A DNA stretch of 64,000 bases, taken from Bacteroidales bacterium. GTDB lineage: Bacteria; Bacteroidota; Bacteroidia; Bacteroidales; WCHB1-69. Positions 1-64,000 of the stretch are shown here, in pieces. The notes under the pieces were generated by a model. That model was given only the letters and a program-made list of their open reading frames with translations. It was not told the DNA's origin and searched no databases. The DNA is taken from contig JAQUWC010000001.1 of assembly GCA_028693085.1 (NCBI GenBank), positions 18,951 to 82,950 of the forward strand, read 5' to 3'. The first letter of the stretch is position 1; every line of letters starts with the position of its first letter. The position numbers and the translations under genes were made by a program.

Positions 1-1785
1 CAATTGCTTTGAAATATTTTGTGCTTTGGTTTCGTCGGTTTCGTTAACTATTGCATTTACCAGAGGATGGTTGGCGTTTACATTTAGATTGGCTTTATCC
101 ATTTCCATACCGTAGAAGCCGGTTTCACCCGTCATTTTTTGCATGTCGTTCCATCTTCTAAGAAATTCAGGTTTGGTAATATATACCGGCAAATCGGTTT
201 CGTCCATATTTTCCAATACAACAGTAAATACCTCTTTGTTGACTGTTTTTTCAAAAGTTTCTTTGAGTTGATTTTGTTGTTCTTCACTCAATTTCGAAGG
301 CAGTGCTTCTTCTTTTTGTATCAATTTATCAATCACGTCGGCGTCGATGCGTGAAAAGCTTACTTTATCGAGTTTTTGTTCCAAAAAGTTAACAAAGTGC
401 ATATCCAAAATGCCGTCTAAATTTAAGACGTCGTAGCCTTTTTCTTTAGCAGCTTTTAATGCCGTGTATTGTTCTTCTTGGTTGTTTGTATATAGATGTA
501 CAAGGGCATTGTTCTTATCTTTCTGTAGGACTTCGATATGTTTTTCATACTCATCGATAGTAAAGTATTTATTATCTGTATTTTTCAACAGCATAAACTT
601 TTTGGCTCTATCGTAAAACTTCTCGTCCGATAAGATACCGTATTGGATAAATGCTTTGATGTGGTCCCATTTTTTCTCGAAATCTTCGCGGTCGGAATTA
701 AACATTTCTTCAAGTTTATCGGCCACTTTTTTAGCAATATGAGCCGATATCTTTTTAACATTACTATCGCTTTGTAAATAACTGCGGCTTACGTTAAGCG
801 GGATATCCGGCGAATCGATCACCCCATGTAAGAGCATTAAAAATTCCGGCACAACGCCTTCCAAATTATCAGTAATGTAAACCTGATTACAATATAATTG
901 TATTTTGTTTTTCTGTATATCAATACGTTGTTTTGCTTTAGGGAAATACAGAATTCCGGTTAAATTAAAGGGATAATCAACATTGATGTGTATGTTGAAC
1001 AGAGGTTGCTCGAAAGAGTAAGGGTATAATTCGCGGTAGAAACTTTCATAATCTTCGGTTTTTAATTCCGAAGGAGATTGTTTCCAAAGCGGATTTGTAT
1101 TATTGATGATGCGAGGAACTTCAATTTCTTTTTCTTTTTCCTCGCCTTCGGGTTTTTCCCATTTTTTTTCATTGCCAAAACGAATGGGAACCGGTAAAAA
1201 CTTAGCATATTTCTTCAACAAATTTAGAATTCGTGTTTCTTCCAAAAATTCCTTTGCATCGTCCGAAATATGTAGAATAATATCTGTTCCGCGACTTTCT
1301 TTTTTGTCTTCTTTCAAAGTGAATTCAGTGCTTCCGCTGCAAGTCCAACGAACGGCTTTTGCATCGGGCTGATAGGATAAACTAAGAATTTCAACTTTAT
1401 CAGCTACCATAAAAGCGGAATAAAAGCCTAATCCAAAATGACCTATCAATGAATTAACATCTACGCCTTTATATTTTTCTAAAAATTCGTTGGCACCCGA
1501 AAAAGCAATGTTGTTGATGTAGCGTTCCACCTCTTCGGCTGTCATACCGATTCCTTTATCCGATATGATTAACTGCTTCTTTTTAGGCTCTAATTTAATT
1601 TCTATCGTTAGATCGCCTAACTCAACATTTGCTTTTCCTACCGACACCAATGCTTGTAGTTTATGTGTGGCATCCACGGCATTGGATACTAATTCTCGTA
1701 AAAATATTTCGTTGTCAGAATATAAAAATTTTTTTATAACGGGGAAAATGTTTTCCGACTGTACACTTATATTTCCTTTTTGCAT
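1..1785 (-). CDS. htpG: Molecular chaperone HtpG (Hsp90 family), 3' end cut by window edge
   Basis: Absent from the ORF track because it runs off the window. Reverse-strand ATG at 1785-1783 gives MQKGNISVQSENIFPVIKKFLYSDNEIFLRELVSNAVDATHKL...DKGIGMTAEEVERYINNIAFSGA, a GHKL ATPase N-terminus typical of HtpG. The frame stays open to base 1. Confidence 0.9.
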   Translation of the reverse strand, partial: MQKGNISVQSENIFPVIKKFLYSDNEIFLRELVSNAVDATHKLQALVSVGKANVELGDLTIEIKLEPKKKQLIISDKGIGMTAEEVERYINNIAFSGANEFLEKYKGVDVNSLIGHFGLGFYSAFMVADKVEILSLSYQPDAKAVRWTCSGSTEFTLKEDKKESRGTDIILHISDDAKEFLEETRILNLLKKYAKFLPVPIRFGNEKKWEKPEGEEKEKEIEVPRIINNTNPLWKQSPSELKTEDYESFYRELYPYSFEQPLFNIHINVDYPFNLTGILYFPKAKQRIDIQKNKIQLYCNQVYITDNLEGVVPEFLMLLHGVIDSPDIPLNVSRSYLQSDSNVKKISAHIAKKVADKLEEMFNSDREDFEKKWDHIKAFIQYGILSDEKFYDRAKKFMLLKNTDNKYFTIDEYEKHIEVLQKDKNNALVHLYTNNQEEQYTALKAAKEKGYDVLNLDGILDMHFVNFLEQKLDKVSFSRIDADVIDKLIQKEEALPSKLSEEQQNQLKETFEKTVNKEVFTVVLENMDETDLPVYITKPEFLRRWNDMQKMTGETGFYGMEMDKANLNVNANHPLVNAIVNETDETKAQNISKQL

Positions 1786-2048
1786 ATCTATTATTGTATT
1801 TAAAATTCGACTTTTTTATACCTTCCAAAACATGTGCCAAGTAAAAACTTACTGACAATGTGTCATTGTATACTATGTGATCCGTTATCCCTTCTTTTTC
1901 TTTTCTATGCTTTCGGTAGGGAGTGGTAATTGTATTATATTTTTATCGTTTAAATACTTACTATCATAGAATGTTTTGTTTATTCATACATAAAAGAACG
2001 AATAGCCAAAAGCTTTCGACACAAAGTCTTTATAAGAAAAAAAAGATA

Positions 2049-2056
2049 TACTTTTG
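2049..2056 (+). promoter_or_regulatory. Bacteroidota -7 promoter box TAnnTTTG (TACTTTTG)
   Basis: Exact match to the TAnnTTTG consensus, 26 nt upstream of the ATG at 2082. Confidence 0.45.
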
Positions 2057-2081
2057 CAAAAAACAAGAAACGCTTTGTGAT

Positions 2082-2867
2082 ATGCAAAAAACAAAACAGT
2101 TGAAAGTAGTTCTAGGAGGTAACGGCAACCTTGCGTGGCATCTGGGATATGCTTTGCAAAAAAACGGAATAGAAATATTGCAAATCTATGGTCGCAATCA
2201 AACTCATATTCAAGCTTTTGCTAAAGAATGGAAGGTGCCTCATACCCATTTATTAGAGCAACTAACACCTCACGCCGACATGTATATCTTTGCTTTAAAA
2301 GATGATGCTTATGCTGAACTGTGCAGTACTTTTCCATTTCGAAATGCATGTATGGTGCATACATCGGGAAGTGTAGACAATGCTATTTTTCAATCCTTAA
2401 CTCCGCATGGAGGTGTTTTATATCCATTTCAAACATTTACCAAAGGCATTGAGCTAAACTTCCGTGATATTCCTTTATGTGTTGACAGTCACGATTCCGA
2501 TTGCGAACAAAACGTATTATTGCTGGCAAATAAATTATCAGACCATGTATATAGAATAAATAGCAATCAACGTAAGTCTTTACATTTATCGGGAGTTTTT
2601 GCGTGTAATTTTGTCAATGCCATGTATTATTTGGCTAAAAACATGGCTGCGGAAAATGAAATAGATTTTGCACTATTACGTCCACTTATTGCCGAAACGG
2701 CTCGTAAAGTACAGATGCATTTACCCGAAGAGGTACAAACCGGACCGGCTATACGCAGTGACCAATCAATAATGTCAGCCCATCTCGAATGGCTAAAAGA
2801 TCCTCAGCTTAAAGATTTGTATGTAAGTATCTCGGATATTATATTTAAAATGCAAAAAACAAAATAA
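2082..2867 (+). CDS. Rossmann-fold NAD(P)-binding protein, DUF2520-like
   Basis: The track ORF starts at 1923, but the first 53 codons overlap the promoter box. MQKTKQLKVVLGGNGNLAWHLGYAL is a G-x-G-x-x-A dinucleotide-binding N-terminus. Family assignment is from recalled similarity to DUF2520 proteins. Confidence 0.6.
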   Translation: MQKTKQLKVVLGGNGNLAWHLGYALQKNGIEILQIYGRNQTHIQAFAKEWKVPHTHLLEQLTPHADMYIFALKDDAYAELCSTFPFRNACMVHTSGSVDNAIFQSLTPHGGVLYPFQTFTKGIELNFRDIPLCVDSHDSDCEQNVLLLANKLSDHVYRINSNQRKSLHLSGVFACNFVNAMYYLAKNMAAENEIDFALLRPLIAETARKVQMHLPEEVQTGPAIRSDQSIMSAHLEWLKDPQLKDLYVSISDIIFKMQKTK

Positions 2868-2990
2868 TTAACTCAAATTATTTTGCCAAAAACTAACAAT
2901 ATTACTTCCGTTGACTCGTTATCTTTACGTTATTAAAAATTATTGTAGATTATTCTTTGTAAACCTATTAATTAACAATATCAAATTAGC

Positions 2991-4325
2991 ATGAAACATT
3001 TCATCTTTGGTTTATTATTATTTCTTTTTATCCCTGCATTACAAGCACAATATCAAATTGAATATTGGGAGAATGAAAACAAACGTAGCGAAGGAAACAT
3101 AATCAACGGTGAAAAAGACAGCGTGTGGATATATTATTATTCCAACGGCAAAAAACAAATGCAAGGGACTTATCAACAGGGGAAACGTATTGGTAATTGG
3201 AAATCATGGTATTCAACGAGTCAATTGTGGTCGGATTATTATCCTGAAACCGGTACATTTACTTCTTGGTATCCCAATGGGAATATCGAAAGCAAAGGCT
3301 ATTTCAAAGACTATCAAAAGAACGGCGAATGGCTGTTTTATCACAACAACGGCAGAGTTAGTAAAAAATGTACTTATGTCAACGATTCATTAGAAGGGTT
3401 GTGTGAAGAATTTCATCCAAACGGAGTCAAATCATTTGAAGGCTATTACCGTAATAATAATTTATACAATGTGGGTCGATGGTGGTATGATAATGGCAAA
3501 ATGGAAATGGCGGGTAAGCTGCACGATGGTTTGCAAGACAGCATATGGCACTACTACTATGAAAACGGACAATTGGGCAGCAGAGGGAATTTTATAGACG
3601 GTAAGCAAGATGGCATTTGGGTGTATTATTATGAAACCGGCGAGAAATGGAAAAACGGTGCGTATAAAGAAGGGAAAAGAATCGGTGTATGGACAGCTTG
3701 GTATGAAAGTGGCAAAAAACAACGCCAAGGTAGTTTCCTCGACGACAAAGAAAACGGCAATTGGGTGCAATGGTATGAAAACGGGAATAAAATGGATGAA
3801 GGCAATTTCTGCTTAGGCGAAATGTGTAAAACTTGGGAAGGCTGGTATGAATCGGGAGTCCTTAAATACCGTATTCAATATCAAAATAATGTTAAAAATG
3901 GAACCTATGTTTATTACTGGGAAAATGCTAAGTTTAGAAGTAAAGGTTATTACAGAAATGATATTAAAGATGGAAAATGGACGGAATATTCCCAATTAGG
4001 CCTTAAATTAGAAGAAGGTAAATTCAAAGAAGGGAAAAAGGAAGGTATGTGGTCGTTTTATGGAAAGAGAGGTGAATTGGTTAGAAAACAAAATTTTAAA
4101 GATCATCTTCCCAATGGCAAATGGATAGAATACTATCCCAATGGGATCAAACAAAGAGAAGGTTCCTATGAAAACCTTGCCAAAACCGGAGTATGGACCT
4201 ATTACGACGAAAAAGGAGAAATTACATATCAAGTATTATATAAAAATAATATGATATTTAAAGTATTAAAAGACAAAAAACCTAACAATAAAACATCACC
4301 TGAAATAAATACGAAAATTCGATAA
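2991..4325 (+). CDS. Secreted MORN-variant repeat protein (YwqK-like repeats)
   Basis: Signal peptide MKHFIFGLLLFLFIPALQAQ, followed by about 18 iterations of G.W..(W/Y)Y.NG......Y..GK..G.W. Confidence 0.7.
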   Translation: MKHFIFGLLLFLFIPALQAQYQIEYWENENKRSEGNIINGEKDSVWIYYYSNGKKQMQGTYQQGKRIGNWKSWYSTSQLWSDYYPETGTFTSWYPNGNIESKGYFKDYQKNGEWLFYHNNGRVSKKCTYVNDSLEGLCEEFHPNGVKSFEGYYRNNNLYNVGRWWYDNGKMEMAGKLHDGLQDSIWHYYYENGQLGSRGNFIDGKQDGIWVYYYETGEKWKNGAYKEGKRIGVWTAWYESGKKQRQGSFLDDKENGNWVQWYENGNKMDEGNFCLGEMCKTWEGWYESGVLKYRIQYQNNVKNGTYVYYWENAKFRSKGYYRNDIKDGKWTEYSQLGLKLEEGKFKEGKKEGMWSFYGKRGELVRKQNFKDHLPNGKWIEYYPNGIKQREGSYENLAKTGVWTYYDEKGEITYQVLYKNNMIFKVLKDKKPNNKTSPEINTKIR

Positions 4326-5689
4326 TGCCGGCAATTCAAAATTTTGTCATACAGTTTCCTCGGAATCAATCAAAGGCTCTAAATCCTTTGATAGAATGCA
4401 GAGTAAATATTATTACCTTAGGTTGTTCCAAAAATACCGTCGATAGTGAGCAATTGGCATTACAACTCAAAACACATGATTTTAAAGTTGAATTCGAATC
4501 CTCAAAACATCTACCCATCACCCTTATAAACACCTGCGGATTTATCCACGATGCAAAAGAACAATCCATAGATATCATATTATCATGTATAGAAGCTAAA
4601 TTACAAGGTAAAATCAAAGTCCTCATAGTGTTTGGATGTTTGTCGCAACGATATGCGGCCGATTTAAAAAAAGAAATGCCCGAAGTAGATGCCTTTTTCG
4701 GGGTAAATCAAATTGCGGATATCTTGAACTATTTACAAGTTGAAACTAATACTGAATTATTATCCAATCGTTTGTTAAGTACCCCGTCACATTATGCCTA
4801 CTTGAAAGTGGCTGAAGGCTGTAATCACCGATGTTCTTTTTGTATTATTCCAAAAATTAGAGGAATGTATGCCTCTAAACCCATCGAACTGATTAAAAAA
4901 GAAGCTAAGCTATTGGCAGAAGCCGGTGTGAAAGAAATCATACTGATTGCACAAGACTTGGCATATTACGGATATGATTTATATAAAAAACGCACGTTAG
5001 CCAAACTCATGGAAGAACTTATAAAAGTAGACGGAGTGGAATGGATACGTTTGCATTATACATATCCCAACCACTTTCCTTTGGAAGTATTGGATGTTAT
5101 GCAAGCAAACGAAAAAGTATGTCATTACTTAGATATTCCAATTCAACATATTAACGATACGATATTGTCGTCCATGCAAAGAAGAATTACCGGCGACGAA
5201 ATAAAAAAACTACTGGAAATCATTCGCCATAAAATTCCCGATATCGCATTGCGAACATCCCTAATCGTTGGATACCCGGGTGAAACAAAAAAAATGTTTA
5301 AAGAACTATGTACCTTTGTTGAAGAAACACAATTTGATCGCTTGGGGGTTTTTACTTATTCGCACGAAGAAAACACCAAAGCTTACACCCTCAAAGATTC
5401 CATTTCTAAAAAAGAAAAAGAAAGAAGAAAAGAAGAGTTGATATATATACAACAAGAAATATCTTTGCAAAAAAACAAACAGTGGAAAGGGAAAACGGTG
5501 AAAGTATTGGTTGATAAGGTCGAAAAAAATTATTATATCGGTCGTACTCCTTATGATTCGCCCGATGTGGATAATACCGTATTGATTTCAAAACGACATT
5601 CAACATGTATTCCCGGTAATTTTTATCCGGTAAGCATTACCAAGGCCGACTATTATGATTTGTATGGAAAGGTAGAAGATAAAAAATAA
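4325..5689 (+). CDS. rimO: Ribosomal protein S12 methylthiotransferase RimO
   Basis: Contains NIITLGCSKNTVDSE (MTTase N domain), the radical-SAM motif CNHRCSFCIIP, and a C-terminal TRAM-like region. The start overlaps the upstream stop by 1 nt (TAATG). Confidence 0.9.
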   Translation: MPAIQNFVIQFPRNQSKALNPLIECRVNIITLGCSKNTVDSEQLALQLKTHDFKVEFESSKHLPITLINTCGFIHDAKEQSIDIILSCIEAKLQGKIKVLIVFGCLSQRYAADLKKEMPEVDAFFGVNQIADILNYLQVETNTELLSNRLLSTPSHYAYLKVAEGCNHRCSFCIIPKIRGMYASKPIELIKKEAKLLAEAGVKEIILIAQDLAYYGYDLYKKRTLAKLMEELIKVDGVEWIRLHYTYPNHFPLEVLDVMQANEKVCHYLDIPIQHINDTILSSMQRRITGDEIKKLLEIIRHKIPDIALRTSLIVGYPGETKKMFKELCTFVEETQFDRLGVFTYSHEENTKAYTLKDSISKKEKERRKEELIYIQQEISLQKNKQWKGKTVKVLVDKVEKNYYIGRTPYDSPDVDNTVLISKRHSTCIPGNFYPVSITKADYYDLYGKVEDKK

Positions 5690-5724
5690 ATACTCATCAA
5701 TACATTATATAATAAAGCTGATAT

Positions 5725-6624
5725 ATGAAAAAACTAATATTTGGAACGTTTACATTGCTTTATTTCATCTTTACGGGATGCAATAAAGATATGACTATAC
5801 CTGTTTATTTTCAGATAGATTCGGTCGATTTTGCAGCTGATTATACACAATATGGTACGGCATCCCATAAAATTACCGATGTATGGGTAAGTGTGAACGG
5901 TGTTGGAGTAGGAGTGTATGAACTGCCTGCCAAATTTCCGGTCTTAGCTTCAGGCCAAGCAAAAATTCAACTCTCTCCCGGAATTATGATGAATGGACTC
6001 TCTTCCAAAAGACCTAATTATCCATTATATACTACTTACATCACAAATCTCAATCTAGAAAAAAAACAAACCTATCGCTTTAATCCTACTTTCACCTATG
6101 AAAAATATGTACAGTTAGCTTTTATGGAAGATTTTGAGGATGCAGGTATTAAATTTGAACAGATTGAAAATAGTCCTTCCATTCAAAAAACAGGTGATGA
6201 ATCTTCGTTGTTCCACTATCCCGGCGAAATTAACAATTATTCCGGCATAGTAAACATTACGGATACAAATGCAAATTTTTTTGAAATCCACACCATTGAA
6301 TCCTTTCCGTATAACTACACCCAGACAAAATACTGCTTTTTAGAACTCAATTATAAATATAAGGTTTCCAATAAAAACGATTCAACAAATTTAGAAGTAG
6401 GCATTTATGTAAAACGTACAACAGGCAATACCGAACAATGCCCCATCATACGCATTAAACATACCGATACGTGGAAAAAAATGTATATTAACTTAACTGA
6501 AATTATTAATAAACAAGGATTGTATTTAAGTTCATTTGCTATTTACATCAAAGGCACTACCCAAGCCGGTGGAACGGCAACTTTTTTATTTGATAATATA
6601 AAATTAATGTATGTCTCCATATAA
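5725..6624 (+). CDS. Hypothetical lipoprotein
   Basis: Lipobox LLYFIFTGC-NKD. No family recognised. Confidence 0.5.
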   Translation: MKKLIFGTFTLLYFIFTGCNKDMTIPVYFQIDSVDFAADYTQYGTASHKITDVWVSVNGVGVGVYELPAKFPVLASGQAKIQLSPGIMMNGLSSKRPNYPLYTTYITNLNLEKKQTYRFNPTFTYEKYVQLAFMEDFEDAGIKFEQIENSPSIQKTGDESSLFHYPGEINNYSGIVNITDTNANFFEIHTIESFPYNYTQTKYCFLELNYKYKVSNKNDSTNLEVGIYVKRTTGNTEQCPIIRIKHTDTWKKMYINLTEIINKQGLYLSSFAIYIKGTTQAGGTATFLFDNIKLMYVSI

Positions 6625-8059
6625 AACGATTAAAATGAATAAAAAGAAGCAAGTTGCTATTTATGTCTTCTTTGACATATTTGCAGCTATGGTGAGTTGG
6701 TTTTGTTTTTTTTCGTTCCGAAAATTTAATGAACCCTATTATCAGACAGTCGAAGAAGTATTTACCGCTATTTTTTCGGATCCAAAATTTTATCTGGGTA
6801 TAAGTGTCATTCCTTTGTGTTGGGTTTTACTTTATATGTTTACGGGAACGTATCGTTCCATTTATCGTAAATCACGTATAAAAGAATTGGAAAAACTCTT
6901 AAAAAATATTTTTTTCGGCTCTATTTTATTGTTTTTCGCCATCATCCTCGATGACCATATTGTAGATTATAGAGACTATATAAAACTGTTTCTTTTATTG
7001 TTTGGCTTGCAGTTTCTTACGACGGCTTTTTTCCGTTTCATAGTAATTACCATTACTAACAATTCGATTCACGACGGACGATTACGTTTTAATGCCATTC
7101 TAGTAGGTGGAGGTCCGGTAGCCTTGGGATTATATAAAAACATGCAAAAACAAAAACAACATTCAGGCACTAAATTTATCGGCTTTGTGTACTGTAATGG
7201 AGAAAAAAGCGAAGAATTAGAAAAGCTTTTGCCTTGTATGGGTTTTTATACCGATTTGCCGGAAATAATTAAAAATGAAAAAATAGAAGAACTGATTATT
7301 GCAATCGGGAACGGCCAAAGAGTAATTTTAGAAAAAATATTCTCCCTCATCGACAAACAAAACATTATCATTAAAATACTTCCCAAAACAGAAGATTATA
7401 TCTTGGGGACAGTGAAAAATACGGCCATCTTTAATGAGCCGCTTATACAAATCAACCTTGATTTCATGCTGCCTCTATGGCAAAGAGTATGTAAACGAGG
7501 AATGGATATCATCCTATCCTTACTATTTATACTTTTGTTTTCACCTCTTTATTTAATTTTATGCATAGGAGTAAAGCGTTCTTCTCCGGGACCTATCTTA
7601 TTTAGACAAGAAAGAATAGGATATAAAGGGAAACCTTTTTATATCGTTAAATTCCGTTCTATGTATATCGATTCTGAAAAAGACGGTCCTCAATTATCAA
7701 GCGAACATGATGAACGTATTACCCCTTTTGGGCGCTTTATCCGACGTACTCATTTGGATGAACTTCCTCAATTTTTCAATGTATTAAGCGGTGAAATGAC
7801 CTTGGTAGGTCCTCGGCCGGAACGTCAGTATTATATTGATAAAATTGTTCAAATTGCCCCGCATTACCGTTTGTTATTATTAACAAAACCCGGACTCACC
7901 TCTTGGGGACAAGTAACATACGGCTATGCCGAAAACGTAGAACAAATGGTTGAACGATTAAAATATGATATGTTATACATTGAAAATATGTCCTTACTTA
8001 TTGATTTAAAAATCTTATTCTATACGGTAGTCGCCGTTTTACGATTTAAAGGAAAATAA
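6611..8059 (+). CDS. Polyprenyl glycosylphosphotransferase (WbaP/EpsB-type sugar transferase)
   Basis: N-terminal TM helices, a Rossmann-like segment, and a C-terminal Bac_transf core: KRGMDIILSLLFILLFSPLYL...GPILFRQERIGYKGKPFYIVKFRSMY...LVGPRPE. An alternative start at 6635 (MNKKKQ) would remove the overlap with the upstream gene. Confidence 0.85.
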   Translation: MSPYKTIKMNKKKQVAIYVFFDIFAAMVSWFCFFSFRKFNEPYYQTVEEVFTAIFSDPKFYLGISVIPLCWVLLYMFTGTYRSIYRKSRIKELEKLLKNIFFGSILLFFAIILDDHIVDYRDYIKLFLLLFGLQFLTTAFFRFIVITITNNSIHDGRLRFNAILVGGGPVALGLYKNMQKQKQHSGTKFIGFVYCNGEKSEELEKLLPCMGFYTDLPEIIKNEKIEELIIAIGNGQRVILEKIFSLIDKQNIIIKILPKTEDYILGTVKNTAIFNEPLIQINLDFMLPLWQRVCKRGMDIILSLLFILLFSPLYLILCIGVKRSSPGPILFRQERIGYKGKPFYIVKFRSMYIDSEKDGPQLSSEHDERITPFGRFIRRTHLDELPQFFNVLSGEMTLVGPRPERQYYIDKIVQIAPHYRLLLLTKPGLTSWGQVTYGYAENVEQMVERLKYDMLYIENMSLLIDLKILFYTVVAVLRFKGK

Positions 8060-8094
8060 ATTTTTATGAAATAAAAAAATACGATAAAAATGTG

Positions 8095-8102
8095 TATTTT
8101 TG
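8095..8102 (+). promoter_or_regulatory. -7 promoter box TATTTTTG
   Basis: TAnnTTTG match 20 nt upstream of the dnaN ATG. Confidence 0.45.
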
Positions 8103-8121
8103 CAAAAAATAAAGCATTATT

Positions 8122-9252
8122 ATGATGAAATTTATAGTATCTAGTCAATTACTATCCAAAAACTTACAAAATGTATGCGGTATAATAACGACAAACAAAA
8201 ACATGCCTATTGTTGAAAACGTGCTGTTTACAGTCGAAGGGAATATGTTAACCCTTACCGCAACCGATTTGGAAACTACAGTTAGTTCACAAATAGAACT
8301 TTCCGAATCAGAAGGAGATGGTAGCATCGTTATACCTGCCAAGTTAATTGTAGAAACCATCAAATCATTAGCAGATATTCCGGTAATCTTTACAATTAAT
8401 GATGATTATAGCATTGAAATTTCTGCCGGCGATGGCTTTTATAATCTGATGGGATGGGATGCGGATCAATTTCCTGAAAAAAGTGAATTAGGAAACAGCA
8501 CAGCCATACAGATTTCTTCCGAACATTTAAGCAATGCCATAAGCAAAACAGCATTTGCTACCGGAAGCGCCGAAATGCGTCCCGTTATGGCCGGCGTATA
8601 TTGTCAATTGTTCCCCGAAAATATTGTTTTTGTGGCAACCGATGCACATCGCCTGGTAAAGTACAACAACAAGTCCGTTAAACCGGGGGTAGAAGCTTCT
8701 TTGATTTTACCCAAAAAACCGCTTTTGTTATTAAAAAATATCATCCCGTCCGATGACAATATAATCAGCATTGCTTATGACGAACGTAATATTCGTTTTA
8801 CCATTGAATCTTTATCCATCACATCGAAGTTAATAGAGGGGAAATATCCTAATTACGAAGCTGTAATTCCAACTAACAATACCAATATTTTACAAATCGA
8901 CCGGCTTGAGTTATTGCAAAAAATGAGAAATATTTCTCTCTACGCCAATCAATCAACGCATCAAGTCCGCATGAAAATTGAAGCTTCAAGATTAACCTTG
9001 ACGGCAGAGGATATAGACTATTCAACCAAAGCAACGGTAAGCATAGCTTGCGTTTTTGAGTGTGAAGAAGAAGTATTCGAAATAGGATTTAGCTCTAAAT
9101 TCTTACAGGAAATGTTAAGTAACTTAACAAGCCAAGAAGTTATATTTAAATTTTCACATCCTAATGGAGCAGGTTTGATTTTTGAGGTAAAAGAGGAAGA
9201 AAGCGAAGAAGAATTACTCATGTTAATCATGCCTGTAATGTTAAATGGTTAG
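8122..9252 (+). CDS. dnaN: DNA polymerase III beta sliding clamp
   Basis: MKFIVSSQLLSKNLQNV...NMLTLTATDLETT...RLVK...GKYPNYEAVIP. The length (376 aa) is typical for DnaN. Confidence 0.9.
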   Translation: MMKFIVSSQLLSKNLQNVCGIITTNKNMPIVENVLFTVEGNMLTLTATDLETTVSSQIELSESEGDGSIVIPAKLIVETIKSLADIPVIFTINDDYSIEISAGDGFYNLMGWDADQFPEKSELGNSTAIQISSEHLSNAISKTAFATGSAEMRPVMAGVYCQLFPENIVFVATDAHRLVKYNNKSVKPGVEASLILPKKPLLLLKNIIPSDDNIISIAYDERNIRFTIESLSITSKLIEGKYPNYEAVIPTNNTNILQIDRLELLQKMRNISLYANQSTHQVRMKIEASRLTLTAEDIDYSTKATVSIACVFECEEEVFEIGFSSKFLQEMLSNLTSQEVIFKFSHPNGAGLIFEVKEEESEEELLMLIMPVMLNG

Positions 9253-9271
9253 TAATTTATAGTTTTTAAAA

Positions 9272-9302
9272 TAAAAGGCTGTCAATTTTCGACAGCCTTT
9301 TA
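9272..9302. terminator. Bidirectional rho-independent terminator between dnaN and rocD
   Basis: AAAAGGCTGTC-aattttc-GACAGCCTTTT: a perfect GC-containing stem with an A-run on one side and a T-run on the other. Confidence 0.6.
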
Positions 9303-9326
9303 TTGTTTGATAGTTCGAAGATTTGA

Positions 9327-10559
9327 TTATTCGAACGAAATGATGGCTTGTTTGATGATTTCACAAGCGGCTAACAATTCTTTTTCGGTAATAACCAAAG
9401 GAGGAGCAAAACGGATAATATCGCCGTGAGTAGGTTTGGCCAATAATCCCATATCGCGCATTTTTAAACATACGTCCCAGGCTTCTTTCCCATTCTTTGG
9501 TCGGATAACAACAGCGTTTAACAAACCTTTACCGCGTACTTTAGCTATCATATCCGATTTAATGTTTTGCATATATTCACGGAATATGTTACCTAATCGT
9601 TCTGCATTTTCCATCATGTGGTCTTCTTTAATGACTTGCAAAGCGGCAATAGCTACTTTACAGGCTAAGGGGAATCCACCAAAGGTCGAGCCATGTTCAC
9701 CGGGTTTAATGCAAAGCATAATATCATCATCAGCCAAAACAGCTGATACGGGAAGTACACCTCCCGAAAGGGCTTTGCCTAAAATGAGAATATCGGGACG
9801 CACATTTTCATGGTCGCATGCTAACATTTTACCCGTACGTCCTATTCCGGTTTGTACTTCATCCGCAATAAACAATACATTGTGTTTTTTACATAATTCG
9901 TAAGTCTTTGTTAAATATCCTTCATCAGGAACAAACACACCGGCTTCTCCTTGTATAGGTTCTACTAAAAAAGCAGCTATGTTTTTCCCGTGTTCATTCA
10001 ACACTTTCTCCAAGGCGTCCACATCATTATAAGGGATACGAATAAATCCCGGGGTTAAAGGTCCATAATTGGCATAAGAATCCGGATCACTCGACATGGA
10101 AATAACCGTAATGGTTCTTCCATGAAAGTTACCGTCACAACAAACAATAGTTACTTTTTCGTTTGGAATACCTTTTTTTACCACACCCCATCGACGGGCT
10201 AATTTCAACGCTGTTTCATCGCCTTCGGCTCCCGTATTCATGGGAAGAACTTTGTCATAACCGAAATAGTCTGTCACAAATTTTTCATAAGGACCTAAAC
10301 AATCATTGTAAAAAGCACGAGAGGTTAATGTCATCGTTTGAGCTTGATCGATTAGAGCTTGTATAATTTTAGGATGACAATGCCCTTGATTTACGGCTGA
10401 ATAGGCCGATAAAAAATCGTAATACTTTTTTCCTTCTACGTCCCACACAAAAGCACCTTTTCCTTTGGTAAGTACTACCGGAAGCGGATGATAATTATGA
10501 GCTCCGTATAAATCTTCCATGTCAATAGCCTGTTGGCTGGATGTTATTTTTTCTACCAT
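9327..10559 (-). CDS. rocD: Ornithine--oxo-acid aminotransferase
   Basis: Class-III aminotransferase. Motifs: [37 protein letters not shown], and LGKALSGG with the PLP-binding lysine. Confidence 0.85.
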
Positions 10560-10613
10560 AACTATGTTATTTTGATTATTATTTTTAATTATTTTCGGTT
10601 ATTTGTCGATATG

Positions 10614-10621
10614 CAAAGATA
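10614..10621 (-). promoter_or_regulatory. -7 promoter box (TATCTTTG on minus strand)
   Basis: TAnnTTTG match 55 nt upstream of the rocD ATG. Confidence 0.35.
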
Positions 10622-10717
10622 AATGAAAAACAAATAGTTTTCCTCTTTCGACAAAAAGATTTTTATCTTGCAGGTATAAAGGTTATTATATTTACTTTCG
10701 GCTAAGATTGGAAAGGA

Positions 10718-11596
10718 TTAATACACTTCTCCTTTAAATGATTTCAGGGTATTCATAATTAAACCAACAATGGTCATTGGTCCTACACCGCCGGGAACAG
10801 GGGTTATGAAATCACACAAGGGCGACACTTCATCAAATTTCACATCTCCTTTCAAGCGAAAGCCCGATTTCTTGCTGGCATCTGCCACTCTGTGCATGCC
10901 TACATCGATAACGGTAGCTCCTTTCTTTACATATTCGGCTGTAATCATTTCACATTTTCCTATGGCTGCTATTAAGATATCGGCCGTTCTACATATCTCC
11001 GGAAGATTTTTAGTTTTACTATGACATAAGGTTACGGTTGCATTTGCTTTGTCATGATTGCGAGACATTAAAATGCTCATAGGTGTGCCTACAATATTAC
11101 TTCTGCCCACAATTACACAATTTTTCCCTGCTGTTTCTATTCCGCTGCGTTCTAATAACATGCTGATACCATAGGGTGTTGCAGGTAAGTAACACGCTTC
11201 ACCTAACACCATTCTTCCAACGTTGATCGGATGGAAACCGTCGACATCTTTTTTAGGATTGATGCTTTCAATGACTTTATGAACGGATATATGTTTAGGA
11301 ATGGGTAGTTGTACAATTAATCCGTCAATTTCTTCGTCTTTATTAATAAATTCAATTGATTCAATTAATTCTTTTTCTGAAATATCAGCCGGCATCTTAT
11401 ACACTGAAGAGGCCATCCCCACTTCTTTACAAGCTTTTTCTTTGTTTGCCACATAAGTTTCACTTGCCGGATCATTACCCACTAAAATAGCCGCTAAATG
11501 AGGGGTGCGACCTCTTTCTTCACGTAAGGCTTTTACTTCATTGGCGATTTCCGATTTGATTAGGTTGGAAATTTCTTTTCCATCGATAAGTTTCAT
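10718..11596 (-). CDS. folD: Bifunctional methylene-THF dehydrogenase/methenyl-THF cyclohydrolase
   Basis: MKLIDGKEISN...LAAILVGNDPASETYV..K.KAC...GRSNIVG.P...TPVPGGVGPMT. Start moved to the internal Met at 11596, because the track start at 11650 overlaps ffh. Confidence 0.9.
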   Translation of the reverse strand: MKLIDGKEISNLIKSEIANEVKALREERGRTPHLAAILVGNDPASETYVANKEKACKEVGMASSVYKMPADISEKELIESIEFINKDEEIDGLIVQLPIPKHISVHKVIESINPKKDVDGFHPINVGRMVLGEACYLPATPYGISMLLERSGIETAGKNCVIVGRSNIVGTPMSILMSRNHDKANATVTLCHSKTKNLPEICRTADILIAAIGKCEMITAEYVKKGATVIDVGMHRVADASKKSGFRLKGDVKFDEVSPLCDFITPVPGGVGPMTIVGLIMNTLKSFKGEVY

Positions 11597-11603
11597 AGAT
11601 AGA

Positions 11604-12932
11604 TTATTTAATGTTAGAAAGATTACGCATGATTTGTTTGCCTCCTCCACTCGAAACCATTTTCATTACTTTACAAGTCTCTTCAAATTGTTTAATTAGT
11701 TTATTAACAGCTTGTATATTTGTTCCACTACCGCTAGCAATTCGTTTTTTCCGACTTCCGTTCAGCAGGGAAGGATTTTCACGTTCTTCTTTGGTCATAG
11801 ATTGAATAATGGCTTCGATTGATTTAAAAGCATTATCATCGATGTCGATATTTTTAATAGCTTTTCCTACGCCGGGAATCATACCCATAAGATCTTTCAT
11901 GTTTCCCATTTTCTTAATTTGCTGAATTTGATCAATAAAATCATTGAAATTAAATTGATTTTTAGCAAATTTCTTTTGTAGTTTGCGTGCTTCTTCTTCA
12001 TTATATTGTTCTTGTGCACGTTCTACAAAAGAAACAATATCGCCCATACCCAAAATACGGTCGGCCATACGGATTGGGTAGAAAACATCCAAGGCATCGA
12101 CTTTTTCGCCCACACCCACAAATTTTATGGGTTTTTGTACCACAGAACGTATCGTTAAAGCGGCACCTCCACGTGTATCACCATCTAATTTCGTAAGAAT
12201 AACTCCATCAAAATCGAGTTTTTCGTTAAATGCTTTGGCTGTATTAACGGCATCTTGTCCGGTCATTGAATCTACAACAAACAAAATTTCATTGGGATGA
12301 ACGGCATCTTTTATGTTTCCGATTTCATCCATCATGGCTTGATCAATGGATAAACGACCCGCAGTATCAATAATTACAACATGAAATCCAAATTCTTTGG
12401 CATGTTTGACGGCATTTTTTGAAATTTCGACCGGTTTAGTATTGCCTTCTTCTGTATAAACCTCTACTTCAATTTGGTTACCTAAAACTCTTAATTGTTC
12501 AATGGCGGCAGGACGATATACGTCGCCGGCAACCAATAATACTTTCTTGGCCTTTTTATGTTTCAGAAAATACGCTAATTTAGCTGAATGCGTAGTTTTT
12601 CCGGAACCTTGCAAACCAGCCATCAATATAATACTGGGATTGGCTTTCAGATTCAGCTCTACATGATCGGATCCCATGAGTTCAGCCAACTCATCGTGAA
12701 CAATTTTTATCATCAATTGTCCGGGCGATATAGATTGTAGTACGTTTTGTCCTAAGGCTTTCTTTTTAATATTGTCGGTTAAATCTTTAGCTATCTTATA
12801 GCTTACGTCAGCATCTAACAAAGCTTTACGTACTTCTTTCAACGTTTCGGCAACATTGATTTCAGTAATATGCCCTTGTCCTTTCAATATTTTAAAAGCA
12901 CGATCAAGTTTATCAGTAAGAGATTGAAACAT
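11604..12932 (-). CDS. ffh: Signal recognition particle protein Ffh
   Basis: MFQSLTDKLDRAFKILKG..., the GTPase motifs GLQGSGKTT, DTAGR and TKLDGD, and an M-domain tail. Confidence 0.95.
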   Translation of the reverse strand: MFQSLTDKLDRAFKILKGQGHITEINVAETLKEVRKALLDADVSYKIAKDLTDNIKKKALGQNVLQSISPGQLMIKIVHDELAELMGSDHVELNLKANPSIILMAGLQGSGKTTHSAKLAYFLKHKKAKKVLLVAGDVYRPAAIEQLRVLGNQIEVEVYTEEGNTKPVEISKNAVKHAKEFGFHVVIIDTAGRLSIDQAMMDEIGNIKDAVHPNEILFVVDSMTGQDAVNTAKAFNEKLDFDGVILTKLDGDTRGGAALTIRSVVQKPIKFVGVGEKVDALDVFYPIRMADRILGMGDIVSFVERAQEQYNEEEARKLQKKFAKNQFNFNDFIDQIQQIKKMGNMKDLMGMIPGVGKAIKNIDIDDNAFKSIEAIIQSMTKEERENPSLLNGSRKKRIASGSGTNIQAVNKLIKQFEETCKVMKMVSSGGGKQIMRNLSNIK

Positions 12933-12961
12933 AAATATTTTTGTTTTTTTGAATACAAGTG

Positions 12962-12969
12962 CAAAAATA
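12962..12969 (-). promoter_or_regulatory. -7 promoter box (TATTTTTG on minus strand) for ffh
   Basis: TAnnTTTG match 30 nt upstream of the ffh ATG. Confidence 0.45.
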
Positions 12970-12994
12970 TAAAAAAAAGCGGTTCAAATCCGCT
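12970..12994 (-). terminator. Rho-independent terminator after the GT2-fusion gene
   Basis: The minus strand reads AGCGG-atttgaa-CCGCT followed by T8. Confidence 0.5.
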
Positions 12995-13086
12995 ATTTAG
13001 CTTCGCTTTGAAAGAAATTTTCCTCCTATAGCTATCAATGCAAACTAATTCAGCAATAGTAACAGATAAAATGCTGTTATAAAGGA

Positions 13087-15057
13087 TTATCGTCCTAAGT
13101 GTTTAAAAGCTTTAAGGATAATTTGCATATCCGTAGTTAATTTATAATCTTGTGCATAGATATTATTTACTTGATAAATCAGATCTTCATTGTTTTGTTC
13201 CAGACGTAAGATATCGGTCGAAAATAACACAGCTTTACGTAGGGGAGGCAAGGTGCTCATGCTTTTATTGCTCAAAGGATTATATCCAACCCAAGTTTTC
13301 TTGCCGGCTAACACCATCATTATATTTCGAAAAAACATTGATTTTCTATTTACAAACCCTATGAAAATAGGAAATAAAATCAATAATAGCCATGAAACCA
13401 CTATGTCAAACATTCTTTTTTTCTGTAGGTTTACTTTTTTTCCAATTGAATTAACATGCAAAGTATATAAATCGCCAAAGACACTGATGGAATTACTCCC
13501 AATGATATAGGTGCTTTGCGAAGGAGCAATTTTATATTCCAAGGACCATTCTTCAAGCTCGGACATGATATTTATGATTTCTTTGGCAGGCAGATTTTCG
13601 CCACAGAAGATAAGTTCATTGATTTTATATATACTTATGATATCCTTTAATTGCGATAAATTTCCAATATATTCATCAGATTTATATTCTTCGTTATTTT
13701 TTATATGATTGATATATCCCACAAATTCATTTTGCACGGGAGTGGTCCCTAATAGGATAGAAATGCGCTTTGCTTCGTTTATATCGCCAATAATCAACAC
13801 TCTCTTTGGTCGTTTTCGTCCGACCGGATAATTTGGGAGATGTAATCTTCCTAAAAAATAACGGAATGCATAGCTTGCCACCAATACCCATAAAGTACCT
13901 AGCACTATAATGGCTCGGGAAAAACGCAGGTTTTCGCTCAACAAGGAATAAATCAACAAAATAATAACTGTGCCCGTAAGTATGCCTTTCCCTAAATTCT
14001 CGAGTTTAACAGGTTGTTTATAGGCGTTTGAAAAATATATGGACAATACCCATATGATAGTATAAATAGGTAAGACGATAAATAAAAACTCCTCTGGAAA
14101 GCCGCTTCCCTTGGGTAATAAAATCCATTTTTCCCAATAATGAGCTATGATTAAGAGGCCTCCGCATATTAATATAAAATCTAATAGCGGTACTATTATC
14201 TTTAAAACAAGACGTTTAAATATTGATAATGATGCCCGAAACCAAATGGCAAGATTTATCATCGTATGAAAAAGCTTTGCATTTTTTTGCGAAAAATGTT
14301 TTTTTGCAAATATCTGCATGGCTTTATAAAAAACAAGCACATAATTAATGCTGCTTTTCTTGGTGCTTTCTCCCTTATAATGAATTATTCTTGTTTTCGG
14401 GAAATAATAATTCTTATGCCCGGACAGTAAAATCCGATAGGATAAATCAATGTCTTCCCCATACATAAAATAATCTTCATCCAAATAGCCGATTTTATCT
14501 AATACCGATTTTCGCAAAAGCATAAAGGCTCCTGAAAGCACTTCAACCTCATTAATTTCATCGCGGTCAAGATACGTAAGATGATATTTGCCGAAACGAC
14601 GGGATTTTTTAAATACCTTGGATAAGCCGAATATTTTATAAAAAGCAACCGAAGGTAAGGGCAACCCGCGTTTTGATTCAGGCAAAAACGATCCTTCGCC
14701 ATTTACCATTTTCACCCCCAAGCCTCCAGCTAAGGGTGTTTCATCCATGAAAGCAAGGATTTTCACAAAGGTATCGGCTTCAACAAGGGTATCGGGATTC
14801 AACAATAAGATATATTTTCCTTTTGCGTGACGCATGGCTTGGTTGTTCGCCTTGGCAAATCCTACATTTTCCTGATTTACGATTAAATGTACCTGCGGAA
14901 ACTTCTTTTTTAACATACGTACAGAACCATCTACCGAGTGATTGTCAACTACAAAGACTTCCGATTCAATACCTTCTAAAGCCGTAAAAACCGAATGCAA
15001 GCATTGTTCAAGGAAATACTCTACATTATAGTTAACAATAATCACACTTAATTTCAT
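13087..15057 (-). CDS. Family 2 glycosyltransferase fused to a membrane/Rossmann module resembling a truncated polyprenyl-P sugar transferase
   Basis: N-terminus MKLSVIIVNYNVEYFLEQCLHSV...VVDN.S.DGS is GT2. After 5-6 TM helices comes KRVLIIGDINEAKR (Rossmann-like) and KKRMFDIVVSWLLLILFPIF, which is the start of a Bac_transf domain. The KFRSM and GPRPE motifs are absent. Confidence 0.75.
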   Translation of the reverse strand: MKLSVIIVNYNVEYFLEQCLHSVFTALEGIESEVFVVDNHSVDGSVRMLKKKFPQVHLIVNQENVGFAKANNQAMRHAKGKYILLLNPDTLVEADTFVKILAFMDETPLAGGLGVKMVNGEGSFLPESKRGLPLPSVAFYKIFGLSKVFKKSRRFGKYHLTYLDRDEINEVEVLSGAFMLLRKSVLDKIGYLDEDYFMYGEDIDLSYRILLSGHKNYYFPKTRIIHYKGESTKKSSINYVLVFYKAMQIFAKKHFSQKNAKLFHTMINLAIWFRASLSIFKRLVLKIIVPLLDFILICGGLLIIAHYWEKWILLPKGSGFPEEFLFIVLPIYTIIWVLSIYFSNAYKQPVKLENLGKGILTGTVIILLIYSLLSENLRFSRAIIVLGTLWVLVASYAFRYFLGRLHLPNYPVGRKRPKRVLIIGDINEAKRISILLGTTPVQNEFVGYINHIKNNEEYKSDEYIGNLSQLKDIISIYKINELIFCGENLPAKEIINIMSELEEWSLEYKIAPSQSTYIIGSNSISVFGDLYTLHVNSIGKKVNLQKKRMFDIVVSWLLLILFPIFIGFVNRKSMFFRNIMMVLAGKKTWVGYNPLSNKSMSTLPPLRKAVLFSTDILRLEQNNEDLIYQVNNIYAQDYKLTTDMQIILKAFKHLGR

Positions 15058-15108
15058 GCAAGTCGTATCTGTGATGGTTTCCGAAATCGCAATTTTATAG
15101 ATATATAG

Positions 15109-16269
15109 TTAAAATTCAATAATATCTGTATACTTAATTACACTGACATTATTGTAGTAAAACCTAAGTATGTCAATATAGGAATATCCTAATTGAACCA
15201 TTTTAATAGCTCCTTCTTGACTTAATCCCACACCATGTCCATAGCCTTTACCGTGCAAATAAACGGTGTCTTTTTTCATTTCTACAGAAAAATAAGAGGA
15301 ACGTAGTTTAAAATAATCTCTGATGTCCTTGGTTGAAATAGTGTCATCGTCAATTACCCATTTAGCAATGCGCTCTTTTTGTTGGAAATTAAAAATTTGT
15401 TCTTGTTTTTCTGGACTTTTATAAGCATCCCCGTATCGTATTACAAAAAAGTTTATCCATTGTTGCCTCGGGATGGCTTTCTCCCACTGATAATTTTTGG
15501 CTCCTATGCTAAATGTATCGACTTTCGACAGTAAATAAGGTACTTTTACCTGCCATATTTTATGTGCATCTTCCGTCATTCCACCGCTGTTGGAATGGTA
15601 GGCCGTTGAAATTAGTTTATTGGTACTATCAACAATCACATCGCTGAACGATTCAAAGGTACCGCGAAGGATATCACCGTTTGTACACCTGCCTTTGTAA
15701 GATTGACAATGTACATCATCGCATAAATTATAACCTTCTTTTAAATGTCTATTCAAATTAGCCAAACAATAAGTTCTGGAAACAGTGGCTTGGATTTTAA
15801 AAAATTCAACATCTTCGGAACTGCCAAACACTTCGGATTGAACTACACCGGCTATGTATTTCTCCAAGTCAACATGATTGATAAAAAGCATTTCATGGCG
15901 TGCCGTAATCATTAAATCTTCTTCGTAATATCGCTTTCTATCTATTTGCGTCGAACTTAACGAGAACACATTGTTGTATTTCTTTCCAATAAATTCAATT
16001 TGATTATAGGTGCCAATAAATTCAATACCCTTTTCTACGCGTATTTGATTGTTATGAAACGTAAGTGTGATGGCTTCATCCGGGATTAAATCGTTGACAA
16101 ATACTTTTAAATTATTACATAACATCATATAATTTCCGGATATGATTTTTACGTCAACCGTTTTTACATTATAGGACGACAACACCCTAACTTTAATGTC
16201 AGCTGAAAAAGCATTATTCACAGCTAAAGCAATCAATAGAAATAAATACAGCGTTTTACTTAATCTCAT
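15109..16269 (-). CDS. SpoIID/LytB domain protein
   Basis: Signal peptide; AYHSNSGGMTED and GHGVGLSQEGA motifs characteristic of SpoIID-family amidase enhancers/lytic transglycosylases. Confidence 0.75.
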   Translation of the reverse strand: MRLSKTLYLFLLIALAVNNAFSADIKVRVLSSYNVKTVDVKIISGNYMMLCNNLKVFVNDLIPDEAITLTFHNNQIRVEKGIEFIGTYNQIEFIGKKYNNVFSLSSTQIDRKRYYEEDLMITARHEMLFINHVDLEKYIAGVVQSEVFGSSEDVEFFKIQATVSRTYCLANLNRHLKEGYNLCDDVHCQSYKGRCTNGDILRGTFESFSDVIVDSTNKLISTAYHSNSGGMTEDAHKIWQVKVPYLLSKVDTFSIGAKNYQWEKAIPRQQWINFFVIRYGDAYKSPEKQEQIFNFQQKERIAKWVIDDDTISTKDIRDYFKLRSSYFSVEMKKDTVYLHGKGYGHGVGLSQEGAIKMVQLGYSYIDILRFYYNNVSVIKYTDIIEF

Positions 16270-16287
16270 CTAAATTTTTTTTGTTTG

Positions 16288-16295
16288 CAAAAATA
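16288..16295 (-). promoter_or_regulatory. -7 promoter box (TATTTTTG on minus strand)
   Basis: TAnnTTTG match 19 nt upstream of the SpoIID-like ATG. Confidence 0.35.
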
Positions 16296-16476
16296 CATGA
16301 TTTTTAATATAATTTTTCTTTTAATCGAAAAAAGGTAGGAGAGCTTTCTTCTAATTTAAAAAGAAAAACACTCTGAATCTCATGTATTAAACATTATTTA
16401 TCCTTAAAATATTAATTCTTTAATAAAAAGATAAACGACTAAAACATAAAAATAATATATGATGTATGAATTTTTA

Positions 16477-16484
16477 TACTTTTG
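16477..16484 (+). promoter_or_regulatory. -7 promoter box TACTTTTG
   Basis: TAnnTTTG match 19 nt upstream of the ATG at 16503. The track ORF's TTG start lies inside this box. Confidence 0.45.
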
Positions 16485-16502
16485 CAGACTAAAAAATCGC
16501 CT

Positions 16503-17954
16503 ATGCTTTTTGAAGACATTGTTGCTTTTCTGGTAAAAATCGTATGGAGTCCAGCTTTGATAGTTGTATGTTTGTTTGGAGGTCTGCTCTTTTCTATCCT
16601 AACTCGTTTTGTTCAAGTAAGACGTTTCAAAGAAATGATTCAATTACTTTTCGTCAAGAAAAATAAGGAAAAAAGTGGAGTGTCCTCGTTTCAAGCTTTT
16701 TGTATGGCCATTTCAGGTCGTGTCGGTACGGGCAATATTGTGGGAGTGGCCACTGCCATTGCCTTTGGTGGACCGGGTTCCATCTTTTGGATGTGGATTA
16801 TTGCCTTTTTGGGTGCCAGTTCCGCTTTTGTGGAATCGACTTTGGCACAAATATATAAAGAAAAACACGGTCAACAATTGCGCGGTGGTCCTTCCTATTA
16901 TATTGAAAAAGGCTTGCATTGCAAATGGTTGGCCATTGCTTTTGCCATCAGCACCATTGCCGGTTGCGGTTTTCTATTGCCCAGTGTTCAATCCAATGGG
17001 GTGGCTTCTGCTTTTAACATTGCATTAGGAATTGAACCTATTTATATCGGAGTCGCTTTATCTTTGGTATTGGGATTTGTAATAATCGGAGGAGTGAAAC
17101 GCATTGCAAACGTTGCCGAAGTAATAGCTCCTTTTATGGCAATAGGCTACATGCTCGTTGCACTAATGGTTTTAAGCTTTCATTGGGATAAGATACCCGG
17201 CGTGTTTGCACTCATTTTCCAAAGTGCCTTTGGATTTCATCCCATATATGGAGCTATCATTGGAAGTACCATTATGTGGGGAGTAAAACGCGGCATTTTC
17301 TCCAATGAAGCCGGGCAGGGGAGCTGCCCCATCATTGCCGCTGCCGCCGAAGTGTCGCATCCGGTGCAACAAGGATTGGTTCAGGCCTTTTCCGTCTATA
17401 TTGATACCTTGCTTATTTGTACGGCTACCGCTGTCATGATTTTAGTAACCGGAATGTATAATGTTTTCTATGAATCAGGCCTGCTCTTGGTGGAAAATGC
17501 TCCCGCATTAGGCAACCAATATGTAGCCTTTACCCAAGGGGCTATCGATAAAGTATTCCCGGGTTTCGGCAATTTGTTTGTGGCTTCTGCTTTGTTGTTT
17601 TTTGTGTTTACCACACTGATGGCCTATTACTACTATGCCGAAACAAGCATTGTTTACTTGTTCGGCAAAAAAAAGAAAAGAGGAAATTATGGCATTTGGG
17701 GTCTCAGAATATTAATCGTTTTGGCCGTTTTTTACGGCTCCATTAAACAAGCTACCTTGGCGTGGCAATTAGGCGATATTGGTGTGGGTTTAATGGCGTG
17801 GATTAATCTTATCGCCATTTTCTTGTTGTTTCCTAAAGCTATACGATCCTTGAAAGATTATGAAAACCAAAAAAAGAAGGGAATAAATCCTAGTTTTGAT
17901 CCGGATAAACTACGTATTCCAAAAGCAGACTTTTGGAAGAAAACCGATATCTGA
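16503..17954 (+). CDS. Alanine/glycine:cation symporter (AGCS family)
   Basis: Multi-TM protein with FQAFCMAISGRVGTGNIVGVATAI..GGPG.IFWMW and GIFSNEAGQGS motifs. Confidence 0.85.
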   Translation: MLFEDIVAFLVKIVWSPALIVVCLFGGLLFSILTRFVQVRRFKEMIQLLFVKKNKEKSGVSSFQAFCMAISGRVGTGNIVGVATAIAFGGPGSIFWMWIIAFLGASSAFVESTLAQIYKEKHGQQLRGGPSYYIEKGLHCKWLAIAFAISTIAGCGFLLPSVQSNGVASAFNIALGIEPIYIGVALSLVLGFVIIGGVKRIANVAEVIAPFMAIGYMLVALMVLSFHWDKIPGVFALIFQSAFGFHPIYGAIIGSTIMWGVKRGIFSNEAGQGSCPIIAAAAEVSHPVQQGLVQAFSVYIDTLLICTATAVMILVTGMYNVFYESGLLLVENAPALGNQYVAFTQGAIDKVFPGFGNLFVASALLFFVFTTLMAYYYYAETSIVYLFGKKKKRGNYGIWGLRILIVLAVFYGSIKQATLAWQLGDIGVGLMAWINLIAIFLLFPKAIRSLKDYENQKKKGINPSFDPDKLRIPKADFWKKTDI

Positions 17955-17959
17955 AACCT

Positions 17960-18148
17960 TTACGACTTTCCGTACAATATTTTGCGGATATCAAATTCGG
18001 ATATTTCGGAAATCTTGAGGGCTTGTCCATAGGCTTTCTTGGCTTCGAGGAGTTGGTCTTGTCGTTTGAATAGTTCTTGTTTAAAGGTATTTCCGTTGAG
18101 AAGGGTGGCATCGACATTGCGCTCGGATAATCTTGCTGTTTTTAAATG
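17960..18148 (-). pseudogene. Orphan 3' gene fragment with no start codon; family unknown
   Basis: A 62-codon open frame reads HLKTARLSERNVDATLLNGNTFKQELFKRQDQLLEAKKAYGQALKISEISEFDIRKILYGKS*. It is bounded upstream by TAG (18149-18151) and contains no Met. Its composition looks coding-like compared with the flanking AT-rich DNA. Confidence 0.3.
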
Positions 18149-18685
18149 CTATACAGTCTTGATAAAAAATAAGCTAAGCCTATTTTCCATGAATTGTAAA
18201 ATTAGTTCTGATTAAAACAATTATTCTTCTAACTAGAACAATAAGCTTAAAATAAAAATCAATCTTTCGGATATAAAAATATATATTTATTTAGAATAAT
18301 GAAAAGTTTAAAGTGGTTTTCAATAAAAAATCCAGCAGCTCTTTTTATGCTGTATAAAGATAATGTATGGTAATATCCCAAAATGTGTGTATATTTTCTA
18401 TTTCTTTGTTATAGATGCATTTCTAATAGATTTTTCCTAAAATCGGTCTGTTTTTTATCTAAAATGCTGTATAAAGCGTTTTTAGGCTGTTTTACGGGCT
18501 TTTGTATCCGAGCTTTAGTATACTATTAGGAGAAGGGTTGAGTCGCTTAAATCACAGGAAAACAACCCAAAGCAAATTTTAAATATTTTTTTGCATAGGG
18601 TATTTTTGTGACCTACATGGCGGTTTATGGCATGCAAAAGCTCCCACTTTCCCCCAAGAGCCGTTTATCGTTTTCCGATAGGAGA

Positions 18686-21600
18686 CTATCGCTGTACGTT
18701 CATTTTTCTGACAATGGTTTTGCCTTTGTATGTCAGGCTGTAATAATAAATGCCATTGGATAAATGATTCGTAGGAAGATAGAATTCGTTCTTTCCGGCT
18801 TCTGCCTGCTGCACTTCCTGATACAACACTTGGCCTTTGACGCTGCTTAGTATACAACGAATTTCTCCATCCTGTGGCACATAATAAGGGATGACGGTTG
18901 AAGTCAGGGCAGGATTGGGTTGGTTTTGTTCTACATACCATTGATTTTCCGTATATGTATTGATGCCAAAGCCCGGATTATAAACTACGCAAGCCTCTAT
19001 GCGGAGGGTGTCGTTGAGTGGATCTATATCCTTTTCAACGGCATTGATAAAGGCTGTTACACGATAGGTTTCGTTGCTGTCTTCAATATTCGGCACTTTA
19101 TAAGGAGTGGAAAATGCAAAGGTTTCCGCCGATTTGGCATAGACCGTGACGGTACGACCCAATTCTTTTACTCTTACATTACCGCTATCAATATGAACGA
19201 TTAATCGAACCCCAACGACGTCGCTATCACCATGATTGGTTAATTCAACGGCGGTATAGACAAAGTGAAAACCGGTATCGCAATCTTCTTCGGTTGGTTT
19301 TTCAATCTTGGTAACAGCAATATCATTGACAATGATGCGAGCGTTGATAAACTTCATATTATTGGCTGCAACCACATCGCAAGCAAGTTCAGATTGTATG
19401 GATAATTGATAATAGGGTTGGATGAGATTCGCTTCGGGTACGATAAATCCCTTCTTAAAGGTGTAATATATAGAATCGCCGGGAAGCAAAGAGGCATTCA
19501 ATGTTTCGGTTATGTCATTTGCATTGTTGATTTTCAAGCGTAATGGCACTTGTGTTACCTTTGGGCTTCCGGCATTTTTCACCCAAGCACTTGCATATAC
19601 CGTATCGCCGGTCGATTTCGGGCTGATGTCGCGAATGTAGGTAATGGCGATGTCAGGATTGATTTCAATCGTTTTTCGCAACGTGTCATTCAAGGAATTG
19701 CTATCAACGCTGTTGATAAACGTGAGGAGTCTATAGCTTCCATGGATATTAAAGTCATAATTGTTGACTATCACCAGGGTATCGCTTTGTCCTCCTAGTA
19801 ATACCTTAGTATTTAATATATAGGTTGTATCAAAGGAAGGTCCGGTAGGATGTGTCAGATTTACGTTCAAATGAGTGTTGTTATGACTAAAATCGAAAGT
19901 TTGGGAGGTGTTGTTGCTTATGATGAGCTTCAATGATTTATTCATAAAATCACAATCTTGCAAATCGGGCACCAGAATTTCGCTGATTTTAATATCGGGA
20001 GCTGCCGCTACACGAATGCGGTCGATGTTTTGATTATTACCTCCGTAACTCTGTGCTTCAAAAGCAAAAACAACACAGGATTGATTGGAATAAGCCGACA
20101 AATCCACTCGGTAGTATTTCCATGTGGGGGTTTTAAAGTTGGAATCATAGCGAAATACATTAATCAAAGAGGTATAAGTAATTCCTCCGTCGGTAGAGAC
20201 ATACACATTGATTTGGTCGCGTGCATCGGGAGCACTGTTGTCATGCGCATACCAAAACTCAAGGGTGGGACTATAGGTGCCTTGTAAATCGAGAGGTTGT
20301 GTAATAGCCTGTGCCATCGATCCTTTCCCGGATGCCGAAGCAAATCGTAATCGACCACTGCCAAATACAGGTGAAATAGGGGGAGAGCTTTCATTGCCTG
20401 CCATCACTTCCCAATTCAAACTACCGGTAAGATTATGGAAAGTCATTTCTGTGGGAGATGTGCTGAAATCAATATCCAAGGGGAGATAGGCTTTGTTTAC
20501 ATGATAGGTATATTGCAGACTATCGTCGGAATGTATGGTGTCGACGGAACAACTTAAATAAGCACGGATGTGATAATCGCCGTTTATGTGGACGGGTATC
20601 ATACGTGCAATCTCAAAAGTATCTTGTTGCATTTCAGCCAATGTCCCGGCTGATATGATGGTATCATGTTGATAAAGTATGTTTCCACTTATTTCTACAT
20701 GTAGATGTAAAGGGGTTAAAGCAAAGTTAAATGGGAAGATACCGTTGTTTGACAAGGCGATTTTTACGGAGGTATAGTCGGGATAACATCCTCCTATTGC
20801 ATTGACAGGTTCCACGAGATAGGCTGCACTTAAATCATAATCTTCATAGAGTGCTACCGAATAAGCTCCTATCACCGTTAAGGATGTTCGAGCTTTCTTG
20901 TCCATATCAGTAAGGACCAAAGTATCTCTCGGACACATCAAGCCTATGTAGTCGGTCAATCGCAAGTCTTTGGACACATCGACAAACTTAGGCAAAAGGC
21001 TTACCGAATGCGCATCTTGCTGGGTGGTAGTTCGCCAAACGGATAGATTCGCCACATTGCCGTTAGCATAGCCAATATAAGCTGCATAGTAATTGTTGTA
21101 ATCCATAAACAAGGAGGTGCCCACATAATTAGTATTGCTGAGATACAAAGCATATCCGCTGGTAGATGTAGTTACTAAATTATTATTTTTAACTTTTACC
21201 ATATAGTCTTCGATAGGATTGAGGTAAATCAGTCTATTGGCTCCGCTGCCATCCATCCATACGGAATTATGCATGATGTTTACGCGGCTATTGCTAACAT
21301 AAATAGCCGATGAGGTGGAGTTTGCATTAAGGATAATATCGTTGTTTGCTATTAAGCCTGAGGTATGGGTGTTATTGTAATTTACATAATTCAAGTAAAT
21401 GCCGTAGGGATAATTGATAGAAGGATTGAAACTACGAATTTTATTTCCGCTTAAGGATTCCACATTGCAATAAACACTATATAATCCGTAGAAATAATTG
21501 TACGTATTGCTTAAACGGGAGCTTACAATATTATCGGAAAGACTGATAAAGTCGGTATAATAAAAATAACCTCCATAGTAATAGGCATTCGACAACATGT

Positions 21601-24600
21601 TTCCATTAATGATTATGTTGGTTCCGTAATCACTTGTACCATCACCACCATAAAAATAAATATTGTAATAACCCCCATCAATGCGATTATGTAAAATACG
21701 AATGTTATTGACAATGCCCGTACTCGATTTATATATTCCGGCATAGGTAGTAGAACTTGCCGTAGGATTAGCCTTAATCACACATTGGTTGATTTCGATG
21801 TTTTCGCAAGCATTTCCCAATTGAATAGCCCGAGTTCCGGAACTTGCATCCAAAGTAATATGTGTAAAGACTAAATCGCTAGTATTAGCAAGGTTTAAAA
21901 CTACCCCCGATGATTGGAAAACTACGTCGGAAGCGATGCCTGTTGAAGAAGTAATAGTGACTGTATGGCTCTGATTACATCCTATAAAAGATTGATTAAT
22001 AGAAAATCCGTTATACGTTCCCGGCAGCATTTGTAGAACAACCGGCCCTGAAACGCCACAGCTTGTGAGCACTTGGAAAGCATCGTTCAGTGTTTGGAAA
22101 TCGGCACTCGACGATCCCACGAGATAGGTTCCGTTTAATACTTGGTTGCAACCTAATGATGTTGTTTCGATGGTATCATTGGCCTGGTTATCATCCATAG
22201 CTTGGCCGTTGGGTAATTCTATCCATGCTTTGATGTTCGCATTTACATTGTTGATGGGGATATAGTTTCCAATTACGATGACGGTATCTTGATATTGAGC
22301 CAATGCTAATCCACTAATGTTAACGGCGGTCATGGTATTGTTATTAACTTTCCATTGAATACGTAAAGACTGTAAGATAGTCGTACCGGAATTACTTATG
22401 TTTATGCTTACTGGAGTAGGTGTGCCGGCAATGGCGCTTTGAGGCGGCGATACAAACGTTTCCAATCCTGCATCAAAATTAAAGCTAGGTACATAACAGC
22501 CCATATAAGTGTTTTGTCCGCGCGTTATTCCTTTAATATCACGTAATATCAATGGATTTCGAGGACAAATCAAGCCTACCCATGATAGGGGTTCTGCGCT
22601 GATTTCGGTTTGAGCAAAACCTGGATTCACCGTATTTGAATGCATGTTTAAGGAGGGGTAGGCGTTTTGCCACTCGTGTAAACCGGAATAAGACGTTCCC
22701 CAATAAACAAAATCAGTTCCAGAAGTATAATAATTATTGTAATCGACAGTGCCTGCATACGAAGATGTTGGAACATACAATAGATAAGAGGCATTTCCTA
22801 AATTAACAAATAAATTATTGATTATATTGATGCCATTGCTAACGGTCGAATACTTATACATCATATACGATATAGAAGCATTGGATGTGGCAAGCAAGGT
22901 GTTATTTATGTTTTGCCATTTACCCCCATAGGATTGATAAACCATATATGTTCCATTCCCTTTCTGAATAAACTCATTATTTGCCAATAGAATATCAGCT
23001 ACTGTCGTTCCGTGATTGCTGAAACAATAATTCAAATAGGCTAAGGTGGTAAAGTTGCCGACGATAGTATTATTTATAATACGTGTAATATCAGACATTA
23101 CTCCATTGGAATAATTTATATACAATCCATAGCCCCCTTGAGAGGGATTTTTATAGAGTTTATTATTTGAAATGGTATTTACATTGGAATAAGCAATATA
23201 AATACCGTAATAATGGAATTGATTAAGAATATTATGGGTAATACTGATATCGTAGGAGCTATAATTATTCGATGCAGATTGTATCCAAATACCTCCACTA
23301 CCGTGGAAATAATTATATGTAATCACCAGGGAAGTATCCAATGAATTATTGGAATAAATGGCCATTAAGGCTTCCGAAGCACTCGTATCGGTGGAAGTCT
23401 GGATACAATTATGTGTAATAAGAATATTTTTATTGCTATTTTTCAATTCTATGGCATTTGAATTTTGTCCCGATAAGATAGCATTGACAGTTAAATTTCT
23501 CAGGATAATATTGTTTGTATTAGAAAGTGAGATAGCTGCTTTTTCGGAAGGACTTTGAATGATTACGGAAGAAGAATCGCCATTAGCCGATGTAAGGGTT
23601 AATGTATGTGTGCTGTTTGTCCCCGGTATGGAAGGGATGTACACGTTTTCGACGTATGTTCCGGCGTTAATATAAAGCGTTGTAGGAGATGATATTCCAC
23701 AATATGACAATGCTTTTATTGCTTCCGATATGCTGGTATAATCAGCTCCGCTCCCTCCAACATAATAGTGACCCGATAAAGTAGAATCACATCCATAGAC
23801 TTCAACCCGCAAGGTGTCATTGCTTAAATCGTTATCTGTTTGACCATTTGGCAATTCTGTATATATCATAAGGGTATTGCTTCCCGATAAAGCTACAAAA
23901 TTGCCTAAATAAATGGGTGCACTGACTTCCATTACATTCAGATTACCGGTCCATGGCAAACTTTGAATCAAGACACCGTTGATTTTTAAATGGATACTCA
24001 TAGCGTTTATCACATTGGAACCCATATTTGCAACGCGTACAAAGACTGAATCACTCATTCCGGCACTCACTTGATTCATAGGTGATACTAAGGTGTGTGG
24101 CATGACATTGTAAGGAAGTATGATAAAATCGTTATACGCTCCTACACTTGTGATAATTCCTCTGGTATTTCCGTTAATATCACTCAATACATCTTTAATT
24201 TGGTTACACGTTAACCCCATTCCATCGGTTTTTAGACTGTTGGGAAAATCAACAAATCCCGGATTGATATTTGTTGAATGCACATCTTGTCCGCTGGTCA
24301 TTTTCCACAAAGCTAAATTCGAAATTCCGGAAGTAATGAATCCGATGTAAGAACCATAGTAATTATTATAATTTAAGGTTAATCCGTTAAAAGAGGGTAA
24401 ATACATGGGATATACCAAGTTTGAATAAGTCCCTATGTTGTTTTGTCGAATGGCAATGGGGTAATTAATGTTGGTATTTGCATATAAACCTTTAGCTGCT
24501 GCAGAGGCCGTTAGATGTATGGAATTATGGTATATATTTACTTTACTGTAGTTTACATACATTCCGTAGGCATCGCTTGATTTGGCTTGGAGATTAATTT

Positions 24601-27600
24601 CATTATTGCTTATTAAGCCCGTCGATACAGCATTATAATAATTTACATAATTCACATACATACCGTAAATCTCATTGAAGGGCTCATGACTATAAATTTT
24701 GTTGGCATGTATGGCAGATACATTCGAATAACATATGCTTAACCCGTAGTATAAGGACGAAGTGTTTGTTTTACGTGTATGTATACTGTTATTAGAAATG
24801 CTATTAAAATTGCTGTAATACAAATAAGCACCGCGCTCATACGCATTGGATAATACATTATCATTTATAATTATGTTATTAGCAAATTCAGACGTATTAA
24901 GACCTCCTTCAAAATAAATATTATAGCAAGCGCCATCTATGTTGTTATGTAATATACGGATATTATGTACTACACCGGAAGAAGCCTCCTTATAAATTCC
25001 GGCATAACGTGTCGAAGTTGTATCACATTTGATATGACAGTGATTGATTTCGATGTTTTCGCAAGCATCCTTAAATAGAATGGCATAAGAGCCTTGTGTC
25101 AAGTCAAAACTAAGATGATGTAGAACAATATTATTGACGTTCCCAAACAAAACGGCCGTATCAAAAGAAACTATGGTAACACTATCGGCATTTCCGGACA
25201 GTGAAGCAAAGGTCAAAGTGTCGTTTGCTGTCATGCCCGGTATGTGATGTGTGAAATCAAGGTTTTCGGTATATATCCCATTTTGGAGGAGAAAACTAAC
25301 ATTGCCGGCAATGCCGCAAGTATTTAACTCAAGAAATACCTGTGCAAGGTCGACAAAATCAGCACCTACACCTCCCACCGTATAGGTTCCGTATAATATC
25401 CTATTACAGCCTAAAGATTGAGTGCTAATGGTATCGTTAAAGGTGTTTTGATCGGTTTTCCCATTAGGATTATCGACCCATGCCGTCAAATGAGTTATGT
25501 TTCCAAGGCTTGGCAAATAACTTCCTATCAATATATTGGTATCTTTATATTGAGGCAAATTCAATCCGGTTAAGTTTAAGGGTGTCCCCAACACACTGTC
25601 GATTTTCCAATGGATGTTTATACTATGTAAGGTATCATATCCCCAATTTGTTAAGCTTACGGTTACATTTGTTTGAGTAACGGTAGCATTCCCTTGTGGG
25701 CTAACAAACGCTTTTAATCCGGCATCTAAATCATAAATAGGCACATAGCATCCCATATGGGTAGACAAACTACGGTCGATTCCTCGAATATCATTCGTTG
25801 CCAAATAGTGAGACGGGCATTCTAATCCATTCCATATGGATGGAATGGCATTCAAAGTAGAATCTTTACATTTAGGATGAAGAGTTACGGAATGTATGTT
25901 AAGGGTTGGATAAGCACTTTGCCATAACAACAAATCATTGTAGGCAGTACCTCCCCAATAGGCTACTGCATTGGCATTTCCTTTCCAATAATTATTATAA
26001 TCAACACTTCCTATATAAGTAGATGTAGCAGTATTGCAATATACAAGATAGGAACAAGAACCTAAATTTGCAATGATATTATTTATAAGATTAACGCTTT
26101 CCGTTGAACTTGTGTTTCTATAAATCATATAGCTTGTGGTTCCGGTATTTATCAGGCTGTTATTTATGTTTTGCCATTTTCCTCCGTAATTTTGGTAAAT
26201 CAAATAATTACACCCTGTTCCTGTTTGGATTAATTCATTGTTTGCAAATAAAATATCCGAAGAAGCTAAACCGCCATGGCTGTAACAATAGTTCATATAA
26301 GCTACATAAGCATATTCGCCAATGAATGTATTGGATGTTATTTTCGTTATGTCGTCCATAACACCATTACAATAATACATGTAAATACCGTAGCCTTGAT
26401 TGGATGCATTGCTTTTGTAAAGAGTATTGTGATGTACTTTGTTTATCCCCGAATAATACATATAAATACCATAATAATAAAAATTCTCTATGATATTATT
26501 TTCAATGGTGATATTGTAGGAAGCTGATGAAGCTTGATTGGCCGATTCTATCCAGATACCCCCGGTTCCAAATAAATGATTATTTCGTATAATAATATTT
26601 GTGTCTTGTGAATTATCTGAAATAATTGCCATGATAGCAGGTGAAGCATAAATGGACGGACAGGTATGCATGTAATTGTTTGTAATCAGGATATCTTTAT
26701 TTTTGTTTTTAAATTCGACACAACGAGAGGCACTTCCCGATAATATCCCTTCCAAGGTAAGATGACTGATGGTGATATGTTTTGTGTTATCCAAAATAAT
26801 CACACCGCTGGCTGAAGTAGCTTGAATGATTACTGAAGAAGAATCACGGTTGGTTGATGTGATGGTAATGGTATTTACGGCACTGGCTCCCGGAATATTG
26901 GGAATGATTAAATTACCACGATAGGTTCCTGCATTTACAGAAATCGTAGTAGGACCATAAACTCCACAATACGAAAGAGCTTCTATGGCTTCGTTCAAGC
27001 TATTAAAATCATTCCCATATAGACCAACCGTATAGGTTCCGCTATAACCGGAACCGCAACCAAAGGTATTAAACACCAATGTATCGTTCGTTGGGAGATT
27101 GTCGGCTTGTCCATTGGGCAAAGAAGTATAGACAATGATTGAATTATTTTCCGCTTGAGGATTGAAATAACCTAAGGTAATAGGCGAAGTTGTTGTATTG
27201 GGTAATAAAATTCCTGTCCAATGATAGGGAGTTTGTAAAGTTCCATTTACTTCCCAATGTATTTGTAGGTTAGTAATCGTATCTGTACCTACGTTTAAAA
27301 CAGTAATGCTTACGGCTGTTGAGGTGCCAATTTGTGAGACTTTAGTAGGCGATAAAAGCGTCCGCGGCATGATATCCAGTGGATATGGATCGCCATGATA
27401 AGCTCCCACCGTGGTATTGGGAGTGCGGATATTATTGTCGATATCCGTTAAAACATCCGGCAGACGAGGACAGTCCAATCCACTATAATCAACAATGTTT
27501 AAGGTTTGAGGATTAAAAAATGTAGGATTAATGCTTTTGGAATTACCATCCTGTCCGACGGCAGTTTTCCATAAGGTCAGGTTGGTGATGTTGTTGCCGG

Positions 27601-30600
27601 CGTAGGCTAAATAAGAGCCAATGGTAAAATAATTGTTATAATCCATCATAAAACCGGAGGTGTATGTCAATGAAGGAAAGTACATCACATGATTGTAGAT
27701 GGAATAAACATCGTTTGATAAATTAATAAAATTATTGTTTTTTAGCACATTATTATTAAGAGAGCTGGACACATAAAAGCATTTTCCTTCGCCGTTTCCA
27801 CTTATAAGCATGGAGTTATGTAAAAATTTAATATAATTACTTCCTGTGGACACATACATACCGTAATTGCTTCCACTTACTTTTGCTATGATTTCATTGT
27901 TGTAAACGTACAGATAATTGGAATCCTTATTGCTGGCATAATAAAAATACATACCATAATAGGTTTGATATATATAAAGTTTATTGTTTCTCAAAAAATT
28001 ACCGTTTGAACGATTCAAATACATGCCATAAAAGTCAACTAAAGTAAGATTTGCATTATAGCGTTGTTCAATATAGTTGTTCGAAACTTCATTGAAGTTG
28101 ACATAATTCAAATACATGCCGTAAAAATCAACGTTGATGATATCATTATTTTTAATCGACACATTTTCACCTCCTCCCATCAGATAAATTCCTGCCGAAC
28201 CACCGTGAATAATGCTGTTGAGAATACGAATATTATTCACCGGATTAGCGGAGGGACTAAAAACAACAGAAAGTTGATTTGGAATGTTTGTAGCCGAAAC
28301 GAAAGTAGGGATTAACAGTATACAATTGTTAAACTCAATATTTTCAGCCCCATTTCTCAACACCACAGCCTTGGAATAATACATCGGACTTCGATGTTGA
28401 CCGTAAACAGCAATATTTTTAAACAACAAATGTTTCACGTTTTTCAGATCAATGGTGCCAATGTCTTGTGCCGAATCAAGAGCTGTATAGATAATCACAT
28501 CTTCTTTAATGCCTGTAGTAGAGGTAAAGCTTATGGTATTTGTAGCATTACACCCGCGAATGGTATCATCTAAAATGATATTTTCGACATATAAACCGGG
28601 GAAGATAGCGAATGTGACCGGGCCAGATATACCACAGGATTTTATTCTATGCAAAGCATCGGCGATAGTTGCAAAATTACCGGAAGTTCCTATGGTATAA
28701 GTTCCTGACATCAACGAATCACAACCATAAGTTTCTGTCTTTATCGTATCGTTTGTTGGATCTTGATCAGCTTGATTATTGGGAAATGACGTATAGACAA
28801 TGATTTGATTATCGCCTGGCGAAGCCATGAAATTCCCCAACTTAATGGGTTGAGTCGTATCGCCTGGTGACAAAGAACCCGACCATGCATATTGTGTCAT
28901 AAGTACACCATTTACTTTCCAATTAATCTTCATAGATGTAACGGTATTAGATCCAATATTTAATACAGAAACAACTACCGAATCGTTTCCGCTAACGGTA
29001 CTTAAATCGGAAGGAGAGTATATATGATAGGGCATTACATTGTTGACTTTGAGAATAAAATCGTGGTATGCTCCCATGGTTGTCATAAGTCCACGTGCTA
29101 TCCCATTCATATCCGTAGGAACATGCGGGTGACTTTGACAAATGATACTACCACCCGATGTTTTCAAATTGACGGAAGTATCGACGAAATTAGGATAAAC
29201 ACTAACAGAATTAGCATCTTGTCCGGTCGTACTCCTCCAACTACTCATGCTTGTAATAGTGGATGTAGCATAACCTATATAGCCTAAATGACTATAATAA
29301 TTATTATAATCAAAAAACCATGTGTTTCCTAAAGAGTTTAAATTAGTAAAATATATCGGAACAGCTGTAACCAAATTATTGTTTCTGACTTGTAAATCTG
29401 TGGAGCTCGATATATATATTCCAATATTAGTAGCGTTCGAAAGCTCTAATGCCAATATAGAATTATGTACCACCTCCATACGTGAAGAAATAATATATAA
29501 AGCATAAGAGGAAGTCGATGATTTTATTCTTATTTCATTATTTGAAAGGACGACAGGGGCAGCCGTGCTTGAGTTATTACAATACCCTATATACATACCA
29601 TAAACATTGCTAATAGGAGCAGGAACATAGATTTTATTTCTACTGATAGAAGGGGCATCACAATAATACATTCTCAATCCGTAGAAATTAGAATAGGTGT
29701 TGGTTGTTCGTGAACGTATTATATTGTCAGACAACTGATCAAAATCGGCATAATAAAAATAGGTAGCGTAATAATAGGCATTGCTTAATGCATTACCGGA
29801 AAAAATAATGTGCGATCCCCTTACTGTCGAACTGGTGCCGCCATACAAATATATGTTATAATATCCTCCATCTAATATGTTGTTAATAATGCGAATGTTA
29901 TGATGAACACCTCTACCGGAAGCTTTATAGATACAAGCATGGGTTGATGAGTTCGTAGTAGGATTTGTTTTAATGACACATGAATTGATTTCAATATTTT
30001 CGCAAGGGCCTGTAAATTCTATACCTTTTGATCCGGTTGTTACATCAATACTCAGGTTTTTAAAAACAATATTATTCACATTGCCAAGTTGCACAGCAAC
30101 ATCTGATGATTGGATAATCACACTGTCGGCATTTCCTGAGGCAGACATAAATGTAAGGGTATCAAAAGCTCCCATTCCTTCAATAGCAGCATTTATATGT
30201 ATGTTATCCGTATAGGTTCCGTTATAAATTTTAAAGATGGTATTGCCTGACATTCCACACACATTCAATTCATTTAATGCAGCTGATATCGAATTAAAAT
30301 TATTACTTCCGGCAGGCCCTCCAATCGTATACTCTCCATTGAAAATGGTATTGCATCCATAAGTAATATATGAGAGCGTATCGTCTGTTTCCAACGAATC
30401 TGTCACAGCATTGGGGTTTTTCACCCAAACAAGGAGAGTATCATATCCAAGGTTTGGGGTATAATTTCCTATATAAATGGGATTTGATGCAAAATCAACA
30501 GGTAAATTACCTCCCGACCAATGATAACTGGGCTGTACTACACCGTTTACACTCCAATATATATCTGTACAATTTAAAGGATTTAATCCTGTATTTTTTA

Positions 30601-31615
30601 TCCTTACATAAACGGGCATACTTTGATTGGCAACTACTTTCATAATATGGGGGGTGTCAATCGCCAACATGGCTGCTCCGTTTAAAAAGTTGGGACTATT
30701 CGGATGCCTCTTATTGATAAAAGTATATGCTACATTTACAGAGTTTCCTACGGAGTCTTCGGCTCTTACGGTATAATCTACTTGTGTTCCATAGACTTGT
30801 TGAGAAATAGGATAGGCATACAAGTTAGCATCTATTTTATTCATTCTCACCTGATTCGGGAAGCCATGGTTTATGCTATAGGTTAAGCCTATCAACGAAT
30901 CTTCCGCATCGACTACATTGGCAACGATATTGAAAGGTCCTACACCATACACAGTATCTTTATAAATTGGATTTATCAAGGTTAAGACTGGCGGGTCTAA
31001 TTCATGAGAACCTCCACGAAGTTCAAAATTATCGATTAACCAACCATACGCAAACTGAGTACCAATAACATTTCCTCTAATGATTTTAAATCTGAAACGA
31101 ACAATGCCGAAACTGGCTTCTCCCGAAATATCAAAACGTTCTTCTTTCCACCACGCATTGGTTGGGGTAGCCAAGGAATCGGAAGGTTGCCAATCTGCAT
31201 AACTAAAATGATTAAATCGTTGTTGATTATAAGCCGATGGATTACTTCCTAAATAACAACTTGAAGGTAATTTTTCCCACTTTGCACCGGTTGTATTCTC
31301 TTGAATTTCGATCTGGGCTATATCGCTGCCGGCCAGTTTACATATATGATGAAAACTTAACCATACAAATGCATAAGCCGAACAATCGTAAAATGGAGTG
31401 GTTATCGTTATGGAATCATGCAACTGATTGGGAACAAATCCATGATATGAGTTTGGATTGCTTACTGCATAGATTGCGTTAGGCACCCAGGAAGATGCCG
31501 GACTAACACTCCAATTCATAGCACCATCAAAATTTTGTGTGCCAATGATTGTTTGTGATTTGACAGTAAAAATAAAAAATCCAATTATACTAATCAAAAA
31601 TAAAACTTTTTTCAT
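18686..31615 (-). CDS. Giant T9SS-sorted surface protein (4309 aa): signal peptide, MAM-like domain, Ig-like domain, six [CARDB-like + parallel beta-helix] modules, a CARDB-like/MAM-like tail, and a Por_Secre_tail CTD
   Basis: A single uninterrupted ORF. N-terminal signal MKKVLFLISIIGFFIFTVKSQ. PbH1-like turns such as NIRI.NN.IDGGYYNIY.YGG recur throughout. The last ~79 aa (nt 18689-18925), NQPNPALTSTVIPYYVPQDGEIRCILSSVKGQVLYQ...LSNGIYYYSLTYKGKTIVRKMNVQR, match the type-A T9SS sorting domain pattern. Confidence 0.85.
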   Translation of the reverse strand: MKKVLFLISIIGFFIFTVKSQTIIGTQNFDGAMNWSVSPASSWVPNAIYAVSNPNSYHGFVPNQLHDSITITTPFYDCSAYAFVWLSFHHICKLAGSDIAQIEIQENTTGAKWEKLPSSCYLGSNPSAYNQQRFNHFSYADWQPSDSLATPTNAWWKEERFDISGEASFGIVRFRFKIIRGNVIGTQFAYGWLIDNFELRGGSHELDPPVLTLINPIYKDTVYGVGPFNIVANVVDAEDSLIGLTYSINHGFPNQVRMNKIDANLYAYPISQQVYGTQVDYTVRAEDSVGNSVNVAYTFINKRHPNSPNFLNGAAMLAIDTPHIMKVVANQSMPVYVRIKNTGLNPLNCTDIYWSVNGVVQPSYHWSGGNLPVDFASNPIYIGNYTPNLGYDTLLVWVKNPNAVTDSLETDDTLSYITYGCNTIFNGEYTIGGPAGSNNFNSISAALNELNVCGMSGNTIFKIYNGTYTDNIHINAAIEGMGAFDTLTFMSASGNADSVIIQSSDVAVQLGNVNNIVFKNLSIDVTTGSKGIEFTGPCENIEINSCVIKTNPTTNSSTHACIYKASGRGVHHNIRIINNILDGGYYNIYLYGGTSSTVRGSHIIFSGNALSNAYYYATYFYYADFDQLSDNIIRSRTTNTYSNFYGLRMYYCDAPSISRNKIYVPAPISNVYGMYIGYCNNSSTAAPVVLSNNEIRIKSSTSSYALYIISSRMEVVHNSILALELSNATNIGIYISSSTDLQVRNNNLVTAVPIYFTNLNSLGNTWFFDYNNYYSHLGYIGYATSTITSMSSWRSTTGQDANSVSVYPNFVDTSVNLKTSGGSIICQSHPHVPTDMNGIARGLMTTMGAYHDFILKVNNVMPYHIYSPSDLSTVSGNDSVVVSVLNIGSNTVTSMKINWKVNGVLMTQYAWSGSLSPGDTTQPIKLGNFMASPGDNQIIVYTSFPNNQADQDPTNDTIKTETYGCDSLMSGTYTIGTSGNFATIADALHRIKSCGISGPVTFAIFPGLYVENIILDDTIRGCNATNTISFTSTTGIKEDVIIYTALDSAQDIGTIDLKNVKHLLFKNIAVYGQHRSPMYYSKAVVLRNGAENIEFNNCILLIPTFVSATNIPNQLSVVFSPSANPVNNIRILNSIIHGGSAGIYLMGGGENVSIKNNDIINVDFYGMYLNYVNFNEVSNNYIEQRYNANLTLVDFYGMYLNRSNGNFLRNNKLYIYQTYYGMYFYYASNKDSNYLYVYNNEIIAKVSGSNYGMYVSTGSNYIKFLHNSMLISGNGEGKCFYVSSSLNNNVLKNNNFINLSNDVYSIYNHVMYFPSLTYTSGFMMDYNNYFTIGSYLAYAGNNITNLTLWKTAVGQDGNSKSINPTFFNPQTLNIVDYSGLDCPRLPDVLTDIDNNIRTPNTTVGAYHGDPYPLDIMPRTLLSPTKVSQIGTSTAVSITVLNVGTDTITNLQIHWEVNGTLQTPYHWTGILLPNTTTSPITLGYFNPQAENNSIIVYTSLPNGQADNLPTNDTLVFNTFGCGSGYSGTYTVGLYGNDFNSLNEAIEALSYCGVYGPTTISVNAGTYRGNLIIPNIPGASAVNTITITSTNRDSSSVIIQATSASGVIILDNTKHITISHLTLEGILSGSASRCVEFKNKNKDILITNNYMHTCPSIYASPAIMAIISDNSQDTNIIIRNNHLFGTGGIWIESANQASSASYNITIENNIIENFYYYGIYMYYSGINKVHHNTLYKSNASNQGYGIYMYYCNGVMDDITKITSNTFIGEYAYVAYMNYCYSHGGLASSDILFANNELIQTGTGCNYLIYQNYGGKWQNINNSLINTGTTSYMIYRNTSSTESVNLINNIIANLGSCSYLVYCNTATSTYIGSVDYNNYWKGNANAVAYWGGTAYNDLLLWQSAYPTLNIHSVTLHPKCKDSTLNAIPSIWNGLECPSHYLATNDIRGIDRSLSTHMGCYVPIYDLDAGLKAFVSPQGNATVTQTNVTVSLTNWGYDTLHSINIHWKIDSVLGTPLNLTGLNLPQYKDTNILIGSYLPSLGNITHLTAWVDNPNGKTDQNTFNDTISTQSLGCNRILYGTYTVGGVGADFVDLAQVFLELNTCGIAGNVSFLLQNGIYTENLDFTHHIPGMTANDTLTFASLSGNADSVTIVSFDTAVLFGNVNNIVLHHLSFDLTQGSYAILFKDACENIEINHCHIKCDTTSTRYAGIYKEASSGVVHNIRILHNNIDGACYNIYFEGGLNTSEFANNIIINDNVLSNAYERGAYLYYSNFNSISNNSIHTRKTNTSSLYYGLSICYSNVSAIHANKIYSHEPFNEIYGMYVNYVNYYNAVSTGLISNNEINLQAKSSDAYGMYVNYSKVNIYHNSIHLTASAAAKGLYANTNINYPIAIRQNNIGTYSNLVYPMYLPSFNGLTLNYNNYYGSYIGFITSGISNLALWKMTSGQDVHSTNINPGFVDFPNSLKTDGMGLTCNQIKDVLSDINGNTRGIITSVGAYNDFIILPYNVMPHTLVSPMNQVSAGMSDSVFVRVANMGSNVINAMSIHLKINGVLIQSLPWTGNLNVMEVSAPIYLGNFVALSGSNTLMIYTELPNGQTDNDLSNDTLRVEVYGCDSTLSGHYYVGGSGADYTSISEAIKALSYCGISSPTTLYINAGTYVENVYIPSIPGTNSTHTLTLTSANGDSSSVIIQSPSEKAAISLSNTNNIILRNLTVNAILSGQNSNAIELKNSNKNILITHNCIQTSTDTSASEALMAIYSNNSLDTSLVITYNYFHGSGGIWIQSASNNYSSYDISITHNILNQFHYYGIYIAYSNVNTISNNKLYKNPSQGGYGLYINYSNGVMSDITRIINNTIVGNFTTLAYLNYCFSNHGTTVADILLANNEFIQKGNGTYMVYQSYGGKWQNINNTLLATSNASISYMMYKYSTVSNGINIINNLFVNLGNASYLLYVPTSSYAGTVDYNNYYTSGTDFVYWGTSYSGLHEWQNAYPSLNMHSNTVNPGFAQTEISAEPLSWVGLICPRNPLILRDIKGITRGQNTYMGCYVPSFNFDAGLETFVSPPQSAIAGTPTPVSINISNSGTTILQSLRIQWKVNNNTMTAVNISGLALAQYQDTVIVIGNYIPINNVNANIKAWIELPNGQAMDDNQANDTIETTSLGCNQVLNGTYLVGSSSADFQTLNDAFQVLTSCGVSGPVVLQMLPGTYNGFSINQSFIGCNQSHTVTITSSTGIASDVVFQSSGVVLNLANTSDLVFTHITLDASSGTRAIQLGNACENIEINQCVIKANPTASSTTYAGIYKSSTGIVNNIRILHNRIDGGYYNIYFYGGDGTSDYGTNIIINGNMLSNAYYYGGYFYYTDFISLSDNIVSSRLSNTYNYFYGLYSVYCNVESLSGNKIRSFNPSINYPYGIYLNYVNYNNTHTSGLIANNDIILNANSTSSAIYVSNSRVNIMHNSVWMDGSGANRLIYLNPIEDYMVKVKNNNLVTTSTSGYALYLSNTNYVGTSLFMDYNNYYAAYIGYANGNVANLSVWRTTTQQDAHSVSLLPKFVDVSKDLRLTDYIGLMCPRDTLVLTDMDKKARTSLTVIGAYSVALYEDYDLSAAYLVEPVNAIGGCYPDYTSVKIALSNNGIFPFNFALTPLHLHVEISGNILYQHDTIISAGTLAEMQQDTFEIARMIPVHINGDYHIRAYLSCSVDTIHSDDSLQYTYHVNKAYLPLDIDFSTSPTEMTFHNLTGSLNWEVMAGNESSPPISPVFGSGRLRFASASGKGSMAQAITQPLDLQGTYSPTLEFWYAHDNSAPDARDQINVYVSTDGGITYTSLINVFRYDSNFKTPTWKYYRVDLSAYSNQSCVVFAFEAQSYGGNNQNIDRIRVAAAPDIKISEILVPDLQDCDFMNKSLKLIISNNTSQTFDFSHNNTHLNVNLTHPTGPSFDTTYILNTKVLLGGQSDTLVIVNNYDFNIHGSYRLLTFINSVDSNSLNDTLRKTIEINPDIAITYIRDISPKSTGDTVYASAWVKNAGSPKVTQVPLRLKINNANDITETLNASLLPGDSIYYTFKKGFIVPEANLIQPYYQLSIQSELACDVVAANNMKFINARIIVNDIAVTKIEKPTEEDCDTGFHFVYTAVELTNHGDSDVVGVRLIVHIDSGNVRVKELGRTVTVYAKSAETFAFSTPYKVPNIEDSNETYRVTAFINAVEKDIDPLNDTLRIEACVVYNPGFGINTYTENQWYVEQNQPNPALTSTVIPYYVPQDGEIRCILSSVKGQVLYQEVQQAEAGKNEFYLPTNHLSNGIYYYSLTYKGKTIVRKMNVQR
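20850..30690 (-). repeat. Six tandem ~1.64-kb coding modules inside the giant gene, diverged, in subtype order A-C-B-A-B-A
   Basis: The conserved [Y/F/L]GC landmark recurs at aa ~419, 962, 1518, 2068, 2606 and 3154. Approximate module starts are nt 30688, 29052, 27376, 25732, 24124 and 22487. Confidence 0.75.
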
Positions 31616-31798
31616 TTTCTATAACAGTTAAAGGGTTATTAATTCTTTTATGTTTAGCTATGTGTCTTTTATCATTATGGTTGATTTTGTTAGATTATAT
31701 TGTTTTTTCATGAATTATTTTTTTCTCTCAAAACAAATCTCCCTGAGATTTAAAACCTTTAGAAAAGATACATCATTCTAAATCTGAGTTCGAAGTTA

Positions 31799-31806
31799 CA
31801 AAAATA
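31799..31806 (-). promoter_or_regulatory. -7 promoter box (TATTTTTG on minus strand) for the giant gene
   Basis: TAnnTTTG match about 185 nt upstream of the ATG at 31615, implying a long 5' UTR. Confidence 0.35.
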
Positions 31807-31992
31807 TAATATATATACTATGTTTTTTTTATTGAAATTGTATGGTTTTTAAACTATCTATTTAATATTCAATAGAAATAAAGTGTAAATATTTTTTTAT
31901 TCATAAGTAAAGGAAACAATACTTCTTTTGTTTTACATGTAAATTATCCATCTAGGTTAAGAGATACCTTTCCTTATGTAAAAATATTTTTA

Positions 31993-32000
31993 TACTTTTG
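31993..32000 (+). promoter_or_regulatory. -7 promoter box TACTTTTG for fabG
   Basis: TAnnTTTG match 31 nt upstream of the ATG. Confidence 0.45.
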
Positions 32001-32030
32001 CAGCGCTAATAAAATTTAAAAAGCATACTT

Positions 32031-32777
32031 ATGAAACTGTTAGAAAACAAAACCGCTTTAATTACAGGAGCGTCGCGCGGTATAGGAAAAGAAATCGCAC
32101 GTTTATTTGCACATCATGGAGCGAATGTTGCTTTTACCGATCTTAAAGAAGATGAACATGCTCATGCTGTTGAAAAATTATTAAACGATATGGGTGTAAA
32201 AGCAAAATTTTATGCTTCCAATGCTGCTTCATTTACCGAATCCGAACAAACGGTAAAACAGGTTATTGATGATTTTCAAAGCATTGACATCTTAGTAAAC
32301 AATGCCGGTATTACCCGCGATAATTTATTACTTCGTATGAGTGAGGCAGATTGGGACAGTGTGATAAACGTTAATCTTAAATCTGTTTTTAATCTTACCA
32401 AAGCCATTCAACCTTTTATGTTAAAGCAACGTTCAGGTTGTATCATTAATATCAGTTCTATTGTTGGTTTACAGGGAAATGCAGGCCAAGCTAATTATTC
32501 TGCTTCGAAAGCTGGGATACTGGGTTTTAGTAAATCTGTTGCCAGGGAATTGGGATCCCGTAATATCCGATGCAATGTAATTGCGCCGGGTTTTATCGAA
32601 ACGGAAATGACTCATGTTTTGAATCCTGAAACACGCGAAGCATGGCTCAAAACCATTCCTTTACGAAGAGCCGGAAACGCTACCGATGTTGCGAATACAG
32701 CCGTTTATTTAGCCTCCGATTTAGCAAGCTATATCAGTGGACAAGTGATTAGTTGCGATGGCGGTATGCATATGTAA
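32031..32777 (+). CDS. fabG: 3-oxoacyl-ACP reductase FabG
   Basis: SDR: TGASRGIGKEIA, NNAGITRD, and the YSASKAG catalytic motif. 248 aa. Confidence 0.9.
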   Translation: MKLLENKTALITGASRGIGKEIARLFAHHGANVAFTDLKEDEHAHAVEKLLNDMGVKAKFYASNAASFTESEQTVKQVIDDFQSIDILVNNAGITRDNLLLRMSEADWDSVINVNLKSVFNLTKAIQPFMLKQRSGCIINISSIVGLQGNAGQANYSASKAGILGFSKSVARELGSRNIRCNVIAPGFIETEMTHVLNPETREAWLKTIPLRRAGNATDVANTAVYLASDLASYISGQVISCDGGMHM

Positions 32778-32799
32778 TTGATATTGAAACGACGGAATT

Positions 32800-32835
32800 A
32801 AAGATGTTTTCGTATGAACGAAACATCTTTTTTTA
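32800..32835. terminator. Bidirectional terminator at the fabG / hypothetical-gene convergence
   Basis: AAAGATGTTTTCG-tatga-ACGAAACATCTTT followed by a T-run. It overlaps the stop codon of the minus-strand gene. Confidence 0.55.
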
Positions 32836-33612
32836 ATATTTTAAAACAAAAGGCAGGCTTTCTTTATTCTCTTCATATTCCTTTATTAAAAGCTGGCGCA
32901 AGTTTTCATTATGTAATATGGACATGCACATGGCTCCCTGAGCACGTAATAAACGCTCTTCTTTATCCAATCCGAAATTTAGCGGATAGAGACTTTTTAA
33001 TCCATCAATTAGAATTTTTTTGGTGTTAAATTCATTGTCAGCATCGTAATAATTCAAGATTGTTACGATACAAAAAGTTTCCATAAAGGGCTTTCTTACT
33101 TTTTGTGTAGATGCTATCAGATTAATCTCCGAACAGACTTTCCCTACAAAATGTCCTTCGTTATTGATTCTCTGTATCATGAAATATTTTACGGCAATAT
33201 CCATTAAGGTATTAATGTGAATTACATCTTTTTTAAGGGTATTATTGATGGTTTTATCCGTCCATTCATTGAGTAATGCATGAAAAACACTATCCATTTG
33301 TAAGCGTAAAAAATATTCTTTTTCTATTGCAATAGTGTCTTCCCATTCTGATAAATCATGGGTTTGTATGGTGGAAAAAGTATGTAATAACTCATCAATG
33401 TATTGATAATTTCCACAAAGCGGAGCATTTACCAAAGGAGCGTAACATGTTGTATCATTAATTTTAGCACATGAAACAACAATGCTTTGACTTTCATCAA
33501 ATGTAATTTTTTTTACCCTTATAAAATCACTGTAAGCATTGCCAATATTACAATACTGTGCATTTGATTGCACTGATAATGAAAGCATCGAAACAATTAA
33601 TAATTTTTTCAT
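32833..33612 (-). CDS. Hypothetical secreted protein
   Basis: Signal peptide MKKLLIVSMLSLSVQSNAQ. Cys-rich N-terminal part. No family recognised. Confidence 0.5.
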   Translation of the reverse strand: MKKLLIVSMLSLSVQSNAQYCNIGNAYSDFIRVKKITFDESQSIVVSCAKINDTTCYAPLVNAPLCGNYQYIDELLHTFSTIQTHDLSEWEDTIAIEKEYFLRLQMDSVFHALLNEWTDKTINNTLKKDVIHINTLMDIAVKYFMIQRINNEGHFVGKVCSEINLIASTQKVRKPFMETFCIVTILNYYDADNEFNTKKILIDGLKSLYPLNFGLDKEERLLRAQGAMCMSILHNENLRQLLIKEYEENKESLPFVLKY

Positions 33613-33641
33613 TATAGTCCTTTTTTAGTGTTTAATTTTTG

Positions 33642-33649
33642 CAAAAGTA
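33642..33649 (-). promoter_or_regulatory. -7 promoter box (TACTTTTG on minus strand)
   Basis: TAnnTTTG match 30 nt upstream of the ATG at 33612. Confidence 0.4.
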
Positions 33650-33735
33650 CATAAAAGATATTGTTTAGATAAATAGACAAAAGTTTTTTATATATAAATG
33701 CATTTGCATATATAAGAAGTAAGTAATACAAATAC

Positions 33736-35385
33736 TTATCCATTGATGAGTTGTTTAGCTGCAGAAAGGGATGATTCTGTTATTTTTTCATTACTTATCA
33801 TTTTGGCAATTTCGCTTATATGTTCAAGATGTGTTAGTTTTTTGATGTTGGAATATGTTTCCCCTTTAATTACTTCTTTAAACACGACATAATGATTTTT
33901 AGCTTTAGCGGCGATTTGAGGCACATGGCTTATTGCAATTATTTGGCTATAAGTAGCAAGTTTTTGCATCACTTTCCCCATTTTTGCCGAGATTTCGCCG
34001 GATACTCCGCTATCTATTTCATCAAAAATAATGGTTGGAAGAACATTTTTTTCAGAGATAAGCGATTTTAATGCTAACATCACGCGGGACAATTCTCCTC
34101 CAGAAGCACTTTTTTCTAAGGTTTGCATTTCCGTTCCGGGATTGGCCGTAAACCAAAATACCACTTTATCCAAACCCGCAGCATGGAAATGTTCACTTTT
34201 TTCCATCCGAATATCAAAATGTGCCGACGGCATATGCAAGACTTGCAATACATGTTGCAAATCTGTTTCCATTTTCTTTAATACCGCTTTTCGTTTGTCT
34301 GACAACAAAGTGGCCTTTTGATATAATATTTGCTTTTCATTTTCTATTTGTAGAAGCATGTGTTGTTTTTCTTCTTCAGCATGTTCTATACGTTCCAAGA
34401 CTTCTGCCAGATGATTTTGAATAGCCATTAAATCTGCTTCGGCACTTACTTTATGTTTCTGTTGAAGTGTATATAATACATCTAAACGTTGATTGATTTG
34501 CTCAATGCGTTGCGGATTGTGCTGTGTGTTTTCATTGATTTTATGGATTTCAAAAACGATATCTTTTAATTCAATAATCTGTGATTGAAGCCTTTTTGAA
34601 AGTTCTTCTATGCCTTCATCATATTTACTGATTTGCAATAAACGATTTACATTTTCTTGTAATAAGGACAATAGGTTAGTATCTCCTTCTGCAAAATGGT
34701 AAGCTACGGCATACAATTGTTGTTTTATTTCTTCGGCATTTGAAAGCAATCCCAATTCATGTTCCAACTCTTGTTGTTCGCCCGATTGTAAATTAGCTTC
34801 TTCCAATTCCTTATATAAGAACTCCCAGTAATCTTTATCCTGTGAACTTACATTGTTAAACAGCAGCTGATATTCTTTTTGCAGAGCAAGGTATTTTTTA
34901 TACAAAGCTTTAAATTCCGATGTTTCCTTTTGTAATCCGGCGTATTGATCAATGAGTTTTAATTGAAATTCTTTGTTTTGTAATAATAAGTTTGTGTTTT
35001 GCAAATGAATATCCATTAAAAATTCGCCGATTTTTTTTAATATACTCAGTGAAACAGGGGTATCATTAATAAAGGAACGTGATTTTGCTTGCGGGGTGAT
35101 TTCTCTACGAATAATGCATACCTCATCATAATCGAGATCGTTTTCGTCGAAGAAGTCTTTTAATTCATAATCTGTTATTCGAAATTCAGCTTCGATGATA
35201 CTTTTTTTTGTTTTATCAAACAGGAGTGAGGTATCGGCTCTTTGTCCACTTAAAAGAGCGAGGGCCCCCAGAAGGATGGATTTTCCCGCTCCTGTTTCGC
35301 CGGTAATCACCGAAAAGCCATCTTCAAAATCAATGGATAAATGCTTTATGAGCGTATAATTTTCTATATTTAGATGTTGTAACAT
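33736..35385 (-). CDS. recN: DNA repair protein RecN
   Basis: MLQHLNIENYTLIKHLSIDFEDGFSVITGETGAGKSILLGAL (Walker A), a long coiled coil, and SGGELSR...IFDEIDSG at the C-terminus. Confidence 0.9.
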   Translation of the reverse strand: MLQHLNIENYTLIKHLSIDFEDGFSVITGETGAGKSILLGALALLSGQRADTSLLFDKTKKSIIEAEFRITDYELKDFFDENDLDYDEVCIIRREITPQAKSRSFINDTPVSLSILKKIGEFLMDIHLQNTNLLLQNKEFQLKLIDQYAGLQKETSEFKALYKKYLALQKEYQLLFNNVSSQDKDYWEFLYKELEEANLQSGEQQELEHELGLLSNAEEIKQQLYAVAYHFAEGDTNLLSLLQENVNRLLQISKYDEGIEELSKRLQSQIIELKDIVFEIHKINENTQHNPQRIEQINQRLDVLYTLQQKHKVSAEADLMAIQNHLAEVLERIEHAEEEKQHMLLQIENEKQILYQKATLLSDKRKAVLKKMETDLQHVLQVLHMPSAHFDIRMEKSEHFHAAGLDKVVFWFTANPGTEMQTLEKSASGGELSRVMLALKSLISEKNVLPTIIFDEIDSGVSGEISAKMGKVMQKLATYSQIIAISHVPQIAAKAKNHYVVFKEVIKGETYSNIKKLTHLEHISEIAKMISNEKITESSLSAAKQLING

Positions 35386-35408
35386 GCCAATACTTTACTA
35401 AAATAATT

Positions 35409-36299
35409 TTATTTCAGCAATTTAGCATATTTCGACTCATTCAGGGGATCCATCTGTTTGAGGAGTTCATAGGCACGATTGCGCTTTTCATCCGAAGCAC
35501 CGGAAAAAACATTGACAAACTCATCACTTTTGGCAGTGAAAATAAGTGTATACATCAAAACTCCGTATTTCGTTTTATTAAATCCGTTCAATTCTTCCAT
35601 TGCTTTTAAAATATTATCCAGGGCTTGATCTATATCTTTATGCATCAAATCCAATCCTTGCCTATGATATGAATAATAAAAAGAGCGTATGGCGTTATAG
35701 GATGGATTGGTCATATTTTCTATCAACCAATAACGACTTCTTTTCTCTCCGGAGTTCCATCCGGGTCCACGTGATTGAGAATAATTAATAATCGCTTGAG
35801 ATTGATTATAAAATGCACTACCGCCTTGGGGTGAAAAGGAATCAAAGTGTAAGCCCAGAAACAAATTCATATAAAATCCTATGATGGCAGTCAAATCCCA
35901 TTGAAAACTATTGTCATCATAATCAAAAGGTTGATTCAATGTGTAGGTAAATGATATATCATTGTCTTGATAGGTAAATAAAGAAGACGAATAGCTGGAG
36001 TTAAAAACCGGTCTGCTCAATTGGACCATCAGCTTTCCGAAACACTTTCCTTCTGATGTGGCACTTTCAATGATTAGATTTACATTACATTCAATCTTCT
36101 CTTCGTTTTTTAAATTATAATTTGACCATTTTCGTTCGTTAATAAAGGAAGCAAGTTCCTGTTCTAATGTTGTAAAAGGAGTTTTATCGGCACCGGTTAA
36201 TTTCTGTGTATTTACTGTTACACGAGCTTTAAATTCTTGGGTAAAACAAGTATTTATGAGTCCGGTTAATAATAAAACACTTATTAACAATCGTTTCAT
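35409..36299 (-). CDS. DUF4835 family protein (I recall some databases naming this family T9SS protein PorD)
   Basis: Signal peptide, 296 aa, sitting between recN and coaBC as in many Bacteroidota. The family is recalled from the sequence pattern and synteny. Confidence 0.6.
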   Translation of the reverse strand: MKRLLISVLLLTGLINTCFTQEFKARVTVNTQKLTGADKTPFTTLEQELASFINERKWSNYNLKNEEKIECNVNLIIESATSEGKCFGKLMVQLSRPVFNSSYSSSLFTYQDNDISFTYTLNQPFDYDDNSFQWDLTAIIGFYMNLFLGLHFDSFSPQGGSAFYNQSQAIINYSQSRGPGWNSGEKRSRYWLIENMTNPSYNAIRSFYYSYHRQGLDLMHKDIDQALDNILKAMEELNGFNKTKYGVLMYTLIFTAKSDEFVNVFSGASDEKRNRAYELLKQMDPLNESKYAKLLK

Positions 36300-36310
36300 T
36301 GATTTATGAT

Positions 36311-37513
36311 TTAAAGGTTAATTTTTAACATAATATGTTTAACTATCTCTTCGGCAACACGTTTTTTCGATTGTAGCGGAATTTCATGGAGACTAAGATC
36401 CGAATCAATAAGCTTGACTTTGTTGGTTGGGACACCGAATCCAGCCCCTTTGTCGTGTAAAGAATTCAATACTATACAATCTAAGTTTTTGGTTTGTAAT
36501 TTATGTTTGGCATTTTCCAATTCATGATCGGTTTCTAAAGCGAAACCGACAATGTATTGATTTTTCTTTTTTTGTGTAGCTAATGTTTTTAGTATATCAA
36601 CAGTAGGCTTTAATTCAATAGAAAGTGTTTTGTTTTCTTTTTTTAGTTTCTTTTGAATTTTTTGTACAGGAGTATAATCCGCTACGGCAGCTGCCATGAC
36701 AATGATATCAGCTGTTTCGGCCAAAGGGAGGCATGTTTCATACATTTGCTGTGCAGATATAACATCGATTCGTCGTATGAGAGGATGTCTGGTTTGCAAA
36801 TGGGTTGTACCTGTAACCAAATCAACGGAAATTCCTTTTTCGGCAAGTGCTTCGGCTATAGAAAATCCCATTAAACCTGAAGAATGATTTCCAATAAATC
36901 GGACCGCATCAATGGATTCATAGGTAGGTCCTGCAGTTACTAAAGCCCTGAAATTCTTTGTGTTTGTTTCACTGTTAAGAAAGAGAATAATTTGATCGTA
37001 AATATCCTGAGCTTCAGCCATACGACCTTTTCCTTCGGTTTGGCAGGCCAGAAAGCCTTCTTCCGGTTCCAGTATATGGATACCATTATCTTTCAGATAT
37101 TTCAAATTCTTTTGAACAGAAAAATGAAGATACATGTTCTCATTCATCGATGGTGCCAAAAAAAGAGGTTTATGAAACGCTAACAAGAGCGTACTGAGGG
37201 CATCGTCAGCAATACCGGAAGCCAATTTTCCGATGCAATTGGCTGTTGCAGGGGCTACAATTGCAACATCAGCCCACTGAGCCAAAGAGATATGCTCTAC
37301 TTTACGCTCAAGAGGCAGGGCAAATGTGTCGCAATAAAGGCTGTTATTACTAAGGGTTTCTATGCTTAAAGGGGTAACAAATTCCAAGGCATTGTGTGTG
37401 GCTGCAACTTTGACTTCATGTCCCGACTTGACAAACAAACGAATAAGAGATAAAGTTTTATACGCTGCTATACCTCCACTTATACCTATTAATATGTTCT
37501 TTTTTTCATTCAA
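36311..37513 (-). CDS. coaBC: Bifunctional phosphopantothenoylcysteine decarboxylase/synthetase
   Basis: N-terminal flavoprotein ILIGISGGIAAYK, C-terminal DFP domain VTAGPT.E.ID.VR.I.N.SSG.MG. 400 aa. Confidence 0.9.
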   Translation of the reverse strand: MNEKKNILIGISGGIAAYKTLSLIRLFVKSGHEVKVAATHNALEFVTPLSIETLSNNSLYCDTFALPLERKVEHISLAQWADVAIVAPATANCIGKLASGIADDALSTLLLAFHKPLFLAPSMNENMYLHFSVQKNLKYLKDNGIHILEPEEGFLACQTEGKGRMAEAQDIYDQIILFLNSETNTKNFRALVTAGPTYESIDAVRFIGNHSSGLMGFSIAEALAEKGISVDLVTGTTHLQTRHPLIRRIDVISAQQMYETCLPLAETADIIVMAAAVADYTPVQKIQKKLKKENKTLSIELKPTVDILKTLATQKKKNQYIVGFALETDHELENAKHKLQTKNLDCIVLNSLHDKGAGFGVPTNKVKLIDSDLSLHEIPLQSKKRVAEEIVKHIMLKINL

Positions 37514-37523
37514 AACCTAAGGT

Positions 37524-37847
37524 TTATTCTTCCGGTCTTCTGAAATAGATTTGTTTATCCAAATACTCTTGAATCGCTGATAAAGTCGGCTTAGGCATTT
37601 GTTCATAGTGACGGGCTAAATCTATTTGCTCTCTGTTTTCGAGTATTTCTTCCATCGTATCACGACCTGTCGCAAATTCTTTCATCTTATCGGCAAGTTC
37701 CTCTTTCATATCTAAGGCAATCTGATTAGCTCTTTTGGAAATCACTACCACTGCTTCGTATAAATTACCGGTTTGTTCATCGAAAGTATTGATATCTCTG
37801 GTGATGGCTAAAGTATTTGTTTTATGCTTTTTATGATCCGTTGACAT
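37524..37847 (-). CDS. rpoZ: RNA polymerase omega subunit (Bacteroidota type)
   Basis: 107 aa. NLYEAVVVISKRANQI resembles the omega core. Conserved position between bamD and coaBC. Confidence 0.65.
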   Translation of the reverse strand: MSTDHKKHKTNTLAITRDINTFDEQTGNLYEAVVVISKRANQIALDMKEELADKMKEFATGRDTMEEILENREQIDLARHYEQMPKPTLSAIQEYLDKQIYFRRPEE

Positions 37848-37877
37848 AATATATTATTTATAATTTCTTAAATTTAC

Positions 37878-38759
37878 TTATTTATTTTCTGCTATTAACT
37901 TTGCGATTTTCTTTTCGGCATCTAAGGCCATTTTTTCGGCATCTGCTACATATTGTGATTGTGGGTATTTTGCTTGTAATTTATTTTTAACATCTATTAC
38001 TGCCTGAAAACGTTCCACCTTTTTATATTCCACACTCTTGGATGCATATTCATAATTATTTTTCACCCAAATAAAATATGCCTCTTCCATATAGGGGGAA
38101 TCTGGAAAATTCCTGCTTAAGTTTTGAAATGCCACTTGAGCTGATTTGTATTTTTCCGTCCTATAATACATTTCAGCAATGGAAAAATCTTTTTTCGCCA
38201 ATTTATTGCGTATAGCATCCATCATGGAATTTACTTCTTCTGTATATTTACTTGTCGGATAATAATTGACAAATAGCTCCAAATTATTCATTGCCAAATA
38301 AGAATCTGTTTGGTCTAAATTATAAGCCGGTGCATTCAAAAAATAGGCTTTGGCTCGTAAAAAGGCGGCTTCTTCGGCACGCAGACTTTGCGGATATTTT
38401 TTCATGTAATCGTTGAAATAATATGCAGCAATAAGATAGTCTTTGTTTTGATAATAACTACTTGCAAAGAAAAACAAGATGGAATCGCCTTGTTCGGTAG
38501 TCATAAATAAGGGATATATTTCTTCAAATAATTGAGAAGCCGTTAAATAAGCACCTTTATTGTAATAGGCTTTGGCTGCCTCATATTTAGCTTCTTTGGT
38601 CTTATATTTTCTGAATTTACGATTCGTGCTTTTGGTTTCCTTAGTCTTGATCGACTTTTCCTTACGATCCTTCGGTTTGCTTTGCTGTTGGGCAAACACA
38701 GGAATAACCATCATACTTAATGATAGTAATAAAAGACATACAAACTGTTTTTTAAACAT
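37878..38759 (-). CDS. bamD: Outer membrane protein assembly factor BamD (TPR lipoprotein)
   Basis: Start set at MFKKQFVCLLLLSL, the internal Met of the track ORF. TPR-like repeats: YYNKGAYLTA..., YYQNKDYLIAAYYF, YP.S.Y.EEA. Confidence 0.75.
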   Translation of the reverse strand: MFKKQFVCLLLLSLSMMVIPVFAQQQSKPKDRKEKSIKTKETKSTNRKFRKYKTKEAKYEAAKAYYNKGAYLTASQLFEEIYPLFMTTEQGDSILFFFASSYYQNKDYLIAAYYFNDYMKKYPQSLRAEEAAFLRAKAYFLNAPAYNLDQTDSYLAMNNLELFVNYYPTSKYTEEVNSMMDAIRNKLAKKDFSIAEMYYRTEKYKSAQVAFQNLSRNFPDSPYMEEAYFIWVKNNYEYASKSVEYKKVERFQAVIDVKNKLQAKYPQSQYVADAEKMALDAEKKIAKLIAENK

Positions 38760-39008
38760 TTGTAATTTTTCGATTTTAATTTTTAAAGCCTGCAAAAATA
38801 ACACTTTTTTTGATACCTATATAGTTTTTATTACATAAAATTATGTATTCATATAACTGTATCGATTCAGTTTTATTGTTCCAAAAAACAATAATTTCGA
38901 TTAGGAAAGACTAAAGAATGCGAAAGAAATCCCATATGCTCCACCGAATTTGATGAACACCTCGCCGTAAAGTAGGTATAAAAAATCATTTTTTAACATA
39001 TTTTTTTG

Positions 39009-39016
39009 TATTTTTG
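39009..39016 (+). promoter_or_regulatory. -7 promoter box TATTTTTG
   Basis: TAnnTTTG match 19 nt upstream of the ATG at 39035. Confidence 0.45.
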
Positions 39017-39034
39017 CACCTTAATTCTTAAAAA

Positions 39035-39268
39035 ATGGAAATTGTAAAGAAATACACCAACGGTGAGATAACCATAGTATGGAAACCTAAATTATGCACT
39101 TTTGCTACTTATTGTTTTAAATTAAGTCCGACTGTTTTTAAACCCAAAGAAAGACCTTGGATACAGCCCGAAAATGAATCAACTAAAAAAATGATTTCTA
39201 CTATCGAAAAATGTCCTTCCGGTGCCTTGACATATTACTATAATACAGAAAAACAATCTGATGAATAA
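39035..39268 (+). CDS. Small divergent (4Fe-4S) mono-cluster-like protein
   Basis: 77 aa with the pattern I.W.PK.C....C......VF.P..RPWI.P.........I..CPSGAL.Y, recalled from the Fer4_19-type family. Confidence 0.5.
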   Translation: MEIVKKYTNGEITIVWKPKLCTFATYCFKLSPTVFKPKERPWIQPENESTKKMISTIEKCPSGALTYYYNTEKQSDE

Positions 39269-39502
39269 GAGAGACTTTTGTTTTAATTCCCTATACATTC
39301 TTTTTTTTAATTTTTTTTAAAAACAAATTTTATTTTTCATATTTTATCTATTTTTGTGTGCAAAACAGCACGTGTACACTTTGATGATATGCACCATAAA
39401 ATTAAATATAATACACTTATTATAAAGGCAATACTAATTCTAATTTGATTTATTATGTATCAGAAAGTGCGGCGTCAGCACGATAAACTCTGACAATTCA
39501 TT

Positions 39503-40048
39503 ATGAAAACACCATGTATCTATTTTTCAGTATGTATTTTCTTATTAATGTTGACCTCCTGTGATAAAAAAGAAGATGTCGACGATAAAACTACGTATAC
39601 TAACATTACACGCTCTATCGTGTCCTGCATTTCCGACATTCACAATCAAAACCTTGCCGGAAGACCTACAGGTGCTCAAAACATGACAGTCGGTGGCCCC
39701 TTAGGAGGTGAGGTAATCATTGAAGGCTCTACCGGAGTAGCCGATAACGGAATATCCACCATGGATTTGAATTATACCTTAAGCGGTGTGAATTACATTT
39801 TTGTTTCTCAATATTATACGACTAATATCACCCTGAATGGAGTCATTAACGAAAAAGGCAGTTTTAATAGCGAAACACAATATGTGAGCATTAACTATAG
39901 TTCTAGTAATTTGCAAATAAGCGGTTCCATTTATTATTCCAAAAACGATAAAGTATCGCGCACCATCAACGAAAGTGGCAGTGTAAGCATTAATCGATCC
40001 TGGAGCACAACCAACGGGTATGTATTTGGACAAACCGTAACCTATTAA
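39503..40048 (+). CDS. Hypothetical lipoprotein, possibly surface exposed
   Basis: Lipobox LMLTSC-DKKEDVDD. The acidic residues just after the Cys resemble the Bacteroidota lipoprotein export signal. Confidence 0.5.
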   Translation: MKTPCIYFSVCIFLLMLTSCDKKEDVDDKTTYTNITRSIVSCISDIHNQNLAGRPTGAQNMTVGGPLGGEVIIEGSTGVADNGISTMDLNYTLSGVNYIFVSQYYTTNITLNGVINEKGSFNSETQYVSINYSSSNLQISGSIYYSKNDKVSRTINESGSVSINRSWSTTNGYVFGQTVTY

Positions 40049-40121
40049 CCGTCTTAATAAAATTTTCATGTGATTATCGAACTCAGTCTGATTTTTTATA
40101 ATTTTGTACGAAAACAAAGCC

Positions 40122-40613
40122 ATGACTGATTTCGCCTCTATAGATTTTGAAACCGCTAATCATCAATTGAGTAGTGTGTGCAGTGTAGGTGTAATCATCG
40201 TGCGACAGGGAATATGGGTAGATAAATTTTACAGTCTCATTAAACCCGAGCCAAACTATTATGCTCCCATTAACACAAGTGTCCATGGCTTACGCTATGA
40301 AAACACCGAACATGCTCATGTTTTTTCAGTGGTATGGAAGCAAATAGCCCCGCGCGTGGAAGGATTGACTTTGGTTGCGCATAACAAAGCCTTTGATGAA
40401 AATTGTTTAAAAGCCGCTTTTAAAACTTATTGTATGGATTATCCCGATTATACATTTTTATGTACATTAAGAGCAGCACGCAAGCATTTTCCCTATTTAT
40501 CAAATCATAAATTGCATACCGTTGCAGCTCAATGTGGATTTTACTTACACAATCACCATCATGCTTTGGCCGATGCCGAAGCCTGCGCAGCTATTGCTAA
40601 ACTTATTTTATAG
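40122..40613 (+). CDS. DEDDh 3'-5' exonuclease (DNA pol III epsilon-like)
   Basis: MTDFASIDFETAN (ExoI), VAHNKAFDENCL (ExoII), HHALADAEACA (ExoIII). A TAATTTTG box lies at 40099-40106, so the ATG at 40122 is preferred over the TTG at 40104. Confidence 0.75.
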   Translation: MTDFASIDFETANHQLSSVCSVGVIIVRQGIWVDKFYSLIKPEPNYYAPINTSVHGLRYENTEHAHVFSVVWKQIAPRVEGLTLVAHNKAFDENCLKAAFKTYCMDYPDYTFLCTLRAARKHFPYLSNHKLHTVAAQCGFYLHNHHHALADAEACAAIAKLIL

Positions 40614-40639
40614 AGAATAAATAATGATTTAACTAACAT

Positions 40640-40942
40640 ATGGATAATAATCTCGCTAAGGTTCAATGGTATATAGTAGATCGAAGAGGAATGTTATATA
40701 TAGAAGAAGTAGGTGAAAAAATTGCCGTGATGACTTTTCAGTATGCAGACGAACAACACATTATTGTTGACCATACTCACGTAGACGGCGCATATAGAAA
40801 TATGGGCTATGCCAAACTTTTATTACATCACATGCTTCAATTTGCAGAAGAAAATCATCTGATTATCATTCCTCAATGTTCGTTTGTCAAAGCAGCCTTA
40901 AGCCGTAATTCGACAGAAAGCACACAAAGTAATGAAAGTTGA
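40640..40942 (+). CDS. Small GNAT-like N-acetyltransferase (YjdJ type)
   Basis: 100 aa. HTHVDGAYRNMGYAKLLL...A......I.P.CSF resembles the single-domain GNAT_YJDJ pattern. Confidence 0.55.
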   Translation: MDNNLAKVQWYIVDRRGMLYIEEVGEKIAVMTFQYADEQHIIVDHTHVDGAYRNMGYAKLLLHHMLQFAEENHLIIIPQCSFVKAALSRNSTESTQSNES

Positions 40943-41010
40943 TATCTGTGAATTATCGAATATAAATCTATAATATGTTTCTACCATTCAATGACAAAAT
41001 TAATCAAGCA

Positions 41011-42897
41011 TTATTCTTTTTCGCTGAGTTCTAACCAACGATTGCATTGTTGATTTAGCTCTTCGCAAAGAGCGGAATAGCGTTTAGAGATAGTTTCTAT
41101 ATTCTCTGCATATTCGGCCGGTGATGATAATATATCATTTAATTCTATCTTTTCACGCTCCAATTCGTTGATAGAGGCTTCCAAGGCCTCGAATTCCTTA
41201 CGTTCTTTGTAAGTCATTTTAGAGGAGGACGTTTGCGAAGGGCTTTGTGTGTTTTTGGGTTTATCTGCTTTAGCTCTTAATCGATTCCCTTTCTCAATCC
41301 ATACTTTTTGTTCTTTATAGCGGGTGTAATTTCCGTAAAAGTCTTTTATCATTCCATTATTTTCAAAAATAAAAAGATGATCCACCAATTTATCCATAAA
41401 CCAACGGTCGTGGGAGACCACCAACAAACAACCCGTAAAATTCAATAAGAAATCTTCGAGTAAATGCAGGGTTTCTATATCGAAATCGTTTGTAGGTTCG
41501 TCTAAAAGTAAAAAATTTGGATTGGTCAGTAAGACGAGCAGTAAGTAAAATTTGCGCTTCTGTCCTCCGCTTAAGTTATCGTAATAAGTATATTGTGTTT
41601 GGTAAGAAAATCCAAAATGATTTAAAAAGCGGGATGCCGATAGGTAATTTCCATTAGAGGTTTGAATAACTTCGGCTTTTTCTTCTATGATATCTATCAG
41701 CCGTTTGCCGTAACAATCGGACGGAAGTCCGTCTTGGTCGTAATATCCGAAAATGATGGTTTCGCCTTTCACTATACGGCCGGCCGTTGGACGAAGCTGC
41801 TGCACGATAAGTTTTAATAAAGTAGATTTGCCACATCCGTTGGGACCGACAATGCCGCATCGTTCTCCTTTTTTGAATACATATGAAAAATCTTTTATAA
41901 TTGCACGTTCATCATAGTAGAAATCGAGGTTGTTAATCTCTAAGATTTTATTTCCAATCCTTTCGGTTTTGACGGAAAAACTTGTATGGGTATCATGGGT
42001 TGCTTGTAAGGCTTTTTGCTTGATTTCTTCAAAACTGTCAATACGAGCTTTTGCTTTCGTTGTACGTGCTTGAGGGCTCGCACGCATCCATTCCAATTCT
42101 TTGCGATATAAAGCTTTGGCATGCTCTACCTCTGCTGACTGATTGGCAATGCGTTCGGCTTTCTTTTCTAAATAATAGGAATATTTTCCCTTATAGCGAT
42201 ATAACTTTGTTTGATCTAATTCCAATATATCGTCACAAATTTTATCGAGAAAAAAACGATCGTGAGTAACCATTAAAAGGGTAATATTTGCCTGTGATAA
42301 ATAGCCTTCTAACCATTCAATCATTTCAATATCCAAATGATTGGTAGGCTCATCCAATATCAGCATTTCCGATTCGGATAATAAGGTTTGTGCCAAAATA
42401 ACTTTTTTGCGCTCTCCTCCCGATAGGATATTAAAATCAGAAAATATATCGTGGATATCAAAACGCGACAATATATCTTTGATCCGACTCTCATAATTCC
42501 AAGCGGCTAATGCATCCATTTTTTCTATGGACAGCTCCATGCATTTACGATTCTCTGAGTTTTCGTGCAGACTATAGGCATTCATCGCATCTTCGTATGC
42601 TTTAATTGTATGTATTAAAGGAGTATCGCTATTTAAAATGATATCCAGAATCCGTTGCTCTTTCATGGCATCAGTATGTTGAGGCAGGTATGCAATGTGT
42701 ATATCTTTTCGAAAAGTAATAGTCCCTTCATCAGGCACATCCAAACCCATTATAATATTTAATAAGCTTGACTTTCCGGCGCCGTTTTTAGCAATCAATG
42801 CCGTCTTCTGGCCTTTTTCTATGCCAAAGGTTAGTTTATCCAAAAGAAGTTGTTCGCCGTAACTTTTACTTAGGTTTTCTATACTTAGTAGATTCAT
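41011..42897 (-). CDS. ABC-F family ATPase (two ABC domains plus C-terminal coiled coil)
   Basis: Two Walker A motifs (AKNGAGKSS, GPNGCGKST), two LSGG signatures (LSGGERKK, LSGGQKRK), and no TM domain. Start set at MNLLSIENLSKSYG. Confidence 0.85.
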   Translation of the reverse strand: MNLLSIENLSKSYGEQLLLDKLTFGIEKGQKTALIAKNGAGKSSLLNIIMGLDVPDEGTITFRKDIHIAYLPQHTDAMKEQRILDIILNSDTPLIHTIKAYEDAMNAYSLHENSENRKCMELSIEKMDALAAWNYESRIKDILSRFDIHDIFSDFNILSGGERKKVILAQTLLSESEMLILDEPTNHLDIEMIEWLEGYLSQANITLLMVTHDRFFLDKICDDILELDQTKLYRYKGKYSYYLEKKAERIANQSAEVEHAKALYRKELEWMRASPQARTTKAKARIDSFEEIKQKALQATHDTHTSFSVKTERIGNKILEINNLDFYYDERAIIKDFSYVFKKGERCGIVGPNGCGKSTLLKLIVQQLRPTAGRIVKGETIIFGYYDQDGLPSDCYGKRLIDIIEEKAEVIQTSNGNYLSASRFLNHFGFSYQTQYTYYDNLSGGQKRKFYLLLVLLTNPNFLLLDEPTNDFDIETLHLLEDFLLNFTGCLLVVSHDRWFMDKLVDHLFIFENNGMIKDFYGNYTRYKEQKVWIEKGNRLRAKADKPKNTQSPSQTSSSKMTYKERKEFEALEASINELEREKIELNDILSSPAEYAENIETISKRYSALCEELNQQCNRWLELSEKE

Positions 42898-43088
42898 TGT
42901 CGGAAATTGTTGAGCAAATGTACACAATATTGTGTTATCCAATAACGAAAACTTATGTCAAACTATTTTACTCCCTACATCCCAAATTTATTTTATGTGT
43001 AGTTGCTTTTCGTGATAGCTGTTTTCATTTTATTTTTTAGTGTATTACATCCATTTTCTTTCGTTACGATTTTTTTTTCTCCCAATAG

Positions 43089-43185
43089 CCTTTTGTTTGG
43101 GTGCGCACCCAAATGAAATTTTGTGCCTTCTCGTTATATTTTTATAATTATAAAAAATCGTTTGGGTGCGCACCCAAACAAAAAG
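43089..43185. repeat. Nested palindrome element: two copies of the perfect 18-bp palindrome TTTGGGTGCGCACCCAAA within 23-bp perfect inverted repeats, flanking a 47-bp AT-rich spacer
   Basis: 43091-43113 (TTTTGTTTGGGTGCGCACCCAAA) is the exact reverse complement of 43161-43183. The spacer contains a third perfect 18-bp palindrome, TTTTTATAATTATAAAAA (43139-43156). Confidence 0.85.
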
Positions 43186-43354
43186 GAGTCCCGTGTCGTT
43201 TTAAAGCTATCCCTTTTAATTCTAGCTAACATATTATGGGATATTGATATTTTACGCAGCTAATCTATATAGTATGTCGGAGATTTGAATGTATACCAAG
43301 CCCATAAAATTGAATTTAGTTAAAAAAAAGATAGTATTGTGATATATTTTTTTA

Positions 43355-43362
43355 TACTTTTG
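43355..43362 (+). promoter_or_regulatory. -7 promoter box TACTTTTG for metK
   Basis: TAnnTTTG match 137 nt upstream of the metK ATG, implying a leader of about 130 nt. Confidence 0.45.
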
Positions 43363-43498
43363 CATGCACTAAAAAAGTGGATAGATTTGATTTGATTGCA
43401 ACCACTAAAAAATGCTAAAACAATAACATTTCTCTCAGTCATTTCACTTTATTCATCTTTTTTTAAATTTATGAATATTAATTTAAAAAATAAAAAAA

Positions 43499-44836
43499 AT
43501 GGCTTATTTATTTACATCCGAATCCGTTTCGGAAGGGCATCCCGACAAAATATCGGATCAAATATCAGATGCATTATTAGATGAATTTCTTCGTCACGAC
43601 CCTCAGTCGAAAGTGGCATGCGAGACATTGGTAACCACGGGTTTGGTGGTGTGTGCCGGTGAAGTGAGGACAAATAGTTATATCGATATACAACGTGTTG
43701 CGCGCAATGTGATTGAACAAATCGGTTATACCAAAGGAGAATATATGTTTGAAAGCAATTCCTGCGGTGTGATTTCAGCCATACATGAACAATCGCCTGA
43801 TATTTATCAAGGAGTAGATCGTGAGGACATAGAAAACCAAGGAGCCGGTGATCAAGGTATGATGTTCGGTTATGCCGTGAAAGAAATGGATAATTTAATG
43901 CCTTTGCCTATCGAATTGGCGCATATTTTTATGCAAGAATTAGCCGCCATACGCAAAGAAGGTAAGAAAATGAAATACCTTCGTCCCGATTCCAAATCGC
44001 AAATCACTGTAGAATACAATGCCAAAGGTGTTCCTGTGAAAATAAACACCATTATCATTTCCACTCAGCACGATGAATTTGTCAAAGCTGAGAATCAAAG
44101 CAAAAAAGCCCAAGATGTGGCTGATACTAAAATGTTAGAAACCATAAAAACAGATGTGGAAAAGGTATTAATCCCTCGTGTTAAGAGCGTTTGTCCTCCC
44201 CATATTCGTCGTTTATTTAAAGGAGATTACAACTTATATGTAAATCCTACCGGTAAGTTTGTTATTGGTGGTCCTCACGGCGACACGGGACTCACTGGAC
44301 GAAAAATCATTGTCGACACCTACGGGGGAAAAGGAGCACATGGTGGAGGTGCTTTTTCGGGGAAAGACTCTTCGAAAGTGGATCGTTCGGCGGCTTATGC
44401 CGCCCGTCATATTGCCAAAAATGTCGTTGCGGCAGGAATAGCGAAAGAAGCTTTGGTGCAAGTAGCCTATGCTATCGGCATAGCCCGTCCGGTGGGAGTA
44501 TTTGTAAATACATATAATAGCTGTTTAATAAAAGATAAAAACGGGAAAAAAGTATCCGATGGTATCATAGCCGAAAAAGTAATGGAGCTCTTCGATTTAC
44601 GTCCTTATGCCATTATTCAACGTTTCGGATTGCAAAACCCTATTTTCCAACCGACAGCAACCTACGGCCATTTTGGAAGAGATTGTTATAAGCAAGAAGT
44701 TGAAGTGTTTTATAAAGACAAAAACACGAAAACAAAAATCGTTAACGGTCAGGAAAAGTATTTCAAAGAAGTGGAATTCTTTGCTTGGGAAAAGGTAGAC
44801 TATGTCGAAAAATTAAAAAAGGCATTTGATATATAG
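43499..44836 (+). CDS. metK: S-adenosylmethionine synthetase
   Basis: [28 protein letters not shown]...[12 protein letters not shown]...[21 protein letters not shown]...[18 protein letters not shown]. Confidence 0.95.
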
Positions 44837-44856
44837 GATTCTTTTGCCTTTTTTTT
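44815..44856 (+). terminator. Rho-independent terminator of metK
   Basis: AAAAAAGGCA-(20 nt)-TGCCTTTTTT followed by further T residues. It overlaps the last codons of metK. Confidence 0.5.
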
Positions 44857-44909
44857 CCTACGAACGAATAAATAGTAAGAAATAAATGTTATTTCTTCAA
44901 TTATTTTTA

Positions 44910-44917
44910 TACTTTTG
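44910..44917 (+). promoter_or_regulatory. -7 promoter box TACTTTTG
   Basis: TAnnTTTG match 27 nt upstream of the ATG at 44944. Confidence 0.45.
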
Positions 44918-44943
44918 TCGTCTAAAATTTAATATCATTCAAA

Positions 44944-46842
44944 ATGGAAATTACAAGAACATTTGAATTATTAGACTGGATATCCGAAAAATATCAAAAA
45001 AACGATATCCTTGCAGGAAAAAAAGACGGAGAATGGATAAAATACAGCGTAACCGATTATATAAAGTATGCTACATTAATGAGTTATGGCTTTTACGAAA
45101 TAGGATTGCGTAAAGCCGATAAGGTAGTTACCATCACAAATAATCGGCCGGAATTTAATATTATCGACATGGCGTTGAGTATGATAGGAGTTATTCATGT
45201 GCCTATCTATCCAACCTTAAATCCCAGTGAATATGAAGTTATCATTAATCATTCCGATGCAAAAGTTATGATTATTGGTACTCAATCCATATATAATCGG
45301 ATTGTTCCTATCGTCGACAAATTGCAAAACAATCCGGTTATTTATACATTAGATAAAATCGCGAAGGAAAAAGAACTGTACGACATTCTTAAATTAGGGA
45401 TACTAAACCGTAAAAAGAATGCGGATATTATCCATGAAATTAAAAAGACCATAACCCCCGATGATGTAGCTACCATTATTTATACGTCGGGAACTACCGG
45501 CGCTCCGAAAGGAGTGATGCTTTCGCACAAAAATATTATTTCAAATTTTACCGCTCATGCCGAAGCCCAACCCTTAAATCATAATCATAGAATAGTGAGC
45601 TTTTTGCCATTGTGTCATATCTATGAACGAAGCATGAATTATGAATATCAATATTTGGGAGTAAGTGTATATTATGCCGAAAGTTTAGCTACCATTGCCG
45701 CGGACATCTTGGACGTAAAAGCCCATGGTTTTTGTGCGGTTCCCAGAATTTTAGAAATGGTTTATGACAAGTTTATAGCTGCCGGAAAAGATTTAACCGG
45801 GATAAAAAAAATCATTTATTCGCTTGCTATTTATCACGGACATAAATATGATATGAACAAAGGAGCCTTTTATGTCTTTTGGCAAAAATTATTTGATAAA
45901 CTGGTATACGTAAAGTGGCGTGAAAAACTCGGTGGCAATAAAATGGCTATCGTATGCGGAAGCTCCGCAGTGAGAGAGAAAATAGTACGTTTGTTTCATG
46001 CGGCAGGTTTGGAGATATACGAAGGCTACGGCCTTTCCGAAACCTCTCCCGTAATTTCCGTAAATAGCCCTACGACCAAGCAAATTAAATTGGGAACAGT
46101 AGGGCCTATTCTGAAAGGAGTGGAAGTGAAGATTGCCGACGACGGCGAAATCCTTACCAAAAGTCCTTCACTGATGTTAGGCTATTATAAGGACCCCGAA
46201 TATACCAAACAAGTGATTGACAGTGATGGATGGTTTCATACGGGAGATATTGGTATGTTTGTCGATAATAAATATTTGAAAATTACCGACAGAAAGAAAG
46301 AGATTTTTAAACTATCGTCTGGAAAGTATATTGCACCCCAAATGATTGAAAACAAATTGAAAGAGTCTCCATTAATTACAGATATTATGGTGATAGGCGA
46401 GAATGAAAAATTTGCTTCGGCTATCATTTCACCTAATTTTAATTATTTGCATTTTTGGGCCGGAAAACACAAAATTCATTATAGAGACAACGCGGAATTA
46501 ATACTTCATCCCGAAACCGTTAAACGCTTTCAAAAAGAAATCGATACTTTTTGCAAAGCACTGGCGCCCTATGAACAAATAAAATGTTTCCGATTGGTCG
46601 AAGATGAATGGAGCCCGCAAACAGGAGAACTTTCGCCTACCTTAAAGCTTAAACGCAATGTTTTAACAAAAAAATATAAAGCAATTATTGATCAAATATA
46701 TAATAAAACTACTCCTTCAAGTGGTCATGGATTTAGTTTGAAACAAATCAATCTGTCATTGATTCAATTGAAATCGACCATCGATTCAGCCATCAAGAAA
46801 AACACCGACACCCATAAGTCCGATAATAATAATATTGACTAA
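44944..46842 (+). CDS. Long-chain fatty acid--CoA ligase (AMP-binding), paralog 1
   Basis: IIYTSGTTGAPKGVMLSH (AMP-binding P-loop), EGYGLSETSP, GWFHTGDIG, ELSPTLKLKR. Carries an extra ~40-aa C-terminal tail relative to paralog 2. Confidence 0.85.
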   Translation: MEITRTFELLDWISEKYQKNDILAGKKDGEWIKYSVTDYIKYATLMSYGFYEIGLRKADKVVTITNNRPEFNIIDMALSMIGVIHVPIYPTLNPSEYEVIINHSDAKVMIIGTQSIYNRIVPIVDKLQNNPVIYTLDKIAKEKELYDILKLGILNRKKNADIIHEIKKTITPDDVATIIYTSGTTGAPKGVMLSHKNIISNFTAHAEAQPLNHNHRIVSFLPLCHIYERSMNYEYQYLGVSVYYAESLATIAADILDVKAHGFCAVPRILEMVYDKFIAAGKDLTGIKKIIYSLAIYHGHKYDMNKGAFYVFWQKLFDKLVYVKWREKLGGNKMAIVCGSSAVREKIVRLFHAAGLEIYEGYGLSETSPVISVNSPTTKQIKLGTVGPILKGVEVKIADDGEILTKSPSLMLGYYKDPEYTKQVIDSDGWFHTGDIGMFVDNKYLKITDRKKEIFKLSSGKYIAPQMIENKLKESPLITDIMVIGENEKFASAIISPNFNYLHFWAGKHKIHYRDNAELILHPETVKRFQKEIDTFCKALAPYEQIKCFRLVEDEWSPQTGELSPTLKLKRNVLTKKYKAIIDQIYNKTTPSSGHGFSLKQINLSLIQLKSTIDSAIKKNTDTHKSDNNNID

Positions 46843-46854
46843 TAAATACTTAAT

Positions 46855-48636
46855 ATGGAAATTACCAGATCATTTGATCTCTTAGAACGTTTAAAACAAA
46901 CATATGCATTCAAAACAGACATACTATCCCACAAACGAAACGGAGCTTGGGTGAAATTCAGTGTTGATGATTATTATGAAATATCCCATTTATTGAGTTA
47001 TGGTTTTTTAGCTTTGGGTTTACAGCCTAACGACAAAGTTATTACTATAACGAATAACCGTCCGGAATGGAATTTTATTGATATGGCTCTTGCCATGGCG
47101 CAATTGATACATGTGCCGGTTTATCCTACTTTGAGTAAGGACGATTATACACATATTATTAAACATAGTGATGCGAAACTAGTTATTATAGGTAACGAAG
47201 TTATTTTTAAAAATGTTATTCCTGTCGTTGAAGCTTTTGAAGATAAACCTATTGTATATACTATCAATCCCATTGAAAATCAAAAAAACTTAGAAGAAAT
47301 TAAGTTATTGGGAATAAGCACAAAAGAAATCTATGGTCCGCTTATCGAAGAAAATAAAAAGAAGATAAAGCCCGAGGATCTTTGTACGATAATCTATACT
47401 TCGGGTACTACCGGACTTCCGAAAGGAGTTATGTTATCGCATCGTGCCATTACTTATAATGCCGTGGCTCATGCAGTCATGCAGATAGTGGATCATACGC
47501 ACCGTATGTTGAGCTTCTTACCGCTATGTCATATTTATGAACGAAGTATGAACTACGATTTTCAATACCTCGGCACCAGTATTTATTACGCAGAAAGTTT
47601 AAATACCATTGCTGCCGATTTAAAAGATGGAAAAGTACACGGTTTCTGCTCCGTACCACGCGTATTGGAACTGATGTTCGAAAAACTCCGTGCTGCCGGA
47701 AAAGACTTAAAAGGTATAAAGAAACGCATTTACTTTTGGGCGTTTCATATGGCTCAAAAATTCGACTATAAAAATACCTCTCCGCTTTATGCATTAAAAT
47801 ATAAAATTGCCGACAAATTAGTGTATTCCAAATGGAGGGCTAACTTAGGTGGAAACGAAATGCTTATCGTATCGGGAGGTTCTTCAATACAGGCAAAAAT
47901 CGTTCGCTTGTTTACCGCTGCGAAAATGAAAGTAATCGAAGGCTACGGTCTTACCGAAACATCGCCCGTGATTGCCGTTAACCGTCCGAAGGAGAAACTG
48001 GTAACTATCGGTACTGTAGGAAAACTTATTGATGGCATTGAGGTAAAATTAGCCGACGACGGAGAAATTCTTACCAAAGGCGTTTGCTTAATGATGGGTT
48101 ATTACAAAGACCCCGAATACACAAAACAAGTCATCGATGAAGATGGTTGGTTTCATACCGGCGACATAGGAGAGTTTACCGAAGATGGTTTTTTGCGTAT
48201 TACCGATCGTAAAAAAGATATTTTTAAACTAAGTGCCGGTAAATACATTGCCCCTCAGTTATTGGAAAATAAATTCAAAGAATCACCTTTTATTGAAAAT
48301 ATAATGATTATAGGTGAAAATGAGAAATTTGTTTCTGCTATTATTTCTCCTAATTTTCAGTACCTTCATTTTTGGGCAAGTAAACATAAGATTAGTTATA
48401 GAAATAATATAGAATTAATAGAAATAGAAGCCACCATCGCTCGTATTAAGAGGGAAGTCGATGCTGTGAATGCTAAATTAGCACCCCACGAACAAGTGAA
48501 ACGTTTTCGCATTGTTCCCGAAGAATGGACTGCTCCCGGTGGAGAATTATCTCCTACTTTAAAGCTGAAACGTAATGTGCTTACCAAAAAATATGAAACT
48601 GTAATTAAAGAAATTTTTGGTGCGCATAATACTTAG
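46855..48636 (+). CDS. Long-chain fatty acid--CoA ligase (AMP-binding), paralog 2
   Basis: IIYTSGTTGLPKGVMLSH, EGYGLTETSP, GWFHTGDIG. Collinear with paralog 1 from residue 1 (MEITR.F.LL). Confidence 0.85.
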   Translation: MEITRSFDLLERLKQTYAFKTDILSHKRNGAWVKFSVDDYYEISHLLSYGFLALGLQPNDKVITITNNRPEWNFIDMALAMAQLIHVPVYPTLSKDDYTHIIKHSDAKLVIIGNEVIFKNVIPVVEAFEDKPIVYTINPIENQKNLEEIKLLGISTKEIYGPLIEENKKKIKPEDLCTIIYTSGTTGLPKGVMLSHRAITYNAVAHAVMQIVDHTHRMLSFLPLCHIYERSMNYDFQYLGTSIYYAESLNTIAADLKDGKVHGFCSVPRVLELMFEKLRAAGKDLKGIKKRIYFWAFHMAQKFDYKNTSPLYALKYKIADKLVYSKWRANLGGNEMLIVSGGSSIQAKIVRLFTAAKMKVIEGYGLTETSPVIAVNRPKEKLVTIGTVGKLIDGIEVKLADDGEILTKGVCLMMGYYKDPEYTKQVIDEDGWFHTGDIGEFTEDGFLRITDRKKDIFKLSAGKYIAPQLLENKFKESPFIENIMIIGENEKFVSAIISPNFQYLHFWASKHKISYRNNIELIEIEATIARIKREVDAVNAKLAPHEQVKRFRIVPEEWTAPGGELSPTLKLKRNVLTKKYETVIKEIFGAHNT

Positions 48637-48702
48637 AGAGAATCTTATAGTATATTATAAAGAAAAATAAGGATTGATCTGACAGTCACAGCTTTTCGGA
48701 GA

Positions 48703-48906
48703 TCAATAGGCTTCGCTTTTGTATAGATTATTGATGGTAAATTCTAATGTGTTGTTTCTCATATTGTAAAAATGCAAGACCGTTCCATTTGTATACGAAA
48801 AATAATTTTGTGCCAATTCATCAGGAAATGCTGGAAAATCCAACATCCTTTGACAAGCATGAGACATAATACTTAATAATATTATTAAACTGATTTTTGT
48901 TTTCAT
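48703..48906 (-). CDS. Truncated/chimeric small lipoprotein (67 aa), possibly a pseudogene
   Basis: MKTKISLIILLSIMSHAC. The signal-peptide DNA is ~90% identical to that of the 49691-50191 gene. The mature part (DFPAFPDELAQNYFSYTNGTVLHFYN) resembles the N-terminus of the 50205-50720 protein (DFPIDVRYFPYEEETILSFRN) but ends after ~48 aa. ATGA overlap with the upstream gene. Confidence 0.4.
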   Translation of the reverse strand: MKTKISLIILLSIMSHACQRMLDFPAFPDELAQNYFSYTNGTVLHFYNMRNNTLEFTINNLYKSEAY

Positions 48907-49562
48907 TGTATTTGATATTTTATTGACCAAACTACTATTGGAAAAACATTTGTATTTCTGCATGTTTCCATAAAACCCATTCCTGGAATATAATTTTGGT
49001 AGCCGTATAAATCCTTAACGGTTTTATCTGGTGTATATGAGATGTTAATCGCAATATCTGTACAAAGTTTTTTGTATATACGGATATGATAACCGGCGAC
49101 TCCGGTAAATCCAAATATAAACTTGTGGTGTTTTAATCGTTTCGTTTTGTCGGCCTCTTCATATATCCAAGAACTGCATAAATAAGCCGAAAAAAAGAAA
49201 TAATGCTTTTTATCAAACGATTTTCTGATATTATATTTCATCCCCCCCTTTAAGAATGCACCCGTTTGTTGTATCATAGTAAATCCATCGTTTCCACAAT
49301 CGAAATGAGGAGTTAATAACCATCCTATATAGTCCATCGATTTCGAATAATTAAAGGTAAATCCAGTATTAACTAAGAAGTCGTAGTGTGGATTATTGGA
49401 GAATGCATAAGTAATATCAATGGTAGTAGCGGGTAGTTGTAACAAATTAAGTCCTATTGCGTGATGCATTATCTTCTCTTCTTGACCAAGTCCTTTTTTT
49501 GGAATTAAAAACAGGATTGTGCATATAATAAAGATTATGTTTAATTTAATAATTGCTTTCAT
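48903..49562 (-). CDS. Hypothetical secreted protein, possibly an outer-membrane beta-barrel
   Basis: Signal peptide, 219 aa, with an alternating aromatic/hydrophilic pattern. Contains a G7 tract (plus-strand C7 at 49242-49248). Confidence 0.45.
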   Translation of the reverse strand: MKAIIKLNIIFIICTILFLIPKKGLGQEEKIMHHAIGLNLLQLPATTIDITYAFSNNPHYDFLVNTGFTFNYSKSMDYIGWLLTPHFDCGNDGFTMIQQTGAFLKGGMKYNIRKSFDKKHYFFFSAYLCSSWIYEEADKTKRLKHHKFIFGFTGVAGYHIRIYKKLCTDIAINISYTPDKTVKDLYGYQNYIPGMGFMETCRNTNVFPIVVWSIKYQIQ

Positions 49563-49566
49563 AGCA

Positions 49567-49719
49567 TTATTTTTTAATTAGTTTATACGTATATTTTTTT
49601 GTAGAAGAAGTGAAGAGCAATACATATATGCCTGTGCTTAATTCGGGAACAGAAAAATTAAAATAATAATTTCCGGCGGCCTGATTGTTTTCATTTGCTG
49701 CGGAGTTTTTCTTTGACAT
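49567..49719 (-). pseudogene. Orphan remnant of a T9SS C-terminal sorting domain
   Basis: In the +1 frame relative to the upstream gene: ...NNQAAGNYYFNFSVPELSTGIYVLLFTSSTKKYTYKLIKK*. This matches the distal half of a Por_Secre_tail domain (L..GIY...........K..K at the terminus). Only 50 codons are open, and the proximal half with the PNP motif is missing. Confidence 0.55.
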
Positions 49720-50191
49720 ACTTTTCAATTACTTTAAATTCTATCGTATAATCTTCCGGAATTTTGGGAACCAATACCCAATTCCAGCTTGTATTATTTT
49801 TCTCACATCCTCCACATTGATGTACGGTTATGGTATATACTATTTTCTTGTGCTTTATATCTTTGGAAACATATCGCTCAAAGACGACGGAACATCCTGC
49901 TGTATTTACTTCTTTTTCAAGTACAGAATATTTTGAAAAGTCAATCGTCTGGTAATACATGCCACCGTCAAAACTAACCCGTAAATTATCAATATTCTGT
50001 GAGTCGGATTGTATGCATTTCCCAGCCTCTTTCTGTGGAATTTCATTTAAATGCTTATTCACCGTACTCACTTTTGCATTTGAAATAATTTCTCCGGTTC
50101 CAATCTCTTCTTTCGGTAATATGCATTGCCTTTCACAACTCCAAAATATTCCTGTTAGCAATAGTATTAGTAAACTGATTTTTGCTTTCAT
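49691..50191 (-). CDS. Hypothetical Cys-rich lipoprotein
   Basis: Lipobox LLTGIFWSC-ERQ, 166 aa, with a CGGC motif. No family recognised. Confidence 0.5.
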   Translation of the reverse strand: MKAKISLLILLLTGIFWSCERQCILPKEEIGTGEIISNAKVSTVNKHLNEIPQKEAGKCIQSDSQNIDNLRVSFDGGMYYQTIDFSKYSVLEKEVNTAGCSVVFERYVSKDIKHKKIVYTITVHQCGGCEKNNTSWNWVLVPKIPEDYTIEFKVIEKYVKEKLRSK

Positions 50192-50204
50192 TGTATGATG
50201 ATTT

Positions 50205-50720
50205 TTATTCTATTAACTTCCAAACCTCCCCGTCTCCATCCGTCCATTCCGTAATGCCTTTGCCTTTGATAATGGTTACGCTTTGTTGATCATCATATAA
50301 CAAAATAGTATCTCCGAAGACATTATAATTATTCCCTTCAATGATTTTTTCTTTATTATAGTAATTTGTGAAATTATTATACAAAATGTCTATTGATAAA
50401 AGAATAGTATGGTAATGCGAATCATCAGGATTAGCTAATGCATTCAAACTACCGTTTATTTGTACCTTCCCAATTGGCGAAAAAGAATAATTGGCGGTAC
50501 ATAGACTTTTACTCCCCCATGGTATATTTTTATCTTTACTTTGCATTATATTTTGAGTGGTGGTAGATAGAGTATCTCCTTGTGCATTCCGAAAAGAAAG
50601 TATGGTTTCTTCTTCATAGGGGAAATACCGTACATCTATGGGAAAATCATTCGGACAACTTCTGCTGTATCCGAAAAAAACGAGTATCATAAAGAGAAAA
50701 ATTATGTGTTTTGATTTCAT
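50205..50720 (-). CDS. Hypothetical secreted protein/lipoprotein
   Basis: Start set at MKSKHIIFLFMILVFFGYSRSC. The C-terminus GKGITEWTDGDGEVWKLIE is loosely similar to the C-terminus of the 52536-53126 product. Confidence 0.5.
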   Translation of the reverse strand: MKSKHIIFLFMILVFFGYSRSCPNDFPIDVRYFPYEEETILSFRNAQGDTLSTTTQNIMQSKDKNIPWGSKSLCTANYSFSPIGKVQINGSLNALANPDDSHYHTILLSIDILYNNFTNYYNKEKIIEGNNYNVFGDTILLYDDQQSVTIIKGKGITEWTDGDGEVWKLIE

Positions 50721-50733
50721 GGCGATTAGTTTT

Positions 50734-52539
50734 TTATTCTTTAACAATTTTTTTAGTAATTATCTCATTTTCAGTTTTAATTTTAATTAAATAAATACCT
50801 TTTGATATATCGCCTATATCTAGTGTTGAGTTTGTATTATTGACAGTAAATACTTTAATCGTTTTTCCAACCACATCATATACATATACTTCCTTAATTA
50901 AACATTGTCCGTTATCTATTGTCAATTCATTATTGACAGGATTGGGAAATATTGTTAATTGTTTTTCCATATTACTTTCATCATATTTTCCGATGGATGT
51001 TGAGGTTAATGCTTTTTCTCCTGATGAATAATGAGTTCCACAAAAAACTAAATTACCCGAACAAGGTCGTATCTTTGCTGTAATATTTGCACCGTTTTGA
51101 ATATGAGTATTTGGAGAAAAAACAATTTGATTACCGGCTGTAAAATTATAATTTGCTTCATTTTCAAATACGGCAGATGAAATTTCAATGTTATTATTTG
51201 CCTGAATAGTCAATTCATTCAAATTTAAATCATAAAAATGTGTTGAACTAAAGATTCCGGATAAATTTAGATTTGATTGACATGCCCTAATTGGATCTAT
51301 TCCTTCATAAGATACAATGTCTGTATTTCCAAATAGAGCTTCTCGCATGGCATCACTATGAGACATACATGATTTAATTTTTCCGACCCAGTCATGTATT
51401 AAAGAACTATTACAATGATAATTCATTCCTCCGGAAATAGTTGCAATTATTCTTTTTTTACTATTTAAAAAAACAGGCGCACCTGATCCTCCTCCCATTA
51501 TAATTCCATCATCCCAATAAACATCCCATTTAGGACCTGCAAAATATTTTATTTTTCCTGACGTAATTTTTTTAGGATTTCCATCAGAATGATGAATACA
51601 GGTAACCTCATCACCAGCACTTCTATTCGTAATATCCACGCCTGCATAATAAACATTGTACTGAATAGGTATGGGTTCTGTTATGAGTAATAAGGCATTA
51701 TCGCTCCATGAAATATCACAGTATCCTACCAATTGAGAACCTTGGACTCTATAGTAATCGTATAGGTATCCATCTTCACCATTACAAAAGGAATTTTGAT
51801 AATTAAAATAAAATTCTGTGAGACTCCAATCTATAACTTCATCTGTACAATGTCTTGCCGTTAAAAAATATTGAACAAAATTATTCCGATAATTGTTTAC
51901 CAATGCCCCTGTACACTGACCAATCCACCCTCCTTCTTTTGGAAAATAATACAAAGCAACACTTCTTTTTTGGTCACACCAATTATTGCCTTCCGAACAA
52001 TTGATATCAATCATGCAGGAATAATCTGCTGTTGCTGCTTTTATAGCTTCATTAAATGATTCGGTAAAATGATAGATTTTTGATATCAATATTTGATTTT
52101 TGTATAATTCATCCATGGGGATTTCAATAATAATGCTACAGTGGTCGCCATGAAGAAAATTACTGATATACGAAGAGTCGGGTTTATGAATAAAATAAGC
52201 ACCTTGGTATTGATACCGTAAAGAATCATCCGTATAAAAAGAAACTATGGCATTGTTACTCAATATAAATTTTTGAAATACTATTTTTATTTCTTTAGCT
52301 CCATTTGATTGTATTTTAATAAGTTTACGCCAAATATTATTTTCTGTTTGAGCGAATTCTTTATCCAAACAATTTAGTTCCATATCACGTATAACTCCAC
52401 AAATATTTGAAAATGAATCAATTTTTGAAGAATCTATAATCGGAACTGGTAATACGATATTTTGTGCGACAATCTCCTTTTGTGCTTTTACTGCATAAGC
52501 AACAAAGAGCAGTATCATTAGTAAAACTATTTTTTTCAT
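50734..52539 (-). CDS. T9SS-sorted trypsin-fold (S1, lysyl-endopeptidase-like) serine protease with N-terminal propeptide
   Basis: Signal peptide. His motif FLTARHC, Asp in SDNALLLI, Ser motif GGGSGAPVF. C-terminal LTIFPNPVNNELTI...DISKGIYLIKIKTENEIITKKIVKE is a type-A T9SS CTD (nt ~50737-50960). Confidence 0.8.
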   Translation of the reverse strand: MKKIVLLMILLFVAYAVKAQKEIVAQNIVLPVPIIDSSKIDSFSNICGVIRDMELNCLDKEFAQTENNIWRKLIKIQSNGAKEIKIVFQKFILSNNAIVSFYTDDSLRYQYQGAYFIHKPDSSYISNFLHGDHCSIIIEIPMDELYKNQILISKIYHFTESFNEAIKAATADYSCMIDINCSEGNNWCDQKRSVALYYFPKEGGWIGQCTGALVNNYRNNFVQYFLTARHCTDEVIDWSLTEFYFNYQNSFCNGEDGYLYDYYRVQGSQLVGYCDISWSDNALLLITEPIPIQYNVYYAGVDITNRSAGDEVTCIHHSDGNPKKITSGKIKYFAGPKWDVYWDDGIIMGGGSGAPVFLNSKKRIIATISGGMNYHCNSSLIHDWVGKIKSCMSHSDAMREALFGNTDIVSYEGIDPIRACQSNLNLSGIFSSTHFYDLNLNELTIQANNNIEISSAVFENEANYNFTAGNQIVFSPNTHIQNGANITAKIRPCSGNLVFCGTHYSSGEKALTSTSIGKYDESNMEKQLTIFPNPVNNELTIDNGQCLIKEVYVYDVVGKTIKVFTVNNTNSTLDIGDISKGIYLIKIKTENEIITKKIVKE

Positions 52540-53126
52540 TGCTGTATATTTTTATCAGTTAATACCCAATCAAACTCATCAACTTTCATCATGCGAATAA
52601 GTCCTATATTTTTTGCCACATAAAACAGAAGGTTCTCATTGCTATATGATAATTCATTCATATTGAAGATATACACATCTTTATAAACGATGCCATCCAC
52701 ATCGTATTCGGCAAGATAGGTAACAGGACAATTGAAATTATTATTCTGATCACATGTAAATCGCAAAGGCAAATTTGTACTATATGAACCTCTAAAATCT
52801 GCAGTATTATCATAATCTATTTCCTCCCCTTGCGATATAATTCTCACTTCAAAATTAGTTAAGAAATGCCCCTTGATTTTTATGTATTCTGCAAAATCAT
52901 AAGCCTTTCGCCCACCTTTTGGCATCGGTGCAAATTTTAAAATTTCATAGTTTGTTACGGCCATTTTTTGTGTTTTTTGGCTCACACTGTCATAGTATGT
53001 CCATTCCGAACCGGCTTTAAAACAAAACAAATCTTTTACCAGTGTATTTATAGTACTTATATGTTCTTCTCTGCATGAAGAAAACAACAAACAAATGCCT
53101 ATTATTATCAAAACTATTCGTTTCAT
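52536..53126 (-). CDS. Hypothetical lipoprotein
   Basis: Lipobox CLLFSSC-REEH. ATGA overlap with the protease gene start and a 1-nt overlap with the upstream gene stop. Confidence 0.5.
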   Translation of the reverse strand: MKRIVLIIIGICLLFSSCREEHISTINTLVKDLFCFKAGSEWTYYDSVSQKTQKMAVTNYEILKFAPMPKGGRKAYDFAEYIKIKGHFLTNFEVRIISQGEEIDYDNTADFRGSYSTNLPLRFTCDQNNNFNCPVTYLAEYDVDGIVYKDVYIFNMNELSYSNENLLFYVAKNIGLIRMMKVDEFDWVLTDKNIQQ

Positions 53127-54034
53127 TATTCCCCTCCTTTCGCATGCTTCAGTTCATGGATTTGCTTCTCCAAATCAATGATATACAAAGTTAATTCTTC
53201 AATCTTACGAAGCAACATTTCGTCCATTTCGCCAATTTTGTAACCGTCGGCTTTGAACAGTTCGGCTGAAGGTATATCCGGAAGGTGTTTGTTGGTTTGA
53301 ATAAAAGCTTCCAATTCACTTAGCGACATAAGCATGTAATCTTTTTCAAATACATAATCGGCATCGGGTACATCGGCAATGACTTTTACCTCTTCGCAGA
53401 TAATACCCCCGTTTACCGCCAATTTATATTCCATATTCCGGTAATCTCCCTGATCATATCCTGTTTCAAATCCTACTCCGACCGTTCCGTTTCCGAAAAG
53501 GGTTAATGCGCTGATCCAATTTTTATTGGCTCTGAAATACAAATTGTCTTGGTAATCAATATAGGCATGTACGCCAGTATGTGTAATACGTAATCTGGGA
53601 TTATCTTCTGATGAAGAATTTCCAATATTAAAATTCACTCCAAAAGGTATAAATACATTGGATTGTAAATTTATTTTATCTCCCGCATTTACATTAATGT
53701 TTCCTACCCCAAATGATGAATTTATTATATTTAGATCATTACTATTTCCTATCAATTCCGAAACATATATAGGATTATTAAAATTAAAACCAATTCTATC
53801 TGTTTCGAATTCTGCAATGAATGGATTCATTCCTATTTTTACAAATCCATTGTAATTGGTCATGATAAATTCATGATAGTCTGGTGCAGTATACTGAACC
53901 TGTGATATTAGAGAGGTATTGCATATAAAAATAAATAAGAGTAAGAATAATACTTTTGTTATTCCTTGTTGCGTTTTACGTTGATACTTGTTGTTTAAAA
54001 CAACCTCTGTGTTTAAAAAAATTCGTGTTTTCAT
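53126..54034 (-). CDS. Hypothetical membrane-anchored protein with a tail-fibre-like C-terminal module and coiled coil
   Basis: N-terminal anchor VLFLLLFIFICNTSLISQ and a Gly/Asn-rich beta region. C-terminus: YKLAVNGGIICEEVKVIADVPDADYVFEKDYMLMSLSELEAFIQTNKHLPDIPSAELFKADGYKIGEMDEMLLRKIEELTLYIIDLEKQI. I recall this motif block from uncharacterised Bacteroidota proteins sometimes labelled tail fibre domain. Confidence 0.45.
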   Translation of the reverse strand: MKTRIFLNTEVVLNNKYQRKTQQGITKVLFLLLFIFICNTSLISQVQYTAPDYHEFIMTNYNGFVKIGMNPFIAEFETDRIGFNFNNPIYVSELIGNSNDLNIINSSFGVGNINVNAGDKINLQSNVFIPFGVNFNIGNSSSEDNPRLRITHTGVHAYIDYQDNLYFRANKNWISALTLFGNGTVGVGFETGYDQGDYRNMEYKLAVNGGIICEEVKVIADVPDADYVFEKDYMLMSLSELEAFIQTNKHLPDIPSAELFKADGYKIGEMDEMLLRKIEELTLYIIDLEKQIHELKHAKGGE

Positions 54035-54068
54035 TTTCTATGATTTTTAGTTAAAGATTAGTTTGGAA

Positions 54069-54076
54069 CAAATATA
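54069..54076 (-). promoter_or_regulatory. -7 promoter box (TATATTTG on minus strand) for the protease island operon
   Basis: TAnnTTTG match 35 nt upstream of the ATG at 54034. Confidence 0.4.
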
Positions 54077-54250
54077 CTCCTTTTTTTTATAAATCGAATA
54101 ATTTCTTGAAATATTTTCTAATTTATAGAAAAACAGTGGTATAAACAAAGAAGAAGATAAAAATATGGTATGCTTATCTTTTCTTTTTACTTTGAATTTG
54201 CCTGAAAATGGAAGCTATTTCCTTATTTTTATTTAGTTTTAAGAATCATC

Positions 54251-54348
54251 ATTGTCCGATAAAAATTCCGATATTGTTACAGATTCTGAGCGTAACGAAG
54301 TGAAGCGAAGAATCTGTTGGATTTTATCGGACAATAATTGGTTTTTTT
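54251..54348 (+). other. Compound hairpin followed by T7: orphan terminator-like, sRNA 3' end, or REP-like element
   Basis: Outer perfect 14-bp stem ATTGTCCGATAAAA (54251-54264) / TTTTATCGGACAAT (54322-54335). Inner perfect 9-bp stem ACAGATTCT (54279-54287) / AGAATCTGT (54309-54317). T7 at 54342-54348. Confidence 0.4.
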
Positions 54349-54440
54349 AATTGTAGATATGAATGTTGAATTTCATGCGCAACAATCGAGAGGAGTTAAA
54401 AATCATTTTGAGCGGGTGTGTTTTAAAATCTGTATTATTG

Positions 54441-54474
54441 CAAAAAAGCCGAAAAGATAGTGCTTCCCGGCTTT
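54441..54474 (-). terminator. Rho-independent terminator of tnaA
   Basis: The minus strand reads AAAGCCG-(16 nt)-CGGCTTT followed by TTTG, about 88 nt after the tnaA stop. Confidence 0.5.
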
Positions 54475-54561
54475 CATAAAATGGAACAATTTTTGATGTA
54501 AAATGCTAAAAATAAATACTAAACTTATATTAGCATTCTGTATGCTATAAATACTTTTATA

Positions 54562-55935
54562 TTATAAGCGTTCGAGTTTTACGGTGAAGTGTCGCATAAT
54601 GTCGGCTTCCCAAGCAATTTTCACTCCTCGATTGATTTGTTCCTTTCGGTCAAAGACATTTTTAAGTGCTACAGCAATTACATCCATATGATTATTGGTA
54701 TACACTCTTCTGGGGATAGCCAGACGAAGGAAATCATTGCCTCCGAAACGGTTTTGGCGAGTAACGGGATCGCGGTCGGCTAAAAGATAACCTATTTCGC
54801 AACCGCGTATGCCGGCTTCAAGATATAACTCGATGGTTAAGGTTTGTGCCGGGAATTCTTCTTTAGGAACATGTGTCAACACTTTGGGAGCATCAATAAA
54901 GATTGCATGTCCACCTGCAGGTCGTTGATAGGGAATATTAAATTCATCTAGTCGTTGAGCCAAATATTGTATTTGTTTTATGCGTGTTTCTAGGTTATCA
55001 AACTCTGTATTTTCGTCTAATCCAATGGCTACAGCATTCATATCACGGCCATTCATCCCACCGTAGGTGATATATCCTTCATAGACAATGCCAAAAACTT
55101 TAGCTCGATCGTACCAATCTTGAATATTGGTAGCAATAAATCCACCCATATTGACAACGGCGTCTTTCTTTGCACTCATAGTCATGCCATCAGCATAGCT
55201 AAACATCTCACGACATATTTCCTTGATTGTTTTATTTTCATATCCTTTTTCGCGTATTTTGATGAAATAGGCATTTTCGGCAAAACGCGCTGAGTCGAAT
55301 AATACGGGTTTATGGTACTTATTGGCAATGTTTCTGACCTGACGGAGGTTTTTCATCGAAACAGGTTGACCACCGGCCGTGTTATTGGTAATGGTTACAA
55401 TGACAAACGGAACTTTATCGGCTTTTTCGGATAAAAATTTATCCAATTTGTCCGGATCGACATTTCCTTTAAAAGGCACTTCAAGTTGTGTGTTTTTGGC
55501 CTCGTCGACGGTACAATCCACAGCAAAGGCTTTGCGCGATTCGATATGTCCCTTGGTAGTGTCGAAATGAGAATTGCCGGGGATGTAGTCGCCTTCTTTT
55601 ACCAAACAGGAAAATAATACGTTTTCGGCGGCACGTCCTTGATGTGTCGGCAATACATATTCAAATCCGGTCAAGCGGTTAATCATTTCTTTCATTTTAA
55701 AGAAAGAGGTCGCCCCTGCATAACTTTCATCACCTATCATCATACCGGCCCATTGACGATCACTCATCGCATTGGTCCCTGAATCGGTTAATAAATCTAT
55801 ATAAACTTGTTCTGCTTTTAATTGAAAAACATTATAATGAGCTTCTTTTATCCATTTTTCACGTTCTTTACGTGTACTCTTACGGATAGGCTCTACCATT
55901 TTAATTTTCCAGGATTCTGCAAAAGGTAATTCCAT
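54562..55935 (-). CDS. tnaA: Tryptophanase (tryptophan indole-lyase)
   Basis: Beta-eliminating lyase. FDTTKGH, DSARFAENAYFIK and MSAKKDA (PLP lysine) match recalled E. coli TnaA motifs better than the tyrosine phenol-lyase equivalents (FTTTRYH, MSGKKDC). Confidence 0.8.
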   Translation of the reverse strand: MELPFAESWKIKMVEPIRKSTRKEREKWIKEAHYNVFQLKAEQVYIDLLTDSGTNAMSDRQWAGMMIGDESYAGATSFFKMKEMINRLTGFEYVLPTHQGRAAENVLFSCLVKEGDYIPGNSHFDTTKGHIESRKAFAVDCTVDEAKNTQLEVPFKGNVDPDKLDKFLSEKADKVPFVIVTITNNTAGGQPVSMKNLRQVRNIANKYHKPVLFDSARFAENAYFIKIREKGYENKTIKEICREMFSYADGMTMSAKKDAVVNMGGFIATNIQDWYDRAKVFGIVYEGYITYGGMNGRDMNAVAIGLDENTEFDNLETRIKQIQYLAQRLDEFNIPYQRPAGGHAIFIDAPKVLTHVPKEEFPAQTLTIELYLEAGIRGCEIGYLLADRDPVTRQNRFGGNDFLRLAIPRRVYTNNHMDVIAVALKNVFDRKEQINRGVKIAWEADIMRHFTVKLERL

Positions 55936-56158
55936 ATTTTTATAATTTTAAATTATTTCTATATAAATAAATTGTGATTTTTACTACTTTGGCTTAACAT
56001 CAAATAAAAGGATCGCGATCTTTGATGTTCAAATATCTATGATGAATACGAAATGTTTTTCCCTTCATATTTATATTTGCAAAAACGTTTCATGCAAAAA
56101 TAAACATTTTTCAATTATGCAAGTAAAAAATAAAAAGATTATTTACGAAGTATAAAAA

Positions 56159-56734
56159 TTACTTCATAGGAAATATGATTTTTTCTATGTATTCACAGAG
56201 AATATGGCCTATTAAAATATGCGATTCTTGTATGCGGGGAGTTTGATTTGAAGGAACGTTTAAAAGGATATCAGCATAGTTTTTCAGTTTACCGCCATCC
56301 AAGCCTGTAAGAGCGATGGATTTCACATTCATTTCATTAGCAGTCTGAAAAACTTGAATCATATTGCTTGAATTTCCCGAAGTAGACAAACCAATTAATA
56401 CATCTCCTTCTTTGGCATTAGCTTGTAAAAGTCTGGAAAACACATAATCAAATCCATAGTCATTAGCCACAGCAGTAAGAAAGGATGTATTGCAGTGAAG
56501 AGCTTCAGCGGATAAAGGGTTCCGATCGTAGTTAAAACGTCCGCTGAGTTCAGCTGCCAGATGTTGAGCATCAGCAGCACTGCCACCGTTACCACAAAAA
56601 AACAGGGTGCCTCCCGATTTCAGACTTTCTACACAAAGTGTAATGGCATCTTCTAAACGATGCAATAAGTCTGAGTTTTGAAGAACTTTTTCTTTGACGT
56701 TAATGCTATTTATGATGCTTTGTTTTAAATCCAT
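56159..56734 (-). CDS. gmhA: D-sedoheptulose-7-phosphate isomerase (SIS domain)
   Basis: 191 aa. CGNGGSAADAQHLAAELSGRF and STSGNS motifs. Confidence 0.8.
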   Translation of the reverse strand: MDLKQSIINSINVKEKVLQNSDLLHRLEDAITLCVESLKSGGTLFFCGNGGSAADAQHLAAELSGRFNYDRNPLSAEALHCNTSFLTAVANDYGFDYVFSRLLQANAKEGDVLIGLSTSGNSSNMIQVFQTANEMNVKSIALTGLDGGKLKNYADILLNVPSNQTPRIQESHILIGHILCEYIEKIIFPMK

Positions 56735-56745
56735 AATTATACGTT

Positions 56746-57876
56746 TTATTTTTGTGATAATGCGATTATTTTTTCTGTCAGTTTACTCCATGCATATTTG
56801 TTTTTTTCTTTGATAACATTGCTTTCGAATTCTGCTTGTCGGTTGTTCTCAAAAAAATCAACAAGAGCTTCGGCAATGGTTTTTGCATCGGGAGCAAGGG
56901 TATATCCAATCAAACCGTGTGGCACGATTTCCGCCAAGCCGCCTACTTTTGTTACTAACATGGCCTTTTCAAAATGAAAAGCGATCTGAGTAACACCACT
57001 TTGTGTGGCAGTTTTATAAGGTTGTGTTACAATATCACAGGCTGAGAAATATGCATTTACCAAGTCGTTCGGGATAAATTCGGTATGTAGTTCAACCCAA
57101 GGTTCTAATTGTAAATCTTTAATTTTTTCACGATATCCTTCTTCGTTTTCATAAAATTCGCCGGCGACGATTAGTTTAGTATGGTATTTTCTCAAGCGAT
57201 TATCGGCAAATGCATCTAACAATAAATCTAATCCTTTGTAACGCCTGATAAAACCGAAGAAGAGTAAGTATCTATAGTTTTTATCTAATCCTATTCTTTC
57301 TAAAGCAACTTCTCTGGGTAATTTTTCTCCGTAATGATCATAAATTGGATGAGGGGTATAGATCTTTAGTTTGTTTTTTTTGTCAAAGGTATTGATATCG
57401 TGAATAACAGATTTAGAAAGAGAGACAAAAGCGTGCATTTTACTTACAAAATAAAATGGAAGTATTTTATCAAGTATCGTTGATTCATGTGGAATCATAT
57501 TATGTACTAAAGCGATTAATTTTGATTTTTTGTTTTTACGAATTTGTCGTGCTATTGTGCCAAAACAAGGAGCCATAAAGGACATCCAATAACAAAAAAT
57601 TACAATATCGGCATTTTTATTACGAATTTCTTTCCCGGTTTGTATCCAATTAATCGGATTAATGGAATTTATTTGCCTTAGTATGGAAAGATTAATCGGT
57701 TTCGGGTCATCCGTAAATTGAGTTTTACCAGGGAATAAAAAAGATGGGTATTGAAGTGTAAATGTAATCATTTCAACATCATGTCCTTCATTATGAAATT
57801 GATTGGCCATGCGTTCATTAAACGTCGCTAAGCCTCCACGATAGGGATGTGCTGTGCCAATAATAATTATTTTCAT
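56746..57876 (-). CDS. Glycosyltransferase, GT-B fold (GT4-like)
   Basis: MKIIIIGTAHPYRGGLATF...; the C-terminal half has the E(x7)E-region pattern of a GT-B retaining transferase. Confidence 0.75.
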   Translation of the reverse strand: MKIIIIGTAHPYRGGLATFNERMANQFHNEGHDVEMITFTLQYPSFLFPGKTQFTDDPKPINLSILRQINSINPINWIQTGKEIRNKNADIVIFCYWMSFMAPCFGTIARQIRKNKKSKLIALVHNMIPHESTILDKILPFYFVSKMHAFVSLSKSVIHDINTFDKKNKLKIYTPHPIYDHYGEKLPREVALERIGLDKNYRYLLFFGFIRRYKGLDLLLDAFADNRLRKYHTKLIVAGEFYENEEGYREKIKDLQLEPWVELHTEFIPNDLVNAYFSACDIVTQPYKTATQSGVTQIAFHFEKAMLVTKVGGLAEIVPHGLIGYTLAPDAKTIAEALVDFFENNRQAEFESNVIKEKNKYAWSKLTEKIIALSQK

Positions 57877-57880
57877 CTTC

Positions 57881-58654
57881 TTAATATTTACGTGTAAAAG
57901 GATATTTCAATATAATTATGAAATGCGCCCATAAAGTAGAGCATAAGCCGAAATGTTTTTTCATAATGAGATAGCGTTCTTTCCAGGCTTTTGTTTCGTT
58001 TTTACTTGATATGCCCGATACCATATAATTCGACAAATAATTATCGATATAAATATTTTGTTGAGATATGCCTAATATGTTTATCACCCAATCATAATCA
58101 GAAGCAATTCTATATTGCAAATTATAAAATGGGGTAATTTCTTTTTTAACAAGTATGGCTTGATGACATACAACCAACCCCTTTAGCAGGCTCTTTTTTG
58201 TCAGTCCCTTAGGGGCTGTTTTACGCATATTACCTAATATCTTATCTTCTTGATCAATCATCAAGGATTTACCATATAAAACATCGCAGGAAGGATTTTG
58301 ATTTAAACATTCAATGATTCCATGTAAGGTATTATTAGAATGAATTTTATCTCCTGCATTTATAAACCATACATACTCACCTTTTGCCATTTTCAGCCCT
58401 TTATTCATGGCATCGTATAAACCTTTATCTGCTTCGCTCATCCAATGAAAATGCTCGGGACCTAGGGTGTATTCTCCTTGGCTGATTTTAGATTCATGGT
58501 TTTGTATAATATCAAGGGTATTATCTGTTGAATTTCCATCAATAATTATATATTCAAAATCCGAACAATCTTGATTAAGTATACTAAGTATTGTTTTTTC
58601 AAGAAATTGACCGGCATTAAATGTAACACTTATGATGGAAATACGAGGCTTCAT
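57881..58654 (-). CDS. Family 2 glycosyltransferase
   Basis: ISIISVTFNAGQFLEKTILSILNQDCSDFEYIIIDGNSTDNT, a classic GT2 N-terminus. Confidence 0.8.
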   Translation of the reverse strand: MKPRISIISVTFNAGQFLEKTILSILNQDCSDFEYIIIDGNSTDNTLDIIQNHESKISQGEYTLGPEHFHWMSEADKGLYDAMNKGLKMAKGEYVWFINAGDKIHSNNTLHGIIECLNQNPSCDVLYGKSLMIDQEDKILGNMRKTAPKGLTKKSLLKGLVVCHQAILVKKEITPFYNLQYRIASDYDWVINILGISQQNIYIDNYLSNYMVSGISSKNETKAWKERYLIMKKHFGLCSTLWAHFIIILKYPFTRKY

Positions 58655-58661
58655 ATTTATA

Positions 58662-59591
58662 TTATGCTTTTTCTTTTAGATACCATTGATATACCTGATA
58701 GATACCATCATGAAGAGATGTCGTATGTTCCCATCCACTTTGATGCAAACGATCGACGTTTAATAATTTACGAGGAGTTCCATCGGGTTTGCTGGTGTCG
58801 TAAACTATAACTCCATCAAATCCTATTGTTTCTTTGACGATTAGCGCCAATTCGTGAATGCTAAGATCTTGACCGGTGCCAATATTAACATGTATTTCAT
58901 CCGAATAATGATTCATGAGATGCAACAATGCATCGGCGAGGTCGTCCACATAAAGGAACTCTCTTAATGCATTTCCTGTACCCCATAAATACACTTCAGC
59001 TTTTTGTTGAACTTTTGCTTCATGAAATTTTCGTATCATGGCGGGAAGAACGTGGGAAGAATTTAAATCGAAATTATCGTTGATGCCGTATAAATTAGTT
59101 GGCATGGCTGAAATGAAATCACATCCATATTGTCGGCGATAGAACTTACACATTTCCAAGCCGGCAATTTTAGCAATGGCATAGGCTTCGTTGGTAGGTT
59201 CCAAGGTACCGGTAAGTAAATATTCCTCTTTGATGGGTTGTTGAGCCATTTTGGGATATATACAGGAACTGCCCAAAAACAATAATTTTTTCACTTTATT
59301 GATATAGGCTGCGTGGATGATATTGCTTTCTATCATTAGATTGTCATAAATGAATTCAGCAGGATAAGTGTTGTTTGCATGTATGCCTCCTACTTTAGCC
59401 GCTGCCAAAAAAACATAATCGGGCTTCTCTTTCGAGAAAAAATTGTTTACGGCTTGTTGATAACGTAAGTCAAGTGCATGCAAATCGCGGGTAAGCACAT
59501 TGGTATACCCCTGTTTAGCCAATGCTCGCATAATGGCAGAACCTACCAAACCGGTATGACCGGCTACATATATTTTATCTTTCTTATTCAT
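58662..59591 (-). CDS. fcl: GDP-L-fucose synthase
   Basis: [22 protein letters not shown], and the YAIAK catalytic Y-x3-K. 309 aa, adjacent to gmd. Confidence 0.9.
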
Positions 59592-59600
59592 AATAATATT

Positions 59601-60674
59601 TTATATGGTTTTGGAACGATATGTTTTAACAAATTCCAAATCATGTTTCATCATAATCTTTACCAATTCATGAAAGGAAGTTTTAGTAGGATTCCACCCC
59701 AATAATTTTTTCGCTTTGGAAGGATTACCCAATAATTGTTCTACTTCTGTGGGTCGATAATATTTTGGGTCGACTTCAACTAAAACATTTCCGGTTAAGC
59801 TATCGATACCTTTTTCACTTTCGTTTTCACCTTCCCAACGCAAATGGATACCGGCTTCGGCAAAGGCAAAGGTACAAAATTCACGTACTGAATGTGTTTC
59901 TCCTGTAGCAATAACAAAATCTTCGGGTTGAGAATGTTGTAATATCATCCACATACATTCGACATAATCACATGCATAACCCCAATCGCGTTGGGCATTC
60001 AGATTGCCTAAATAGAGTTTTTTTTGCATACCGAGTGCAATACGAGCAGCAGCAAGAGTGATTTTGCGGGTAACAAAGGTCTCGCCTCTGCGTTCACTTT
60101 CATGATTAAATAATATACCATTGGCGGCAAACATCTGATAAGCTTCTCTGTAATTTTTAGTTATCCAAAAACCATATAATTTAGCTACACCATATGGAGA
60201 ACGAGGATAAAAAGGAGTGCTTTCGCTTTGAGGAATCTCTTGAACTTTCCCGTATAATTCGGATGTAGATGCTTGATAAATTTTCGTTTTCTTCTCCATT
60301 TTTAGAATTCGAACAGCCTCCAAGATGCGAAGGGTTCCAATGGCATCCGATTCGGCCGTGTATTCAGGGACTTCGAACGATACTTTTACATGGGATTGAG
60401 CCGCTAAATTATATATTTCATCCGGCTGTATCGATTGTATAATACGTATGATAGAAGATGAATCGGTCATATCACCATAATGTAGTTCCAGCTTTCGCTC
60501 TTGTTTCATGTCTTCTATCCATTCATCGAAATACAAATGTTCGATACGTCCGGTATTAAAATAAGAGGCACGACGCATCAAACCATGTACTTCATATCCT
60601 TTTTCCAACAAAAATTCGGCAAGATAGGAACCATCTTGTCCCGTTATTCCTGTTATTAAAGCTACTTTTTTCAT
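59601..60674 (-). CDS. gmd: GDP-mannose 4,6-dehydratase
   Basis: [51 protein letters not shown]. Confidence 0.95.
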
Positions 60675-60676
60675 TA

Positions 60677-63289
60677 TTATTTGTTTTTTAACATTAAATG
60701 ATTCTTATGGTTGTAAAAAGTGTAAACTAAAGCTGCCAATAATAGTACAATGATAACTATGGAAGAAGCCATAGCTATTCTTCCACTTAATATACTCATA
60801 TGTGGAATATATTTAAATTCTATGGTGTGTTCTCCTGCAGGTACTACCATGGCTCTTAAGATATAATTCACGCGGAAATGTGGAGTCTCCTTGCCATCTA
60901 AATAAGATACCCATCCTCCTTTATTATAGAATACTTCTGAAAAAACAAGCAATTGTGATTTATTAGCTTTCGATGTGTAAGTTAATCGGTTAGGATTACA
61001 TAGGGTATTGATAACACTAGTATTGGAATCTCTTGATAACTCCTTATCTTTTACCATATCAACAAATCGTTTATCGATAATGGCTGTATCTTTAATATTT
61101 ACATCATAAAGTGCTAATATTTCTTGGTCTGGATTTTCAACGAATTTGTAACCATTTGATACCCATACGCTTCCAAAAGCATAAGGATTTTGTAAAGGAA
61201 TAAGTTGATTGTTTGCTCCGGGAAGTATAAAATATTTAGTATTTAACATATTTAATACTTTAAACTTTTCAGGGTTTACCATTTCCATATTCCCTTGAGC
61301 ATTCATTATTTCTGAATAATAGGCTTGAATTTCATTACTTATATGGAAATCGATCATATCTTGATAACGTCGTAATTTAGCCGGACTATAACCACCTATG
61401 GATTTATGAAAATAAGAAGTGGCAGATTCATTAAAAGTATTAGAGGCCAAATTTAAAACTCTGTAATTGATATCCGAATCTTGTAAAATAATTCTATCCG
61501 CTTCATTTGCTTGGTGGAAATTTTCTACTTTATTTTTAGCTTGAAAATCGTCGTTATTTAAATATCGTTTAGCCACCGTCCAACCATCGATAAGCACTAA
61601 TAACGTCAAAGAAGCAATGATGATATTTATGTTTTTTAATGAACCTTTGGTATAGAGCCAAAGTAATCCGAAAGCAAGCGAAATAAAAATGATAGAACGA
61701 AATACGTCTTGGTAAGCCATGGATTTACGATAATCCATTAATATTGAAAGTATGCTTCCTGCCCGATTTTCATCAAAACCTGCACTTAAAAGTTGATTTT
61801 TAAATTGAGTATCACCAGAAGCGGTAAAATCAAAAAACATAGCAGCACAAAGTGCTAAGAATAAGCATAAACCAGCAGCAATAAAATAGCTGACTTTAAG
61901 ATTTTTAAATATGATATCCTTGGAAAGTTTCTGTGAAAATAATTCTTTTAATCCTAACATTCCGAGTATAGGCATGGCTACGCCGGCAATAATAAGCGCC
62001 ATAGCCGGAGTCCTAAATTTATTATAAAAAGGTAAATGATGAAACAAAAAATTGTTAATAACATCGAAGTTTTTTCCCCAAGATAAAATAAGTGAAACAA
62101 TAAAAGCGGTTACTATCCACCATTTTTCAGGTCCTTTAACTAAAAATAAGCCTAATATAAATAAGAAACAGACTATAGCTCCAGCATATACAGGACCGGA
62201 TGTAAAAGGTTGTTCTCCCCAGTAAGTGGGTAAATACGGAGACCCATATCCATTTTGACGTAGAGCTTGAAAAGTTTCTGAGTCAGGTTTCAATTCAGTA
62301 TGACCGCCCCCATATAAATTAGGCACTAATAAGGTAAATGTTTCCATTTTGCCATAGCTCCAGGCAAAGGCATAATCTTTTTCTAATCCACCTTCGTTGG
62401 GTGTTGTAGTACTGGCGTTTTTTTGTTTTTCTTCAGGAACAATGCTTAATTCGGAACCTCCTCTCATGGTGTCTTTACTGTAAACGTAAGTTGGCAATAA
62501 GTTACCAATATTTGGCAGTAGTGATAGTAATGCAGCAATAATTATTATCCCCAATGCTTTAAAAAAAGGTTTTAAAGTTTTTTCTTTCCATAAATAGTAG
62601 ATGAAATAGCATATTCCTATAGTGCCAGCAATTATTAATCCATAGTAAGTAATTTGAATATGGTTGCAACTAATTTCAATCCCTAAAAACAAGAGTGTTA
62701 TAATAGCCCCCATCCAGTATTTTTTTCGAAAAGCTAAAATAATACCACCAATCATAGGAGCAAGATAAGCCATGGCATAACCTTTAGTAACATGCCCTGC
62801 TTCAATAATAATTATATTATAAGAGGCAAAAGCATACACAACCGCTCCTAACAAAGCCATCCATGCATTGGCACCTATACAAAGCATAAAAATGTAAAAT
62901 CCTAATAAATAAGCAAATAACATTCCGGCGTGAAATAAAGGTAAGCCTCCTCTCAATGCTATACTGATTTTATAGAATATATTGAAATATGGTTTCCCCC
63001 AAAGCGTAATGGTAGGCATACCACTAAACATAGCATTGGTCCATTCAGCATATTCTCCTGTTTTTTCGTGATGAGATTTTACCTCTTGTGTCATGCCTTC
63101 TACACTAACCATATCACTTTGAGGTAATTCTTTGTTGTCGAAAAAAACAGGACTAAAGTATATTATAGTCAGAAGATACATGACAACAATGGCACAAACA
63201 TGAGGGATAGTTTTTTTTATATACGATGAAAAAAGAGTATGAGAATTTTTAGTTATGTTTGTCTTCTCTTTTACGTTATTATTTTTCAT
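60677..63289 (-). CDS. YfhO-family polytopic membrane protein (putative glycan/lipid-linked sugar transferase)
   Basis: 870 aa with about 13 TM helices in the N-terminal 550 aa, a soluble C-terminal domain and a terminal TM helix. Architecture recalled from the YfhO family. Confidence 0.7.
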
Positions 63290-63416
63290 TTATGTTAAAT
63301 TAATGGATTTAGAATTAATGTGCAAAATTACATTTTTTTTATCATCTGATAGGATTAAAAAAGGATACTTTATTTGTATATATTGATTGATACAATATTA
63401 AATGCAATGATTAAAC

Positions 63417-64000
63417 TTATAGCTGTTGATATATTTTACAAGTATTAGATACCATTTCATTTATTGAAAAGTATTTTATTTTTTCTTTTCCTTTGGATAT
63501 TAGATCATTTCTTTTTTCTTTGTTTGATATAACCTTTTGTATACTATCTAATATCGAAATTTTATCTGTAGGATCAAAGTATTGAGCCGCATCTTGTGCT
63601 ATTTCAGGGAAACAACTTGTATTGCTTAAACATACAGGGCAATTATTGGCAAAAGCTTCTAAAATTGGAATGCCGAATCCTTCATAAAGAGATGGAAAAA
63701 CAAAAACCAAAGCATTTTGATATAAAGAATATAACATAGAATCGTTTGCTTGAATAGCAATCAACTGACTAAAAATAGAATATTTTTGAAATAAATGTAT
63801 TTCTTCTGAAGTAAATGCTTTTCCGGTACAAATCACTTTTAATGTTTTATTTGCATGTAAAAGTGGAACGATGGCTTCTAAAAAAAGGTAAAAGTTTTTG
63901 TAGCTTTTTCTTTCACCCACAAATAAAATATAATTTCCATATAAAGCATTGGATGCTTTAATTTGCTGATTATATCCGTGATATACCACTGTTATTTTAT
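63417..64000 (-). CDS. GT-B glycosyltransferase (GT1/GT4), 5' end beyond window
   Basis: C-terminal half with ILFVGERKSYKN...PSLYEGFGIPILEAFANNCPV. The frame stays open upstream of the track's alternative start to base 64000. Confidence 0.75.
   Translation of the reverse strand, partial: KITVVYHGYNQQIKASNALYGNYILFVGERKSYKNFYLFLEAIVPLLHANKTLKVICTGKAFTSEEIHLFQKYSIFSQLIAIQANDSMLYSLYQNALVFVFPSLYEGFGIPILEAFANNCPVCLSNTSCFPEIAQDAAQYFDPTDKISILDSIQKVISNKEKRNDLISKGKEKIKYFSINEMVSNTCKIYQQL

Follow-up and report, generated by a model that had tools for sequence, protein, structure and literature searches.

Tandem beta-helix and fibrillar surface proteins

Repeated right-handed beta-helix (RBH) domains are found in the adhesin-like proteins (ALPs) of Methanobrevibacter smithii and Methanosphaera stadtmanae, one of which, YP_001273761, has up to seven RBH repeats (PMC11532034). 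The ALPs, described from sequence and AlphaFold analysis, have been argued to bind polymers rather than degrade them (PMC11532034). Bacterial fibrillar adhesins have a stalk of repeated domains and an adhesive domain at the tip (PMC8286594, PMC9210967); their typical stalk is composed of small Ig-like repeats that are often near-identical. The beta-helix also serves as an extracellular adhesive or structural rod in S. pneumoniae PfbA and in EtpA and Fap2, the latter two being two-partner or autotransporter proteins. FHA is likewise a beta-helix adhesin.

We analysed a gene for a 4309-aa protein within a 64,000-nucleotide stretch of DNA (the window) from a Bacteroidales bacterium found in an anaerobic digester. 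The protein has in common with the ALPs several complete N-capped helices in one (here putative) surface protein, with Ig-like domains mixed in (PMC11532034). However, the ALPs are archaeal, use other anchors and lack the C-terminal domain (CTD) of type IX secretion system (T9SS) cargo, and they have neither a strict Ig-plus-helix repeating unit nor conserved head and tail blocks; the likeness described here is one of architecture. Like fibrillar adhesins, the protein is long and predicted to be secreted, it has a repeated stalk with a putative surface anchor at one terminus and a distinct domain at the opposite one, and in both groups the number of repeats varies by lineage. Its repeat, in contrast, is a 545-aa Ig-plus-beta-helix unit whose copies are 27–49% identical and whose number is fixed at six in five species. 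By its anatomy it is a candidate under the operational definition of a fibrillar adhesin given by Monzon and Bateman, which also asks for a distinct putative adhesive domain; no known adhesive domain was found. PfbA, EtpA, Fap2 and FHA each have a single continuous helix and rely on type V secretion or on sortase, whereas here six helices, each with its own caps, are combined with a T9SS signal. The overall fold, in which an N-terminal cap helix leads into three-stranded coils, is shared with pectin-lyase-fold enzymes and phage tailspike depolymerases, but the protein shows no family-level sequence match to them, no conserved catalytic residues, no evidence of trimerisation and no polysaccharide-utilisation locus (PUL) context. 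The protein does not represent a new principle: adhesin-like proteins with tandem beta-helices are known, and so are giants anchored by the T9SS.

A conserved gene for a giant, probably secreted protein

The gene occupies one uninterrupted reading frame.

18686..31615, minus strand: whole gene, 4309 codons plus stop, ATG start, product of ~474 kDa

The single 4309-codon open reading frame (ORF) claimed in the first-pass annotation is confirmed. From base composition, the probability of meeting no stop in 4309 codons is ~1e-127, and the longest open run in 200 shuffles was 185 codons. The other five frames of 18686..31615 hold 189–343 stops each, with a longest open run of 116 codons. Independent assemblies supply at least 21 contigs that encode an identical protein, labelled by NCBI as a right-handed parallel beta-helix repeat-containing protein (MDD2622058.1 and others). 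The 12,930-nt ORF itself was recovered in five contigs from different projects with differences of 0–1 nt. No DNA repeat within the ORF exceeds 67 nt in length or 93% in identity.

Full-length orthologs in four other species are co-linear, with lengths of 4308–4311 aa and six modules at the same positions. Their alignment contains 0–4 gap columns over 4309 aa in the five species, and identity is even along the chain, at 56–74% in every domain. That the six-unit version is almost free of indels across Lentimicrobiaceae species implies a precise structural requirement. Non-synonymous change is much rarer than synonymous change (pN 0.20 vs pS 0.74); the gene is under purifying selection. The first-pass annotation called for a check against repeat mis-assembly, and one could extend this to a decaying pseudogene or a collapsed or expanded repeat array that is open by chance. 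Prior suspicion toward any repetitive giant ORF is the sole point in favour of such an artefact, which the stop-codon statistics, the independent contigs, the short repeats, the co-linear orthologs and the low pN make extremely improbable; misassembly in particular is ruled out by the contigs, the repeat lengths and the pN/pS contrast. The ORF is a real, strongly conserved gene for a protein predicted to be secreted. Its neighbours are housekeeping genes, the locus is not a PUL, and no SusC/D-like genes are adjacent in the gene neighbourhood. Rfam and terminator scans returned nothing associated with the gene.

Six Ig-plus-beta-helix modules

Most of the protein consists of six modules of ~545 aa.

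29054..30688, minus strand: module 1 (M1), aa 310-854, comprising an Ig/CARDB-like segment (310-421) and a capped beta-helix (422-854); subtype A
27377..29053, minus strand: module 2 (M2), aa 855-1413; subtype C, ~33% identical to every other module; PF13229 at 27.0 bits
25733..27376, minus strand: module 3 (M3), aa 1414-1961; subtype B, 49% identical to M5; PF13229 at 33.9 and TIGR03804 at 23.1 bits
24125..25732, minus strand: module 4 (M4), aa 1962-2497; subtype A
22490..24124, minus strand: module 5 (M5), aa 2498-3042; subtype B
20852..22489, minus strand: module 6 (M6), aa 3043-3588; subtype A; weak CARDB match

Pairwise BLASTP aligned the modules over ~530–578 residues at 27–49% identity (E 1e-39 to 1e-172), and the subtypes follow one another in the order A-C-B-A-B-A. 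A six-module HMM placed them at aa 309-854, 855-1411, 1409-1961, 1959-2499, 2498-3045 and 3043-3589. The corresponding starts (nt 30688, 29053, 27376, 25732, 24124 and 22489) and the end of the array (20851) agree within 1–2 nt with the coordinates given in the first-pass annotation. Neighbouring modules follow each other directly, spaced by 0 ± 3 aa here and in nearly all relatives. The sequence motifs described earlier correspond to invariant columns of the six-module alignment: P13, N32, G34, P92-N93, D97, D103-T104 and G111-C112 in the Ig segment; G118, Y120, G123 and C144-G145 in the N-cap; and W484, S494, P499, D526, R532, G539 and Y541 in the C-terminal motif. The conserved columns contain a D..D....NDT cluster, and a Cys pair sits where the Ig segment joins the helix. 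Between the caps, the helix body forms an Asn/Tyr ladder. The helices are rich in Tyr (8–9%) and Asn (11–14%) and contain few charged residues (8–12%).

In each module, an Ig/CARDB-like sandwich leads into an N-capped right-handed beta-helix of ~12 coils with a conserved C-terminal motif. The beta-helix assignment, made earlier from the sequence alone, is borne out by profiles and models. The Beta_helix family PF13229 matched the whole protein at 46.3 bits and both M2 and M3 above the cut-off of 25.9, and TIGR03804 matched M3 above its cut-off of 19.45; M1, M4, M5 and M6 alone gave no match above threshold to either profile and are 27–49% identical to M2 and M3. The AlphaFold2 (AF2) model of aa 1-854 shows ~12 three-stranded coils in M1 (pLDDT 85–97) that come after a cap helix at aa 443-453. 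Foldseek against BFVD returned phage proteins annotated as 'Right handed beta helix region' or 'Pectin lyase fold' (target TM at most 0.50), the latter with E-values between 1e-10 and 1e-5. The PDB search with this model gave no solved beta-helix neighbour, because its results were dominated by strings of Ig and jelly-roll ectodomains. PDB sequence searches with the module and N-terminus-plus-M1 profiles and with M3 were not significant (best E ~0.14), nor were those with the head and tail jelly-roll profiles.

Two parts of the earlier description need qualification. The C-cap motif is conserved, but its fold (aa 819-854) is modelled with low confidence. The Ig-like sandwich of the N-terminal segment is present in the model, but membership in the CARDB family did not hold: PF07705 stayed under the gathering threshold (21.7 vs 22.7 bits for the whole protein, 14.6 bits for M6) and matched 2 of 16 homologs at E≤0.05, so that 'CARDB-like' denotes a resemblance only. 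The proposal that each module contains a full beta-helix unit fared better, as a helix with both cap motifs occurs as a single copy in homologs. In P0001 and P0009 the signal peptide leads directly into the N-cap, whereas D.DG..R....DIGADE marks the end of the helix in P0008 and P0009, with other domains after it. Comparison of these sequences supports the helix with both caps as a likely autonomous unit.

Head, tail and sorting domain

The array is preceded by a ~310-aa head and followed by a ~720-aa tail.

31556..31615, minus strand: putative Sec-type signal peptide, aa 1-20 (MKKVLFLISIIGFFIFTVKS), without a lipobox Cys, read from sequence
31007..31555, minus strand: head domain 1, aa 21-203, beta-sandwich/jelly-roll; AF2 strands with pLDDT 40–88
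30689..31006, minus strand: head domain 2, aa 204-309, Ig-like sandwich; AF2 strands at aa 210-301
20486..20851, minus strand: tail Ig-like domain 1, aa 3589-3710; AF2 pLDDT 81–92
19997..20485, minus strand: tail jelly-roll, choice-of-anchor J/MAM-like, aa 3711-3873
18929..19996, minus strand: three further Ig/CARDB-like domains and a short linker, aa 3874-4229, from AF2
18689..18928, minus strand: type-A T9SS C-terminal sorting domain, aa 4230-4309

The N-terminal MKKVLFLISIIGFFIFTVKSQ is visible by eye, and the orthologs all begin with MKK or MKR followed by a hydrophobic run. Head domain 1 is 73% identical across orthologs and N-terminal in many family members; the head and its homologs have no Pfam or NCBIfam match. 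The EphA4 ectodomain was the top PDB match for the aa 1-854 model in Foldseek. In the tail, Ig-like domain 1 of the orthologs weakly matches the CARDB part of the module profile, and hhalign aligned the module CARDB segment with aa 508-619 of the tail at 90% probability. The tail jelly-roll matched NF038128 (choice_anch_J) at 35.3 bits (cut-off 30), while Pfam MAM remained below threshold (23.7 vs 26.4 bits). The top Foldseek match of the tail model was the MAM-Ig-FN3 ectodomain of RPTPmu (2v5y, E 5.7e-14).

MAM-like domains had been proposed at both ends of the array. The NF038128 and RPTPmu matches uphold this for the C-terminal jelly-roll but not for the N-terminal head, which has no family match. 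Homology between the head and the tail jelly-roll is unproven (hhalign probability 0.8%, E 0.073), and their likeness is that of beta-sandwiches at the level of the fold only. The proposed type-A sorting domain was recovered by TIGR04183 in the last 100 aa, spanning aa 4233-4309 (34.1 bits, cut-off 23); PF18962 fell just under threshold (26.9 bits vs 27). A second type-A cargo gene lies elsewhere in the window, at 50734..52539 (TIGR04183, 52.1 bits).

Proposed function

We give about an even chance to the gene encoding a giant T9SS-anchored surface fibre of the fibrillar-adhesin kind. The protein would be exported by Sec, and its type-A CTD would then hand it over to the T9SS. The TIGR04183 match and, indirectly, the second type-A cargo in the window favour this route. 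As for other type-A cargo, it would probably be attached covalently to the outer surface via a new C terminus. This attachment would place the tail (Ig, MAM-like jelly-roll, three Ig) next to the cell, with the six modules as a stiff shaft without linkers and the N-terminal jelly-roll head as the distal tip. At ~12 coils (~6 nm) per helix and ~4 nm per Ig, the model suggests an extended molecule of ~80–90 nm, the extended shape being an assumption because relative domain orientation is predicted unreliably (pTM 0.51–0.58). A fibre-like anatomy is suggested by the abutting modules and by head and tail blocks that stay terminal as module number changes. Foldseek showed that such all-beta Ig/jelly-roll strings resemble receptor ectodomains and known adhesin stalks. 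The head, possibly together with the Tyr/Asn-rich helix faces, would bind polymers or other cells; it matches no recognisable adhesive family in Pfam or NCBIfam, and its model confidence is mixed. The function would be adhesive rather than catalytic, and binding would help this anaerobe, which is non-motile, to stay attached inside digester flocs or granules. Lentimicrobiaceae are abundant in anaerobic digesters. Attachment or polymer capture, if true, would bear on the way flocs and granules form and on how uncultured anaerobes encounter their substrates.

The fold of the modules is common to pectate lyases, pectinesterases and phage tailspike depolymerases, and the protein could instead be a chain of fused enzymes that depolymerise or modify polysaccharides (PL, GH28-like, CE8-like, epimerase), displayed at the cell surface. 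The BFVD matches and a weak resemblance of the N-cap region to pectinesterase (E 0.14) point in this direction, but we consider it quite improbable. No catalytic beta-helix family (PL1/3/6/9, GH28, CE8 and similar) matched in Pfam or NCBIfam, where only generic Beta_helix, NosD and para_beta_helix profiles were hit, and PDB sequence matches to pectinesterase and pectate lyase were not significant (E 0.14–0.2). Among the 30 copies of the module (six from each of five species), the helix body keeps Asn, Tyr, Ile, Gly, Ser, Val and Trp at its invariant positions, and no Asp, Glu, Lys or Arg is invariant there; E386 (26/30) and H/N409 are the only charged residues widely kept, and both adjoin ladder asparagines. 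A PL/GH28-type catalytic constellation, which the first-pass annotation had suggested looking for, appears to be missing as a feature shared by the modules. In addition, the coils are short and regular, the model lacks long loop insertions, and the gene sits among housekeeping genes. The absence of paralog-wide catalytic residues is compatible with active sites that differ from module to module.

Sequence divergence among the modules bears on the remaining alternatives. Each module is 60–79% identical to its positional ortholog and 27–51% to paralogous modules. Such distinctness over long evolution, for which a mere spacer would have no evident need, hints at module-specific roles. Together with the three subtypes and the Tyr- and Asn-rich composition, it is consistent with a multivalent lectin array in which the six helices are the functional units, each long face binding a different polysaccharide. 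On this reading, the chain would be a device tethered to the surface for capturing several different glycans, and not a stalk with a tip adhesin. We regard this as unlikely but credible: no carbohydrate-binding family matched, the gene lies outside any PUL and away from SusC/D-like genes, and conservation of the terminal head points to a role for the tip. It is similarly conceivable, at a lower probability, that each diverged, positionally conserved helix is a separate glycan-recognising or -cleaving unit of a 474-kDa T9SS-displayed 'polysaccharide processing line', a functional analogue of a cellulosome or PUL surface complex encoded as one chain. In that event, the thousands of related giants in metagenomes would amount to a major class of surface glycan machinery in Bacteroidota that has gone unrecognised. 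A protective or structural coat, S-layer-like or spacer, would have no specific ligand, its fibre brush setting cell spacing or shielding the outer membrane. The extreme conservation of length, together with sequence conservation that is even along the chain, would suit such a role, and Foldseek matches of the tail model include an S-layer protein (7ptp) and mastigoneme structures. However, no self-assembly domain was identified, and a conserved distal head with jelly-rolls is more typical of binding proteins; we hold a coat to be improbable.

Family and distribution

With the six-module profile as query against a database of 5.8 billion proteins, 11,187 cluster representatives were matched, and at E≤1e-30 the family comprises at least 4,315 50%-identity clusters. 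The best 150 representatives are 2187–7814 aa long, and 148 of them carry 3–11 full modules. Head and tail blocks are terminal and conserved, both being present in 46 of these 150. Module number differs by lineage, from 3 to 6. As a member of this very large uncharacterised family, the protein has a common layout, not a unique one. The rarity implied earlier does not stand, given these thousands of proteins and the tandem beta-helix adhesin-like proteins described in methanogens. A single building plan, consisting of a head, 3–11 Ig-plus-capped-beta-helix units, a tail and a T9SS CTD, recurs in giant putative surface proteins of the Bacteroidota/FCB group, which public annotation names only as right-handed parallel beta-helix repeat-containing proteins. 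Literature searches combining T9SS with beta-helix/CARDB, or covering giant proteins, Lentimicrobium and choice-of-anchor J/Q, found no paper on the family, and none of its proteins appears to have been studied so far.

Beyond the Lentimicrobiaceae-like orthologs, modules resemble the A type alone, at ~30–38%, so that no module history, such as descent from a four-module ancestor with the order A-C-B-A, can be inferred. Single-module relatives such as P0008 (972 aa: N-terminal domain, CARDB, helix, PKD, T9SS CTD) share the Ig-plus-capped-helix unit, the C-terminal D..G..R motif and the type-A CTD, but have one unit instead of six and other accessory domains, and are only 25–28% identical.

An intact gene conserved over its whole length

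The giant protein is encoded by a minus-strand ORF (18686..31615) that starts with ATG and runs for 4309 codons through DNA of ~35–40% G+C, confirming the single open frame proposed in the first-pass annotation. From base composition, the probability of meeting no stop in 4309 codons is ~1e-127. Each of the five alternative frames of this stretch contains 189–343 stops, with a longest open run of 116 codons, and the longest open run in 200 shuffles was 185 codons. Mis-assembly of the repeats, for which long reads had been proposed as a check, is effectively excluded by three observations. At least 21 contigs, drawn from ENA metagenome assemblies and from three NCBI MAGs, carry the identical 4309-aa protein, and in five of them the 12,930-nt ORF shows 0–1 nucleotide differences. 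The longest DNA repeats within the ORF are at most 67 nt and at most 93% identical, leaving nothing for an assembler to collapse. Finally, orthologs are co-linear.

Scanning GTDB with one genome per species identified full-length orthologs in four other species (loci L006, L007, L009 and L010; proteins of 4308–4311 aa) and three further orthologs interrupted by contig ends. The four species are represented by Bacteroidales/Lentimicrobiaceae MAGs, most of them from anaerobic digesters, and all orthologs have the six modules in the same positions. Comparison of the window protein with the four full-length orthologs showed 0–4 gap columns across 4309 residues and an even identity along the chain, 56–74% in each domain. 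Such length conservation is unusually strict for a repetitive surface protein. Against its L007 ortholog, the window gene has a pN of 0.20 and a saturated pS of 0.74. Selection on this intact gene is strongly purifying over its entire length. Each module shares 60–79% identity with the module at the same position in other species, compared to 27–51% with other modules, indicating that the array is older than these species and has persisted without homogenisation.

Six doubly capped β-helix modules

Cut at the boundaries first read from the sequence, the six segments align pairwise at 27–49% identity over ~530–578 residues (E 1e-39 to 1e-172). An HMM built from them gives exactly six full-length matches in the giant protein, with boundaries within 1–2 nt of the original ones, and the originally listed motifs are the columns that stay invariant when the six modules are aligned.

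Modules of the giant protein (minus strand), as delimited by the six-module HMM
M1, aa 309–854
M2, aa 855–1411
M3, aa 1409–1961
M4, aa 1959–2499
M5, aa 2498–3045
M6, aa 3043–3589

The modules fall into subtypes in the order A-C-B-A-B-A, with 40–43% mutual identity among M1, M4 and M6, 49% between M3 and M5, and M2 alone in its subtype. This order suggests that a pair of modules, B-A, was duplicated long ago. Type B was not seen as the top match in most of the other family members.

Each module starts with a ~112-aa Ig-like sandwich (AlphaFold2, pLDDT 80–90). The proposed Ig/CARDB-like segment thus holds as an Ig-like fold but not as a formal CARDB assignment, for which all matches were sub-threshold. 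The helix part opens with the motif GTYTVG..G.DF.S..EA...L..CG, modeled as a first strand and a capping α-helix (aa 443–453), followed by ~12 three-stranded coils (pLDDT 85–97). PF13229 exceeds its threshold on the whole protein and on M2 and M3 individually, and TIGR03804 does so on M3; Foldseek against viral models returned pectin-lyase-fold and right-handed β-helix proteins. Near the module end, W....GQD..S....P.F is modeled as a short helix (aa 790–797) and is followed by D..G..R......MGAY; the final stretch, aa 819–854, is poorly modeled. This last motif corresponds to the helix-closing D.DG..R....DIGADE of the single-helix homologs P0008 and P0009, and in P0009 and a third such homolog, P0001, the N-cap directly follows the signal peptide. 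The doubly capped helix is therefore an autonomous unit, as the earlier description of complete, independently capped helices had it.

Two cysteines flank the Ig/helix junction (aa 421 and 453, with equivalents in all modules). In module columns, C113 closes the Ig segment ("GC") and C145 closes the N-cap helix ("CG"). Both, together with C518 in the C-terminal motif, are invariant in 30 of 30 module copies from five species, and the junction pair may be linked as a disulfide staple. Within the Ig segments, invariance is highest in an acidic/amide cluster, PNGQ.D....NDT (columns P93, N94, D98, D104 and T105), which is located where each segment ends and is present again in the Ig domains of the tail (hhalign). 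The cluster may resemble the motifs that bind Ca2+ at junctions in cadherin-like repeats and RTX-adhesin repeats.

Head, tail and sorting domain

Direct reading of the sequence predicts a Sec-type signal peptide at the N terminus. The head (aa 21–309) has no Pfam or NCBIfam match and is modeled by AlphaFold2, with mixed confidence, as a β-sandwich/jelly-roll followed by an Ig-like domain; the best Foldseek match of the aa 1–854 model in the PDB is the EphA4 ectodomain. The tail (aa 3589–4309) is modeled well (mean pLDDT 85.5) as an Ig domain followed by a jelly-roll, another three Ig domains and, last, the sorting domain. Its jelly-roll passes the choice-of-anchor J model (35.3 vs 30 bits) and falls just below the Pfam MAM threshold, and the RPTPmu MAM-Ig-FN3 ectodomain is the top Foldseek match of the tail model. 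The idea that MAM-like domains bookend the array is therefore supported for the C-terminal end but not for the head, whose jelly-roll showed no significant profile similarity to that of the tail. Apart from this and the CARDB assignment, the structural interpretation in the first-pass annotation is supported, including its type-A T9SS sorting domain, since the last ~77 residues pass TIGR04183.

A second type-A cargo is encoded in the window at 50734..52539 (−) (601 aa; TIGR04183, 52.1 bits); a GCX_COOH domain ("3-coathanger stack") immediately precedes its CTD. Type-A sorting thus appears to serve other host proteins too.

A large uncharacterised family

Among 1.84 billion cluster representatives, the six-module profile matched 11,187 proteins at E≤1e-3, of which 4,315 also passed E≤1e-30. 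Of the 11,187, the best 150 are all 2187–7814 aa long, and 148 of them carry 3–11 full modules (hmmsearch). Modules in these 150 abut almost always (gaps 0 ± 3 aa), with few larger insertions; most have a CTD-like C terminus, and 46 have homologs of the head and the entire 721-aa tail with 3–6 modules between. The layout, at first implied to be unique, is therefore the common plan of a family that is very large and unnamed. A distant relative at locus L013 in a Lake Pavin Bacteroidetes MAG (3922–12171 (+), 2749 open codons) has three full modules and one extra Ig segment, 22–28% identical to the window modules, so the family extends well beyond digester Bacteroidales.

In NCBI the giant protein is named "right-handed parallel beta-helix repeat-containing protein"; fragments from its C-terminal end are listed as "choice-of-anchor J domain-containing protein". 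Literature searches found no study of this giant β-helix family. Methanogen adhesin-like proteins similarly place several right-handed β-helices in one chain, with up to seven such repeats each, read as binding modules (PMC11532034). The giant protein is a variant of two known kinds, the T9SS-anchored giant surface protein and the tandem β-helix adhesin-like protein. It also belongs, as a well-conserved member, to a huge family yet to be characterised, and its main interest is as a way into that family.

Possible function

The most likely reading of the giant protein is a fibre exported by the T9SS and attached to the cell surface. Type-A T9SS cargo is attached via its C terminus, so after export by the T9SS and attachment to the cell surface the tail would lie proximal to the cell. 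The six linker-free Ig-plus-helix units would form a stiff shaft, estimated at ~80–90 nm if fully extended, with the conserved head as distal tip. This fits the operational picture of fibrillar adhesins, although the stalk unit is unusual.

The helices are perhaps more than spacers, since each module has been kept distinct from its paralogs. The same distinctness favors module-specific polymer binding, the chief rival or complement to a stalk role. An enzyme array is less likely. No catalytic family was matched, only generic β-helix models, and sequence searches of the PDB reached pectinesterase and pectate lyase at E ~0.14. Invariant helix-body residues across the 30 module copies of the five species are Asn, Tyr, Ile, Gly, Ser, Val and Trp, and the only charged positions widely conserved in the helix body are E386 and H/N409, each beside ladder asparagines. 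The helices are high in Tyr and Asn and low in charged residues. The flanking genes are housekeeping genes, and the context varies among species.

Neighbours of the giant gene
One side: alanine symporter, SpoIID, GT2 glycosyltransferase, SRP54
Other side: short-chain dehydrogenase, RecN-like protein, CoaBC, BamD

Other features of the window
32833..33612 (−), 259-aa ORF close to the giant gene, without an NCBIfam match at E≤1e-5 or a recorded Pfam match
60677..63289 (−), 870-aa ORF, no NCBIfam match at E≤1e-5
2991..4325 (+), 444-aa ORF, weak sub-threshold likeness to the LIC20035 family adhesin (88 bits, cut-off 250)
44944..46842 (+) and 46855..48636 (+), adjacent paralogous AMP-forming acyl-CoA ligase genes, FadD11-like (~300 bits, under the equivalog cut-off)
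43499..44836 (+), metK, methionine adenosyltransferase (TIGR01034, 486 bits)
43371–43428 (+), SAM-II riboswitch RF01726 (65 bits, gathering score 44), adjoining metK upstream

Follow-up and report, generated by a model that had tools for sequence, protein, structure and literature searches.

The seven-gene cluster at 48,703-54,034 of the window (the whole 64,000-nucleotide stretch of Bacteroidales DNA that was analysed) is a composite, in which a conserved Module A (p302-p196-p601) is joined to a separate small-lipoprotein array, Module B. We assign a probability of about 0.6 to the reading that it is a recombination-shuffled T9SS cargo locus with Module A as its core. What the data show directly is the gene content with its homologies, the statistics of linkage, the recombination tracts and the occurrence in RNA libraries; every protein-protein function proposed below is inferred. 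The preliminary description had treated the seven genes as one unit. This was contradicted by the absence of p180, p166, p219 and p67 from the other triad loci, and by the occurrence of Module B as a stand-alone, protease-free array in a relative (L126). The features are as follows.

52,528-54,163, minus strand: left homology arm (promoter, p302 and p196), common with the congener locus L019 (blastn 83%, 1699 nt)
54,069-54,076, minus strand: promoter box TATATTTG of the Bacteroidota -7 type, 35 nt upstream of the p302 ATG
53,126-54,034, minus strand: p302, secreted tail-fibre-like protein with a signal peptide (predicted cleavage S44/Q45)
52,536-53,126, minus strand: p196, lipoprotein with lipobox LFSSC and an all-beta fold, coupled to p302 (TAATG) and p601 (ATGA)
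52,553-53,092, minus strand: recent recombination or transfer tract over p196, with 96-99% DNA identity to congener G002 (sliding identity)
50,734-52,539, minus strand: p601, precursor of an S1 endopeptidase of the Lys-C/Achromobacter protease I type, from homology and triad
51,058-51,204, minus strand: '3-coathanger stack' domain of p601 (GCX_COOH, NF045639), residues 446-494, NCBIfam 26.6 bits (cut-off 26)
50,737-50,952, minus strand: type-A T9SS CTD of p601, residues 530-601 (PF18962, TIGR04183)
50,205-50,720, minus strand: p180 (171 aa from ATG 50,720), lineage-specific lipoprotein of Module B, 52 representative relatives
49,691-50,191, minus strand: p166, Cys-rich lipoprotein of Module B, with L126 homologs at 75% and 64% identity
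49,554-49,696, minus strand: orphan T9SS CTD stub, the last ~47 codons, out of the p166 frame (Por_Secre_tail positions 36-74, E 0.0065)
48,903-49,562, minus strand: p219, secreted, putative small outer-membrane beta-barrel, 19 relatives, no Pfam
48,703-48,906, minus strand: p67, truncated chimeric lipoprotein, with p166-type signal-peptide DNA and a p180-type N-terminal segment

The seven ORFs are co-directional on the minus strand. Their tight arrangement behind the TATATTTG box, the TAATG at 53,126 common to the p302 stop and the p196 start, the ATGA overlaps at 52,536-52,539 (p196/p601) and 48,903-48,906, and a signal peptide or lipobox on every product (by inspection) had all been described beforehand and were borne out. 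Gaps of 13 nt had also been given for the other junctions; they were found at p601/p180 (from ATG 50,720) and p180/p166, but p166 and p219 are separated by 128 nt, which contain the orphan CTD remnant. TATATTTG is the sole intergenic TAnnTTTG in the cluster, the 7 other copies lying within coding sequence, and the promoter region (54,126-54,035) was 76-83% conserved in the homologous arms of C111, L019 and L022. No terminator-like hairpin interrupting the seven-gene cluster was found. An independent ENA assembly had an identical structure over 6201 nt, with 2 mismatches and 0 gaps. Contigs from RNA libraries, which are unstranded and may include DNA carry-over, crossed the p302/p196, p196/p601 (metatranscriptome contig 52,457-52,701), p180/p166 and p166/stub/p219 junctions with 0 mismatches.

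Module A is a translationally coupled triad, of which at least four further Bacteroidales loci have a conserved counterpart. In L122, L123 and L124, the layouts in amino acids were 309-141-201-601, 308-191-192-604 and 322-204-607-205, and identity to the triad was 55-74% for the protease, 50-60% for p196 and 34-54% for p302. The triad loci belong to separate lineages and lie at unlike genomic sites. Thus, conserved co-occurrence with the protease held for the first three genes, which were found together in all three of these loci, but not for the remaining four.

p601 consists of a signal peptide (residues 1-20), a prodomain (~21-170) and a catalytic domain (174-390; nt 51,370-52,020), followed by the coathanger domain and the CTD. 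Its residues 174-378 matched Achromobacter protease I/lysyl endopeptidase structures in a phmmer search against PDB (4nsy, E 1.9e-18; 1arb, E 1.3e-14). The triad H230 (TARHC), D280 (SDNALL) and S352 (GGSGAP) aligned to the motifs of that enzyme and was invariant in 6 relatives, and several disulfide Cys positions were likewise common to both. In contrast, identity was only ~30%, the N-terminal prodomain was different, and the coathanger domain and T9SS CTD were additions. The Pfam Trypsin_2 score was 22.5 bits against a cut-off of 27.6, which the L019 relatives pass. The CTD matched PF18962 (3.3e-13, 50.2 bits, cut-off 27) and TIGR04183 (4.9e-14, 52.1 bits, cut-off 23). The earlier assignment as a Lys-C-like protease with a T9SS CTD therefore stood on the PDB, PF18962 and TIGR04183 matches. 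Judged by homology, p601 is an S1 protease of the lysyl endopeptidase type, with a putative Lys specificity at P1. The host genome encodes T9SS machinery (PorU, NF033707, 707 bits; PorV, NF033710, 435 bits; both above cut-offs) and 61 CTD ORFs. The p601 zymogen would cross the inner membrane by Sec, fold in the periplasm and be exported by the T9SS via its type-A CTD.

The first gene of the triad, p302, encodes a signal peptide and a beta-rich, variable middle, followed by a conserved module of ~135 aa (nt 53,129-53,542) that forms the C-terminal part and ends in a coiled coil. At least 452 homologs without a Pfam domain were found, and at least 578 Bacteroidota stretches contained the C-terminal module. 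p302 itself is without a T9SS CTD. The protein had been called tail-fibre-like and anchored. The first term applies loosely: Foldseek (BFVD) with the AF2 monomer model (pLDDT 71) returned tail fibres and proteins with intramolecular-chaperone (IMC) domains at E 2e-4 to 1e-2, but TM was low (TMq ≤ 0.29), and the best PDB fold match had E 0.02. The second term was not upheld, since the signal peptides of the family are cleavable and followed by Gln, as in the Bacteroidetes Q-rule of Gln after a cleaved signal peptide (PMC5837995). p302 would thus be exported by Sec and cleaved by signal peptidase. It resembles phage tail fibres with a Peptidase_S74-type chaperone in its variable beta-rich body, conserved C-terminal module and helix/coiled-coil end. 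Unlike these, it is the product of a chromosomal, non-phage gene with linked T9SS cargo genes, and it has a signal peptide; none of 49 family members matched Peptidase_S74 (PF13884) at E ≤ 0.01, and p302 had no match in PHROG. p302 probably oligomerises through its conserved C-terminal module and the coiled coil at its end.

The link between p302 and T9SS cargos extends across the phylum. In a survey of 80 loci, which were the best tblastn matches and not a random sample, and in which ORFs were called crudely, p302-family genes had CTD cargo in a tight downstream chain at 34 of 69 Bacteroidota loci and on either side at 41 of 74, with a median stop-start gap of 14 nt; adjacent CTD cargo was absent in about half of the loci. 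Adjacency was enriched across the phylum (odds ratio 7.9, p = 7e-13). Of the 35 p302-linked cargos, 21-24 contained the coathanger domain, compared with 4 of 28 other CTD proteins of the same loci. Only 2 of the 61 CTD cargos of the own genome carried it, and it was precisely the two p302-linked cargos that did. This link between the p302 family and coathanger cargos is previously undescribed. Enzyme domains of the linked cargos were diverse (tyrosinase, GH16, lipase-like, M4, C10 and C25). We propose that p302 may be a partner, as a docking or scaffold fibre or as an export helper, of cargos with a coathanger just before the CTD. More tentatively, the p302 family could be an unrecognised, phylum-wide T9SS accessory, a secreted, probably trimeric fibre partnering coathanger type-A cargos, with p196-like guards and exchanged cassettes. 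If so, the fibre would dock or display cargos at the cell surface or escort them to the translocon, and modular 'fibre - guard - enzyme' cassettes would be swapped among Bacteroidota by recombination.

p196, the second gene of the triad, belongs to a family of 46 clusters in which the lipid Cys, C35 and C125 are invariant and the motif NQLVKDLFCFKxGSEWTYYDS is kept. The AF2 model (pLDDT 84, pTM 0.76) of the mature protein of ~178 residues has at least 10 strands. Neither the family profile nor Foldseek gave a significant sequence or fold match in PDB, and the 50 Foldseek matches listed were LolA/ependymin/calycin-like at TM ~0.3.

The closest known analogue of the locus is the KLIKK-peptidase/potempin system of Tannerella forsythia, in which inhibitor-peptidase pairs are experimentally proven (Ksiazek et al., Chem Sci 2022, PMC9890683). 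In both, a small lipoprotein ORF lies directly upstream of a T9SS peptidase with a prodomain, catalytic domain, intermediate regions and CTD, stop and start overlap (the LFSSC lipobox and ATGA of p196 fit the rule of an overlap or at most 5 bp), and the partner fold is beta-rich. Both also have neighbouring 'orphan' small lipoproteins with common signal peptides, and separate lipoproteins for separate peptidase classes (S1, M4). Indeed, each peptidase type was immediately preceded by a lipoprotein of its own: p110 before a 657-aa S1 peptidase, p128 before M4, and p196 before the p601 type. The KLIKK/potempin genes are co-transcribed, for which the counterpart here is the unstranded contig across the p196/p601 junction. 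Because the layouts are the same, the earlier idea of a protease/inhibitor set is, by analogy, reasonable for p196, which may act like a potempin: anchored in the membrane, it would guard against or inhibit the co-transcribed protease and so shield the producer envelope. However, potempins have 98-132 residues and form a 5-strand OB or an 8-strand up-and-down barrel (PMC9890683), whereas p196 is larger and without sequence similarity to them, and no potempin was among the fold matches listed; p196 has the position of a potempin but, by sequence, is not one. The C-terminus of p601 is TKKIVKE, not K-L-I-K-K. Furthermore, a conserved third gene, the fibre-like p302, leads the operon here and the cargos carry a coathanger domain. 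Also, the Tannerella system is described as unique to that species (PMC9890683), whereas the present arrangement occurs in environmental Bacteroidota. In G002, a near-identical p196 (94% aa) stands upstream of an S1 protease that differs widely from p601 (27% identity). Judged from these sequences, this pairing argues against strict cognate specificity between p196 and its protease, unless p110 partners the G002 protease.

Module B, which is separable, comprises the lineage-specific envelope lipoproteins p180 and p166 and the small OMP-like protein p219. In L126, p219 leads the array, and p166-like genes alternate with p180-like genes, the latter at 59% and 40% identity to p180. A p180 paralog follows a C25 peptidase on C111, and further p219 contexts were seen in L128 and L129. 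Family and profile searches gave no family match for p166, and hhalign related p219 to OMP_b-brl_2-type proteins at equivalent positions (probability 82%, E 1e-5).

Remnants between and behind these genes suggest how the array arrived. The DNA of the CTD stub, also present in the independent assembly, was 87% identical to the 3' end of the L019 protease gene and 83% to the C25 gene of C111. By these matches, the stub is what remains of a displaced peptidase gene, and it forms the right-hand recombination arm. In p67, nt 48,875-48,924 were 88% identical to 50,160-50,209, and the product matched p180 by BLASTP (32% over 75 aa, E 5e-6). Cassette replacement was mapped against L019, L022 and C111. 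The left arm ends exactly at the p196 stop/protease start, and from there up to the CTD stub the interior is non-homologous to L019. Identity of the p196 tract to G002 drops from 97% to 53% at the p196 stop; p196 differed from its G002 counterpart by 7 synonymous and 11 non-synonymous changes in 197 codons, compared with 211 synonymous changes between fadD2 orthologs. Elsewhere, the M16/gcvT site was empty in G007, whereas in G002 it contained a variant of Module A and in L126 Module B. Taken together, the relics and the 97%-identical tract show piecewise recombination, with cassettes swapped between conserved arms. New enzyme cassettes would enter by homologous recombination between the left arm (promoter, p302, lipoprotein gene) and the right arm (CTD), and recombination would have placed Module B downstream, leaving the CTD stub and the chimeric p67 as relics.

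Polymorphic toxin loci such as CDI and Rhs likewise combine conserved arms with swappable cassettes and orphan remnants; displaced 3' orphans are kept in them and cognate small genes co-travel. An alternative that we regard as unlikely is interbacterial antagonism, in which the T9SS enzymes would be antibacterial effectors, the small lipoproteins (p196, p180, p166, orphans) immunity proteins, and p302 would target prey. A locus of this kind would evolve like a polymorphic toxin locus, retaining displaced orphan modules. The cassette swapping, the CTD stub, the truncated chimeric lipoprotein and the paralogous small-lipoprotein arrays are consistent with it, as are an M23 peptidase and a peptidoglycan-hydrolase-like match among linked cargos elsewhere, and the weak fold matches of p302 to the Bdellovibrio Bd2133 fibre and phage receptor-binding fibres. 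Lys-C-type enzymes were first discovered in bacteriolytic Lysobacter/Achromobacter. However, many of the linked cargos are general degradative enzymes, and searches with PADLOC and for toxin/immunity families were without a match. The T9SS is not known to inject proteins; it releases them or attaches them to the cell surface. The candidate immunity gene precedes the enzyme gene, an order also seen in potempin operons. What is swapped here are secreted hydrolases ending in T9SS CTDs rather than toxin tips fused to a delivery protein, and the role of conserved arms falls to the CTD and a separate gene upstream.

It is also improbable that the genes have no dedicated partnership, with p601 an ordinary nutritional protease of a proteolytic digester organism and p302 and the lipoproteins unrelated envelope proteins at a recombination hotspot, whose adjacency would reflect shared regulation or hitch-hiking. 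The organism is found in anaerobic digesters, biogas reactors and compost, its genome has many CTD proteins, synteny is fluid within the genus, Module B is separable, and none of the small cluster proteins matched a known inhibitor family in family, profile and fold searches. The triad itself speaks against this, since p302, p196 and p601 are joined by stop/start overlaps and kept across lineages at differing genomic sites, as do the phylum-wide enrichment and the specificity of the coathanger for linked cargos (24 of 35 versus 2 of 61).

Finally, the preliminary description had read the cluster as a single, very AT-rich, horizontally acquired island between core genes, which composition and the separability of the modules largely refuted and which we consider very unlikely. 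Congeners lack the cluster beside fadD2, and p196 shows signs of recent exchange. However, the two modules differ in distribution and are accompanied by relics, and the marks of such an island (deviant composition, mobility genes, flanking repeats, a tRNA) were not found: no integrase or transposase was among the ORFs called, and self-blastn gave no flanking direct repeats. Because synteny downstream of fadD2 was different in every congener compared, no clean insertion site between core genes was definable. GC contents of ~20% in sampled lines, against at least 50% in parts of the fadD genes, had been quoted as a sign of foreign origin. Instead, GC was 0.317 in the cluster, slightly under the genome mean of 0.357 ± 0.027 in 5.4-kb windows (z = -1.5, 6th percentile), with medians of 60-nt lines of 0.32 and 0.35 for the cluster and fadD, and GC3 was ordinary in 6 of the 7 genes. 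p601 alone was compositionally odd, its GC3 of 0.188 falling within the lowest 1.4% of long ORFs.

The seven ORFs, whose products are named here by length in amino acids (p302, p196, p601, p180, p166, p219 and p67), run in one direction on the minus strand at 48703-54034, with the TAATG junction at 53126 and the ATGA overlaps at 52536-52539 and 48903-48906 that the preliminary description had reported; the tightly packed operon is real. [quoted passage not shown] The proposed upstream box, TATATTTG, lies at 54076-54069, 35 nt 5' of the first ATG, and is the only intergenic TAnnTTTG box in the cluster, the 7 others lying within coding sequence. A scan of the cluster revealed no terminator-like hairpin interrupting it, and Rfam gave zero matches over 48-55 kb. 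Metatranscriptome contigs from anaerobic digesters cover all cluster genes with 0 mismatches and span the p302/p196, p196/p601, p180/p166 and p166/CTD remnant/p219 junctions; being unstranded and possibly including DNA, they are compatible with a polycistronic transcript. One such contig (run X5) carries an extra T in an A/T homopolymer at 52972 within p196, which would shift the frame and may reflect strain variation, slippage or error. A palindromic element of ~98 bp between tnaA and the operon (54243-54340) is a dispersed repeat rather than an orphan hairpin: it matches ~32 places on 20 contigs of the same genome, and many public assemblies have contig breaks there.

The preliminary description had further taken these genes for an AT-rich, foreign seven-gene island, which did not hold. 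Cluster GC is 0.317 compared with 0.357 ± 0.027 in 5.4-kb windows of the genome (z -1.5, 6th percentile), and the supposed contrast with fadD amounts to a median 60-nt line GC of 0.32 versus 0.35. Only p601 stands out: its GC3 of 0.188 places it within the bottom 1.4% of 1058 long ORFs. This gene may have a different history from its operon neighbours, whose GC3 is ordinary. An insertion site between the flanking genes fadD2 and tnaA, sought by comparison with congeners, could not be defined because synteny downstream of fadD2 differs in every congener. Instead, there is good support for a locus composed of a conserved triad (fibre, lipoprotein and protease), a lipoprotein/OMP array separable from it, and recombination relics. 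The whole locus belongs to a phylum-wide, so far undescribed association of the p302 family with T9SS cargos carrying the '3-coathanger stack' domain (coathanger).

Genes resembling p302, p196 and p601 recur together at unrelated genomic sites in three other loci.

Gene order of the triad loci (product lengths in aa)
L122 (termite gut): 309-141-201-601
L123: 308-191-192-604
L124: 322-204-607-205

Relative to the window proteins, the protease of these loci is 55-74% identical, the p196-like protein 50-60% and the p302-like protein 34-54%. Conservation alongside the protease holds for p302- and p196-like genes, but not for p180, p166, p219 and p67, which are absent from L122-L124.

The protease itself matches the Lysobacter/Achromobacter lysyl endopeptidase (4nsy, E 1.9e-18), and its H230, D280 and S352 are invariant across six relatives. 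Two C-terminal features follow.

C-terminal features of p601
Residues 446-494: '3-coathanger stack' domain
Residues 530-601: type-A T9SS CTD

The genome encodes PorU and PorV, both over cut-offs, and has 61 CTD ORFs.

In Bacteroidota, the principal secreted enzymes and virulence factors are T9SS cargos; type-A cargos are not known to have cargo-specific partners, the PorP/SprF adaptors serving type-B CTDs. The p302 family is large and without any Pfam domain; at least 578 stretches from species-representative genomes of Bacteroidota contain its C-terminal module. In a survey of 80 fetched loci, a Por_Secre_tail protein was present in the tight co-directional chain downstream of the p302-family gene in 34 of 69 loci, and on either side of it in 41 of 74. 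Such proteins made up 28% of chain genes versus 4.8% among the other genes (Fisher test, odds ratio 7.9, p = 7e-13), a conservative estimate because CTD genes directly 5' of p302-like genes inflate the background rate. The p302-family gene stands upstream of its cargo with a median stop-start gap of 14 nt. Cultured, non-pathogenic bacteria in which a CTD cargo follows a p302-like gene include Dokdonia pacifica DSM 25597 (L083), Galbibacter marinus ck-I2-15 (L075), Aquimarina pacifica SW150 (L031), Arenibacter aquaticus (L088) and Taibaiella lutea KVB11 (L081). The linked cargos are diverse, comprising trypsin-like, C10, C25, M4, M23 and M12 peptidases, tyrosinase, GH16 and lipase-like proteins. 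Of these 35 cargos, 21 carry the coathanger by NCBIfam and 24 by a local HMM, compared with 4 of 28 other CTD proteins in the surveyed loci. Within the genome itself it occurs in only 2/61 CTD proteins, p601 and a C25 protein on contig C111, these being the two genes whose 5' arms are p302-type. Neither a CTD nor a coathanger was found in p302-family proteins. Residues H250, S256 and K277 of p302 are invariant. Literature searches on T9SS with tail fiber, interbacterial immunity and coathanger returned no description of this linkage. We infer that p302 is a cargo partner; the family's association with a single cargo domain that is rare elsewhere offers a directly testable hypothesis for the handling or display of a cargo subclass.

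The preliminary description had called p302 anchored. Family signal peptides are classical and followed by Gln, in keeping with the Bacteroidetes Q-rule (PMC5837995), which argues for a cleaved, secreted protein. The p302 model (pLDDT 71) gave only weak PDB matches (Bd2133 fibre, E 0.02), and in a viral library it repeatedly matched phage tail fibres and intramolecular chaperone domain proteins (E 2e-4 to 1e-2, low TM). A distinct arrangement recurs in four loci (L038, L046, L049 and L063), where a p302-like gene is followed first by a tiny CTD protein (143-165 aa) and then by a giant one, ~1460 aa long in L038 and ~2100 aa in the remaining loci. On contig C76 of the genome studied here (449-6264), four GH16-like secreted proteins in tandem end in a coathanger (...PCE-COOH) with no T9SS CTD, as does one further such protein on C115 (925-1920); judging by these, the coathanger may itself serve as a C-terminal signal or anchor.

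Among described systems, the KLIKK-peptidase/potempin network of Tannerella forsythia comes closest. In it, lipoprotein ORFs overlap or abut the starts of co-transcribed T9SS peptidase genes, potempins are beta-barrel inhibitors that shield the outer membrane, and 'orphan' lipoproteins resembling them in signal peptide are encoded close by (PMC9890683). Similarly, a distinct lipoprotein gene is found directly 5' of each peptidase type here: p196 before the p601 type, p110 before a 657-aa S1 protease and p128 before an M4 peptidase. This layout, reported as unique to T. forsythia, has analogues in environmental Bacteroidales. Across the 46 clusters of the p196 family the lipid Cys is invariant and an N-terminal motif (NQLVKDLFCFK..GSEWTYYDS) nearly so; the p196 model is all-beta (pLDDT 84, pTM 0.76). 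Foldseek gave no match at E <= 0.001 (best LolA/ependymin/calycin-like, TM ~0.3), searching PDB sequences with the p196 profile returned no match, and Pfam, NCBIfam, PHROGs and PADLOC yielded nothing usable for the six non-protease products. Unlike potempins, p196 is larger, lacks sequence similarity to them and has none among its listed fold matches; furthermore, a near-identical p196 precedes a very different protease in the congener G002. On these comparisons p196 falls outside the potempins. It may nonetheless act as a guard or inhibitor, and the suggested protease/inhibitor function is a reasonable guess for part of the cluster. At L124 (6001-9175), the region downstream of the p601 ortholog has another copy of p196, which shares 91% identity with the first one, alongside a run of paralogous small lipoproteins with common signal peptides, one of which matches Inhibitor_I42 (chagasin family).

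The array genes separate from the triad. At the M16 peptidase/gcvT junction of a relative from anaerobic digesters (L126), such an array stands alone, with no protease and no p302.

Array order in L126
p219-like (84%), p166-like (75%), p180-like (59%), p166-like, p180-like, 152-aa lipoprotein

hhalign relates p219 distantly to small OMP_b-brl_2-type proteins at equivalent positions elsewhere (probability 82%), and p67 is p166-type signal-peptide DNA joined to a p180-type N-terminal segment.

The same junction is empty in one congener, G007 (L117 8483-8707), holds the array in L126 (6790-10819) and a fibre-lipoprotein-protease set in G002 (L019 7713-12399; p321-p196-p110-657-aa S1 protease). 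In the genome studied here, M16 peptidase and gcvT lie at contig ends (C139, C17). Window DNA from 54163 to 52528 (promoter, p302 and p196) is 83% identical to L019, and this match ends precisely at the p196 stop. The intervening DNA is unrelated, with 27% amino acid identity between the proteases, and homology returns at 49696-49554 (87%) with the final ~47 codons of the L019 protease CTD, here an out-of-frame orphan stub. Reading this stub as a frameshifted p166 C-terminus was rejected, as its DNA shares 83-87% identity with the L019 and C111 peptidase genes at their 3' ends and the p166 orthologs of L126 (157 and 155 aa) end without a CTD. The order in which the G002 locus is ancestral and the window protease the newcomer was considered and reversed, since three further triad loci have orthologs of p601 (55-74%). 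The relics are not artefacts of this MAG, because an independent ENA assembly (6201 nt matched, 2 mismatches, 0 gaps) and several Logan assemblies agree with the cluster structure.

At the trpS locus of this genome (C111), a C25/gingipain-like CTD protein gene precedes a p180-like gene. In DNA, the C25 gene matches p302 over its promoter and initial 74 codons (76%) and the stub over its CTD (83%). A relative has p306-p128-M4 peptidase at the same site. Within p196, DNA identity to the G002 copy reaches 97%, the two copies differing synonymously at 7 codons and non-synonymously at 11, and drops to 53% at the stop; fadD2 orthologs show synonymous differences at 211/592 codons. These figures mark p196 as a recent recombination or transfer tract. 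The locus illustrates cleanly how cassettes are exchanged between the conserved arms of a secretion-cargo locus. On contig C54 of this genome (2.6 kb), the p302-like C-terminal module is tandemly duplicated and followed by a 288-aa HEAT-like secreted protein, and an amidase-like ORF is fused in frame to the final ~30 residues of the module at 'EKIEELTLYII', a further recombination product at the conserved p302 C-terminus.
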